From: Macrostomum lignano
Taxonomy: Eukaryota
Reading direction: 5' to 3'
Assembly (NCBI GenBank): GCA_002269645.1
Contig: NIVC01000622.1
Location: 186,001-250,000 of the forward strand
DNA length: 64,000 nt
A program made the position numbers and the translations under genes. The notes beneath the pieces are model-generated. The model was not told the origin of the DNA. It ran no database searches and saw nothing but the letters and a program-made list of their open reading frames with translations. Position 1 is the first letter of the stretch, and each line of letters begins with the position of its first letter. Positions 1-64,000 of the stretch are shown here, piece after piece.

Positions 1-297
1 AGCGAAAGAAGTGGAGGTAGAGAGCGGATGGATAGGTGGAGGGAAAGAGCGGATGAAGTGGAGAGAGAGAGCGGATGAAGTGGAGGTAGAGAGCGGAAGA
101 AGTGGAGGTACAGAGCGGAAGAAGTGGAGGTAGAGAGCGGAAGAAGTGGAGGTAGAGAGCGGAAGAAGTGGAGGTAGAGAGCGGAAGAAGTGGAGGTAGA
201 GAGCGGAAGAAGTGGAGGTAGAGAGCGGAAGAAGTGGAGGTAGAGAGCGGAAGAAGTGGAGGTAGAGAGCGGAAGAAGTGGAGGTAGAGAGCGGAAA
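1..297. repeat. 22-bp minisatellite GGAAGAAGTGGAGGTAGAGAGC
   Basis: About 13 tandem copies, truncated by window start. Confidence 0.95.
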
Positions 298-1221
298 GAG
301 ACTGGGCAATCGGAAGGAACAAATAAAATGTGGAGTGACATGTAGCTGAGAACAAGTACAATTGGTCTCATTTTTCAAATAATAGTTTAAAGCACAAAAT
401 GTACTTTTCGACTTTTCCTTTATTGTTTTTCTCCTATGGATCACAACGAAAAAAAATCAGTCAAAAATAGCGTTTAAGATTTTTGTAGTTTTGCCAACGA
501 GAATAAAATTATATTTCACAGCTGTTTCAGTGCTAGAATTATAGCGTTGGAAATCGACAGCAAGTTAAGCATAAATTTAAAAAAAATGAATAATTGTTAT
601 AAAGCCTGTTTGTTAGGGGTTTTAGACGCTCGTGCCATGTGCAGTATTGAACAGTATTAACATGCGGGTGTGGGTCTGGAAACCCCTGGAGCCTTGGCAA
701 CACTGTGTCAGCCCTCCCCATGTGCTTTATATTGTTTTCTCTCTACAGCTCATAGTCTACTTAGAGGAAAGAGATTAAACTGTGCCAAGGAATATTAGCT
801 AGAAAAATAAAGGTCTGGGGCAGAGAGAGGGAGAGAGAGAGATCAGAAAGTTATAGTAAATTTCCACACTGACACGCTTTCCATATTGTTTGACTGTCTT
901 AGTTTTGTTTACTAGAATGTTCGTCTCTGGCCCTCACTACCTCTTACCGTCTGTGTATCAGTTTAACCTCAGTCTAAACCTATCTTATATGGCTAACTAG
1001 GCCATTGTTTTGAAGTGTGCTGGGTCAGGTGTATGGCCTGAAATTGCTGCACAAATATTTTCATTAATTTTCTAGCCTATTTTTAAACTACTTTAAGTAG
1101 ATTTAGTGCGTTTTTAATGCAAATCCTGTTCATGTGTTCGAAAGTATTATTGATAAATGTTTAATGCTAATGACCTCTTCAATTTCACTGATCTGGTTTA
1201 TTTACCAGATAGCACTCTGGA

Positions 1222-1558
1222 ATCTAATCTCACTCTCTGATTGGAGTCTAATCTCACTCTCTGATTGGGGTATAATCTCTCTCTCTCTGATTGAAGTCTA
1301 ATCTCACTCTCTGATTGGACTCAATCTCACTCTCTGATTGGACTCAATCTCACTCTCTGATTGGACTCAATCTCACTCTCTGATTGGACTCAATCTCACT
1401 CTCAAATTGTAGTTTAATCTCAGTCTCTGAAAGATACTTAGTCTCACCATCTGGACGATACCTAATCTCACTCTGAAAGGTATCTAATCTCACTCTGAAA
1501 GGTATCTAATCTCACTCTGAAAGGTATCTAATCTCACTCTTTGATATCTAATCTCTCA
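1222..1558. repeat. 22-23-bp minisatellite CTAATCTCACTCTCTGATTGGA
   Basis: Tandem copies ending just before the acceptor at 1571. Confidence 0.9.
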
Positions 1559-1571
1559 TAACCGCTCACAG

Positions 1572-1875
1572 GGTGAAGATTGTCGGCCAGCTGCCCTCGC
1601 TGATGCTGGAGTTGAGCGAGTCGCGAGCTCGCCAGCTCATCGAGCTGTTCAACGGCATCCAGTTTCCCAAGCCGACCTCAAAGCAGCTGCATTCGGACGT
1701 TGTTGACACAGCCGCTGCGGCAACCGCCACCACTTCCAGCTCGACGTCGGGTTCTTCGCCGTCCGACCGATCTTCTAAAGTGCGCGACGTACTTGATCCG
1801 AAATATCGACCATCTGACACGTTGGAAATCTCGGTGGCGGCCGATTCTGATGACGATGATGACGACGATTTTGAA
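1572..1875 (+). CDS. VPS13: VPS13 exon (VKIVGQLPSLMLEL...DDDDDDDFE)
   Basis: Acceptor ctcacag/ at 1571, donor GAA/gtaatt at 1876; GC-rich; ends in acidic tract. Confidence 0.85.
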
Positions 1876-2261
1876 GTAATTTTTTTGGGGTGATAATTGT
1901 TGCTGTCCTCAATTTTAGTTCTTTTGACATGCTTTAGATGACGAGGCATTTGCCTATTTAAATGTAGTTATAGTTACTCCCGCCGTTTACCTACGTTTAG
2001 CTACATCAACGTCACTATTTAGTAAAGGTAACAAATACGGACCGTAGCGCTTTAGGTAACCCACTCAAAGACCCGCTTTATTGAACAGTGGAATACCTAC
2101 TAGAGTACCCAATATAATACTTGCTAAAATAACCAGATTAAAATAACCCACTAAAATACGCGATAGAATATCCACTGAAATAATTAAAGACTATCCGCTA
2201 GAATAGGCAGTAGAAAATCATCTAAAATATACCCTATGCTATATCTAACATACTTAATTCT

Positions 2262-2627
2262 ACATGTATACCCAACATACCAAATTCTGTACCCAGCATA
2301 CCCAGTTGTATACCAAAAATAACCAATTGTGTACCAAACATACCCAAATGTATACTCAACATACCCAATTTTATACCTAACACCCAATTTTATACCCAAC
2401 ATACACAATTGTATACCCAACATACCTAATTGTATACCCAACATACCCAATTGTATACCCAATATACCCAATTGTATACCTAACATACCCAATTGTATAC
2501 CTAACATACCCAATTGTATACCCAACATACCCAATTGTATACCCAATATACCCAATTGTATACCTAACATACCCAATTGTATACCCAACATACCCAATTG
2601 TATACCCAACATACCCAATACCCAAAG
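2262..2627. repeat. 21-bp minisatellite ACCCAATTGTATACCCAACAT
   Basis: Tandem copies running into the acceptor at 2627. Confidence 0.93.
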
Positions 2628-3266
2628 GACGCGGTGGAGACTCAGTCCATCGGCAGTGGATCCGGTGTGGCACCCCAGTCTGGCTCAGAGAGTCGCCGGC
2701 AGGTGCAAGCGCAAGGCACCAAGAAGAAGGTGTTCAACCTTGTTGATGTTGAGATGCAATTTGAAATCTGCTCAGCTTCGGTCTCGCTAACTAAAGCAGT
2801 CGGCGCCGCTCAGTTCCTCGAGTTTCGAGCGACTTACCTGTCGCTTCGGTTGATCAAGCGAACATTCGATTTGCGAGTTCGGTTCTGCCTGGACTCGGTG
2901 GCCTTGCTGCATCACGAGTTCCGGGATCTGCACTGCCCAGATAAACCGCTGGAAATTTTAGCTAGCGAGCTGTCCAACGACCCTAGGGGCTCTGTGGGGT
3001 CCAGGAGTTCGAGTCTGGGATCGAAAAGTTTTAGCTCGAAACAGTTCGAGGATCAGGGCAGTCACCTGGTGCAGCTCAAGTACACCAATGTGGAGAGGAA
3101 TTCGCCGTTCTTGGCTAGCGAATTCGGCAACATGCTGCAAGCTATGGACGTTGAGCTGCAGACTGTGAAAGTGAAGATGCACAAGGAGAGTCTGCTGGCT
3201 ATCTTACAGTTTGCCCAGACTCTGCTGCCGCTCATTGAGAGCATGACTGAGAATAGCGCGAGACAG
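2628..3266 (+). CDS. VPS13: VPS13 exon (DAVETQ...ENSARQ), 213 codons
   Basis: Acceptor cccaaag/, donor CAG/gtgaga; phase 0-0; matches ORF 2577..3434. Confidence 0.85.
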
Positions 3267-4340
3267 GTGAGAGGGGGTGGGAGACAGATGAGAGTGGGTG
3301 GGAGACAGGTGAGAAGGAGAGAGATGGTGAGAGGGAAAGGGGAGGCAGGTGAGAGAGGCGGAAGACAGATGAGAGGGAGTGGAAGACAGGTGAGAGGGTG
3401 TGGGAGGCAGGTGAGAGGGGCAGGAGACAGGTGAGAGGGTGTGGGAGGCAGGTGAGAGGGGCAGGAGACAGGTGAGTGGGGGCGGGAGACAGGTGTGAGA
3501 GGGGGGCGGTAGACAGGTGTGAGAGGGGGCGGTAGACAGGTGTGAGAGGCGGGCGGGAGACAGGTGTGAGAAGGGGGCAGGAGACAGGTGTGAGAGGGGG
3601 GCAGGAGACAGGTGTGAAAATGATGCTGGAGACAGGTGTGAGAGGGGGGCAGGAGACAGGTGTGAGAGGGGGCAGGAGACAGGTGTGAGAGGAGGGCAGG
3701 AGACAGGTGTGAGAGGGGGCAGGAGACAGGTGTGAAAATGATGCTGGAGACAGGTGTGAGAGGGGGCAGGAGACAGGTGTGAGAGGGATGCTGGAGACAG
3801 GTGTGAGAGGAGGGCAGGAGACAGGTGTGAGAGGGATGCTGGAGACAGGTGTGAGAGGGGGCAGGAGACAGGTGTGAGAGGGATGCTGGAGACAGGTGTG
3901 AGACGGGGGCGGGAGCAGGTGAGGGGGTGGGAGGCAGGTGAGATGGGGTGGGAGGCAGGTGAGAAGGGCAGGAGACAGGTGAGAGGGAGAGAGATAGGTG
4001 AGAGGGAAAGGGGAGGCAGGTGAGAGGGGCGGAAGACAGATGAGAGGGAGTGGGAGACAGGTAAGAGGGGCAGAAGACAGGTGAGAGGGAGAGAGACAAG
4101 TGAGAGGGGGCGGAAGACGGGAGAGGAGGGCGGGAGACAGGTGAGAGGGGGCGGGAGGCAGGTAATATGGGGCGAGAGACAGGTGAGAGGGAGTTGGGAC
4201 ACAGGTGAGAGGGGGTTGGCACACAGGTGAGAGGGGGTTGGGACACAGGTGAGAGGGGTTGGCACACAGGTAAGAGGGGGTTGGGACACAGGTGAGATGG
4301 GGTGGGAGACAGGTGAGAGGGGGCGGGGGATAGGTGAAAG
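3259..4340. repeat. G-rich minisatellite with core GAGACAGGTG(T)GAGAGGG
   Basis: Dozens of variable-length units starting at the exon/intron junction. Confidence 0.92.
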
Positions 4341-4446
4341 GGGATCAGATTACAAAATGGTAGACAGTGCAAGGGTAGACAGTGAGAACCCATGAGGTAA
4401 ATGTGAGAACACACAGCTGCACAATGGCGCTCCCCTCCCTCCCCAG

Positions 4447-4938
4447 GAACCCGTGTCGGTGGCCAGAGGCCAAGTATCTGGACGGCCGGTGGTTTTGCCA
4501 TCGCAGAAGCGGCTCAACCAATCCAGCAGCGGCGTCACCAAGTCGGTGGCGGCGCCGGGGCCGGGCAGCGGCTCAGACCTGATTGATCTGCAGTGCAACG
4601 TGCGCTGCGCCGCTGTCCAGCTGTTTGTCTGCCAGACTGACAAAGAGATCATGCGGGCCAATGTCAGAGGCCTGAGCGCCGGGGCGAAGATGACCCGACA
4701 GGCAACCAGTCTGGATGTGGTGCTGCAGAAATTTGAGGTCACCACATCGCTGTGCGGTAGCTTATACGACACAGTAATCTGGGTCAGTCAGAAGCAGGTG
4801 TTCGAGCTTAACCTGACCGTCTTCAGCCTGCCGAAGCCTGCGGCACTGATGGACAGCGAATGCGTGGATATGGCTGTTAAAGCTAAACTAGCCAAGATTA
4901 ACTGCGTGTTTTTGCACAGCTTTGTAGTGCAAATGCTG
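4447..4938 (+). CDS. VPS13: VPS13 exon (EPVSVARG...FVVQML), 164 codons
   Basis: Acceptor ccccag/, donor CTG/gtaggt; phase 0-0. Confidence 0.88.
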
Positions 4939-5030
4939 GTAGGTTGTGTACTTTTTTCTACTGTTAACTGGACTGAAAACATAAGCCTTTTTTAATCTAC
5001 TGTTTTTCTTCCTTCCTAATTATCTTGTAG

Positions 5031-5111
5031 CACTTCTTCGATTCGTTCCAAGCTGCTAAAGCTCAGATTGCTGAGGGCGCTCAAAAATTGACTCAGTCGG
5101 CTAAGGAGAAG
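5031..5111 (+). CDS. VPS13: VPS13 exon (HFFDSFQAAKAQIAEGAQKLTQSAKEK)
   Basis: Acceptor tcttgtag/, donor AAG/gtgtgt; 81 nt; F..FQAAK motif typical of VPS13A/C. Confidence 0.88.
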
Positions 5112-5204
5112 GTGTGTATTGTTTTGTTTGAATTTTTTTTAACTCTTGTATGGACATATATGTGGAATTGGGTCATGAACTCCTAACCTCTACTGAAATT
5201 TACT

Positions 5205-5990
5205 CAAACTTAACCTCTCTACCCCAATGTACACTGACCAGTCTAGCTTAACTTCTATACCCCGATGTACACTGAACACCCAAGCTTAACTTCTCTACCC
5301 CAATGTACACTGACCAGTCTAGCTTAAATCTCTACCCCAATGTACACCGACCAGTCTAGCTTAAACTCTCTACCCCATTGTACACTGGTCAGTCTAGCTT
5401 AAACTCAACCCCAATGTAGACTGGTCAGTCTAGCTTAACTTCTCTACCCCAATGAACACTAGCCAGCCTAACTTAACTTTTCTAACCCAATGTACACTGG
5501 TCAGCCTAAGTTTACCTTTCTACCCCAATTTACACTGGCCAGTCAAGCTTAATTTCTCTACCCCAATGTACACTGACCAATCTAGCTTTGTTCTCTACCC
5601 CAATATACACTGGCCAGCCTAGCTTAACTTCTGTACAACAATGTACACTGGCCAGCCTAGCTTAACTTCTCTACCCCAATGTACACTGAACAGCCTAGCT
5701 TATCATCCCTACCCCAATGTACACTGAACAGCCTAGCTTATCATCCCTACCCCAATGTACACTGGTCAGCCTAGCCTAACTTCCCTACCCTAATGTACAC
5801 TGGTCAGCCTAGCTTAACTTCTCTACCCCAATGTACACTGACCAGTCGAGCTTGACTTCTCTACTCCAATGTACACTGACCAGTCGAGCTTGACTTCTCT
5901 ACCTCAATATACATTAGCCAGTCTAGCTTATATAAACTCTCTACCCCAATGTACACTGGTCAGCCTAGTTTAAAGTCTCTACCTTAATTT
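5205..5990. repeat. About 38-bp minisatellite CCCCAATGTACACTGGTCAGCCTAGCTTAACTTCTCTA
   Basis: About 20 diverged tandem copies. Confidence 0.9.
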
Positions 5991-6105
5991 ATACTCTGAA
6001 TTTACTTTTAAACTGGCCTAAAACTGCTGTTGGTTGTACTTCTACATTGTATATGTATATGTATCAATCCATAATTAATGCAATATTTTAAAACCCAAAT
6101 CTCAG

Positions 6106-6207
6106 CTATTTGGCGCAGACAGCGGTCGCGCCAACCTGCCCAGCATTATGGGCGATTTCCACAATTTCGTTCTGTCCGTACCGGGTGCAGACAGCGCACC
6201 TGTGACA
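6106..6207 (+). CDS. VPS13: Candidate cassette exon of VPS13 (LFGADSGRANLPSIMGDFHNFVLSVPGADSAPVT)
   Basis: GC-rich island; acceptor atctcag/, donor ACA/gtacga; 102 nt, phase 0-0, no stop; not needed for frame. Confidence 0.5.
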
Positions 6208-6406
6208 GTACGACCGACTATTATTCAATTTTTTTATTTTACTATATAAAAATTAATCATCCAATGGTTTAATTTTTTTGTAATAAAGTGAAGGATTTTT
6301 TCTTTATTTGCTAGCTTTTTTATTTACTACTGATTTAAAAAAATCAAAAGTAGTATGCTGTTTTTTCATTTTTGCACTGACTATGATCCTCTGACCTTAC
6401 TAACAG

Positions 6407-6781
6407 GCTGTGGAGTCCAGCAACTTGAAGATGCAGCTGGACGTGGAGATCCAGGCACCCGTGGTACTGATTCCCCAATCCTCGCAGTCGGAGAACGTGC
6501 TCTGGGCCGATCTGGGCTGCATCCGGGTGTACAACAGTTTTAAGAGAGCCGAATCAGTTGATCAGGCCATGATGAGCGGCAAGGAACCGCTACCGGTCAG
6601 CCGGGAGTCGGTGCGGTTCCTCGACCAGTGGAACGCCGGTTTAGTGGCGTCGTCCGCTGTTCCGTCTACGGCAACTGAGAAGCCAACTGATGACGGTGGA
6701 GTCGACATGGAGGACATGCAGATTGAACTGTTCGATGTGAAAGTTCTTAGGAGCACCGTGTCTAAGGGTGCTAATGGACAG
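6407..6781 (+). CDS. VPS13: VPS13 exon (AVESSNLKMQLDVEIQAPVVLIPQS...GANGQ)
   Basis: Acceptor ctaacag/, donor CAG/gtgagg; 125 codons; APVVLIPQS..ADLG motif. Confidence 0.92.
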
Positions 6782-6823
6782 GTGAGGAGTGTGATGCTGA
6801 GAGGCCATTCTTGATTATTAGTA

Positions 6824-7400
6824 CCTAATCGCCTGACTCTAATCTCTTGACTCTAATCCCCTGAATCTAATCCCCTGACTCTAATCCCCTGAATCTAATC
6901 CCCTGACTCTAATCCCCTGACTTTAATCCCCTGACTCTAATCCCCTGACTCTAATCCCCTGACTCTGATCCCCTGAATGTAATCCCCTGACACTAATCCC
7001 CTGACTCTGATCCCCTGACTCTAATCCCCTGACTCTAATCCCTGACTCTAATCCCCTGACTCTGATCCCCTGACACTAATCCCCTGACTCTAATCCCCTG
7101 AATCTAATCCCCTGAATCTAATCCCCTGACTCTAATCCCCTGAATCTAATCCCCTGAATCTAATCCCCTGACTCTGATCCCCTGACTCTGATCCCCCGAC
7201 ACTAATCCCCTGACTCTGATCCCCTGACTCTGATCCCCTGACACTAATCCCCTAAATCTGATCCCCTGACTGTAATCCTCTGACTAATCCCAGACTCCGA
7301 TCCCCGACTCTAATCCCTGACTGTAATCCTCTGACTCTAATACCTAACTCTAATCCCCTGAATCTAATCCCCTGAATCTAATTCCCTGCCTGTAATCCCT
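6824..7400. repeat. 14-bp minisatellite CTAATCCCCTGACT
   Basis: About 40 tandem copies. Confidence 0.93.
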
Positions 7401-7607
7401 GATTGTCTACGATACTCGATGCTAATTGATTGCCTTTTGCATAGCTTCTCTCTCAAATCTTCTCCCAGATCCCATCACCTAATCCTGTCAAATCCCATCA
7501 TCTTATCCCCTCAGATCCCATCACCTGATCCTCTCAGATCCCATCACCTAATCCTCCTCTGCGTCAGTCGCACAATCTTATCCCACATCATTCGATCCCA
7601 ACTCCAG

Positions 7608-8245
7608 CTCACTGGCACCAACGAAGTCCAAGTGATGGAGCCGTTCGAGCTGAAGGCCCAGCTGCGCCGGCACTACAGCCGGCAGCCAGTCGACCTGCCC
7701 AGCCTCTCCATTGATGGCGCCATTCGTCGTATCGACCTTCGCCTGGCCAAAGCCGACTACCACGCCGTTGTTGGCATCTTTGTTCGCAATCTAGACGAAG
7801 GTCAGCGAGTGCAAAGTCAGCTGATGGCTGCCGACGCCGCCGCAGCCACTGTGGCGCCGCAAGGCATCGGCGCAGTTGCCGTCGAGAGGCAGAAGGCCAC
7901 CTCAAAAAAGCTGCCATCGTCGCAGCTGCCCTACAAACCGGTGACCACCGCGGCCACCGTGGCGGCTGACGCGTCGGCTACAAGCAGCAGCTCCGACAAT
8001 TCAAAATCGGCGTCTGCGCCCACCTGTGCTGTACAATTCCAGTTCCGCATTGAGGCGATCTCCCTGGAGTTGTACAACGACGAGAAAGACGACGCGCTGG
8101 GCAAAGTTGCTCTGGGCAAGGCGCAGATCCAGCAGCTGCTGCTTGGCGGCCACATGATGTCCGATGGCATCACCCGCCTGCTCATGCAGATTAGCGATCT
8201 CAAGCTGACTGACAAGCGACCGGGAGCTCAGCAGAAGATTAACAG
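7608..8245 (+). CDS. VPS13: VPS13 exon (LTGTNEVQVMEPFEL...QQKINR)
   Basis: Acceptor actccag/, donor CAG/gtatgg; phase 0-2. Confidence 0.9.
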
Positions 8246-8304
8246 GTATGGGTTTTTGTCGGCTGGCCAGAGTTAGTGGTTGTGAGGCAATTTTTGTTTA
8301 GTGC

Positions 8305-8870
8305 TTACCATCCGCTGTCTACCATCCGCTGTCTACCATCCGCTGTCTACTATCCACTGTCTACCATCCGCTGTCTACTATCAACTGTCTACCATCCGCT
8401 GTCTACCATCCGCTGTCTACCATCCGCTGTCTACCATCCGCTGTCTACTATCCACTGTCTACCATCCGCTCTGTACCGTCCGCTGTCTACTATCCACTGT
8501 CTACCATCCGCTGTCTACCTCTAGCTATCTACCATCCGCTCCTAATCTCTGGCTATCTACCATCCGCTGTCTACCTCTAGCTATCTACCATCCGCTCCTA
8601 ATCTCTGGCTATCTACCATCCGCTATCTACCATCCGCTGTCTACCATCCGCTGTCTACCATCCGCTGTCTACCATCCGCTGTCTACCTTCGGCTATCTAC
8701 CATCCCCTTTCTATCTCTGGCTATCTACCATCCGCTATCTACATGCGTTATCTACCTCTGGCTATCTACCATCCGGCATCTACCATCCGCTATCTACCAT
8801 CCGCTGTCTACCATCCGCTATCTACCTCTGGCTATCTACCATCCGCTCTCTACTAACAGCTCTCTACCTT
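8305..8870. repeat. 14-bp minisatellite CTACCATCCGCTGT
   Basis: Tandem copies. Confidence 0.92.
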
Positions 8871-9789
8871 TGGCTCTATACAGTGCACCAGCCGCTATCT
8901 ACCTTATGGCTATCTGCCATTCACCCTCTACTATCGCCTTCAGCAATGCTTTCCTCTGTATCGTAGCAGCCAGTTTTATAATTGCTAACTTGCGCAATAT
9001 TGTTTTCAAATTGGGTTTATCACAGGTATTTGATGTTTATTTGATTGTACTCTGTGCTTTGTTCTCTAGCAGTTCGCGTGGAACCGTTATGAAATTTTCA
9101 ATATCGCAGGCACTCGCTTATATATTATAACCACCATATGCCTAATTACTTAGTTAATATAATTGCAAGTAGTTATTGAAATAACTCACCAATGTGCAGG
9201 CGTTAGGCATTAGTAGTGCTCTGTGTACTTATACTTGAACTACAGAAATGGAATGGAATCTATCTAATTATCTATCTAATTGTACTGTCGAATCTTCCTC
9301 TAAAAAGTGTGAAACTCATTAGCGCGCCTTATTGATTTATTTTGTTTTACTTTTCACTCACCATTCTAGCGGAGTTATAATGCGGTAGGTTTGCACTGCA
9401 GGTTTCTTAAATTCATAAACAATTCATACCAGTGTTAGTTGATAGGCCATGCATTTCGGAGATTGATCATATTTTAGTTCTTTATTAATTAACAATTAAG
9501 TCCTAATACTCGTTGCTTTTCTGTTTAATAGTTTCGTTATAATCACCTTAGCCCGTTTCTATCATAACCAAGTTTGCTTTGAATTTCTTTACACGTGCAC
9601 ATTGTTAATAGATTTGTATTAATACTTTCTGTTGTTTTCTTGTTGGTGAAAACATATTACATATACTGTCTGCTAGCATGTGTGTATATACTACTAGCTA
9701 GTGTAATAGTAGTAGCTTAGTGGTTTCTTATGTCTGAATCCTAGTGCTTTTTCAATAGTTTAGCTCAGTATGATAAGATAAAATGCAAC

Positions 9790-10255
9790 ACAAAGACCCA
9801 CCATAGGGCCCACACAAAGACCTATCATGTGTCCCACACAAAGCCTCATTAATAGAACCCACATAATGACCCATCATAGGACCCACATAATGACCCATCA
9901 TAGGACCCACACAAAGACCCATCATAGGACACACAAAGACCCATCATGGAACCCATTCAAAGACCCACCAAAGGGCCCATACAAAGAACTATCATAGGAC
10001 CCACACAGAGACCACCATAAGGCCCACACAAAGACCACCAAAAGACCCACACAAAGACCCATCATGGAACCCATTCAAAGACCTACCAAAGGGCCCATAC
10101 AAAGAACTATCATAGGACCCACATAGAGACCCACCATAAGGCCCACACAAAGACCACCAAAAGACCCACACAAAGACCCACCATAGGGCCCACACAAAGA
10201 CCCATCATGGAACCCATTCAAAGACCTATCAAATGATCCACTCAAAGACCCACTG
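9790..10255. repeat. About 24-bp minisatellite CCCACACAAAGACCCATCATAGGA
   Basis: Diverged tandem copies with a longer internal duplication. Confidence 0.88.
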
Positions 10256-10744
10256 AATGACTTACACTTACATAAAATCGATTTTTTTTAATAATGCAAC
10301 TACTAATGTTCCCATTTAGTAGTAGTAGTAGGAAGAGACAACTGAAAGCCATTTTTAGACAGAATGAATTAAATAACTGTTGTGCTATTTATTACTCGGT
10401 TGTTTTTTGTATCGGTTTTATAATATATTAATCCAAAAATAGTTATAGCAAAGTTTCACGTTTTAATTTTTAGTGCCGATGGGTAAGTGAAACAAAAAAT
10501 TCTATAATTGAGCTTTCTCTGTTCCATGACGGGAGTTTTTCAAAATTTGTGTAATGGGTATTAAAGCCATCGCAAAATCAACAATGCGTTGACGTGGTTT
10601 TTCTCTGTTTTGAAAACTTAATGTGCATCTCATCGGTTCAATCCCTTTCTATTGTGTAATTTTTGCATGTTGGTGCTTAATTGGTACAAGTTATGACTTC
10701 CGAGAAGTGGCTGTGAGGTGGGTATCAGTATTCGGTCAGCTGAA

Positions 10745-11710
10745 TTATCATAGAGGGTAGCAGTGATCTATTGGATGATCAGAGGGTAGCAGTGATCCAT
10801 TAAATGATCATAGAGGGTAGCAGTGATTCATTGAATGATCATAGAGGGTAGCAGGCACCCATTAAATGATCATAGAGGGTAGCAGTGATCCATTGAATGA
10901 TCATAAAGGGTAGCAGTGACACATTGAATGATCATAGAGGGTAGCAGTGACACATTAAATAATCATAGAAGGTAGCAGTGACACATTAAATGATCATGGA
11001 TGATGTCAGTGACCCGTTTGGGTGATCATAGAGGGTAGCAGTGACACATTGAATGATCATAGTGGGTAGCAGTCACCCATTAAATGATCATAGAAGGTAG
11101 CAATGACCCATTGAATGATCATATAGGGTAGCAGTGACCCATTAAATGATCATAGAGGGTAGCCGTCACCCATTTTAAGATTATAGAGGGTAGCGGCGAC
11201 CCATTGGATGATCATAGAGGGTAGCAGTGACCCATTGGGTGATCATAGAGGGTAGCAGTGACACATTGAATGATCATAGAGGTTAGCAGTGACACATTGA
11301 ATGATCATGGATGATGTCAGTGACCCGTTTGGGTGATCATAGAGGGTAGCAGTGACTCATTTTAGGATCATAGAGGGGTAGCAGTGACCCATTGGGTGAT
11401 CATAGAGGGTAGCAGTCACCCATTAAATGATCATAGAAGGTAGCAATGACCCATTGAATGATCATATAGGGTAGCAGTGACACATTGAATGACACATTGA
11501 ATTGAATGATCATGGATGATGTCAGTGACCCGTTTGGGTGATCATAGAGGGTAGCAGTGACTCATTTTAGGATCATATAGGGTAGCAGTCACCCATTTTA
11601 AGATCATAGAGGGTAGCGGTGACCCATTGGATGATCATAGAGGGTAGCAGTGACCCATTGGGTGATCATAGAGGATAGCAGTCACCCATTAAATGATCAT
11701 AGAGTGTAGC
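10745..11710. repeat. About 32-bp minisatellite ATGATCATAGAGGGTAGCAGTGACCCATTGA
   Basis: About 29 tandem copies. Confidence 0.92.
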
Positions 11711-11849
11711 AACCAAGCTCACTAAAGACGCAGTGACCTATCAGATAATCGCAATTCTAAATATGTTTTCTACGTTAAAATTCATCGACAACTCTTGCAA
11801 ACTGATTACTAAATATAAAAAGTGACTGAAAATGTCTCCATTTCGCCAG

Positions 11850-12070
11850 AATCATGCACAAACGAAACGACACGGCTGCTCAAGAGGCTGCATCCGGTAC
11901 ATCCGGTCCGCCTTTGATGCTGCTGACCCTCACCTCCGAGTCCGCCGGTAACCAGGTGTGCGATATCAGCCTAGCCAGCGTGTACCTGTGCGTGGACATG
12001 GGCTACCTGAAAGAGTTGGCCGAGTTTTTCATGCCCTCCGATTTAGTGCAGACTGCCAGCTCAGCGGCGG
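11850..12070 (+). CDS. VPS13: VPS13 exon (IMHKRND...VQTASSAA)
   Basis: Acceptor cgccag/, donor CGG/gtgagt; phase 2-1, fits the previous exon. Confidence 0.88.
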
Positions 12071-12124
12071 GTGAGTTGGGCCTCAGGTTTTGTGCTCAGG
12101 CGTGCTTTTGGGGTTCTTACAGTG

Positions 12125-12620
12125 CGCTATCTCAATTGAGGGATTCCCCAGGTGTGTTATCTGAATTGAGGGATTCTCCAGGTGTGTTATCTTACTTGAG
12201 GGATTCCCCGGGTGTGTTATCTTAATTGCGAGAATCCCTAGGTGTTTTATCTCAATTGAGGGATTCCCCAGGTGTCTTATCTTAATTAAAGGATTCCCCT
12301 GGGGTGTTATCTTAATTGAGGGATTCCCCAGGTGTTTTATCTCAATTGAAGGATTCTCCAAGGGTGTTATCTTAATTGAGAGATTCCCCAGGTGTCTTAT
12401 CTTAATTAAAGGATTCCCCTGGGGTGTTATCTTAATTGAGGGATTCCCCAGGTGTTTTATCTAAATTGAAGGATTCTCCAAGGGTGTTATCTTAATTGAG
12501 AGATTCCCCAGGTGTCTTATCTTAATTGAAGGATTCCCCAGGTGTGTTATCTTAATTGAGAGATTCCCCAGGTGTGTTATCTCATAGGAGTGCTTCCCAA
12601 TGGGTCTTATCTCAATTAAG
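12125..12620. repeat. 30-bp minisatellite GGGATTCCCCAGGTGTGTTATCTTAATTGA
   Basis: About 15 copies. Confidence 0.93.
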
Positions 12621-13004
12621 AAATTATCCAGAAATTTTAAGCTAAGACTTTTCTTGTGTCTTTCCATCCAAAGCCGTCACCTCAAAGATAATGCAGCGTC
12701 TATCAATCAATACAGCTAATGCTGATCCTGTTACCACAGCACGCTTTCAATATCATCAATGAATGATTAATAAATGGAGCAGTTTCTCTTTATTAAAATA
12801 GAAATTTTATTAGCTCTAGGAAAAAAAGTTAATCAACCATCTCCAGATGCTTCAGTGTTCTTAGTTTAATAAAGCCCGGCTAAATGACTTTTTGCAAATA
12901 ACTTTAGGCTTGAATTTGTTTAATTAATTAAGTTCCAAATAGAACGTGCAGGGCATGTCTTTTGTTTGCTGCACGGAGCTGGGCTCGAATAAATCCACCT
13001 AATA

Positions 13005-13915
<911 letters not shown>

Positions 13916-14444
13916 CATCTTTTTATCCAATCTAATCTAATTTAATCTAGTCTTGAAAGGAGTGAACACTAATTAAAGCGAAAACAGTGAGATGAATTTT
14001 GTGTCATGTCCATATGCTTTCAAATCAACAGGCTTATTATAAGTTATCTCGATGAAAATTAGCCGTTTATCAAGTTTCAGTTAAATGGGTGTCAATCATG
14101 TTTTTATATTTTGGATTTATTCTGTTGCTGTCGGTTGAAATTCCAATTACACTGTGTGAGAACAGCGCACCTGGCAGCGGGGTGGGTATTTATAAAATTC
14201 ACTTATTGACTGACGGCTCAATGAACATTTTTTTGGTTTTTTTCCTATTTGCAAGGGATTTCAGTTTTGTTTCCTATGAATATTTTTTAATCTGCCTGCC
14301 TTCAATATTGATTTTTTTTATCTTGCCAGTAAGGAGATGCCTTCCTTTTGAGCTTTGCTCGATCTATTGTACCGTATCAATATCCTCTTTGCCCATTAGC
14401 TTTACCTGGTTTTTATCTGACTTCTCTCCCAGCAGTGTTGTAGC

Positions 14445-14995
14445 TCTCACTCACCCTCTCATCTCCGCCTCTCACTCTCCCCTCACCCTCTCATCTCTGT
14501 CTCTCACTCTCCCTCTCACCCTCTCATCTCTGCCTCTCACTCTCCCCTCACCCTCTCATCTCTGCCTCTCACCCTCCCTCACCCTCTCATCTCTGCCTCT
14601 CACCATCCCTCACCCTCTCATCTCTGCCTCTCCTCTCCCCCTCACCCTCTCATCTCTGCGAGAGGCATCAGTCTCTCATCTCTGCCTCTCACCCTCCATC
14701 AGTCTTTCATCTCTGCCTCTCACCCTCCATCAGTCTCTCATCTCTGCCTCTCACCCTCCCTCACCCTCTCATCTCTGCCTCTCCTCTCCCCCTCACCCTC
14801 TCATCTCTGCCTCTCACTCTCCATCAGTCTCCCATCTCTGCCTCTCACCCTCCCTCACCCTCTCACCCTCCCTCAGTCTTTCATCTCTGCCTCTCACCCT
14901 CCCTCAGTCTCTCATCTCTGCCTCTCACCCTCCCTCGCCCTCTCACCCTTCCTCAGTCTCTCATCTCAGTCTCTCATCTCTCCCTTACCCTCTCC
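14445..14995. repeat. CT-rich degenerate repeat (CTCTCACCCTC/CTCATCTCTGC)
   Basis: Direct reading. Confidence 0.85.
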
Positions 14996-15407
14996 GCTTT
15001 TTAGCTCACGTGTGTGAGAAGAGATGCCCAAGCAAATGATCTGATAGTTCCCTTGTTAAATTTGCACTCCTTGAAGACACACAGCAAATTTTTGCACAGC
15101 AAAAACTGCATTTCTGTTCAAATATTTTGACAGCTCGATGTGCGCGGAGGAAGGCTTCTTGGCTTCCCCGACCTGCGCCTCCCGCCCCCGCATTCTCCTT
15201 TTTTCTGGTCTGCCCTGCTTTTAGTCGCTTTTGCCTCTTTCTCCCTTCTAGACCTCGCTTTCCCCTGCCAATAACGGCATGCGTTGCTGGCCGCTGCGAC
15301 CTTTTCTCCAGTACAGGTTTTCCTGCCGCTCTTGCTTTTAACGAGTGTTTGTTTCTTTGTGTCTGTTGTTGTATGAAATCTGATTGAGCCTACTTTCTAA
15401 GCTGGCT

Positions 15408-15453
15408 TCTGTCTGTCTGTCTGTCTGTCTGTCTTTCAGTCTGTGTCTGTCTG

Positions 15454-15488
<35 letters not shown>

Positions 15489-15659
15489 GTCTGTCTGTGT
15501 GTCTGTCTGTGTGTCTGTCTGTCAGTCTGTCAGTCTGTCTGTCTGTGTCTGTCTGTGTCTGTCTGTCTGTCTCTCTTTATGTCTGTTTGCCTGTCTGTCT
15601 CTCTTTATGTCTGTTTGCCTGTCTGTCTGTCTGTCTGCCTGTCTGTCTGTCTGTCTGCC

Positions 15660-15744
<85 letters not shown>

Positions 15745-15745
15745 T

Positions 15746-15784
<39 letters not shown>

Positions 15785-15819
15785 TTATGTCTGTTTGCCT
15801 GTCTGTCTGTCTGTCTGCC

Positions 15820-15876
<57 letters not shown>

Positions 15877-15911
15877 TTATGTCTGTCTGTCTGTCTGTCT
15901 GTCTCTCTTTA

Positions 15912-15944
<33 letters not shown>

Positions 15945-15964
15945 TTATGTCTGTCTGTCTGTCA

Positions 15965-16002
<38 letters not shown>

Positions 16003-16013
16003 GTCTGTCTGTG

Positions 16014-16050
<37 letters not shown>

Positions 16051-16111
16051 TTATGTCTGTCTGTCTGTCAGTCTGTCTGTCAGTCAGTCAGTCTGTCTGT
16101 CTGTCTGTCTG

Positions 16112-16152
<41 letters not shown>

Positions 16153-16155
16153 TTA

Positions 16156-16188
<33 letters not shown>

Positions 16189-16332
16189 TTATGTCTGTCT
16201 GTCTGTCTGTCTGTCTCTCTTTATGTCTGTGTGTCTGTCAGTCAGTCTGTCTGTCTGTCTGTCTGTCTGTGTCTGTCTGTGTGTTTGTCTGTCTGTCTGT
16301 GTGTCTGTCTGTCTGTCTGTCTGTCTGTATCT
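15408..16332. repeat. (TCTG)n microsatellite, about 0.9 kb
   Basis: Direct reading. Confidence 0.97.
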
Positions 16333-16360
16333 GCTTTCTCATGCTTCTTCATTTTAAAAG

Positions 16361-16525
16361 CAGAAGAAATCCCTATTTACGGCAGCACGGGAAGTTATTC
16401 AGCGCCTGTTTACACTATCTCGGGAATTTCGTCAGGAACACGTGTGACAGATTGTCTGTTTCCACCCAATCAGCACCTGGCGCTAGCGGGAAAGATGGCT
16501 ATCTGCTCACTGAAGCCAGCAATCT
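16361..16525 (+). CDS. VPS13: Candidate cassette exon of VPS13 ([15 protein letters not shown]...LKPAI)
   Basis: Acceptor AAG or CAG (16360/16363), donor TCT/gtgagc; phase 1-1, open in the VPS13 frame; not needed for frame. Confidence 0.4.
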
Positions 16526-17049
16526 GTGAGCGCTAAGCGTCACTTTTTTAAACGGTTTACGAAATTGCCCGCCGTGTTGTAAAGTCGCCACAAGTTCTTG
16601 CTTTCGGTTTGTAGGGAATCGGGAGGTAGTGGGCCGTTTTTGGAAAGGAAAAAATGGTAAAAAAAGTGACCGCTAATTCGACTTGAAATGGGAATTCCTT
16701 GCCAGCTCTTCCAGCTCGGGCAACCGATTAGCTTGCTGGCGAGCTTTCGCTCTCTACCAGGCCTCATTAAGGAGAATATGGGGCTGCGTTTTTTTGTCCA
16801 TGGGATTTCTCCAGCTTGGGAAATATTATTGCTACTGACGAGCTGCTTTGTAGGAGGCAGCGAGTGAATGAACTGTCAGTAAATGATGGAGTGTGGCGAC
16901 TGCTGGAAAAGATGATTTAAACAGGTATTGTCTGTATTCTCTCAGTTTTTTGGTAGCCATCTGTTCTGACCCTCTGGATCCATGCAGGTACCTCGCTCCC
17001 TAATTATTCAATTTAGCTTGAAAATTACCCCAATATTCTGTGTTCGTCC

Positions 17050-18500
17050 CCGTGTCCTAATCCCCAGGTACCTGTCCCCGTGTCCTAATCCCCAGGTACC
17101 TGTATCCGTGTCTTAATCCCCAGGTACCTGTCCCGTGTCCTAATCTTTAGGTACCTGTCTCCGTGTCCTAATCTTCAGGTACCTGTTTCCCTATCCTAAT
17201 CCCCAGGTACCTGTCTCCGCGTCCTAATCTTCAGGTACCTGTATCCGTGTCCTAATCTACAGGTACCTGTCTCCGTGTCCTAATCTCCAGGTACCTGTCT
17301 CCGTGTCCTAATCTCCAGGTACCTGTCTCCGTGTCCTAATCCCCAGGTACCTGTCTCCGTGTCCTAATCCCCAGGTACCTGTCTCCGTGTCCTAATCTCC
17401 AGGTATCTGTATCCGTGTCCTAATCTCCAGGTACCTGTCTCCGTGTCCTAATCTCCAGGTACCTGTATCCGTGTCTTAATCCCCAGGTACCTGTCCCCGT
17501 GTCCTAATCCCCAGGTACCTGTCTCCGTGTCCTATTCTTCAGGTACCTGTTTCCCTATCCTAATCCCTAAGTACCTGTCTCCGCTTCCTAATCTTCAGGT
17601 ACCTGTCCCCGTGTCCTAATCTCCAGGTACCTGTTTCCCTATCCTAATCCCCAGCTACCTGTCTCCGTGTCCTAATCTTCAGCTACCTGTCTCCGTGTCC
17701 TAATCCCCAGCTACCTGTCTCCGCTTCCTAATCTTCAGGTACCTGTCTCCGTGTCCTAATCTTCAGGTACCTGTCTCCGTGTCCTAATCCCCAGATACCT
17801 GTCTCCGTGTCCTAATCTTCAGGTACCTGTCTCCGTGTTCTAATCCCCAGGTACCTGTCTCCGTGTCCTAATCTTCAGGTACCTGTCTCCGTGTCCTAAT
17901 CTTCAGGTACCTGTCTCCGTGTCCTAATCTTCAGGTACCTGTCTCCGTGTCCTAATCTCCAGGTACCTGTCTCCGTGTCCTAATCCCCAGGTACCTGTCT
18001 CCGTGTCCTAATCCCAAGGTACCTGTCTCCGTGTCCTAATCTTCAGGTACCTGTATCCGTGTCCTAATCTACAGGTACCTGTCTCCGTGTCCTAATCTCC
18101 AGGTACCTGTCTCCGTGTCCTAATCCTTAGGTACCTGTCTCCGTGTCCTAATCTCCAGGTACCTGTCTCCGTGTCCTAATCCTTAGGTACCTGTATCCGT
18201 GTCCTAATCCCAGGTACCTGTCTCCGCGTCCTAATCTTCAGGTACCGGTCTCTGTGTCCTAATCTCCAGGTACCTATCTCCGTGTCCTAATCTTCAGCTC
18301 CCGGTCTCTGTGTCCTAATCTCCAGGTACCTGTCTCCGTGTCTCAATATCCAGGTTACTGTCTCGGTGTCCTAATCCCCAGGTACCTGTCTCCGCGTCCT
18401 AATCTTCAGGTACCGGTCTCTGTGTCCTAATCTCCAGGTACCTGTCTCCGTGTCTCAATATCCAGGTTACTGTCTCGGTGTCCTAATCCCCAGGTACCTG
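17050..18500. repeat. 28-bp minisatellite CAGGTACCTGTCTCCGTGTCCTAATCTC
   Basis: About 50 copies. Confidence 0.95.
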
Positions 18501-19347
18501 TTTTGTGTCCCTTATCCCAGGATTCCCATTCTCTGTTCCCAAAGTCCTGATTCCCTTTCCATGACTCTTCATTCTACACTGCCACAATGCATTAAATATT
18601 GTAATAAAGTCTCATATCTACTTTGTTTCTACGGGCTGCCTCGTAATCTTATCTCTTTATTTTCCAATCTTTATCAAAGCTTTTTCGCTAATTGCATTGG
18701 TGAAATTCAATATCCACATTTTCCGGCCTGCAATCGGTTTCCTACGTATGAAATGAAATGTAGTCAGTCTTGATAATTTAGAAATCTTAGACGCAGGGTA
18801 TCCATTTTTTTCCACAAAAATGGTTGGTCATCAGTTTCCAGCTTTGTTGGAAAGCTTGAAATTTGTTTTTTTATTAGTCATTCAATTGATCTGGCTGGGG
18901 TGGGGGAACCCTGGCGAAACATTCATACACACGCTTACACAGGGTGTTCAGTGGCCTTACCGTCAAACATGTGGCTCAATAAGCGCCTGTCAGTTTTAAC
19001 TTGAATTCAGAATTTTAACTTCGACTGACTTCTCTCTTCTTTTTTTAAAGAAATTCGCCATCATCTTTTTCTTTTCTTTCGCTTCTTGTGTGCGCGCGAA
19101 TAGAGAGACACAGGTGAGGGGTGTAGGTTAATTAGTTCGAGCCCCGTGTCTTCTCGTGGGACAAGTGGTCGCTGACCCAGTGGACTGCACGCGACGGTGT
19201 TAAGCATAGTTCGGTCAGCTCCCTTTTCTCATCATTGCTTTTAATCCGCTAGTACTATTTCATTGCTGCTCGAAATGCAGCTTTAGTTTTCAAAACTCGG
19301 ACGCCGTATTCTTTCCTGTGTTTCTATATTTAGTCCCGAAGCACCTA

Positions 19348-20078
19348 TGAATCCCAAATCTGTCATTGATCACAAATCTTTCATTAATCCCAAATCTTTC
19401 AGTAATCTCAAATCTGTCATTAATCCCAAATCCTAAATTAATCCAAAATCTTTTTTTAATCCCAAATACTAAACTATTCCCAAATCTTAAATTGTTCCCA
19501 AATCTTTCATTAATCCAAAATATTTCATTAATCCCAAATCTACATTAATTCTAAATCTTTCAGTAATCTTGAATCAATTATCTCAAATCCTTCATTAATC
19601 CCAATTCTTTCATTAATCCCAAATCTTTCATTATTCTCAAATCTGTTCTATCTCAAATCCAGGGCCCTATTCTATCCCCTGTTCTATCTCAAATCCAGGG
19701 CCCTATTCTATCCCCTGTTCTATCTCAAATCCAGGGTCCTGTTCCATCTCAAATCCAAGGCCCTATTCTATCCGCTGTTCTATCTCAAATCCAGGGCCCT
19801 ATTCTATCCCCTGTTCTATCTCAAATCTAGGGCTCTATTCTATCCACTGTTCTATCTCAAATCCAGGGCCATGTTCTATCCACTGTTCTATCTCAAATCT
19901 AGGGCCCTATTCTATCCCCTGTTCTATCTCAAATCCAGGGCCATATTCTATCCCCTGTTCTATCTCAAATCCAGGGCCATATTCTATCCCCTGTTCTATC
20001 TCAAATCCAGGGCCCTTTTCTATCCACTGTTCTACTTCAAATCCAAGGCCCTATTCTATCCACTGTTCTATCTCAATA
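19348..20078. repeat. Adjacent 18-bp (TAATCCCAAATCTTTCAT) and 36-bp (GTTCTATCTCAAATCCAGGGCCCTATTCTATCCCCT) minisatellites
   Basis: Switch of unit at about 19640. Confidence 0.9.
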
Positions 20079-20125
20079 TGTTCAAACTCTTACTGCAATC
20101 TGCATTCAACCGCCCCCGTATCCAG

Positions 20126-20376
20126 GTGCTCCGGAAACGAAGCAGTCACAGGACTCACAACCGGCCCAGTCGCAGGGCGCCCGGCCCAGCGTCGCCTCGG
20201 ACGGCTCGCCATTATCGGACGACGCCGAAGGCAGCGAAACCGGCGGCAGCGCACGCGGGAGCATCGGCATGGAGTCCAGCTCCAGCCTGCTGAAAATGAG
20301 GGTGCAGATGTCCGAGCCTCAGCTGCTGCTTGTTGAGGACCTCTCCGATCCCAATTGCAACGCTGTTGTGCTTAAT
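20126..20376 (+). CDS. VPS13: VPS13 exon (APETKQ...SEPQLLLVEDLSDPNCNAVVLN)
   Basis: Acceptor atccag/, donor AAT/gtgagt; phase 1-0; read manually. Confidence 0.9.
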
Positions 20377-20401
20377 GTGAGTATCTGATCTGCCTCTGGT
20401 T

Positions 20402-21830
20402 ACCGGTATCTCTCACCTGTTCTCTCACGGTATCTCTCACCGGTATCTCTCACCTGTTCTCTCACCTGTTCTCTCACCGGTATCTCTCACCGGTATCTCT
20501 CACCTGTTCTCTCACCGGTATCTCTCACCGGTATCTCTCACCTGTTCTCTCACCGGTATCTCTCACCTGTTCTCTCACCGGTATCTCTCACCTGTTCTCT
20601 CACCTGTTCTCCCACCGGTATCTCTCACCTGTTCTCTCACCGGTATCTATCACCGGTATATCTCGCCTGTTCTCTCACCTGTTCTCTCACCGGTATCTCA
20701 CCCGTATCTCTCACCTGTTCTCTCACATGTTCTCTCACCGGTATCTCTCACCTGTTCTCTCACCTGTTCTCTCACCGGTATCTCTCACCTGTTCTCTCAC
20801 CTGTTCTCCCACCGGTATCTCTCACCTGTTCTCTCACCGGTATCTATCACCGGTATATCTCGCCTGTTCTCTCACCTGTTCTCTCACCGGTATCTCACCC
20901 GTATCTCTCACCTGTTCTCTCACATGTTCTCTCACCGGTATCTCTCACCTGTTCTCTCACCTGTTCTCTCACATGTTCTCTCACCGGTATCTCTCAACTG
21001 TTCTCTCACATGTTCTCTCACCGGTATCTCACCGGTATCTCTCACCTGTTCTCTCACCGGTATCTCTCACCTGTTCTCTCACCGGTATCTCTCACCGGTA
21101 TCTCTCAATGTTCTTTCACATGTTCTCTCACCTGTTCTCTCACCGGTATCTCTCACCTGTTCTCTCACCTGTTCTCTCACATGTTCTCTCACCGGTATCT
21201 CTCACCTGTTCTCTCACCTGTTCTCTCACATGTTCTCTCACCGGTATCTCTCACCTGTTCTCTCACCTGTTCTCTCACATGTTCTCTCACCGGTATCTCT
21301 CACCTGTTCTCTCACATGTTCTCTCACTGGTATCTCACCGGTATCTCTCACCTGTTCTCTCACCGGTATCTCTCACCGGTATCTCTCACCTGTTCTCTCA
21401 CCGGTATCTCTCACCGGTATCTCTCACCTGTTCTTTCACATGTTCTCTCACCTGTTCTCTCACCGGTATCTCTCACCTGTTCTCTCACCTGTTCTCTCAC
21501 CGGTATCTTACCGGTATCTCTCACCTGTTCTCTCACCGATATCTCTCACCTGTTCTCTCACCGGTATCTCTCACTGGTATCCCTCACCTGTTCTCTCACC
21601 GGTATCTCACCCGTATCTCTCACCTGTTCTCTCACATGTTCTCTCACCGGTATCTCTCACCTGTGTCTCTCACATGTATCTCTCACCTGTTCTCTCACCG
21701 GTATCTCTCACCTGTGTCTCTCACATGTATCTCTCACCTGTATATCTCACGTTCTCACTTGTCCTACATTCTCACTGTCTGTCTCATCTGTATTTCTCAC
21801 CTGTCTCTCTCTCACCTGTATGTCTCACTA
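20402..21830. repeat. Compound 12-13-bp minisatellite CTCTCACCTGTT / CTCTCACCGGTAT
   Basis: About 1.4 kb of interspersed unit variants. Confidence 0.94.
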
Positions 21831-22324
21831 GTCTCCCCTATGTGTGCCTAAACTGTCTCAAATGCCTCAGTTTTTACATTTTTTAAGAGTTTTTATCCTC
21901 AATGCTACACTTTGGACTTGTTTTAAAATAGTTATAAGGACTTATGTTCCCGTACGCGGGACAATCATTTATTTGTCTTTGTATTGGTGGCGTTTACAAT
22001 TTAATGAAAGAATACACTTCTTCCATTAACTGCTCAGGTTCACTAGAATGATACTGACTTTGCATAGGCGTGGTATTTAGTTTTGCGATTTTTGCTAGAC
22101 AAAGCGGGCTTGCTGAGGATTTTAACTATGAGATATTCGGTTGGAAAAGCAAATAAAATGCAGTCTTTAGTCTTTTCTTCATTTCTCTGGGTGTAGTATT
22201 TCGATTTATTTAAATTGCATAGTGTTAGGACGATTCCCTGATGTGAATGGAGAGAATTCCTGTTTAGAATCATTTTCGTTTTTATAGAAACTCCCCTATT
22301 TTGGATATTTCTTAGTTGGAGGAA

Positions 22325-22935
22325 CCCCATTTTGGGTGTTTCCCAGTTATACGGAATTCCCATTTGAACTATTTCCTAGTTAGAGAATTACCATTTGAGT
22401 ATTTCCCAGTTAAAGGGAATTCCCATTTGAGGTATTTCCCAGTTTAGGGATTTCCCATTTGAAATATTTTCCAGTTGTAGGGAATTCCCATTTGACGTAT
22501 TTCCCAGTAATATGGAATTCCCATTTGGATGATTTCCCAGTTATAGGGAATTCCCATATGAGGTATTTCCCAGTTATAGGGAATTCCCATTTGTATTATT
22601 TCCCGGTTGTAAGGAATTCCCATTTGAGGTATTTCCCAGTTATAGGGAATTCCCATATCAGGTATTTCCCAGTTATAGGGAATTCCCATATCAGGTATTT
22701 CCCAGTTATAGGGAATTCCCATTTGTATTATTTCCCGGTTGTAAGGAATTCCCATTTGAGGTATTTCCCAGTTATAGGGAATTCCCATATTAGGTATTTC
22801 CCAGTTATAGGGAATTCCCATATCAGGTATTTCCTAGTTATAGGAAATTCCAATTTGAGGTATTCCCTAGTCGAATGAATTTCCGCTTGGTTCCAGGGCA
22901 TTCCGAGTTGGTTATTTCGCAGTTAGGGGAATTCC
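22325..22935. repeat. 33-bp minisatellite ATTTCCCAGTTATAGGGAATTCCCATTTGAGGT
   Basis: About 17 copies; 11-aa period in the ORF track. Confidence 0.93.
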
Positions 22936-23524
22936 TAAGCACTTAAGGAAGCCACTGTGAGCTCCCAGCTGCTGCCTTTGAAATTTTCACACCGTTAAGA
23001 TTTTTTTAATTCTCTATTTTCCCTCCACTTTTCCTAAATCCTCACTTATTCCTTATCTTCCTTTCGTTGGTAAACGCGTGAGGAGAATTCTCCCATTCCT
23101 CTATAAAAGAGGAATATGTAAGCATGCTCAAATTTCTTATAGGCAGAAAATTGCTGCAGAAATTCTGCCTCCAGCCTCCTCTGATGTTTGCTCAGCAGCT
23201 CCTCATCACAGATAAATATGCGCTGGCTTCTCTCCCAGTTCTATTGTACTGGCGGCGTATATTTGCTGCTCTTCACAAGTTAAAGATTTCTGTGGGCATA
23301 CTTACGAGTTTGAGTATGAGTTCAATAATTTATTTATTAAAGCTGGATTGCCTATTAAAATATGCGATATAATTGCTTGAAAATTCTCTGGCAATTGACA
23401 ATTTGTTCAGCTTCTTAGTAATTTGATATATAAGTTTAGCATTTGTATGTTCAATGCAATCAATCTTGTTGAAAATAACGTTGGTCTCATGAACGTGAAC
23501 TGGTAGAAGCGTGCAATGAGAAAT

Positions 23525-24508
23525 TGAAGTGTGACACATGCGCAGTTATAGAGTACAGGTGTGACACATGCGCAGTTATAGAGTACAGGTGTGACACATG
23601 CGCAGTTATAGAGTACAGGTGTGACACATGCGCAGTTATAGAGTACAGGTGTGACACATGCGCAGTTATAGAGTACAGGTGCGACACATGCGCAGTTATA
23701 AACTACAGGCGTGACACATGCGCGCAATTATAAACTACAGGTGTGATCCCTGTGCGCAGTTATAAACTACAGGTGTGATCCCTGTGAGCAGTTATAAACT
23801 ACAGGTGTGATCCCTGTGAGCAGTTATAAACTACAGGTGTGATCCCTGTGCGCTGTTATAAACTACATGTGTGATCCCTGTGCGCTGTTATAAACTACAG
23901 GTGTGATCCCTGTGCGCTGTTATAAACTACAGGTGTGACACATGCGCGCAGTTATAAACTACAGGTGTGACACATGCGCAGTTATAAACTACAGGTGTGA
24001 CACATGTGCGCAGTTATAAACTACAGGTGTGACACATGTGCGCAGTTATAAACTACAGGTGTGACACATGTGCGCAGTTATAAACTACAGCTGTGACACA
24101 TGTGCGCAGTTATAAACTACAGGTGTGACACATGCGCGCAGTTATAAACTACAGGTGTGACACATGTGAGCAGTTATAAACTACGGGTGTGACACATGTG
24201 AGCAGTTATAAACTACAGGTGTGACACATGTGCGCAATTATAAACTACAGCTGTGACACATGTGCGCAATTATAAACTACAGCTGTGACACATGTGCGCA
24301 GTTATAAACTACAGGTGTGACACATGTGCGCAGTTATAAACTACATGTGACACATGCGCGCAGTTATAAACTACAGGTGACACATGCGCGCAGTTATAAA
24401 CTACAGGTGTGACACATGCGCGCAGTTATAAACTACAGGTGACACATGCGCGCAGTTATAAACTACAGGTGTGACACGTGCGCAGTTATAAGCTACGGGT
24501 GTGACACA
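23525..24508. repeat. 30-32-bp minisatellite CAGGTGTGACACATGCGCAGTTATAAACTA
   Basis: About 31 copies. Confidence 0.94.
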
Positions 24509-24669
24509 CGACAGTAAAAAATTCACATGCACGTTAAAGCCAGTGCACGCTTATTCGTGTCTTCCAGTTGTGTCATTCGCGATTTCGAGTATTGGATTTT
24601 AATTAGGCACTCCCATATTTGGTTACTATAGGATAACGCTCATTTTATTCCGATTCCATTTTACTGCAG

Positions 24670-24792
24670 CTAAAATCGTCAGTGGATTATCGAAGGAACA
24701 GCAGCATTGAGCACTGCAAAATTGACGTCTCCAAGCTGCAGCTGTTTTGCTGTCCGTTCAACGAGGAGAAACGGCAGAATTCCTATATTGAG
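24670..24792 (+). CDS. VPS13: VPS13 exon (LKSSVDY...QLFCCPFNEEKRQNSYIE)
   Basis: Acceptor actgcag/, donor GAG/gtgatt; 41 codons, phase 0-0. Confidence 0.88.
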
Positions 24793-24844
24793 GTGATTTT
24801 TATCGATTTTTAAATCATTTTGCTTGTATTTGGGGATTTACTGA

Positions 24845-25050
24845 CACTGTACGTTTGGGGATTTTCCCAGGACTGTGTACATTGAGGTGGGTAGGGATTC
24901 CCCTGGAACTGTACATTAAGATGGGTAGGGATTCCTCTAGAACTGTACATTGTGGTAGGTAGGGATTTCCCTGGACCTGTATATTGGGGTGGGTAGGGAT
25001 TTCCCTGGACCTGTATATTGGGGTGGGTAGGGATTCCTCTGGGACTTAAA
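24845..25050. repeat. About 34-bp minisatellite GGGGTGGGTAGGGATTTCCCTGGACCTGTATATT
   Basis: About 5 diverged copies. Confidence 0.8.
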
Positions 25051-25179
25051 GTAAAAATTAGTCAGGGATTTCCCGTTGACTGTGACCATTATGATAGGTT
25101 AAGGTACCCTCCGAAACTATGTACATTGAGATTTTTTAGTTGTTTGTATAATAAATCTATTTTCCGGGTACGTTGGGAT

Positions 25180-26885
25180 TTCCCCGAGACATTGCACAGT
25201 GGGATTTCCCTAAGACCGTGTTAAATTGGATTTCCCCAAGACCGTGTTAAATGCGATTTCCCTGAGACTGTTCACAGTGGGAGTTCCCTGTGCCTGTATA
25301 AAATGTTATTTTCCTGTGTCTGTATACAAAGGGATTTCCCTGTGCCTGTATACAAAGGGATTTCCCTGTGCCTGTATACAAAGGGATTTCCCTGTGCCTG
25401 TATACAAAGGGATTTCCCTGTGCCTGTATACAAAGGGATTTCCCTGTGCCTGTATACAAAGGGATTTCCCTGTGCCTGTATACAAAGGGATTTCCCTGTG
25501 CCTGTATACAAAGGGATTTCCCTGTGCCTGTATACAAAGGGATTTCCCTGTGCCTGTATAAAATGTTATTTTCCTGTGTCTGTATACAAAGGGATTTCCC
25601 TGTGCCTGTATACAAAGGGATTTCCCTGTGCCTGTATACAAAGGGATTTCCCTGTGCCTGTATACAATGGGATTTCCCTGAGACTGTATACAATGGGATT
25701 TCCCTGTGCCTGTATACAATGGAATTTCCCTGAGACTGTATACAATGTGATTTCCCTGAGACTGTATACAAAGGGATTTCCCTGTGCCTGTATACAATGG
25801 GATTTCCCTGTGCCTGTATACAATGGGATTTCCCTGTGTCTGTATACAAAGGGATTTCCCTGTGCCTGTATACAAAGGGATTTCCCTGTGCCTGTATACA
25901 ATGGGATTTCCCTGAGACTGTATACAAAGGGATTTCCCTGTGCCTGTATACAATGGGATTTCCCTGAGACTGTATACAATGTGATTTCCCTGAGACTGTA
26001 TACAAAGGGATTTCCCTGTGCCTGTATACAATGGGATTTCCCTGAGACTGTATACAATGGGATTTCCCTGAGACTGTATACAATGGGATTTCCCTGTGCC
26101 TGTATACAATGGGATTTCCCTGTGCCTGTATACAATGGGATTTCCCTAAGACTGTATACAATGGGATTTCCCTGTGCCTGTATACAATGGAATTTCCCTG
26201 AGACTGTATACAAAGGGATTTCCCTGTGCCTGTATACAATGGGATTTCCCTGAGACTGTATACAATGTGATTTCCCTGAGACTGTATACAAAGGGATTTC
26301 CCTGTGCCTGTATACAATGGGATTTCCCTGAGACTGTATACAATGGGATTTCCCTGAGACTGTATACAATGGGATTTCCCTGTGCCTGTATACAATGGGA
26401 TTTCCCTGAGACTGTATACAATGCGATTTCCCTGAGACTGTATACAATGGGATTTCCCTGTGCCTGTATACAATGGGATTTCCCTGTGCCTGTATACAAA
26501 GGGATTTCCCTAAGACTGTATACAAAGGGATTTCCCTGTGCCTGTATACAATGGGATTTCCCTGAGACTGTATACAAAGGGATTTCCCTGTGCCTGTATA
26601 CAATGGGATTTCCCTGAGACTGTATACAATGTGATTTCCCTGAGACTGTATACAAAGGGATTTCCCTGTGCCTGTATACAATGGGATTTCCCTGAGACTG
26701 TATACAATGGGATTTCCCTGAGACTGTATACAAAGGGATTTCCCTGTGCCTGTATACAATGGGATTTCCCTGTGCCTGTATACAATGGGATTTCCCTAAG
26801 ACTGTATACAATGGGATTTCCCTGTGCCTGTATACAATGGAATTTCCCTTGATTTCCCCAGACCTTTAGGATGGGATTTCCCCAA
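25180..26885. repeat. 26-bp minisatellite TGTATACAAAGGGATTTCCCTGTGCC
   Basis: About 60 copies estimated from length; 26-aa (3-unit) period in the ORF track. Confidence 0.96.
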
Positions 26886-26958
26886 GACCCAAAGAGTGGG
26901 AAAAATTTTTTTGGATGAGAGATTTCAAGCTACTCGCTTCGCTCACTACCTGCCGCAG

Positions 26959-27138
26959 GTGATCTCCCCGTGCGACATGTCGGTGGTTTATCATTCCGAG
27001 ATTGATCCGAACTCTGCAAACGTGCCGCAAAAGCAGAAGATGGCCGTAATCTGCGAAAGCATATTTGTTAATATTAGTCCGCCAGTGATTCAGACTCTGG
27101 TGAAGATTTCTTCTGTGCTGACTAATGCTCAAGCTCTG
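26959..27138 (+). CDS. VPS13: VPS13 exon (VISPCDMSV...NISPPVIQTL...AQAL)
   Basis: Acceptor gccgcag/, donor CTG/gtgagt; 60 codons. Confidence 0.9.
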
Positions 27139-27286
27139 GTGAGTGTTAATTGCTTCAGTTGTCTACCTGTGTTATTCAAATTGCTTTACAGAATCTGCTT
27201 TTAATCTAAACTAAATTTGGCGCCTATAATTATGATTATGTTAACAAAATTGATTATAAAAATTTATGTCTGTTTGTCTGAACTAG

Positions 27287-27322
27287 GACGGGATTGAAGG
27301 AAGTGACGATGAGAGTGTTGAG
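27287..27322 (+). CDS. VPS13: 36-nt VPS13 mini-exon (DGIEGSDDESVE)
   Basis: Acceptor aactag/, donor GAG/gtattc; phase 0-0; acidic linker; could be optional. Confidence 0.6.
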
Positions 27323-27552
27323 GTATTCTTTTATTTTAGAGCTCAAGAAAGTTGCTTTTTTCTTCAACTGATTTTTTACATAATTTCTTTGGCCCAGGTG
27401 AATTTTCCATGTTTTTTCCTCTGTCCAACATTTTTTTGGTCAAACATTATTTATTATTTTTTTCGATCCAGGCCCTCAAGGTTTCAATATTTTTCTAGGT
27501 TTAAGTATAAATTTTAACAATAAACGAATAATTTTAAACTTGCCTGTGCCAG

Positions 27553-27655
27553 GAAACCGCGGACAATGACAAACCGCCCGAGCCGAAACTCTATGAGAAC
27601 GGCTTGTGGCAGGTGCGACCGATTGAGTCTGAGAATCTGCCTTTCCTTAGCACCG
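27553..27655 (+). CDS. VPS13: VPS13 exon (ETADND...LWQVRPIESENLPFLST)
   Basis: Acceptor gtgccag/, donor CCG/gtgagt; phase 0-1. Confidence 0.85.
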
Positions 27656-27754
27656 GTGAGTGTACAGCAGGGGGGGGGTGTAAATCTACTGCTTTATCTG
27701 AGGCTTTCTTGGCTTCGTGTTATTGTGTCACTGTCATTATATCAGTCCTATGTC

Positions 27755-28200
27755 ACTCTCTTTCCTAATGTCACTCTCCTATCACTCCCAGTGTCACTCT
27801 CCTCACTCCCAATGTCACTCTCCTCTGGCTCCCAATGTCCAATGTCACTCTCCTCTGGCTCCCAATGTCACTCTCCTCTGGCTCCCAATGTCCCATGTCA
27901 CTCTCCTCTGGCTCCCAATATCACTCTCCTCTGGCTCCCAATATCACTCTCCTCTGGCTCCCAATGTCCAATGTCACTCTCCTCACTCCTAATGTCACTC
28001 TCCTCACTTCTAATGTCACTCTTCTCACTCCCAATGTCACTCGTCACTCCTAATGTCACTCTCCTCACTCTCAATGTCACTCTACTCACTCCCAATGTCA
28101 CTCTCCTCACTCTCAATGTCACTCTACTCACTCCCAATGTCACTCTCCTCACTCCCAATGTCACTCTACTCACTCCAAATGTCACTCTCCTCACTCCGGG
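27755..28200. repeat. About 21-bp minisatellite CCCAATGTCACTCTCCTCACT
   Basis: Tandem copies. Confidence 0.9.
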
Positions 28201-29139
28201 GTAATTTCACTCGCCTCTCTCTCCTAATGTAACTTCTGTCTGTCTTCTTTTTACTGGCCTCTCTCCTACGTCAACTCTTTTCCTCACGTGTTACTCTCTT
28301 CTCTCCTCTATCACTTTCTCCCTATCACACTGCCATTTCACATGCCATTCTTATTCACCATTCTATGTTTTATTAATGCCAGTGTTTTCAAGGCTTACGG
28401 CTATCAACTGTAGTTCTCTAATCAGTTCTCTAACCAGTACGGTACATTAATTGTCTAGTGCATGTGAAAATACATTTATGCATTTATATTACTGTCCATG
28501 CTGGGAGTCCAGACGCACAGGCAGACAGACAATCACAGGCTATAAGAGCTCGTGAAAGCGTGCTCAAAACTAATAACACCCGGCCGCGTTGCGCGTGCTG
28601 TGGACTTAAAAGCATGCACTGCTGACCGACACTTACTGATTGAGAAGGGGGGGAAGTGTTCTTCTAGTAGCACTCAATGCTGCAACCAGATTTTGTTGCC
28701 GGTGTTACAATTGTGCCGAAAGGGAACAGAAAGTTTCGCTTGACTCTTCCGTGAGTCCGCCAGTCGTGAGTTTTAAGCTTTCTTTGAGCAGAAACTTTTT
28801 TTCCTAACTGGTAGTTATAGTTAGTTTCTGCCCTTGCCAGTGCCGCGGCCGACTGCTTTTTATTTGGTTCAAAATGCAGCGCCACTGCTGCCTCTCTCCG
28901 TCTGTCTGTCTCGCTCATTTCCTGCACACGTGCGGACTCTGGCTTCACATTGCACCCCTATATTTCTCTCTGTGTGCGCCTCTTCGCTCATTTTCGAGGC
29001 TATACGTTTATATATATTGGAATGCCAATTGAATTTGGCTCCGAAGTTTGACCAGAGTTCGTCAAATAAAATTGATTTGTTGACAGTGGGTGTTTAAAAT
29101 TTTTGGCAAATTGTATGCGAAAAGAGATGCAGAAAGAGA

Positions 29140-29181
<42 letters not shown>

Positions 29182-29379
29182 AAAAGAGAGAGAGAGATGG
29201 ACAACACTTGAACTGCTAGTGCGTACACAGTACATTACACACGATCGCAAAAAGTCCGCACTGTGGAGCAGTCATATAATTTATTCAGTTGTCTATGGTA
29301 AAATTCCGCGAGCCCCGAGACTCTCGCGCGACCAACCCCCCATCCAAGGCACATAGAGTTTACAATGCCTAACGATTAA

Positions 29380-29610
29380 GGGGGCTCTAGCCTAGTGGTT
29401 AGGGCGTCGGAGTCACGACTTGAAAGGTCGTCATTATGCGTCATTGGTCAAGACTCTTACCAACATAAGCTGGGATAATTGAGAGTGTGTTTGTGTGTAT
29501 GTGTGGCGACCCCCCAGTCCTTGGACTGAGCAGCCGTACGCAACCTTCCGATGCGCCGCGCGATAGCTGCGGCTGAGCTGTCGGTTATACATGTGCCGAT
29601 TAGGGCACTG
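29380..29610 (+). mobile_element. tRNA-headed SINE copy (A-box head, internally deleted, 3' body)
   Basis: TAGCCTAGTGGTTAGGGCGTCGGAGTC A-box head; body GTATGTGTGGCGACC..CAGTCCTTGGACTG..GATGCGCCGCG..ATAGCTGC.GCTGAGCTGTCGGTT shared with 39255-39500. Confidence 0.7.
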
Positions 29611-30029
29611 ATTTTTTTACACTTCAGGCTCTGGGTTTGGGTCTTGTTGAATCAGCGCTGTTGGTAGTTGAAAGTGCAACCTTTTTGAGTCATCCGCTAT
29701 CATGGTTATCTGCATATGCATAGGTTACTTCTATGGGCCTCGAGCGAACTGGTTGGACCCAGTGTCCAGAAGAATTGTACCCTATCTGCAACATCTCAGT
29801 GCGTCTTTTCCGCTGCATCCATTTGTTTAAGTTCTCGATTCATGTGTTATCGAAAAGTTGGCAAACCTTTTTATTTGGCGTTACAATTTTTAGTTTAAAA
29901 ATTGAACAAAAACAAAGTTTTTGCATTGTTCTGTTCAAACCTGTTTAACAACTTAACTGCTCACTTTTTGTTGTGATAAAACTGACACTTGTATAGAATG
30001 ATTTTTTTATATTGCTTCCTCATGCGCAG

Positions 30030-30121
30030 ACGCAACTTCTCCCGATGGTACAGCCATGGCTGAGCAAGGCTTCGATGTTGGGGCCGCCTTGGACGAGATT
30101 GAACAGCGCCGAAAGCAGGAG
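30030..30121 (+). CDS. VPS13: VPS13 exon (ATSPDG...EQRRKQE)
   Basis: Acceptor gcgcag/, donor GAG/gtaggt; phase 1-0, restores frame. Confidence 0.82.
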
Positions 30122-30177
30122 GTAGGTTTCTGTCTTGCTTGAATTGGAATGACAGTTTTATTGATATTATTGTTTAG

Positions 30178-30645
30178 TGCACTTTTAGAGAGAGAGAGAG
30201 GCGGGCAGAGTGGGGGGGGCACCTTAAGGGAGAGAGGCGGGCAGAGTGGGTGGGGCACTTTAAGGGAGAGAGAGGCGGGCGAGTGAGGTGGGGCACTGCT
30301 AGGGAGAGAGGCGGGCAGAGTGGGTGGGGCACTTTAAGGGAGAGAGAGGCGGGCGAGTGAGGTGGGGCACTGCTAGGGAGAGAGGCGGGCAGAGTGAGGT
30401 GGGGCACTTTTAGGGAGAGAGGCGGGCAGAGTGAGGTGGGGCACTTTTAGGGAGAGAGGCGGTCAGAGTGAGGTGGGGCACTTTTAGGGAGAGAGGCGGT
30501 CAGAGTGAGGTGGGGCACTTTTAGGGAGAGAGGCGGTCAGAGTGAGGTGGGGCACTTTTAGGGAGAGAGGCGGGCGGAGTGGGGTGGGGCACTTTAAGGG
30601 AGAGAGGCGGGCGGAGTGGTGTGGGGCACTCTATGTAGAGAGGCG
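30178..30645. repeat. 37-bp minisatellite GGGAGAGAGGCGGGCAGAGTGAGGTGGGGCACTTTTA
   Basis: About 12 copies. Confidence 0.92.
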
Positions 30646-32374
30646 AGCGTAAAAATTCATTTATATTGGGAAACTTAGAAATGTTTGGGTTGTTATAGAG
30701 GCTCAGTAAGGCCAAGATTAAGAAACAAAAAATACCTATATAACCAGACGTGTTTATTAGCTTCATAATATCTTAATTGCTTGTATCTTGCTCATGATTT
30801 TGCTATCATTGTCAAGGACAGCCGGACCCTATAGTTGACCTCAATTTACTTAATTCAGTGTATTTTGTATTCGTGAATCAGTCTCAGACACGTGTGTAAC
30901 ACAAGTCAGGCAGTTATTGTGTATAATTACTAAGTCTTTTTTTAACAATGGGTCTCTCGTCGGTAACTTTGCCCTGCCTCAAAGGCACTGCGGGATGCCA
31001 AGCCTTAAGCGGCGCATTGCCGACTGAGAGAAAAAGGGAATTGTGCGCTTTTTTAAAAAAAAGATCCTACTCCTGTTCAGGAAGAATTATGGGAGCTAGG
31101 CTAAGGTATTTTCCCCATCTTCTTCTTTACGACTGGGCAAGTAAAGTCTGCTTCGCCTAAGATGAATTGTTTTGTTGTTTTGAAATGAATACAGCTCATA
31201 CTGCTATGCTAATGAAATCGATCAAATTTATTGGCGATCCCCATTATTAAAGTTTAGATTTCGCACGATTTTACAAGTTGTCACACTGAGCGCAGTAAGC
31301 TGATTGATTGAATGTCTTGCCGTCACCCTTTCATCGCTCGCTTCTTACTTTGCTTAACGCCTCCTGTGCCCAGTTCTACGAGTTTAAGTTCTCACTCAGC
31401 CCCGCGTACCACAAATCTCTTCCCACTCGCCGTGACCCTCCATGCAGCTCTCGGACCCGCTAACTGTTCCCCCTATGGTCGTACTTGTAGGAATTTGATT
31501 AGCATAAGTGGACTTCGGGAAGTGAGGTCGTCTGCTGCTACTGCTTCTGCCTTCTGCTGCTTTTGGAGGTCGAACCCCCTCCCCCATGTGTCCCTCATCG
31601 CTCTCTCTCTCCCCTCTCTCTCTCTCATCTGACGAAAGGCCACTCATGCATTCCAATAGCTGGAGACTGGGCTATGAAACGCTTGTGTGAGCCCGCGTTT
31701 GTGTGTGTGTGACTTGGCTTAAAATTGTGCTGACTGCTTCTGGGTTCGATTTAAAGCCAGGGCTTAAGACCTCTGGCCTGAGTCGGGTCAGAAATGCGAT
31801 ATGGTTTGCTCTCTTTCCCCTGCTTCCCTTATCTGGCACTGTCTCAAATAAAGCATCTTAGACGATTGAACACTGTTGACTCTCGCTTGTGAGTCTCAGT
31901 TAAAAAAGTCAACTCTATATGCATCAGTATATAAGTTTGCGGTTCATCATACCATCAACAAAATAATCATTGTATTTGTCCGTCTGATTAAAATCTTAGC
32001 ATCAACGTTAGCTTTGATTATTGAGGCATCAATTCTTTGAAACTGGCTTTCTATCGAGAAAATCGTAGCTAATTTAACACCATATTATATAACGAAGACA
32101 CAATGTAAAACAACATTTGAAGTGCGTTTCATTGTCTTGCAAAAATTAATGCAATTCTTTAGTAATAATACATGCATGCGATAAATATACATAATTCATA
32201 TACAACAGTTTCAAATTTAAAAGTTTTGTAACAAATACGCTCCAGTATATTGAAAAATATCTACTAGGACAAGAAAAACTGATTGAAATACGACGCAATG
32301 TGAATCCGATCAGTTGGTTCTTTGTTTAAAAAACCCGTCAATGGAAAATTGGACCCTGACTCACACCCACGCGT

Positions 32375-35017
32375 TTAGAGCGTGGCTTCGTTGTAACTCA
32401 CCGCCGACTCATCGTCTTCTGGCGATCGGAATGTTGACATGCGCGAAGTCCTTGGGAATGTGACCACGCTAGGGTAGAGGCTCAGGCTGCTGACGCTTGG
32501 TACCCGACTGTTTGATAGGGCCACCTGACTGCCCTGCTGATGCCGAGTGCACTGGTGCTGCTGGCTATTCAACAGCTGCAGCTGATGTTGATGCTGAAGC
32601 TGCTGCTGAAGCTGCCGTTCAACCGATGTGTCGTAGACGTTGGAGTAGCTCACACACTCTTGCGGGGTTTTGTTCAATAAGCCGCCTCGTTGGTCTTCGT
32701 TAAGAGTTTGAAAGCTGGACGAATAGTCTCGCGTGTTACTCGATGCCGTCTTCGACGCCGCCAGCTGGTCCACTGTTCTCAGCGGCATTCTGTACAGGAC
32801 CTGCTTCCAGAAGTTCTTCTTGCCGTAGCGAACTATTGACTTACTGGCTGCCGCATTGCGTCTAACCAAATTCTGCGGCAGGTGCTTAATGTTTGGAAAC
32901 AGAATATGAATCAGCCTATTGGCCTGACGGGGCTGAGTTCTGGTTAGAAAGGTGACAGTCAGTTGATAATCTGTACACACGTCCACGTCTGAGATGAAGC
33001 TCTCTGTAATCACCGCTATGACCCGTTTGCTATTCTCCACCGCGTGGCACACGGCGCTATACGTTAGTAGGCCCGGAATGCAGGCTCTGTCATGTGTGCA
33101 GAGGACGTAGGGACTCTTCCTGTTAGTTAGCTTTTCTAGTAGCACGGATATAACCCAGTCGCTGTCGCTTGGATGGAACAACACAAAAGCGTCACAGCGC
33201 TTCAGCTCACCGTTGCACTCGTCGCGATCAAACGGATGAAAGCCGAACCTAGTAAACAGACTCACCCTTGCGCAGAAAAGCAAGAAAAAGGCCAGCGTTA
33301 TCAGCGCCAAGACGCCGCTGACAGCTGACGAGCTGAGCGCCAGCTGATCGTAGCTTCGATTTGAAGACCTTGGATCGGGCCGATCGCAGAAGTCCTTCAG
33401 TCTCATTTCGAGCAGCGGCCTGTTAAATAGCCACGTTGGCTCAGCGCAGCGTATCTCGTTTTCGTGTCTCAGGTAGGGTCGCATCTTATGCAGCCATTCG
33501 CTCATCCAGCTGTTGTTACAGTGGCAGGACCAGGGATTATGATCCAATCGCATCTCTTTCAAGTGCGGAAACGTCAGCTCGACAATCTGCCTGTCCAGCG
33601 CGGTGAACAGATTGTGATTGAGGTTGATTACTTCCAGGCGTCTTAGCTTGTTAAAAAACTTTACAGGCATTGTTTCAATGCCGGTGCCTCGCAGATCCAA
33701 CGTTTGCGCATCTTTGTAGACGCTTGGCATACCTGGCAGGCTTCTTGACAGGCGGCTGGCGCTAAAGTTAAATCGGTACACGTATTGATCTGGCAAGTCT
33801 GTCATTTCTCTTCTGTGCAGCAGGCGGCCTAGGTTCACACCAAAGCAATCGACTGATATAGTCTTACGCCAAGGCTCTTCGGTACATGTACACTGTTCGT
33901 TGTTGCACTTGTCCCGGCATACGAGGTCTTCTCGCTTCAGTAGTAGTTTGAATGCCGAGTTGAATACTGACTGATAGTTTAGACTCAATGGCTTCACGCA
34001 GTACGGTAGAGCCATCGGATCCGGTAAGAAATGAGAAATGTTACTTGCTGATACGTACATGTTGTAGTCCAAACAGTCGCACTCCAGGGGGTTCTGATGC
34101 AAACTGATGATGGTGATTGCATGCCGGGCGCCCAGCACTCTGATTGTCTTGTCGTCCATGTTCCATCCTCTAATCAGATCTATCAGGTGTCTCACCCTGT
34201 TGTTAGTCAGGCTCAGGACTAGGTTGATTCTAGTGACAAGTTCTTTTGTCCAGCGAATGTGAGTCGCAAAATTCTGTCTTGGGTCTGGACTGCCTTCCGT
34301 GTCATCAAAGCGTTGAATTCGATTGTGATCGAGCAATATACGCAGCTTCTCCTCGCTGTGCATTGCTCGAATCTTAAGTGGCCAGTTGGCAAGAGCTTCC
34401 AATTTGTTGTACGATAAATCGATGTAGTTTAAGTAGTTGGCAGACGATTCAAATGCCTTTGAAGAGACATAGCGTATTTGATTGTGTATGATGCTGAGCT
34501 TCTGCAAGGACGGTGTAGCTAGACAGTAGTCTGTCAGATTCACTAACAAATTTCTGTCTAGTACGATCTCTTTGAGCTCTTTGAACGGACTAAACATCCT
34601 TGGTGGAAGCTGTCTGATTCTATTGTCGGTCAGGTTGAGATGGGTCAGCTTGGTGAGCAGTGCTAGCTTGGGTAGAACGTCCTGCATTCGCTCCACCCCA
34701 GACATGACTAGCACGTTGAGATCGACCAGAGCTGGGCATTCGATCAGCCTGGCAACCAGCTCGCCGCTGCCCTGTGCGTAGCCGCAGTCCAGGCTGAGAT
34801 GGTACTGCGCATAAGCGTAGCGAAACTCGCACTGTCTGCACTGCGTTGGGCAATAGCGCCTGCACTGCACCAGCCGGTCCTTCAGACTGGCTGACCCCGT
34901 TGCGCTGCCTACAATGGCAGATTGTAGCGACGGCAGATGCAGTGACAGCAGCTGCAACACTAGCAATAGTAGCTTCCCCGATTGCAGCCGTTCCATGTTC
35001 TGTTGAAGATCAGTCAT
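32375..35017 (-). CDS. Toll-like receptor, multi-cysteine-cluster (protostome-type), intronless, 880 aa
   Basis: Hydrophobic signal (LLLLVLQLLSLHL), LRRNT (CPTQCRQC), LRRs (LTHLNLTDNRI, LKEIVLDRNLL, LNYIDLSYNKL), LRRCT (NPLECDC..C), second LRRNT (CRDKC..CTC), LRRs, LRRCT (HNPWSCHC..IRCAEP), TM helix (about 33255-33335), TIR (CDAFVLF, HDRACIPG, SKRVIAVI, FWKQV; about 32790-33200), Gln/Ser-rich tail. Confidence 0.95.
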   Translation of the reverse strand: MTDLQQNMERLQSGKLLLLVLQLLSLHLPSLQSAIVGSATGSASLKDRLVQCRRYCPTQCRQCEFRYAYAQYHLSLDCGYAQGSGELVARLIECPALVDLNVLVMSGVERMQDVLPKLALLTKLTHLNLTDNRIRQLPPRMFSPFKELKEIVLDRNLLVNLTDYCLATPSLQKLSIIHNQIRYVSSKAFESSANYLNYIDLSYNKLEALANWPLKIRAMHSEEKLRILLDHNRIQRFDDTEGSPDPRQNFATHIRWTKELVTRINLVLSLTNNRVRHLIDLIRGWNMDDKTIRVLGARHAITIISLHQNPLECDCLDYNMYVSASNISHFLPDPMALPYCVKPLSLNYQSVFNSAFKLLLKREDLVCRDKCNNEQCTCTEEPWRKTISVDCFGVNLGRLLHRREMTDLPDQYVYRFNFSASRLSRSLPGMPSVYKDAQTLDLRGTGIETMPVKFFNKLRRLEVINLNHNLFTALDRQIVELTFPHLKEMRLDHNPWSCHCNNSWMSEWLHKMRPYLRHENEIRCAEPTWLFNRPLLEMRLKDFCDRPDPRSSNRSYDQLALSSSAVSGVLALITLAFFLLFCARVSLFTRFGFHPFDRDECNGELKRCDAFVLFHPSDSDWVISVLLEKLTNRKSPYVLCTHDRACIPGLLTYSAVCHAVENSKRVIAVITESFISDVDVCTDYQLTVTFLTRTQPRQANRLIHILFPNIKHLPQNLVRRNAAASKSIVRYGKKNFWKQVLYRMPLRTVDQLAASKTASSNTRDYSSSFQTLNEDQRGGLLNKTPQECVSYSNVYDTSVERQLQQQLQHQHQLQLLNSQQHQCTRHQQGSQVALSNSRVPSVSSLSLYPSVVTFPRTSRMSTFRSPEDDESAVSYNEATL

Positions 35018-36234
35018 TCACCGACGTCTAGGACTTCGAATTGCCGGGCGATTCGTTCATTTCGCAGTTTCCTTGGAGACCTGTGTGTGTGCGTTTCTGT
35101 GCGTTGCTTCGTTCTCGATCTCCGGTGTTTTTTAATTATACGCTTCAATGGCTTCTGTAACTGTCGCAGTAGGAATTGACTTCGAAGTCTCAATATTGAC
35201 TTAGCTCTTCAATTTTTTGCCGGAGCTGTCTCTTTTTCCTAAGACCTCTCGCAACCTGAAGTGTCACCTGCTTTTAAAAGCTGATTTTTTCCCAAAATCG
35301 GGCCAAGTCTGAGCGGTGGCTCCCACTCCCTGCCGTCCATCCCCAATCCTTCTCCTCCCTCTCTGTCCCTGCCTCCCCAGTGCAGGTTTTGCAATGCTTC
35401 GCTTCACTGGTTTGATTGGACTTCCATGCGCCTGTCCAATCAAGCTTTAGTCTCTTTCTATTGCCACGCCACGAGAAACTCTTGGCCGCCTGCTGCACAC
35501 TTTCTCGGACTCGGGGGGAGCGAGAGTTCTTTCGTGCTTTTAAAATTTTTTAGGAAGTTTTTTTTCTTCTATCGACTTTAAGCAGCGCCCCGGTTGCATT
35601 GTTTGGGTCAGCTGGAATGTGTTTGACCGCGCAACTTTCACTTTGTATTGAATAGCCACGTCCGCTAGCTCAAGATGCCTGTCGCTTTACATTCACTGGC
35701 TAGAGCTACACGCACTTTCAGGATCCCTATTTTAACTTTCTATAGTTTATAATTTGAGGTTAACCGCTAATAAAAGATCTTTATTGGCTATACATGTAGA
35801 CTTTTCTCTGAGCTGCAAGGCATCGGATTTTATTGTCGCGCACATCGGTACAGTCGTCTTTCTGGCGGGACTCGTGTATCTCACAGTCGCCAGCGCATTT
35901 CCGTGACTGCTGATGCAGAATTTCTCAATGCGGATTCTTGCCACCGCGAGTCTATTACTTGTTATAATGTCTCTCACTTCCGTATTCCATGTCTGTTAAG
36001 CATCAGGCTACATGACTAAACCAAGTTTAACTGCTGTAACAGCCCTTCTCTCTGTTGTCATTGTCATTCATTCTCAATGCCGTTTTAGGAAGAACTTTAT
36101 TGACTTTATCGCCAAAAAGTGTATTTTTGGTACCTATTGTACAAAACAGGTAAGAAAAGAGTAGAGAAAAGAAGAGAGAGAGAGAAAACGAAATGAGAAA
36201 AGGGTAGCCAGTTGAGACAGAATGAAGGAGACTG

Positions 36235-36665
36235 GTGAGAGAAAGGGTGAGAGAGGATCAGATAAGAGAGACAGGTGAGATCGAGAGATGGAGACAGGTG
36301 GGATCGAGAGGGGAGACAGATGAGATCGAGAGGGGGAGACAGGTGAGATCGAGAGATGGAGACAGGTGGGATCGAGAGGGGAGACAGATGAGATCGAGAG
36401 GGGGAGACAGGTGGGATCGAGAGGGGAGACAGATGAGATCGAGAGGGGGAGACAGGTGGGATCGAGAGGGGAGACAGGTCAGATTGACAAGGGGAGACAG
36501 ATGAGATCGAGAGGGGGAGACAGGTGGGATCAATAGGGAGAGACAGGTGGGATCGAGAGGGGAAGACAGGTAGGAGCTAGAGGGGGAGACAGGTGGGATC
36601 GAGAAGGAGAGACAGGTGGGATCGAGAGGGGAGACAGGTAGAAGCGAGATGGGGGAGACAAGTGG
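36235..36665. repeat. Minisatellite GAGACAGGTGGGATCGAGAGGGG
   Basis: About 17 copies; same core as 3259-4340. Confidence 0.9.
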
Positions 36666-37689
36666 AAGAAAATGGGAGTCAGTTAAAATAAATCCAATGT
36701 AGGGCTCAAATTAGGGAGCAGAGCTATAGTTTAAAAAATGGATAAATGATGAGTTGCTTTTATGAAGCAGTATCATATATTTTAGATTCTAGTCAAATCA
36801 TAAGATTATTATAATATTAATCATATACTTAAATTCTATACAAATACTTAAATCTGAAATAAAAGGTGTTCAACTTCATATGTATGCAAGCTTATTCATT
36901 TGGCAAGTGCGTTTTGCCCCCCCCTCCTCATCGCTAATAGCTGGTGCTAATAGTTAAGCACTGTTTGATTTTCTCATCTGCGATATTTGACTACTCCAAT
37001 TCAGGAGAGGGGGGGGTTAACTTGCCGCTGTGCAGCCCGGGTCGATAATGCATAATTGGCATAATTTGCCAACCAAACCTGGCCGATGTAATGTGCACTT
37101 TAATGAGTAGCACCCTGGGAGTTTGGCAGGTGCACCGCGTGTGTGTGTGCCGTACGGATAAATTTAGAGGAGAATAATAAAATAAAAATACTATGAATTA
37201 TCATTATTGGTCCTTACGCGCGGGGTGTCCGGTGGTCCGGGTTGGCCACTGGATCTGCGTATATATTAGCTCCATATTATAAAATATAAAAAACTCTTAA
37301 ATAGCTTCGTAGTGCCCGAGGAATATAGTTAAACGGGATAATTTATGGACTTCCTGGCAAGGCGAGACTCGCCCTTCTTCCCACAGTATTAGCTTTCTTC
37401 TTCTTGGCTATCCCTGACTGTCTCTCTTTCGACTGGATATCTTAATTTCCAATAAAACCAAGAAAACGTACCATTTCTTTTGTAAGAGTTCTCTTTGTGT
37501 ACACGTGCTTGGTTTTTTAGCTTGGTTAACTGTTTTTGAACCAAGTTTCATTGTAACCATATTTGCAAATATGACAACAGACCTCAAAAAGGACCTCCGA
37601 AGACTGTATGTCGTTGAAACAGCTTTTCGGGTTATAATTATCTTATATGTTGAAGCAAGCATCAAATAAGTGCTGCAATATTATTTGTT

Positions 37690-38500
37690 GCGATCACAGA
37701 TAATTAGCACATCATAAATGACGTCAGATGTTGTTGCAATCGCGGATAACTAGCACACCATAAATGACGTCAGATTTTTTTGCAATTACGGATAACTAGC
37801 ACATCATAAATGACGTCAGATTTTTTTGCAATTACGGATAACTAGCACATCATAAATGACGTCAGATTTTTTTGCAATTACGGATAATTAGCACATTATA
37901 AATGATGTAAGATTTTGTTGCAATCGCGGATAACTAGCACACCATAAATGACGTCAGATGTTGCAAATAAGGATAATTAGCACATCATAAATGACGTCAG
38001 ATGTTGTTGCAATCGCGGATAACTAGCACACCATAAATGACGTCAGATGTTGCAAATAAGGATAATTAGCACATCATAAATGACGTCAGATGTTGTTGCA
38101 ATCGCGGATTATTAGCACATTATAAATGATGTAAGATTTTGTTTCAATCGCGGATAATTAGCACCCCATAAATGACGTAAAGATATTATTGCAATCGCGG
38201 ATAATTAGCACACCATAAATGACGTCAGATGTTGCAATTAAGGATAATTAGCACATTATAAATGATGTAAGATTTTGTTGCAATCGCGGATAATTAGCAC
38301 CCCATAAATGACGTCAAATGTTGTTGCAATTATCGGTCGCAAGAAAATCGGTCCAGCCGTTTTTGCTAAAATCGATCACATACCCACATACCTACCGACA
38401 GACCATTTTTAGTATATGGAGATAACTGACGTCAGATGTTTTTGCAATCGCGGATAATTAGCACATTATAAATGATGTAAGATGTTGCATTCGCGGACAA
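37690..38500. repeat. About 46-bp minisatellite GGATAATTAGCACATCATAAATGACGTCAGATGTTGTTGCAATCGC
   Basis: About 16 copies, interrupted at about 38336-38423. Confidence 0.93.
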
Positions 38501-39254
38501 GCAAAACATTACACGGAACTCAGTAGTTGAAGCATACGTCAGATAAAGAAGCACAATAACTACACCGGATGCTGTTGCAATCTCTCAAATTGACACTAGA
38601 TAGACCGACCTAGCGCTAAGTACCATCATATAGCAACTCAGTTTGTTGAAAAAAATTACTGAAACATCACATACTGCCGAGACAGTCCAGACGCTTCTGG
38701 CCTATGATAACTTGGCAATAACTTCGATCGCAGCTTTGTGGACTGTTGCAACGGCACAGATATTTTTATGCTGATAACTTCGGCTCGGCAGAACTTTGAA
38801 ACTCTATCCGACACACATTGTCGAGAGTCTGTCCCGCCGTGTTCTAACACACTTGCGCTTCTGCTGCTAGCCCGGTCTGGGCTATATAAGTGTGCCTTCC
38901 CTCATCCTTGACCCCCGCCTCTACTTTCATTATTCATGCTAAATTTGTTCCTCTTTTGCCCCGGCTCCAGCCTTCAGTGGTCTGTCTCGATTATTTTCCT
39001 ACACATCGGCAATAGCAGAAACAACAACAGCTAGCTGGCGTCCACCATTCGCCCCCTCCCACTGTATCCTGCTGTTAAATATTTAATTTGACAGAATAAT
39101 TTTATCTATATAATATTACTTACATGTGAAAGGCTTTTCTGGAATTCATTCTGTTATGCTTTCAGCTTTGACTGTCGAGCGCGCCCCTATTCTTTCATGC
39201 TGTCTGCTTGCTTTTCTATCTTCTGGCGATACATTTCTGAAAAAAAGTGCAGCT

Positions 39255-39500
39255 TTTCTTGAAAGACGGGGGGTTCGATTCTTGACTCACTCGGAGCAAT
39301 TTGTGCCCTTAAGAAAGATTCTTAACTCTGCATTGCTTCAGTTCAACCAGTTGTAAAATGGGTGCCAGCGTTAGCTGGGGTAATTTAGGGTATGTGTGGC
39401 GATCCATCAGTCCTTGGACTGAACAGCTTTCAGATGCGCCGCGCAATAGCTGCAGCTGAGCTGTCGGTTCCACATCTGGCCCAATTGAGGCAGGTGTAAT
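39255..39500 (+). mobile_element. tRNA-headed CORE-like SINE copy
   Basis: B box GGTTCGATTC at about 39272; core TTAACTCTGCATTGCTTCAGTTCAACCAGTTGTAAAATGGGTGCC shared with 61450-61580 (-); 3' body shared with 29380-29610. Confidence 0.75.
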
Positions 39501-40699
39501 CAATTATTATTTAGCGAAGAAGTCACACTGTTGCCCGCCAATGTCTAATTTAACGCCCACCCTAACTTGATGTCTCATACCTGAATCTAATGCTCTAATT
39601 TCCTAATTTTGCCCTTCAACTCTTCATAGTTAATGCGCCAACCCCACTGTAAATGTGACGTTGAAATCCTCAATTTAAATGTGCCTCTTGTCTCTTCCTA
39701 ACGGACTCAAAAAGGGTTTCACATCTTGCAAAATGTGTGAAAACCCAAAAGGAAATTGGATTTTCCGTTGTCTTTTAAAGAAACAGCAAGCATTGCCCAG
39801 GTATTTTGAGCGGGGATGATCTGAGTGGCCTTTGATTAGCTAGTGGATAATTGGATCTCAAATTTGAGCAGTTTAATGAGTCCCTTGGTCATAATAACTT
39901 CTACTAGGCGTTGAAGCTAGCTAATTCGAAAAAGTAAACAGTTGGAATATTGTTGCGCATATTTGTATTCTACGAACGCTCCGATTCCAAACATGGAATT
40001 TGGATGTGAATTATGATGCAGCAGCCACCTTCCGTGCAGCTGTGTTGCGAGGTCCCTATGGGAGTCGGACGCACACTGAATGGGCGTTTTTTATATGTGC
40101 CAAAATTAGACAAATTAGCTGGTGTTGCACACACATGCATACAAGCCTGCCATTATGCACTAATGTTGTTTTATGCGTTCCTATTTGTATCGCAGCTCCA
40201 CTGGAAATAATATAATCATATTTTATTCTAATTAATAATTTATTAGCCTGAAAAGAAGTCGCAACCACCTGATGTTCGCTCGCATTTTATGGTTCTGTTG
40301 GACAAGCCTCTCTTGGGTAGTTGCTATGGGAGAGCGGAAAAGTCTCAAAGATCTTTGGTAGTTTGTGTGACCTTTCCATCAACTAGTCCTAGGTGAATAA
40401 GATAGATAACTAGATGTATAATTTTTTGTATCTGTGTGTGCGTTCTGTAGCCTTGTGAATAATTTAAATTGAGTGTGCCCTAATGTTGACTGCCAAGTAG
40501 AGATGTGGAGTCTCATATCATGTATCGGTTTGATAATCAGTTTGCTCCACTGCTCTCGCTTCTCTGCATGCCAACTTAACTTGGTCTCAGCCCTGAGAAA
40601 TAGTAAAGGAAGGATTATATAGTTTACAGTAGACATGACTAAGCTTTTGTAATGCAAGTGTACATGTAACTTACAGGGTAGAAGGGAGGGCCAGCTATG

Positions 40700-41445
40700 G
40701 AGGGTAAAGAGATGGCAAGATACTGAGGGTAAATAGAGGGTAAGATATTGATGGTAAAGAGAGGGTAAGATATTGATGGTAAAGAGAGGGTAAGATATTG
40801 ATGGTAAAGAGAGTAGACACGGGGTGTAAAGATGGTATACACGGAGGGTGTAAAGATGGTATACACGGAGGGTGTAAAGATGGTATACACGGAGGGTGTA
40901 AAGATGGTATACACGGAGGGTGTAAAGATGGTATACACGGAGGGTGTAAAGATGGTATACACGGAGGGTGTAAAGAGGGTAGACACGGGGGTGTAAAGAT
41001 GGTATACACGGAGGGTGTAAAGGGGGTAGAGACAGAGGGTGTAAAGAGGGTAGACACGGAGGGTGTAAAGAGGGTAGACGCGGAGGGTGTGAAGAGGGTA
41101 GACACGGAGGGTGTGAAGAGGGTAGACACGGAGGGCGTGAAGAGGGTAGACACGGAGGGTGTGAAGAGGGTAGACACGGAGGGTGTGAAGAGGGTAGACA
41201 CGGAGGGTGTGAAGAGGGTAGACACGGAGGGCGTGAAGAGGGTAGACACGGAGGGTGTGAAGAGGGTAGACACGGAGGGTGTGAAGAGGGTAGACACGGA
41301 GGGTGTGAAGAGGGTAGACACGGAGTGTGTAAAGAGGGTAGACACGGAGGGTGTGAAGAGGGTAGACACGGAGGGTGTAAAGAGGGTAGACACGGAGGGT
41401 GTGAAGAGGGTAGACACGGAGTGTTTAAACAGGGTATACTCGGAG
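40700..41445. repeat. 24-bp minisatellite GTAGACACGGAGGGTGTGAAGAGG (three graded variants)
   Basis: About 30 copies. Confidence 0.94.
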
Positions 41446-43144
41446 GGTGTAGTCTCAGAGTGTAGACTCGAAACTGAGCCCGAAGAAGCTAGGGATGTAG
41501 ATAGAAAATCATTCTTTAAATAATGAACAATAATTAATCCATTTTTCCTAGAAAATCTGCAATTTCTGCCACAATCAATTTTAAAATTGACTTCCATTGG
41601 TTAGTCAGATTTGCAAGACAATGAAATTTACTCTTCAAATTGTCAATGGAATTATCTTAAACATGCGGGACCTGTTCGACCCGTATGTGAGCTTTGATAA
41701 ATTATACAATAATTCTAAATATTGGGCAATTTTCCAGCATTTCTCTCTCTTTCAAAAGTCCCTCCCTCCCAAATCCGTCCCCTTATAGAAGCAGATATTT
41801 GAGCAATAACGGGATAACAGGCCTATCTGTTCTACCCCGCATTGCAGGGCGGATAATTTGCCGAGAAAATCTATCTATCGCCATCAGCCAGCCTCTTTTT
41901 ATCGTAGTAGACGAGTCTTCATGAGCTCTGCCTGTCTGTCTGTCTTCTGCTTCGGGCTTTAATCAATTCTCAGGCGACTATGAGTCCTTTCTAGCCTTTC
42001 TTTCCACTTTCTACCCCACAGCAGGACCCTTTTGGACTGTATTATATAAAAAAAGTTTCAAATTTGAGTATCGGCTTCTTTGGACAGGAGCTGAAATCGG
42101 ATCTCGTTGACACTGAGCTGATTTTGAGCAAATGCTGCTTCATTCTGATTGATAAAAATCGTCTTTTTGGGAGGGGTGGGGGGCTAAAGACACTGACTGA
42201 TGCCTGAAAATGAGATTAATTTGATTTTTCTGAACTTTATTATTAAAGCTACTCTGTTCGGTGCTCTACCAGGTAACTGAGTATTTTTTAATATTTCTAT
42301 AAGTTTATGAGTTAATAGTTGACTTTATCCATGTTTTAACAGTTTTTAATATTTGTTTATGTTTTAATACACTTAGAATTGCCGTCGGAGAGCTTATTGC
42401 TATTAGCCCTGTTAAATAAAATGACACAGTGGCTTGCTCTGAGTCTGAAAAAGTGCTCAGAATTTGCTGATTTCTCATCGCCATGGAAACGTGTGCGTGT
42501 ATGTTTAACATTTGGACGAAATCCATTGATTCTTGGTCACATTGTGCTGAAGTGAAATATTATTTTTGCTTCATTATCGGCGAAAAATGAAGACGATAAT
42601 TTTTAGGCCCTAATTGGGACAGCCGACAGAGAATCAGGACGCAAGCAGAGTTACGGTTTCCGGCCCTAATCAATCGATTTTTGGATCGATATTTTTTGCC
42701 TATGGTTTTTTTTTCTTTTCGCCTGCAGATTAACTCATGCACTTAAAAGTTTCGGTTAGTTAGTTGGCAAATTATTACGAAATCATTAATTGGATTATTG
42801 TTACAGAATTTAGGTATTAATAAAACTACTTGGTGTCTTGAAGCTTGCTCTTGATGCAAGTTCCGTCGGTGACCAATAGGTCAGGAGGGCTCTGGCTTAA
42901 ACAGCTCCTTTTTCTTCTCTTTCAAACCCGGCTGCTTCGTTAGCGCGCGAGTCAATGATGGTTGGAGGGTGGATGTGGCGGGAGGTGCCTGAGGATGCAG
43001 TGGAGATGCTGTGACCGGCAGTTCCTTTTACACGCGTTTCGCATCCGGCTGATTCTTAATGTCCGCGTCCTTGTAGTCAGCTGCGCCATGGAGTGCTGGA
43101 GCTAGTGCTTGGACTGTCTAAATTGTCATAGAGTATCTGTTTGG

Positions 43145-43341
43145 TCGGTCTGTCTGTCTGTCTGTTTTAGTGTCTGTCTGACTGTGTGTCTTGTCTGACT
43201 GTGTGTCTGTCTGTCTGTCTGTGTGTGTCTGTCTGTCTGTGTGTCTGTCTGTCTGTCTGCCTGTCTGTCTGTCTGTTTTAGTGTCTGTCTGTCTGACTGT
43301 CTGTCTGTCTGACTGTCTGTCTGCCTGTCTGTCTGTCTGCC

Positions 43342-43392
<51 letters not shown>

Positions 43393-43405
43393 GTGTCGGT
43401 CAGAA

Positions 43406-43440
<35 letters not shown>

Positions 43441-43483
43441 GTGTCTGTCTGTCTGTCTATCTGTATGTTTGCCTGTGTCTTAG

Positions 43484-43544
<61 letters not shown>

Positions 43545-43605
43545 GCCTGTCTGTCTGTCTGTCTGTCTGTCTTTGTCTCTATCTATTTGTATATCTATCT
43601 AACAG
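43145..43605. repeat. (TCTG)n microsatellite
   Basis: Direct reading. Confidence 0.96.
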
Positions 43606-44559
43606 AAGTTATGATTATTATAGTAGAGGATAGCACAGAGGCTGTACGCGGTAAGAGTTTTTAGTACTCCAAGCTCTGGTTCAAAGTCTTCCCTGGCTAT
43701 GCTGTCCCCCAGACTCCTCCTCATCAGTTCTGAGTTGAATAGATTTTTTCAGCTACTCTTCGGCAAGCGGCTACCAAAGCTTTTTATTCACGCGGACTAG
43801 AATAGACTTCTTCTTCTAGAGGCAGGGTGAAGGAGCCAAGGCGCATTTCGGTTTGTCGCTGCATCAGTGCCGGATTATTATTAGAAGCTTTTTGTTTTTC
43901 TTCTATTAAACTTGAGCAAACAGGGGTCCTCGTAAAGTGATTTAGTTCAACCTTGCTCAGGGACTGTTATGGCTATTGGACTAGAAACCTAGACTGCCGG
44001 ATTTATCAAAGAATTGCTAACCATTCCATAAGGGTTGGTCCAAATTTTAAAGTGATTTGTAACGAAGAATTTTTATTATAGCAGTTTTCGAAGGTTAAGC
44101 TAAGTTGGTAGGGGTTAGCACGCCACTGAATATGCGGGTTACTATCTATATGAGTCCCTATATGAATTCATAGTTGTCTAGGTAGTGGCCTCTCCCAGTC
44201 CATCGACCCGATCCAGAGGTCCACAGCCCAGACTTTGTGACCACTGGGCTTATACTTTTTGCTACATCTTTCTTATACACATGGGATTGAATTGTTTTGC
44301 TTCTAAACAGACCTGGTTACCCCAGTGCCCAGCCTTGTGCCAATAAGTCCTCTCATTCCCCTTGAGCTTGCAAGCTCAAATCTTTTGTTTGAATTTCAGT
44401 TTTGTTTGACTTGATCTGTTAGTTTTATTGAACCAGTTTGGGTGTCTTTGGATAAGTTGATTAGGTTTTGATTAAAATTCAAACTCATAACTTTATTATC
44501 CTGCCTCATGGTGCTGATGGAATTGCTATCCTGTATGCATTTTTGTCCGCTTATCCACC

Positions 44560-45155
44560 GGAAACTTCAGATCCTGAAGCCATACACTCCAGTATAACAG
44601 TGGCATTATTGCCTCTGAAACTTCAGGTCCTGAGGCTACCCGCTCCAGTATAAAAGCAACTAGAAGGCCTCGAAACTTCAGGGCCTGAGGCTACCCACTC
44701 CAGTATAAAAGCAACTAGAAGGCCTCTGAAACTTCAGGGCCTGAGGCTACCCACTTCAGTATAAAAGTATAAAAAGGCCTCTGAATCTTAAGGGCTGAGG
44801 CTACCCACTCCAGTATAAAAGCAACTAGAAGGCCTCTGAAACTTCAGGGCCTGAGGCTACCCACTCCAGTTTAAAAGGCCTCTGAAACTTCAGGGCCTGA
44901 GGCTACCCACTCCAGTTTAAAAGGCCTCTGAAACTTCAGGTCCTGAGGCTACCCACTCCAGTATAAAAGGCCTCTGAAACTTCAGGTCCTGAGGCTACCC
45001 ACTCCAGTATAAAAGGCCTCTGAAACTTCAGGTCCTGAGGCTACCCACTCCAGTATAAAAGTATACAAAAGGCCTCTGAAACTTCAGGTCCTGAGGCTAC
45101 CCACTCCAGTATAAAAGTATACAAAAGGCCTCTGAAACTTTAGGGCCTGAGGCTA
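44560..45155. repeat. About 46-bp minisatellite GGCCTCTGAAACTTCAGGTCCTGAGGCTACCCACTCCAGTATAAAA
   Basis: About 11 copies. Confidence 0.92.
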
Positions 45156-45232
45156 ATTACTCTAATTTATGAGCTTCGCAAAACTAGAAGCTTTATTAAA
45201 ATGCTATTGTTTTCATTCCCACACATTGGCAG

Positions 45233-45352
45233 ATGCAAGTGACCGTATCTCAAATCAAACTGATCTTCAACATTGAAGTTGGACCAAAAACTGTGCCAAT
45301 GCTTATTCTGGAAAGTAAAGTGACCGGCACAATGACTAACTGGTCCGCTAAT
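45233..45352 (+). CDS. VPS13: VPS13 exon (MQVTVSQI...EVGPKTVPMLILES...NWSAN)
   Basis: Acceptor ttggcag/, donor AAT/gtaagt; 40 codons. Confidence 0.92.
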
Positions 45353-45364
45353 GTAAGTTCTTTG

Positions 45365-45478
45365 TTTAATGTGTATCCTGCATTCTATCTCACATTCTAT
45401 CCTGAATTATATCTCACATTATATCCTGCATTCTATCTCACATTATATCCTGCATTCTATCTCACATTATACCCGCAG
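45365..45478. repeat. 24-bp repeat TATCCTGCATTCTATCTCACATTA filling a 126-nt intron
   Basis: 4 full copies plus a modified fifth start that carries the acceptor. Confidence 0.9.
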
Positions 45479-45601
45479 TCGGAGCTCACCCTCACGATAG
45501 ACACAGAGATGGCCTACTACAACGAGGCGCATGACTACTGGGAGCCATTCCTGGAGCCAGTGGACCTGCAACCACCGAGGCCGTTCCAACTGGTCTTCCA
45601 G
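45479..45601 (+). CDS. VPS13: VPS13 exon (SELTL...AYYNEAHDYWEPFLEPV...VFQ)
   Basis: Acceptor cccgcag/, donor CAG/gtgagc; YYNE..WEP signature. Confidence 0.93.
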
Positions 45602-46084
45602 GTGAGCCAACGTGCTGTCTGCTTTCCTGCCCTAACTGCATTATCCCTATTCACTGTGCATGCTTCATAGCTTTGATTGCTGAAAGTTATTTAGTAATTG
45701 AATCTTTGTACAATTTCGCTAGTTTGGACTCTCTTTGAGCTCGGTGCCTGTGCTCCACTGCTCCTGTCCTTGGCCATTTTCACCCGGAAATCATTAGTGG
45801 CGTAATTGGACCGTTTTCTTTGGGAATTCCGGTATTTCTTGAAGATTTGCCCGCAAGGACAAAGGAAAGCAGTGCAGGAAAAAAGTGGACTTGGTTTTCT
45901 TCGCTCTGTCACGCTAACCATGAAATAAGTTAACAAAGATGGCCGAGTATTGCGTAACTTTTAGGGCTCTGATGATGACTGACCGTGACAGTTGCTGGTC
46001 AATTAGGCCGTCTATTGTTCCTGGGTTTTTATCTATTTTGATTGACGGATCATCACTCATCTTCGGCCTCTCATTGGCTCTTTA

Positions 46085-47040
46085 CCTCTCTCACCTGTCT
46101 CTCCCTCACCTCTCTCCCTCTCACCTGTCTCTCTCCCTTCTCACATGTCTCTCTCCCTCACCTCTCTCTCCCTCTCACATGTCTCTCTCCCTCTCACCTG
46201 TCTCTCTCCCTCTCACCTGTCTCTCTCCCTCACGTCTCTCTCCCTCTCACCTGTCTCTCTCCCTCACGTCTCTCTCCCTCTCACCTGTCTCTCTCCCTCA
46301 CCTCTCTCTCCCTCTCACATGTCTCTCTCCCTCTCACCTGTCTCTCTCCCTCACGTCTCTCTCCCTCTCACCTGTCTCTCTCCCTCACCTCTCTCTCCCT
46401 CTCACATGTCTCTCTCCCTCTCACCTGTCTCTCTCCCTCACGTCTCTCTCCCTCTCACCTGTCTCTCTCCCTCACCTCTCTCTCCCTCTCACATGTCTCT
46501 CTCCCTCTCACCTGTCTCTCTCTCTCACCTGTCTCTCTCCCTCACCTGTCACCCTTCCACCTCTCACGTGTCTCTCTCCCTCTCACCTCTGGTCCTCTCA
46601 CCTCTCCCCTGTCTTCATCTCACCTCTCTCACCTGTCTCTCTCTCTTCCCCTCACCTGTCTCTCCCTCTTCCCCTCACCTGTCTCTCTCTCCCCCTCACC
46701 TGTCCCCCTCTCACCTTTACCCTGCCACCCTCTCACCTCTCACCTGTCAGCCTCTCACCTCTCACCTGTCAGCCTCTCACCTCTCTACCCTGTCTTCTCC
46801 CTCTCACCTCTCTACCCTGTCTCCCTCTCACCTCTCTACCCTGTCTCCCTCTCACCTCTCTACCCTCTCTCCCTCTCACCTCTCTACCCTGTATCCCTCT
46901 CACCTCTCGCTCTCACCTGTGTCTCTCTCACCTGTCTTTCTCTCACCTCTCTTACCTGTCTCTCTCCCCTCACTTGTCTCACTTGTCTTTCTCCCTCTCA
47001 CACCTCTCTCTCCCTCTCACCTCTCTCTCTCACCCGCTCC
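46085..47040. repeat. CT-rich minisatellite TCTCACCTGTCTCTCTCCC (reverse complement of the GAGACAGGTGAGA core)
   Basis: Direct reading. Confidence 0.9.
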
Positions 47041-48057
47041 TTTCTTCCCAATAGCCTTTAAAAGCCAATTGTCCGGCTTTCACTGCCAAACGTTGTTGTC
47101 ACCGAAATTCCATTGATTTGCACTACAAGCACAGTAGTCCCCAACCGAAAATATTGGACATAAATAATACAAAATGACTGACAGCCAGTTGGACAGTTAA
47201 ATTTAGTTGCCGTTTTAAATTCACTAAGCTGTCGGGCTGCTACACCATGGACGCAAATTTTCGGAATGCATGCCAGTTGCTGTATTTGAAATTTGGACCG
47301 GGGTAAAAAAAGTTGAAGTTAAACAAAAACGCTTAACAGCTAAGGGTGAAATTGTGTTGATTGCTGGGCGGCCCCGCGGAAGGTATGGTGGATGATTGAG
47401 GGGGTTGGGGGTTGGGGGGGGGAGGCTACTTACCTAGGGCAGCTAGTCATTAAATCTAAATGCCAAGCTCTTGCTTCTAGTGGCAGCAAGCGTAATAGAG
47501 AGAGAGAGAGGGAGAGTGGAGAAAGGCATTTAGTAGAATCGGCTCCCAGACTCACATGCCTATTGTTTCAAGCCATCATCATTGTTCTATTCTCGGAGCG
47601 GCTTAACTAGCTTTATGCACTTGCGTTTTCAGCAACTTTGCGTGTCATGGCTTGTTGCTACCCGCAACTCATTTTTCTTAGCAGCACAACGCGCTTCTCT
47701 TAACATGCAGGTTTTTTAATGAGACCCAGCTATGGCATTCATTCCTGTAGCACTCACTGTTCCTGCATTTCTGTTCCTGCACAGTGTCATGTGCTTTTTC
47801 CCACCGCCGATCTTCTTCTGCTGTTGCTGCTGCTGCTGCATGGCGCCAGCAACAGTTTAATCAATGCATTGTTAGGGGTGGCCACTTGCGCCATTAAAGT
47901 AAAGTGTCTGCGCTCACTCTCAGCTCTTCCTCCCTTTCTCCCCTGCTGTCTACCCCTCTTCCTCTCTTTCTCTCTCCTCCCCCTTTCCCTCTCTTTCTCA
48001 ATCCCTCTCTCTCTCTCTCATTCTCTTTCTCTCTACCTCCCTCTCTCCCTCTCCCTC

Positions 48058-48059
48058 TC

Positions 48060-48128
<69 letters not shown>

Positions 48129-48179
48129 CACAGACAGATAGACAGACAGATAGACAGACACACAGACAGACAGACACTA

Positions 48180-48226
<47 letters not shown>

Positions 48227-48249
48227 TAGACAGCCAGACAGACGGACAC

Positions 48250-48308
<59 letters not shown>

Positions 48309-48327
48309 CACAGACAGACAGACACTA

Positions 48328-48380
<53 letters not shown>

Positions 48381-48397
48381 GCCAGACAGACGGACAC

Positions 48398-48428
<31 letters not shown>

Positions 48429-48433
48429 CACAC

Positions 48434-48492
<59 letters not shown>

Positions 48493-48560
48493 GGCAGGCA
48501 GACAGACAGACAGACAGACAGACAGACGGATAGACGGACACTCTGACAGACAGACAGACA
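48058..48560. repeat. (CAGA)n microsatellite
   Basis: Direct reading. Confidence 0.96.
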
Positions 48561-48647
48561 AACGAATAAATGTTTTAGTAAATATAAATGTTAGTCTGAG
48601 TCATATATTGCATATGTAAATACTGTATTAATACGATTAAATTCCAG

Positions 48648-48797
48648 TTCATCGTGAACGAGGACTTCGTCTTAATTGACCCGGACATGGAGACGCCCGT
48701 AATCCAGCCAAAGACTGTGCTGTCAGTGACCTCGGTCGATCCGCTCGAGCTGACGCTGACTCGAACCAGCCTGGCCATGCTCAACACGCTCAGTCAG
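48648..48797 (+). CDS. VPS13: VPS13 exon (FIVNED...DPLELTLTRTSLAMLNTLSQ)
   Basis: Acceptor attccag/, donor CAG/gtgaag; 50 codons. Confidence 0.9.
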
Positions 48798-49149
48798 GTG
48801 AAGTTTATTTTTCGAAATTCTCTTGCTTTTTTGACTACTATCAGTAGCCATAGTAGTTTTCTATTGATTTTCAAGTATGATCTTTTATTAATGTAATCCC
48901 ACAATTCCCCACTCTAAAGCTAAACGATGAAACTTAAATTGCAACTTAAACCTATCATAAAGGCATCGAAAAAGTCAAATTAAAGCCCAAATAGCTCTGG
49001 CTCTCATTTTTAAATCTAGTCTAGGCTAGGCACTACATACCATCCTCAAACCCACACCACGACCCAACCTAAATTCTAAAGTCGAAAAGCTACACCAACT
49101 TAAGACTCAACCTAAATCTCATCATAAACACCCATCCTAAACCCATCAT

Positions 49150-49620
49150 ATAAATCCCAATCTTACAACCCAATATAAGACCCACCCTCAAACCCACCCT
49201 CAAACCCACCCTCAAACCCACCCTCAAACATATCCTCAAACCCATCCTCAAATCCACCCCCAAACCCATCCTCAAACCCATCCTCAAACCTATCCTCAAA
49301 CCCACCCTCAAACCCACCCTCAAACCCACCCTCAAACCCATCCTCAAACCTATCCTCAAACCCACCCTCAAACCCACCCCCAAACCCATCCTCAAACCCA
49401 TCCTCAAACCTATCCTCAAACCCATCCTCAAACCCATCCTCAAACCTATCCTCAAACCCACCCTCAAACCCACCCTCAAACCCACCCTCAAACCCACCTT
49501 CAAACCCACCCTCAAACCCAACCTCAAACCCACCCTCAAACCCAATCTAAAACCCAACCCAAACCCACCCTCAAACCCACCCTCAAACCCAATCTAAAAC
49601 CCAACCCAAACCCACCCAAC
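49150..49620. repeat. 12-bp minisatellite AAACCCACCCTC
   Basis: About 35 copies. Confidence 0.94.
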
Positions 49621-49632
49621 CAACTCTCCCAG

Positions 49633-50061
49633 GAATTCAACGACGCCTACAACCTGGGCACCCGGCCGCGCAAAGAGGCCGACGCCGCCTTTGTAATCGA
49701 GAACTGCTTAGGCGAGCCGCTCATGGTGTGCCTCTCAGACCAGCTGACCAACAAGATGCGCGGCACCAACACGAACAGCGGCGGCGATCCGAGCAGCTCA
49801 TCTGTCAAACATCCGGACAGCGAAGTTCACCTGTCGCCTGGCGACAAGCTCCGCTTAGATGAGCGCTCGCGCATGGTGGCGAGGAACTCCGTTCGAGAGC
49901 TGCAGGAGTACGAGGCCGATCCGGTCAGGATTGGCTACCGCCTGCCGCGGCTGTCCATGGCTCGTCAGGCTGTGTTCCACGGCACTGAGACTCGGGCCTT
50001 CACTGCGCCGCTGCCCAGCTACCCGGATCCGTCGGGCTGTCCCATCCTGTTGGTGTCGCAG
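49633..50061 (+). CDS. VPS13: VPS13 exon (EFNDAY...FVIENCLG...ILLVSQ)
   Basis: Acceptor ctcccag/, donor CAG/gtaaac; 143 codons. Confidence 0.88.
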
Positions 50062-50504
50062 GTAAACATTCGTTTGGGTAGTGAGTGCGTGCTCAGGTAT
50101 CACCATCCAATGATGACTCTGGTGACTCTTGACTGTTTAACGACTCAGAAGACTCCAACTCAGGTGGTAGAATCGTAAAAAAGTCGTCCCAGAGTCATTC
50201 GTGTTGTGTTAGCGCTCAACTTTCTACTAAAACTCAAGTAGACTAAATAGAGTTGCTACTACAAGTCCAAATTAATCACAGTTGAAAATCGGAGTTATAT
50301 CGGTGAAAGTCGGAGTAGTCGTTACGTTTTTTAAGAAAATCGACGAGTCGTCTACTTTTTCGGTCCGACAAAAACCGAAGAAAATCGTACAAAGATAAAT
50401 GTCGGTTCGATTTTCATACATTTTTACCTACTTTCGTCTGTCAAAAATCGAGCCGACGGCACCGACTTTCCAACAAGATGAAAATCGAATGTAAAACGAC
50501 AGAA

Positions 50505-50606
50505 TGTCTGTCTATCTGTCTATCTATCTATCTATATATATATCTATCTATCCATATATCCATCTATCAATCTATCTATCTATCTTATCTATCTATCTAT
50601 ACTGTA

Positions 50607-50677
<71 letters not shown>

Positions 50678-50797
50678 ATATCCATCTATCTATCTATATA
50701 TCTTATCTATCTAGCTATCTATCTATCTATCTATCTGTCTATCTGTTTATCTACCTATCTATCTACCTATCTATCTATCTATCTACCTATCTATCTA
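50505..50797. repeat. (TATC)n microsatellite
   Basis: Direct reading. Confidence 0.95.
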
Positions 50798-50946
50798 GGT
50801 TCCATTATCAGTGTACAACCTTCTTTCTTCGCAGTATGAATATTTTTGCTATCAAAACGTTATTCTTATCCACTCAGCAGCCATGAACTGAACTTATCAG
50901 CAGGCCTTGAACTAAAAAGCCATCATATCACCCCACACCCCATCAG

Positions 50947-51414
50947 GCCCGCTGCTACCTCGGCTCCAAAACTCTGCAAGTCCGATCCAATGTCAGCCTG
51001 AGAAACGAATCGGCCCTCCCAGTTTCTGTCAGCACCCGATCACCGGACGGCTCCGTAGCCTGGTCCTCGAGCTTGGACCCCGTGCTGCCCACCGAGGCCA
51101 ACCAGGCCAGCTCCAGCCATGTCTGCCACCTGCCGCTTAGCCAGGCAGCCGAGGCTCGCGGCCATCTGTACTTTAGTTGCTACGGCCAGCCGTCCCAGCC
51201 AGTGGCCTGGTACGTTGAGGCGACGCATTCTCTGACCTTCAGGCATCCGGAATATCCCGACTTGGTCACGGCCTTCAACGTGTCGGTCAGGGTGAAATAC
51301 GTCTATTTGGAATCGGAGCGAGACGCCAAGACTGCTAGCGATTATTTGCTGACTATCGTGCCGAGCTACACCATTGTTAACCAGCTGCCTATCAATGTGC
51401 ACTGTCAGGTGCCC
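50947..51414 (+). CDS. VPS13: VPS13 exon, start of VAB repeats (ARCYLGSKTLQVRSNVSLRN...IVNQLPINVHCQVP)
   Basis: Acceptor catcag/, donor CCC/gtgagt (in-frame alternative donor CAG/gtgccc after 51408); 156 codons. Confidence 0.88.
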
Positions 51415-51499
51415 GTGAGTAATGCATCCTCTGCTTTCACTTTGTCTCTTTCTGAGGTTTGGGTCACTACCTCATCCCTTTGTCCTTAGTTTTTTAGAT

Positions 51500-51740
51500 G
51501 AATCATGACCTCTTTGACCTGCTTGTTTAGGGTCATGACCTCTGTGTCTTCTTGTTTAGGGCCATGACCTCTTTGACCTGCTTGTTTAGGGACGTGACCT
51601 CTGTGTCTTTTTGTTTAGGGCCATGACCTCTTTGACCTTCTTGTTTAGGGACGTGACCTCTGTGTCTTCTTGTTTAGGGCCATGACCTCTTTGACCTGCT
51701 TGTTTAGGGTAGTGACCTATTTGACCTTCTTGACCTCATT
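51500..51740. repeat. About 30-bp minisatellite TTGTTTAGGGCCATGACCTCTTTGACCTGC
   Basis: About 8 copies. Confidence 0.88.
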
Positions 51741-51950
51741 TTAATACACTCATATTCCAAGTTGGGATCATGAGCCCATAGTCATATTTAGGGTTGAGGT
51801 CATGACCCGATACGCATATTCAAGGTTGGGGTCATAACCTCGATAGCATTGGTACATTGGGTGCATTCTTTCCATTACCATGTTGGTCATTGGGCAACCT
51901 GGTCACGACCTTACTGGTTCATTTCTCGTCAATCACGCTATCATTTCCAG

Positions 51951-52040
51951 GGCAACGACGAGGTGAAACTAATCGAGCGAGGCGACTCATTTGATCTCTA
52001 CCACGTGCCTGCCAGCAACACGCCCACCGTCAATTTGCTA
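51951..52040 (+). CDS. VPS13: VPS13 exon (GNDEVKLIERG...VNLL)
   Basis: Acceptor tttccag/, donor CTA/gtgagt; 30 codons. Confidence 0.88.
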
Positions 52041-52135
52041 GTGAGTAATATATTTGAGTAGTTTATCGCTTGTATTCTACGTGTAATTTTTAAGCCATTT
52101 ATGACAAGAATAATATTTCATTGTCTCAATTGCAG

Positions 52136-52264
52136 CTAAGCGACTACATGGAGCGAGACTGGCGTGGCGATTTGCACCTGGCTAAGACAGCTGACAGGCC
52201 CGAGGATCAGATCTACGGGATCACCTTTGACAGCTTCATGGGCGTCTATGATAAGCTCGAGATG
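52136..52264 (+). CDS. VPS13: VPS13 exon (LSDYMERDWRG...DKLEM)
   Basis: Acceptor ttgcag/, donor ATG/gttggt; 43 codons. Confidence 0.85.
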
Positions 52265-52319
52265 GTTGGTGCAGATTGGAAAATTAATTTCATTTGTTTG
52301 TTTTAATAGCACACTTGCA

Positions 52320-52672
52320 CAATGTACATTGGCTCTCGGCCTGCCCCCCTACCCATCCCAATGTGCACTCGCTCCCGGCCTGCCCCCGACCCACCCCAAT
52401 GTACACTCGCTCCCGGCCTGCCACCGACCCACCCCAATGTACACTCGCTCCCGGCCTGCCCCCTAACCACCCCAATGTACACTCGCTTCCGGCCTGCCCC
52501 GACCCACCCCAATGTACAGTCTCTCCCGGCCTGCCCCCTAACCACCCCAATGTACACTCGCTCCCGGCCTGCCCCAGACCCACCTCAATGTGCACTCGCT
52601 CCCGGCCTGCCCCAGACCCACCCCAATATACACTCGCTCCCGGCCTGCCCCCCTCCCCACCCCAATGTACAC
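52320..52672. repeat. About 39-bp minisatellite CCCCAATGTACACTCGCTCCCGGCCTGCCCCCGACCCAC
   Basis: About 9 copies. Confidence 0.92.
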
Positions 52673-52706
52673 AGTTTATTAATGAAAGATATTCACCACA
52701 TTTTAG

Positions 52707-52808
52707 CTGCTGTCGATTCGCCTGCTAGATAAGCAGTCAACTAAAAATTTCACTTTGTTCAGCACCTACTGGCTTGTGAATAAAACTGGCAAGGAGCTGC
52801 ACTACAAG
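52707..52808 (+). CDS. VPS13: VPS13 exon (LLSIRL...FSTYWLVNKTGKELHYK)
   Basis: Acceptor ttttag/, donor AAG/gtcagt; YWLVNKTG VAB-repeat motif. Confidence 0.9.
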
Positions 52809-52819
52809 GTCAGTTTTTT

Positions 52820-52895
52820 ATCATGTCTTTCTGTTTGACTGCCTGCCTGTCGATCTGTCTGTCTGTCGGTCTGTCTGTCTGACTGTCTGTCTGAC

Positions 52896-52952
<57 letters not shown>

Positions 52953-52965
52953 GACTGTCTGTCTT
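52820..52965. repeat. (TCTG)n microsatellite
   Basis: Direct reading. Confidence 0.93.
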
Positions 52966-53003
52966 TCCGTCCCCCCTTATACTTGCGCCTCTTCCCTCCA
53001 CAG

Positions 53004-53090
53004 ACTCCCGACAACCGGCTGTGGAGCCACCCGGCCAACTGCAATCTGACATTTATGAATCTCAGCGCCAATTTCAGTCACAAAGAGAAG
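53004..53090 (+). CDS. VPS13: VPS13 exon (TPDNRLWSHP...FSHKEK)
   Basis: Acceptor ccacag/, donor AAG/gtgagc; 29 codons. Confidence 0.88.
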
Positions 53091-53486
53091 GTGAGCGATA
53101 GTGACTGTTTTTCTGAAATGCTCAACAATGGTTTTATTTCAAGATAACTGCATTTAAAAGTGCTAAATAAATGTTTCATAATAAGCATAATTATTTGAGT
53201 CTATATGGGTATTGGAGTATCTGTACGGCTCTCTCTGTGTGTGTGCGTGTTTATTTCAATTGCTTATAATTATTAGAAACTTTTAGAAAATTTAGAATCC
53301 CCGTTTTACTACGTACCATACTACTGCTGTGTCTATATGCGGTTTTCCATAATCTAATTTATTGTTCGAGTTTCAAAGTTGCTTATTTTCGTTTGATTTC
53401 CATCCAAGCCTGCCCCTGCCAGAATTTTTATAGCTGCTATATTTGTTACTAATCTGTGCTTTAATTATCGCATATAATTTTGTAAG

Positions 53487-53600
53487 AAGCGACCGCTGAA
53501 GGCGGCTGAGAGCGATGAGCAGTTGCCGGTGTCCGACTCACCGGATGAACCTGACGCAGGCGCCGCGGCAGTCACGGCTAAGCCTAAGAAACGGGCAAAG
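53487..53600 (+). CDS. VPS13: Candidate cassette exon of VPS13 (KRPLKAAESDEQLP...KPKKRAK)
   Basis: GC-rich island in AT-rich intron; acceptor tgtaag/, donor AAG/gtatct; 114 nt, phase 0-0, open. Confidence 0.55.
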
Positions 53601-55798
53601 GTATCTTCCAGCCGGTACTTCTGTGTTCCTAATTTCTCTCATTTCCTCCTGTCTACTCATGAGTAGTAGCATAGGGATTTATCCACAGTATTGTCCGAAT
53701 ATATTATCATCTATCATTTTATCTGGACAAGGCATGAGTACACTTATTTTACTCCATCCAGAGTTCTGGTACTCACAATGTAATAAACTAAGTTTAATCC
53801 TTATTGTTGTTTTTATATTAGAAATTAATCGTGTTGTCAAACCTTATTTATTATACTCCAGTTTTTTTCTGAAACATTACGAGTTAAAGGTGCTTTTCAG
53901 TTACTTATAGTAGCAATGGAAGCAAATCAGTCTACATTTTTGAATCAATCGGTTTTTTTTCAAATCGCAATTTTAGAGAACTCGAATTACCCGTGTATGC
54001 AGCTGAGCTTTAAAATTTCTTATTTTATTGTTTACCAGGGAGTTTCTCTCTATTTTCATAGTTTATTCATTTACATTTTGGAGTTAAATATTGCATGCTA
54101 AATACGTGTGAGCCGTTCAGTGTTATGCAACAAGAAACCAACATGAGTAGTAAGAAAAATCTAATTCCAGAAAAAATCGCTGCTTAACAATAAATATTTA
54201 ACAATTTCTGACTGGATTTTTGTGTTTTAGCCATTACTCAAGCCTGCTATGACTTATAGTAGCTTATATGTGCATAATTACGTTTTTTTGCAAAAACAGC
54301 TAAAACCTTGCTACACTATGTTGTTTGATATGGTTTATCACTTATAATTTTATTCTATTGTTGTGGCAAATAATAAAATATCTCACTAACTACACAGTTA
54401 TGTGTGCGCTAACACTTTCACTGAGAAGCTTTTCTCTGAGTAAAGCAAGTGTACAAATGCCAGAGTTCAGTCTTTAAGTTGTTCGGCGATATGTATCGAA
54501 AGTAAATCTTTCTGAATCAAAGTCAAAAAAATGATTTATTTTTTAAACTAAAATTAATACAAAAGAGCAATCGTTTGCTCTTTTGTACATCTCCAGGAAG
54601 CAAAAAACTATTGCTTTAGTTGAAATTTGTTAAAGCCGATATGTATCGAAAGTAAACTTTACAAGTTAGAAAATATAAAAATCTATATTTTTAGACATTT
54701 AGATATAAAATTGCTATTGGACTCTGTTCGCTTCACTAATATTAGTTGTTTGTGTTGTAGCTTTATTTCTTGTTTAGATAGATATATTAAATATTTATGT
54801 TTTGCTTCTCCTAGCCTAACAAGCACATTTTCCTTTGTCTTTATTCTATATTGTGTTCCAATTAGAATTGAGCCAAACAGCACACAATTTTGAAGCCATA
54901 CGCGAAAAATTCTCGCGCGATGCTTTTAGACGTCTTGGTTTCGCTCGTGCGTTGGCTGCTCGTCTTGCGCCTGCGCCGGCGGGCGTCGACACGGGCGAAA
55001 GCGTCGGCGGTTTGGATCGGCAGGTTCCCTTGGAGACAACGGGCAGCCAATGCATTTAACGGATTTAAAGGTGTTGATTTTATCGCATTATGGCAGTGAC
55101 TTTTAGCCGGCTCTGTCGTGAATCTTGAAATTGCGATTTCGCATTTCTTCTACCAATCTCCCTCTTGTTTCCTCGCTTTTGTTAGGCCTTTTAAATATTT
55201 ATGTTGCAGACTAAATTTATCTAAATTAGCTTAGGAATATTTCAATTTAACATTTAACGTTTATTCTATTAATATAATACTAATGATACTACTAACGCTA
55301 TTTTTTAACCAAAACTGTGTCAAGTTTACCTCACTACTAATCAATACCGCATTGCGTACTACTTCTTTTAAGTAGTATGAGGAGCAACTTAGGAAGAAAT
55401 TAAGCAGCGAATTTTAATCAGAAGGATATATTAGCAAAAATATCGCTTTAACAAGCACGTGATTTGGTGAGAGTGAAGCTAAAAAATACGCTTTTATACT
55501 AATTTTTGCAAACAGAACAATTTGCATCTATACTACTTATTTGCATACTACTGAACGGCTTTCGCTCTGTGTGCGTTTTAATGCGTGTATTTTTTTAAAA
55601 AAAACAAGTAAAAACGACAGCTTTTTCCTTGGTAGATGATTTTCTTTCCTAAACAATTTTTTTTATTCTAGTATTTTCAGGTCAAAGGTTTGAAGCTTCA
55701 TTTATTAGTTTTACATACATTCATTTGCATGACTCTGTGTCTGATTGGTTTGATTTGGCATAGTTATGCAATACCAAAGGCTTGGCTACATTTTCCAG

Positions 55799-55903
55799 AT
55801 CAGCCTCAAAGTGGAGGAGTCAGCTTGGTCGTCAAAGTTTCCACTGGACACAGTTGGCCATGCTGGCACCGTGAAGTGCAAAGCGGACTCACTGAGCTAT
55901 CAG
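55799..55903 (+). CDS. VPS13: VPS13 exon (ISLKVEESAWSSKFPLDTVG...SYQ)
   Basis: Acceptor tttccag/, donor CAG/gttggc; WS..F.LDTVG motif. Confidence 0.92.
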
Positions 55904-56001
55904 GTTGGCCGATTTTTATTACACAACATTTTTAATGTTATATTCGACTTCTTAGACGTATCTGGTCACAATATGTTTTTTACCATCTAATATTTGTCTA
56001 G

Positions 56002-56088
56002 GTCGGAGTCAACATATCGGTGGGTAGCAACGGCGTCACTAAGATTGTCACCTTCATACCGTTCTTCTCCATTGTGAACAAGTCGCCT
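56002..56088 (+). CDS. VPS13: VPS13 exon (VGVNIS...TKIVTFIPFFSIVNKSP)
   Basis: Acceptor gtctag/, donor CCT/gtgagt; TKIVTF.P motif. Confidence 0.92.
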
Positions 56089-56169
56089 GTGAGTTGAGTT
56101 CAAAGTACATTGTGTTTTTAATATGGCCTAGTTAAGTTTGTACCTGGGAAAATACAGTAGTAGTTGAGG

Positions 56170-56750
56170 CATTCAATTACCCACCCACCTCCCAGGCCAT
56201 AGACACTCACCCCAATTCTCCTGGTCTCCTGGCCATAGACACTCGCCCTAATTCTCCTCGCCAGACACCCACCCCTGGCCATAGACACTCAGCCCATAGA
56301 CTACCACCCCCTGGCCATAGACATCCAGCCCATAGACTACCACACCCTGGCCATAGACACCCAGCCCATAGACTACCACTCCCTGGCCATAGACACCCAG
56401 CCCATAGACTACCACTCCCTGGCCATAGACACCCAGCCCATAGACTACCACTCCCTGGCCATAGACACCCAGCCCATAGACTACCACCCCCTGGCCATAG
56501 ACACCCAGCCCATAGACTACCACCCCTGGCCATAGACACCCAGCCCATAGACTACCACACCCTGGCCATAGACACCCAGCCCATAGACTACCACACCCTG
56601 GCCATAGACACCCAGCCCATAGACTACCACCCCTGGCCATAGACACCCAGCCATAGACTACCACCCCTGGCCATAGATACCCAGTCCATAGACTACCACC
56701 ATCTGGCCATAGATACCCAGCCCATAGACAACCATCCCGCTGGCCATAAG
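56170..56750. repeat. 35-bp minisatellite CCCTGGCCATAGACACCCAGCCCATAGACTACCAC
   Basis: About 14 copies. Confidence 0.93.
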
Positions 56751-56789
56751 CACTACAATTCAGTCACGCTTTCATTTCCAATTCTGCAG

Positions 56790-56954
56790 CTTCGCCTAGA
56801 AATCAGCGAATGCGCTCCACCAGTGAAGGGCAGCTCAGCCAGCCTGCAGAACATCGCCAGTCTGGCCAACAAAGGCTACGTTCAAGTGCCCTGCTGGGAC
56901 GCTACCCCGTTCTGGCCAGTGTGCGATATCGAGAAGAAAAAGATGACTATGCAG
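56790..56954 (+). CDS. VPS13: VPS13 exon (LRLEISE...PFWPVCDIEKKKMTMQ)
   Basis: Acceptor tctgcag/, donor CAG/gtgagt; 55 codons, phase 0-0. Confidence 0.88.
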
Positions 56955-57049
56955 GTGAGTATCACGTCTACATACCTATTGGGCGTATGCCTGTTTAAGC
57001 AGGCTAAAATGGGGTGTCTCTTCTAGAGTTGTATCATTTCGAATGAATT

Positions 57050-59205
57050 AGGGCCCGTGTCTATGGCCAGGGGAGGTTTATGAGTAGAATGTGTCTATCG
57101 GGGTGTGTGTCTATAGCCACAGGGAGTGGGTTGGCTGTCTACGGCCAGAAAGGTGGGGTGGTTGTCTATGGCCAGAGAGGTGGGGTGGTTGTCTATGGCC
57201 AGAGAGGTGGGGTGGTTGTCTATGGCCAGGGAGGTGGGGTGGTTGTCTATGGCCAGGGAGGTGGGGTGGTTGTCTATGGCCAGGGAGGTGGGGTGGTTGT
57301 CTATGGCCAGAGAGGTGGGGTGGTTGTCTATGGCCAGAGAGGTGGGGTGGTTGTCTATGGCCAGGGAGGTAGGTTGGGTGTCTATGGCCAGTGAGGTAGG
57401 TTTGGTTTCTATGGCCAGGGAGGTAGGTTTGGTGTCTATGGCCAGGGAGGTAGGTTGGGTGTCTATGGCCAGGGAGGTAGGTTGGGTGTCTATGGCCAGG
57501 GAGGTAGGTTTGGTGTCTATGGCCAGGGAGGTAGGTTGGGTGTCTATGGCCAGAAAGGTGTTTGGGTGTCTATGGCTAGGGAGGTAGGTTGGGTATCTAT
57601 GGTCAGGGAGGTAGGTTGGGTGTCTATGGCTAGGGAGGTAGGTTTGGTGTCTATGGCCAGGGAGGTAGGTTTGGTATCTATGGCCAGGGAGGTAGGTTTG
57701 GTGTCTATGGCCAGGGAGGTAGGTTGGGTGTCTATGGCCAGGGAGGTAGGTTGGGTGTCTATGGCCAGGGAGGTAGGTTTGGTGTCTATGGCCAGGGAGG
57801 TAGGTTGGGTGTCTATGGCCAGAAAGGTGTTTGGGTGTCTATGGCCAGGGAGGTAGGTTGGGTGTCTATGGCTAGGGAGGTAGGTTTGGTGTCTATGGCC
57901 AGGGAGGTAGGTTTGGTATCTATGGTCAGGGAGGTAGGTTGGGTGTCTATGGCCAATGAGGTAGGTTGGGTGTCTATGGCCAGGGGGGTAGGTTTGGTGT
58001 CTATGGCCAGGGAGGTAGGTTTGGTATCTATGGCCAGGGAGGTAGGTTTGGTGTCTATGGCCAGGGAGGTAGGTTGGGTGTCTATGGCCAGGGAGGTAGG
58101 TTGGGTGTCTATGGCCAGGGAGGTAGGTTTGGTGTCTATGGCCAGGGAGGTAGGTTGGGTGTCTATGGCCAGAAAGGTGTTTGGGTGTCTATGGCCAGGG
58201 AGGTAGGTTGGGTGTCTATGGCTAGGGAGGTAGGTTTGGTGTCTATGGCCAGGGAGGTAGGTTTGGTATCTATGGTCAGGGAGGTAGGTTGGGTGTCTAT
58301 GGCCAATGAGGTAGGTTGGGTGTCTATGGCCAGGGGGTAGGTTTGGTGTCTATGGCCAGGGAGGTAGGTTGGGTGTCTATGGCCAGAAAGGTGTTTGGGT
58401 GTCTATGGCCAGGGAGGTAGGTTGGGTGTCTATGGCTAGGGAGGTAGGTTTGGTGTCTATGGCCAGGGAGGTAGGTTTGGTATCTATGGTCAGGGAGGTA
58501 GGTTGGGTGTCTATGGCCAATGAGGTAGGTTGGGTGTCTATGGCCAGGGGGTAGGTTTGGTGTCTATGGCCAGGGAGGTAGGTTGGGTGTCTATGGCCAG
58601 AAAGGTGTTTGGGTGTCTATGGCTAGGGAGGTAGGTTGGGTATCTATGGTCAGGGAGGTAGGTTGGGTGTCTATGGCTAGGGAGGTAGGTTTGGTGTCTA
58701 TGGCCAGGGAGGTAGGTTTGGTATCTATGGCCAGGGAGGTAGGTTTGGTGTCTATGGCCAGGGAGGTAGGTTGGGTGTCTATGGCCAGGGAGGTAGGTTT
58801 GGTGTCTATGGCCAGGGAGGTAGGTTGGGTGTCTATGGCCAGAAAGGTGTTTGGGTGTCTATGGCCAGGGAGGTAGGTTGGGTGTCTATGGCTAGGGAGG
58901 TAGGTTGGGTGTCTATGGCCAGGGAGGTAGGTTTGGTATCTATGGTCAGGGAGGTAGGTTGGGTGTCTATGGCCAATGAGGTAGGTTGGGTGTCTATGGC
59001 CAGGGGGGTAGGTTTGGTGTCTATGGCCAGGGAGGTAGGTTGGGTGTCTATGGCCAGAGAGGTAGGTTTGGTGTCTTGTCTATGGCCAGGATATTGGTTT
59101 GAGTGTCTATGGCCGGGGGCATTGGGGTGAGTGTCTGGCCAGGGCCATTGAGGTGAGTGTCTATGGCCCGGGGGCATTGAGGTGAGTGTCCATGGCCAGG
59201 GGAGT
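57050..59205. repeat. 27-bp minisatellite GGGTGTCTATGGCCAGGGAGGTAGGTT
   Basis: About 75 copies estimated from length. Confidence 0.96.
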
Positions 59206-59256
59206 TGTTTGTGCCATCATTCACGCAAACTGTTTTAATCCAAATCTTCTGCGCAG

Positions 59257-59592
59257 ATTCGAGTAGACGAAGTCGAGGTGACGGAGCCGTTCCCCATCAC
59301 CGACTCGTGCTCATCCATGCTGCGTCTGACTGGCGAAGCCGCCAAATACGGCGGCGTACTGGCCGAGGTTGCCTTCGCTCAGGAGGCCTGCGTGGTCACC
59401 CTGCAGCAGTACCAGCCCGGGTTTGCGCCTCTGCACCTGGTCAACGCCTTGCCGGCTGATAAATTCCCATGCGTTGAGCTGCGACAGGTTGGAGTGGAAA
59501 ATTCCACGCTGCGTCTGAACTCTGGCAGCTGCGTGCTGTACAGTTGGCCCGACCCCAAGCAGGACAGAGTGCTGGAGTGGTCGTGCGGCCAG
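59257..59592 (+). CDS. VPS13: VPS13 exon (IRVDEVEVTEPF...YSWPDP...WSCGQ)
   Basis: Acceptor gcgcag/, donor CAG/gtgagc; 112 codons. Confidence 0.92.
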
Positions 59593-59604
59593 GTGAGCGC
59601 TGTA

Positions 59605-60212
59605 CAATGCCTTATGTACACTCCCTGATGTACATTTTTAAATGGACATTCATCATCAATTTACACTGGTGAATGTACACTCTCCAGTGTACAATTACTG
59701 ATGTACACTCCCCAATGTACACTCCTCGATTTACACTTCTTAATGCACATGCCTCAGTGTACACTTCTTGATGTACGCTCCCCAATGTACACTACCTAAT
59801 GTAAACTCCCTAATGTACCCTCCCCAATGTACACTTCAATGTACACTCCACAATGTACACTCCCTAATGTACACTCTACAATGTACACTCTACAATGTAC
59901 ACTCCACAATGTACACTCCCCAATGTACACTCTACAATGCACGCTCCCCAATGTACACTCCCCAATGTACACTCCTCGATTTACACTTCTTAATGCACAT
60001 GCCTCAGTGTACACTTCTTGATGTACGCTCCCCAATGTACACTACCTAATGTAAACTCCCTAATGTACCCTCCCCAATGTACACTTCAATGTACACTCCA
60101 CAATGTACACTCCCTAATGTACACTCTACAATGTACACTCCACAATGTACACTCCCCAATGTACACTCTACAATGCACGCTCCCCAATGTACACTCCCCA
60201 ATGTACACTCCC
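59605..60212. repeat. 14-bp minisatellite CCCCAATGTACACT
   Basis: Tandem copies with a 250-bp higher-order duplication. Confidence 0.93.
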
Positions 60213-60217
60213 TGCAG

Positions 60218-60607
60218 TTCCGCGCCACCTGCCGCACGGTGGACAGCTACGAGAAGGGCAGCCCGACCGGTGCGAAAGCCGAGGACAGCCAGCCAGACGC
60301 CCTGGTGTACGCCGTCTGCTTTCTCAGCGGCTGCCAGCGAGTGCTACTGTTCTCAAACGATGTCAATCTGTCCTGCTCAGCTCGCCTGGCCACCCTGTTC
60401 GAGCGCATCGACTACGAGTTCAAGGTGTCGCTAATGAGCATCGGTCTCTCTCTGGTTGACAACAAACAGTCTCGCGAGGTGGCCTACATCTCGCTGCGCT
60501 CTCCCGGAGTGCAGTGGTACGAAACTCGCAAGTCCGGACTGCTCAAACCGATGAAGAAGGGACTGTCGGATTCGCTGGAAATTATTCATAATCGATATAT
60601 GCAACAG
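60218..60607 (+). CDS. VPS13: VPS13 exon incl. WWE-like segment (GCQRVLLF...IGLSLVDN...VQWYE...HNRYMQQ)
   Basis: Acceptor cctgcag/, donor CAG/gttagt; 130 codons. Confidence 0.92.
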
Positions 60608-60972
60608 GTTAGTAATAGATCTACGAGTCACGATATGTTGTGTAGTAGATGTTTCTAAGCAACATTTAATTATGACATCATCGATGCTTTATATCAATGA
60701 AAATATAGTTAACGAATTTTAATTTAAGATCCCTCATAGTACGTTGACTGTTTGACTTCGTAGGCATTGGCATAGGTATAGAGATTGATCCAATACAATA
60801 GTTGCCGATATGTTTTGTAGGTAATGTTTTGAAGCAGTAAACTCGAGTGTAATATCGGGTTTATTTTTATTGCTTTAAAACATTGACTACGAAACATATC
60901 GGTAGTTTGGTTCTAAATCAACATTCTTAAAGTGTTAGCAGTTAACAGGGAGTTTTGGAGAATTAATTCGCC

Positions 60973-61027
60973 GGCTTCTCGCGGAATCGAACCCGAGTCC
61001 TCCGTCAATTAACCACTGAGCTACTCT
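60973..61027 (-). pseudogene. Truncated tRNA-like element (A and B boxes, no anticodon arm)
   Basis: Reverse strand AGAGTAGCTCAGTGGTTAATTGACGGAGGACTCGGGTTCGATTCCGCGAGAAGCC. Confidence 0.55.
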
Positions 61028-61137
61028 TTTGGCTAGCTTCTTAAATTCGACGATTATTTTCTTTGTAGGTCTACTAACAGTAAGTTAAAAGCAAGTAGCA
61101 GCAAAAATTATTTACACATGTCTATTCAATAAAACAG

Positions 61138-61389
61138 GTGGAATTGAAGAAAAATCCGCAGCCGCGCATACTGGAGCGAGCTAACGACACTGAGATTGAG
61201 ATCGACTTCAGCCAGCAGCCATTCCGCCTGCGCAAGCCCAAGGACTGCCACGTTGAGCGGCAGCTGGACCCGGCACTGCAGTTCAGCTTCAAGTCTTCGC
61301 CGCATAACATGACTCTGGCGGCCAAGCTGGCCAGGCTGCAAATTGACTCCATGCTGCCTGCCGGCATGTACCAGATCTTCTTCTACCAG
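61138..61389 (+). CDS. VPS13: VPS13 exon (VELKKNP...LQIDSMLP...FFYQ)
   Basis: Acceptor aaaacag/, donor CAG/gtgaga; 84 codons. Confidence 0.9.
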
Positions 61390-61449
61390 GTGAGAATGTC
61401 AACTGTATTAAAGTACATCTGGTTCTTTCTAAAGTTTAAATATCTTCGC

Positions 61450-61580
61450 CTGGCACCCAATTTTACAGCTGGGTGAACTGAAGCATTGCAGAGTTAAGTG
61501 TCTTGCTCAAGGACACAAATTGTTCCGATTGGGTCGGGAATCGAACCCCCGACCTTCCAGTTTTGAGTCCGACGCTCTAT
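61450..61580 (-). mobile_element. tRNA-headed CORE-like SINE 5' fragment
   Basis: Reverse strand: GAGCGTCGGACTCAAAACTGGAAGGTCGGGGGTTCGATTCCCGACCC...GTGTCCTTGAGCAAGACACTTAACTCTGCAATGCTTCAGTTCACCCAGCTGTAAAATTGGGTGCC. Confidence 0.78.
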
Positions 61581-61802
61581 AATCGTAAAAGAGTCGCAAC
61601 TTTCTATGAGTACTAACTCAAGTAGACAAAATTGATTTGTTATAAATGCGAAATGCGACCTCTTAAAATATTTTTTGCGACTTTTAGATCTCGTTTCGTT
61701 TTTTGAGTCTTCTAGAGTCTTCTTTCTTTCCTATTTTACCTGTGTTTGCCTACAACTACTCTGGGAGGTTACCGTTTTCATTTAACTCACTTTCCCTCCC
61801 AG

Positions 61803-62306
61803 GTGCCGCCTCCAAAGTCTGTAGCGGTCGACCAGGTGCCCAAAGCTTTCATCGACGCGTCGATTGTGATTCGCCGATTAGAGAACGACGTCCTGCAGGT
61901 GCAGTACTGCAAGGTGCTGGTCCAAGAGATGGAGATCAAACTGGACCAGGTGTTCCTCAACGGCCTGCTAGACATGATCAGCGTGTTGGTCACTCCGTCT
62001 GTCCAGGAGACTCGCCAGAATTTCCTCACCGACTGCGACTTTGTTGAAGCCTCGCTGGTGAGCGAGCAGCTGGCCAATCTGTCCGACAGCGGCAAGAAGC
62101 ACTTCATCGACCAGCTGCACCTGTCGCCGATTAAAATCAACTTGAGCTTCTCGCTCAGCTCAGCCGATGGCAACTCAAATCCATTTGTCAGTTTGGCAAT
62201 TGCCACTGTGCTTGGTAGCGTGGCGAGGTGCTCGGATGTCCTGTTCCAGCTGAGCTGCCTGCACCGGGAGAACACCGCCTACTCAACTGCACAGCTCATG
62301 GCTGAG
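61803..62306 (+). CDS. VPS13: VPS13 exon (VPPPKSVAVDQVPKAFID...LHLSPIKINLSFS...LMAE)
   Basis: Acceptor ctcccag/, donor GAG/gtgaga; 168 codons; VPS13_C motifs. Confidence 0.94.
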
Positions 62307-62309
62307 GTG

Positions 62310-63015
62310 AGACTTTGATTAGAATCTATAAACTAGATGAGATTCAGATCAAGTTAGGGTGAGATTCTGATCTAAGTAGGATGAGATTTTGATCACATTA
62401 GGATGAGATTTTGGTAGACTTAAATGTGAGATTTTGATAAACCTGATGTGAGATTTTGATAAATCTGATGTGAGATTTTGAGAAACCTGATGTGAGATTT
62501 TGATAAACCTAATGTGAGATTTTGATAAACCTGATGTGAGATTTTGATCAAATTAGGGTGAGATTTTTATCAGATTAGGATGAGATTTTGATCAAATTAG
62601 GGTGAGATTTTGATTTAATTAGGAAGATATTTTGATCATATTAGGATGAGATTTTGATCACATTAGGATGAGATTTTAATAGAGGTAGGATGAGATTTTG
62701 GTAGACTTAAATGTGAGATTTTGATTAAATTAGGGTGAGATTTTGATAAACCTGATGTGCGATTTTGATAAACCTGATGTGAGATTTTGATAAACCTGAT
62801 GTGAGATTTTGATAAACCTGATGTGAGATTTTGATAAACCTGATGTGAGATTTTGATCAAATTAGGGTGAGATTTTTATCAGATTCGGATGAGATTTTGA
62901 TCTAATTAGGGTGAGATTTTTTATCGAATTGGGGTAAGATTTTGATCTGAATAGGGTTAGATTTTAATCGAATTAGGGTGAGACTTTGATTAAATTATGG
63001 TGAGAGTTTAATAAA
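62310..63015. repeat. 22-bp minisatellite GATGTGAGATTTTGATAAACCT
   Basis: About 30 diverged copies. Confidence 0.9.
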
Positions 63016-63117
63016 CTTTACAATGAAATTTTGACCGCAGCAGAAAAAAGCCATTGCAATTCTACTTTAAGTAGTTTAAAAGCACCATATTCTCTATTTT
63101 TAAACCCTCACTCCCAG

Positions 63118-63267
63118 GTGAAGCGGCACTACATCCGACAGTTTGCCGGCCAGCTCTACAAGGTGTTTCTCAGCATCGACCTGATTGGCAACCCGCTCAG
63201 CGTGATCGGCGGCCTCCGCTCTGGTGCTCAGGACTTCTTCTATGAGCCCATTGCTGGCGCCATTCAG
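63118..63267 (+). CDS. VPS13: VPS13 exon (VKRHY..QLYKVFLSIDLIGNP...FFYEPIAGAIQ)
   Basis: Acceptor ctcccag/, donor CAG/gtgcgc; VPS13_C signature. Confidence 0.95.
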
Positions 63268-63274
63268 GTGCGCA

Positions 63275-63695
63275 TGACACTCAGTTTAGCGCCAATTCCG
63301 ACACTCAGTTTAGCGCCAATTCTGACACACTCAGTTTAGCGCCAATTCCGACACTCAGTTTAGCGCCAATTCTGACACACAGTTTAGCGCCAATTCTGAC
63401 TTACTCAGTTTAGCGCCAATTCTGACACACTCAGTTTAGCGCCAATTCTGACACACTCAGTTTAGCGCCAATTCTGACACACTCAGTTTAGCGCCAATTC
63501 TGACACACTCAGTTTAGCGCCAATTCTGACTTACTCAGTTTAGCGCCAATTCTGACACACTCAGTTTAGCGCCAATTCTGACACACTCAGTTTAGCGCCA
63601 ATTCTGACACTCAGTTTAGCGCCAATTCTGACTTACTCAGTTTAGCGCCAATTCTGACACACTCAGTTTAGCGCCAATTCTGACACACTCAATTT
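63275..63695. repeat. 24-27-bp minisatellite GACACACTCAGTTTAGCGCCAATTCT
   Basis: About 16 copies. Confidence 0.94.
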
Positions 63696-63757
63696 TGAAG
63701 CCAGAAAAACCCTACCGATATGTATCGAAAAGCAATTTTTACTTCACTACATTGCAG

Positions 63758-64000
63758 GGCCCTGAAGAATTCGTTGAAGGCGTGTACTCCGGCATGAAGT
63801 CATTTGTCGGCCACACAGTCGGCGGCGTGTCCGGTTTCCTGCAGCGAATGACCGGCACGGTCGGCCACCTGGCAGCCATCGCTTCGTTCGACTCGAAGTA
63901 TCAGCGCCGCAGGGAGGCGCACATTCGAGCTCGGGCCAACTACGGCACCGGCAGCAACATGGCCAAGGCAGCGCAGAACCTCGGCTTGGGCTTCGTGCAG
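63758..64000 (+). CDS. VPS13: VPS13 exon, ATG2_C-like region (GPEEFVEGV...GLGFVQ), reaches window end
   Basis: Acceptor attgcag/; 81 open codons. Confidence 0.93.

Follow-up and report, generated by a model that had tools for sequence, protein, structure and literature searches.

Organisation of the locus

The window analysed here, a stretch of DNA of 64 kb, carries part of a VPS13 gene on the plus strand and, antisense within one intron of that gene, a single open reading frame (ORF) for a predicted Toll-like receptor (TLR). The host exons, the host intron and the nested gene are located as follows.

11850..12070, plus strand: VPS13 exon, upstream in the phase-consistent chain
20126..20376, plus strand: VPS13 exon, upstream in the phase-consistent chain
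26959..27138, plus strand: VPS13 exon, phase 0 to 0 (splice chain, VPS13C alignment)
27553..27655, plus strand: VPS13 exon ending in phase 1, with a conserved LW...FL motif; absent from the first-pass annotation
30030..30121, plus strand: last VPS13 exon before the host intron, starting in phase 1 and ending in phase 0
30122..45232, plus strand: host intron of VPS13, 15,111 bp, 22.5% tandem repeats, with the TLR as its sole long ORF
32375..35017, minus strand: Toll-type receptor gene, a single 880-codon ORF, coordinates including the TAA stop at 32375-32377
45233..45352, plus strand: first VPS13 exon after the host intron, phase 0 (AG/GT borders, VPS13C alignment)
45479..45601, plus strand: VPS13 exon, next after 45233..45352 (splice chain, VPS13C alignment)

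Seven plus-strand exons with canonical AG/GT borders and consistent phases join into one open frame, which is contiguous with residues 2038-2344 of human VPS13C. In phmmer searches these exons matched human VPS13C (1e-106 overall) and VPS13A (3e-84) in colinear stretches, and three exon groups matched the Pfam profile VPS13_M at profile positions that rise along the window (688-757 for exon 45233..45352 together with the next exon). By sequence similarity, the host is a VPS13A/C-like bridge-like lipid transfer protein gene, but the 64-kb window stops short of both its 3′ end and the part that encodes the N-terminal chorein region. A word-indexed homolog search with the concatenated VPS13 exons returned no matches, and the same type of search with the VPS13 C-terminus returned two Logan fragments only, at 36-39% identity. 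Searches of the 64-kb window for Rfam families and tRNA genes found none.

Since the seven exons splice into one VPS13C-colinear peptide, the TLR ORF sits antisense within the 15,111-bp intron, 2,253 nt from exon 30030-30121 and 10,215 nt from exon 45233-45352. The splice chain and the alignment therefore bear out the antisense nesting described in the first-pass annotation, together with its statement that the two flanking exons join in phase 0: both have AG/GT borders and they are adjacent in the VPS13C alignment, at human residues ~2250-2275 and ~2275-2315. The alternative raised at that stage, that the flanking exons belong to two separate genes, is contradicted by the one contiguous alignment to VPS13C 2038-2344. 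Both flanking exons named earlier are retained, but exon 27553-27655 had not been listed, and it is needed for the frame of exon 30030-30121. The latter had been considered as a possibly spurious exon, since its 5′ phase conflicts with the strong donor at 27138. With the intervening exon 27553-27655 the frame is restored and the conflict disappears. The host intron had also been called by far the largest of the gene. It is indeed the largest of the mapped introns at 15,111 bp, and 'by far' amounts to a factor of about two over the next ones (8,055 and 6,582 bp).

Domain structure of the nested receptor

The nested ORF runs uninterrupted on the minus strand for 880 codons from ATG to TAA, and it is not extendable in the 5′ direction because a stop codon lies directly upstream. 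The chance expectation for 880 stop-free codons is ~4e-19. A better Kozak context is present at the second Met (aa 8). From its N- to its C-terminus the predicted protein comprises a signal-like stretch, an LRRNT, leucine-rich repeats (LRRs), an LRRCT-LRRNT pair, further LRRs, a second LRRCT, a transmembrane (TM) helix, a TIR domain and a Q-rich tail, encoded as follows.

34919..35017, minus strand: N-terminus with signal-peptide-like stretch (aa 1-33), read from the sequence
34784..34864, minus strand: LRRNT with the N-terminal cluster C52/C56/C60/C63/C78, of which C56, C60 and C63 are invariant in 9 sequences
34088..34735, minus strand: first LRR block, aa 95-310 (Pfam; model pLDDT 80-95)
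33845..34087, minus strand: internal LRRCT (C313/C315/C340/C367) and LRRNT (C371/C376/C378/C391), all eight cysteines invariant
33533..33790, minus strand: second, short LRR block, aa 410-495, with LRR_8 at aa 438-494
33386..33532, minus strand: membrane-proximal LRRCT, C498/C500/C524/C544 (cysteine pattern, family alignment)
33263..33331, minus strand: TM helix, aa 563-585 (hydrophobicity, alignment, model)
32783..33196, minus strand: TIR domain, aa 608-745, with box 1 DAFVLF, box 2 LCTHDRACIPG and box 3 FW
32378..32782, minus strand: C-terminal tail, aa 746-880, Q-rich and predicted to be disordered, missing from aligned relatives

Several lines of evidence recover these domains. Pfam profiles matched the LRRs (LRR_8 at 1.6e-18, including aa 438-494, and LRR_4 at 7e-12) and the TIR domain (PF01582, 27.4 bits against a cut-off of 21.3), and eight LxxLxLxxNxL-type motifs were counted in the ectodomain. 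Searched alone against the PDB, the TIR domain matched the TIR structures of TLR2 (crystal chain 1FYW, 1.5e-9), MyD88 and IL-1RAcP, with values from 1.5e-9 to 8e-6. NCBIfam was of no help, since its matches were all to bacterial LRR models and below threshold. The strongest hydrophobic stretches of the protein are aa 14-33, which are signal-like and followed by SLQSA-IVG as read from the sequence, and aa 563-585, the TM helix, where the only 19-mer window of strong hydrophobicity outside the N-terminus is found (Kyte-Doolittle 2.5). A juxtamembrane HPFDxDECxGE motif that is conserved in the family follows the TM helix (aa 594-604).

The AlphaFold model of the protein has a pLDDT of 70, rising to 80-95 in the LRR and TIR parts, and places a helix at residues 553-582. 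Its LRR solenoid matches Toll ectodomains, with Aedes Toll5A, Drosophila Toll-Spatzle and C. elegans TOL-1 as the closest (structural matches to 7B1C at 1.3e-15, 4LXR at 1e-14 and 8SUF at 6e-12). The initial reading of a complete Toll-type receptor encoded by an intact, intronless ORF of 880 codons is thus upheld by the ORF itself, the Pfam LRR and TIR matches and the cysteine pattern. Each of the elements then claimed (LRRs, cysteine clusters, TM and TIR) was recovered by Pfam, PDB matches, hydrophobicity or the model, and the profile check of the ORF suggested with that reading yielded both LRR and TIR matches.

Receptor class and relatives

P-type, or multiple-cysteine-cluster (mcc), TLRs are defined by at least two LRRCT modules, commonly accompanied by LRRNT modules (PMC8609888). 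The nested receptor has two of the former (C313-C367 and C498-C544) and two of the latter (C52-C78 and C371-C391), and its internal LRRCT directly followed by an LRRNT is the defining feature of the mcc/P-type class. The mcc (Toll-type) architecture recognised at first pass has held up, with the clusters being kept in the family alignment and mcc Tolls being the best structural matches.

HMMER searches with the full-length protein returned 5,714 matches, 63 of them at E<=1e-30. Many are colinear with aa ~55-750, the relatives being 650-770 aa in length. Within this short Toll family the identity to the nested receptor is 25-32%, and the HMMER search found no ortholog above 32%; an exact look-up of the protein found no identical record. 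In an alignment of nine sequences, all 14 cluster cysteines, the HPFDxDECxGE motif and the core TIR residues are invariant, which argues that the structure has been maintained in the nested receptor. Few relatives are named among the 30 TLR matches in a cluster look-up, and those that are (Paralvinella, Arenicola 'TLR13', Lingula and insects) are protostome Tolls. For the short single-ORF family that aligns end to end, the named members found are annelids only. Each relative examined consists of one uninterrupted ORF, in places tandemly arrayed; one of them, P0014, sits in assembly GCA_029979725. Metagenome matches came from contigs with the prefixes Ga0056xxx and Ga0209xxx, which may resemble those of gutless marine oligochaete symbiont metagenomes.

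A crude neighbour-joining (NJ) tree without support values, and with the clade beta and gamma reference sets left out, placed the nested receptor with short mccTLRs, near Arctia and Lingula Tolls, and separated it from bat TLR13. On the evidence of sequence comparison, the nested gene is a divergent member of a fast-diversifying short mcc-TLR family (P-type, probably clade alpha).

Its closest counterparts are spiralian short mcc TLRs such as those of Paralvinella palmiformis (KAK2163172) and Arenicola marina ('TLR13', UCK81512), which have the same domain order, are colinear from end to end, consist of a single ORF and share with it all cluster cysteines and the HPFDxDECxGE motif. The identity to the annelid sequences is, however, only 25-29% (family median 29%), and the nested receptor differs from the spiralian proteins in that its first LRR block carries 13 inserted residues and that it has a unique 135-aa Q-rich tail. 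It branches at the base of the short mcc family in the crude NJ tree and, unlike it, the short mcc relatives examined lie away from VPS13. The short spiralian family can be compared with the molluscan 'SPP' class.

Drosophila Toll, Aedes Toll5A and C. elegans TOL-1 likewise combine a two-block ectodomain and internal cysteine clusters with a TIR domain, but classical P-type Tolls are larger (~1,000-1,400 aa), have far more LRRs and are ~15-24% identical to the nested receptor. The best sequence matches in the PDB are to vertebrate TLRs, namely TLR3 over LRRCT-TM-TIR (7e-21) and the TLR2 TIR (1.5e-9, in an alignment that pairs boxes 1 and 2). In contrast to the nested receptor, however, vertebrate TLRs are V-type, with a single cysteine cluster and without the internal LRRCT-LRRNT pair (PMC8609888).

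Origin of the nested arrangement

Taken together, the locus is likely to contain a functional and independently transcribed short mcc Toll-type gene, as predicted from its sequence, and this gene lies within a VPS13A/C-like host, in a long intron. In Drosophila, ~6-10% of genes are nested, and nested genes typically originate from short duplicates inserted into long introns (PMC3786989, PMC3814207, PMC5174743). The rarity implied by the first-pass annotation is not borne out by these frequencies, and because intron-nested genes are common in animals, the TLR-in-VPS13 arrangement is correct but ordinary. Comparable cases are Drosophila 2mit in tim2 and the LRRTM genes in alpha-catenin introns, in which a short gene whose product is an LRR membrane protein likewise lies on the opposite strand of a long host intron (PMC3786989, PMC3933685), although both host and guest genes are others than VPS13 and TLR. 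The most likely route here is that a duplicated member of the family landed at the DNA level in the long, repeat-rich VPS13 intron, in keeping with the typical origin of nested genes (PMC5174743). For host and guest alike the nesting is likely to be neutral, with some transcriptional interference at the very most, as the two genes are transcribed in opposite directions.

It had also been suggested that the TLR is a retrocopy, i.e. that the processed mRNA of an intron-containing parent was reverse-transcribed into the VPS13 intron. Its intronless coding region and its position in an intron that belongs to a different gene, a common landing site, would be compatible with this. Every relative examined is, however, a single ORF, so that intronlessness is the normal state of the family rather than a mark of retroposition, and nothing points to a parent gene with introns. 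Furthermore, there is no A-run of at least 8 in the 2.25 kb from the stop codon to the intron end, the first AATAAA occurs 1,142 nt downstream of the stop, and no direct repeats bracket the gene. Such hallmarks could be lost in an old retrocopy, yet with neither a poly(A) remnant nor flanking repeats we consider retroposition very unlikely. A search around the gene for flanking direct or inverted repeats, target-site duplications and terminal repeats found none, and capture by a transposon was rejected as its hallmarks are missing.

Functional coupling of the two genes, with co-regulation or antisense interference and a nesting kept by selection, appears less likely still. Endolysosomal contact sites are where VPS13 proteins act and some TLRs signal, which would favour such a link. 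Interference can also result where convergent or antisense transcription crosses a host intron (PMC3192792, PMC5174743). On the other hand, nested gene pairs in Drosophila are generally functionally unrelated (PMC3814207). When the VPS13 exon peptides were searched by tblastn against the loci of 84 relatives (flanks of up to 10 kb, most contigs being short), there were no matches; with VPS13 exons at none of these 84 loci, the nesting is not family-wide.

The least credible of these alternatives is that the nesting is an assembly artefact, produced by a misjoin via tandem repeats, or a contaminant segment. The arrangement is read from a single assembly, minisatellite arrays flank the TLR gene on either side (30194-30645 and 36268-36665), and 42% of the 64-kb window is tandem repeat, the kind of sequence that misleads assemblers. 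Yet the window is free of Ns, similar tandem repeats occur across its whole length, beyond the supposed joins, and to either side of the ORF the unique sequence is of the same composition as the remaining intron (introns in the window have ~40-45% GC). The TLR also matches the VPS13 exons in GC3 (0.62 and 0.66, respectively) and in CpG observed/expected ratio (0.89 and 0.91), which argues against contamination and for a gene resident in the same genome.

Predicted function and implications

The nested receptor would be a type I membrane protein. Binding of a ligand, which may be a Spatzle-like cytokine or a microbial molecule, to its two-part LRR ectodomain would bring two receptors together, and their paired cytoplasmic TIR domains may then recruit a TIR adaptor (MyD88-like) and trigger NF-kB-type immune or developmental responses.

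With this locus the short mcc Toll family gains one divergent member, and the arrangement is a clear-cut case of an immune receptor gene lying antisense inside a large housekeeping gene. Intron-nested single-exon genes are easily missed or merged in annotation, so that counts of TLR repertoires can be biased. The understanding of TLRs, VPS13 and nested genes is otherwise unchanged, unless the host lineage is thought to be devoid of TLRs; in that case the gene could have escaped surveys because it is hidden in an intron. We see only the slightest chance, below that of any alternative discussed above, that the host belongs to a lineage reported to be without canonical TLRs, e.g. a flatworm such as Macrostomum, whose genome resembles the window in repeat richness and GC content, or that the nesting of the TLR in VPS13 is conserved and functionally coupled.

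Box 2 of the nested TIR domain reads HDRACIPG in place of the commoner RDFxPG, and a CAG/CTG-type repeat (32574-32615) lies within the region encoding the C-terminal tail. Either the HDRACIPG box 2 or the disordered tail of 135 aa could alter the signalling of the nested receptor.

The host gene and the nested reading frame

The gene surrounding the Toll-like receptor (TLR) ORF is a plus-strand VPS13A/C-like gene. Translations of its exons match the Pfam domain VPS13_M at rising profile positions (139-211, 225-406 and 688-757), and the concatenated exon peptides align with human VPS13C (1e-106) and VPS13A (3e-84) in colinear blocks that reach the C-terminal region. A word-indexed protein search returned almost no VPS13 homologues for the same peptides that gave 1e-106 against VPS13C in the PDB sequences; negatives from such searches are unreliable for concatenated divergent eukaryotic exons. 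Seven exons with canonical AG/GT borders were mapped around the TLR, and their phases chain without a break.

VPS13 exons mapped around the TLR (all with AG/GT borders and in the phase chain)
11850-12070, plus strand, VPS13 exon
20126-20376, plus strand, VPS13 exon
26959-27138, plus strand, VPS13 exon
27553-27655, plus strand, VPS13 exon
30030-30121, plus strand, VPS13 exon starting in phase 1
45233-45352, plus strand, VPS13 exon
45479-45601, plus strand, VPS13 exon

Spliced together, these exons encode a peptide that aligns in a single stretch with residues 2038-2344 of human VPS13C. The first-pass annotation had joined exons 30030-30121 and 45233-45352 in phase 0 and placed the TLR antisense between them. 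Borders and phase chain bear out this junction, and the antisense position within a VPS13 intron is confirmed, as both flanking exons belong to one VPS13C-colinear splice product. The small exon 27553-27655, missing from that annotation, carries the conserved LW..(x)..FL motif of human VPS13A and VPS13C, and it is because this exon precedes it that exon 30030-30121 is in frame. Exon 20126-20376 contains a long Ser/Asp/Glu/Gly-rich low-complexity stretch, the poor alignment of which to human VPS13C suggests a lineage-specific disordered insertion.

The host intron (30122-45232) measures 15,111 bp, and the other mapped introns 8,055, 6,582, 2,374, 414 and 126 bp; further downstream, no unmapped gap between recognisable exons reaches ~6 kb. 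Between exon 30030-30121 and the TLR stop codon there are 2,253 nt; on the other side, 10,215 nt separate the TLR start codon from exon 45233-45352. The entire 64-kb window falls inside this single VPS13 gene, and no second nested gene was seen in it. Outside the TLR, the host intron consists of unique, AT-richer DNA and six minisatellite or microsatellite arrays, tandem arrays making up 22.5% of its length. Tandem repeats are unusually dense throughout, with TRF masking 41.8% of the window (for example 12930-13940, 15380-16530, 20380-21880, 25200-26850, 43144-43572, 46000-47100 and 56100-59200), and most VPS13 introns are filled by minisatellites and by microsatellites with tetranucleotide units, among them (GTCT)n and (TCTA)n.

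Between 30,122 and 45,232 there is one long non-repetitive ORF, the TLR (32375..35017, minus strand; 880 amino acids from ATG to TAA), and the chance probability of a stop-free run of 880 codons is ~4e-19. In a stop-to-stop scan the open frame began exactly with the first methionine, so that the coding region cannot extend further upstream. The Kozak context of the in-frame Met8 (AACATGG) is better than that of the first methionine, and Met8 may therefore be the true start. A 10-codon upstream ORF (ATGAACGAA...TAG; 35028-35060, minus strand) ends 8 nt before the TLR ATG.

Domain architecture of the receptor

Pfam detected leucine-rich repeats (LRR_8, 1.6e-18; LRR_4, 7e-12) and a TIR domain (PF01582, 27.4 bits against a gathering score of 21.3). 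Among PDB sequences, the top phmmer match was human TLR3 (7e-21), the alignment running continuously from the last LRRs through the LRRCT and membrane span into the TIR domain. The cytoplasmic part alone, residues 590-760, matched best the TLR2 TIR crystal chain 1FYW (1.5e-9), followed by the TIR domains of MyD88, IL-1RAcP, TLR6 and TLR1. In the alignment with 1FYW, box 1 reads DAFVLF in the TLR and DAFVSY in TLR2, and box 2 LCTHDRACIPG and LCLHKRDFIPG, respectively; box 3 is the FW at residues 735-736. Hydropathy revealed a signal-like N-terminal hydrophobic stretch (residues 14-33) and a sole strong transmembrane segment (residues 563-585). The cysteines form four clusters.

Cysteine clusters of the TLR
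C52, C56, C60, C63, C78: LRRNT
C313, C315, C340, C367: LRRCT
C371, C376, C378, C391: second LRRNT, directly after the first LRRCT
C498, C500, C524, C544: membrane-proximal LRRCT

Two LRRCT modules together with LRRNTs are the published definition of a P-type, or multiple-cysteine-cluster (mcc), TLR (PMC8609888), which this protein fits. An AlphaFold2 model, built from an input alignment of nine sequences, has a mean pLDDT of 70, with the LRR and TIR parts at 80-95 and the tail below 50. Its best PDB matches are mcc Toll ectodomains, those of Aedes Toll5A (1.3e-15), of Drosophila Toll-Spatzle (1e-14) and of C. elegans TOL-1 (6e-12). The architecture is complete for a Toll receptor of probable type I topology and the structural residues are conserved, and the Toll-type layout of LRRs, cysteine clusters, membrane span and TIR proposed earlier proved correct in every element that could be tested.

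Relatives of the receptor

No identical copy of the protein is on record by exact look-up, and a word-indexed search gave nine matches, all distant. An exhaustive HMMER search of 1.84 billion representatives yielded 5,714 matches, 63 of them at E<=1e-30 and none above 32% identity. Many of the top matches are proteins of 650-770 amino acids that align in one unbroken stretch over residues ~55-750. The named sources among the best are the annelids Paralvinella palmiformis and Arenicola marina ('TLR13'); Lingula and insects appear lower down, and the remainder come mostly from unannotated ENA and JGI assemblies.

In the nine-sequence alignment, none of the 14 cysteines in the internal and flanking clusters varies, and the juxtamembrane motif HPFDxDECxGE (residues 594-604) and core TIR residues are likewise invariant; judged from this alignment, the fold-determining residues are kept at ~25% overall identity. 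The TLR differs from its relatives by a 13-residue insertion in the first LRR block and by a 135-residue, Q-rich C-terminal tail (32378-32782, minus strand) that is predicted to be disordered and has no counterpart in the eight aligned relatives. Part of the tail is encoded by a CAG/CTG-type repeat (32574-32615), and it may therefore have grown by repeat expansion. Family members share a median identity of ~29% with one another, and their identity to the window protein is ~25%; a crude neighbour-joining tree places the TLR at the family base, beside classical Tolls and apart from a vertebrate TLR13.

Origin of the nesting

The nesting more likely arose when a duplicate was inserted at the DNA level into a long intron, as is usual in the formation of nested genes (PMC5174743). 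The earlier suggestion that the TLR may have been retroposed into the intron found no support. Between the stop codon and the intron end, the TLR strand contains no run of 8 or more A, the first AATAAA lies 1,142 nt downstream of the stop, and no direct or inverted repeats were found bracketing the gene. Its relatives are likewise intronless, two of them standing in tandem at one locus, so that the lack of introns is a family trait and not a mark of retroposition. A contaminant origin is disfavoured, and the TLR seems to be resident in this genome, because its GC3 (0.62) and CpG o/e (0.89) match those of the neighbouring VPS13 exons (0.66 and 0.91), in an intron of 40-45% GC.

None of the 84 examined loci with family members has VPS13 exons nearby. 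As their flanks are short and include no ortholog, this shows only that the association with VPS13 is not a family-wide feature.

Biological setting

About 6-10% of Drosophila genes are nested (PMC3786989, PMC3814207), and among the known cases are several LRR membrane proteins encoded within the introns of large genes (PMC3786989, PMC3933685). Protostomes widely possess mccTLRs, with strong expansions of TLR families in trochozoans (PMC8609888, PMC10279657), and TLRs have been reported missing in Platyhelminthes, Xenacoelomorpha, Gastrotricha and some other groups (PMC8609888). The nearest named relatives of the TLR are annelid, which, at 25-29% identity, hints weakly at a spiralian possessing TLRs as the source. 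Nested genes and mccTLRs both being common, the case is an ordinary one: a known class of receptors gains a new and rather divergent member, and its genomic arrangement is a common one.

By analogy with established TLR biology, a ligand would drive dimerisation of the ectodomain, TIR-TIR contacts in the dimer would recruit a MyD88-type adaptor, and this would lead to an NF-kB-type output. Insect mcc Tolls have the cytokine Spatzle as ligand, and other TLRs bind microbial molecules directly. Antisense nesting could also permit transcriptional interference (PMC3192792, PMC5174743).

Further family members

Scanning of JGI metagenome contigs brought up 500 stretches coding for relatives of the TLR at 25-30% identity. 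In the loci kept, the match nearly always covers most of the protein unbroken, and these relatives therefore also appear to be single ORFs. Their number suggests that short mccTLRs have expanded very strongly in the host animals behind the samples (loci L005-L084); the contig prefixes Ga0056xxx, Ga0209xxx and Ga0049xxx may be those of symbiont metagenomes from gutless marine oligochaetes. Two family members stand in tandem 5.5 kb apart in one ENA assembly (locus L002, 10001-12211 and 17728-19644), and at another locus of the same assembly (L004, 2274-6479 and 10001-12277) 3.5 kb separate a family member from the pol ORF of an LTR retrotransposon with RVT_1, RNase H and integrase domains.
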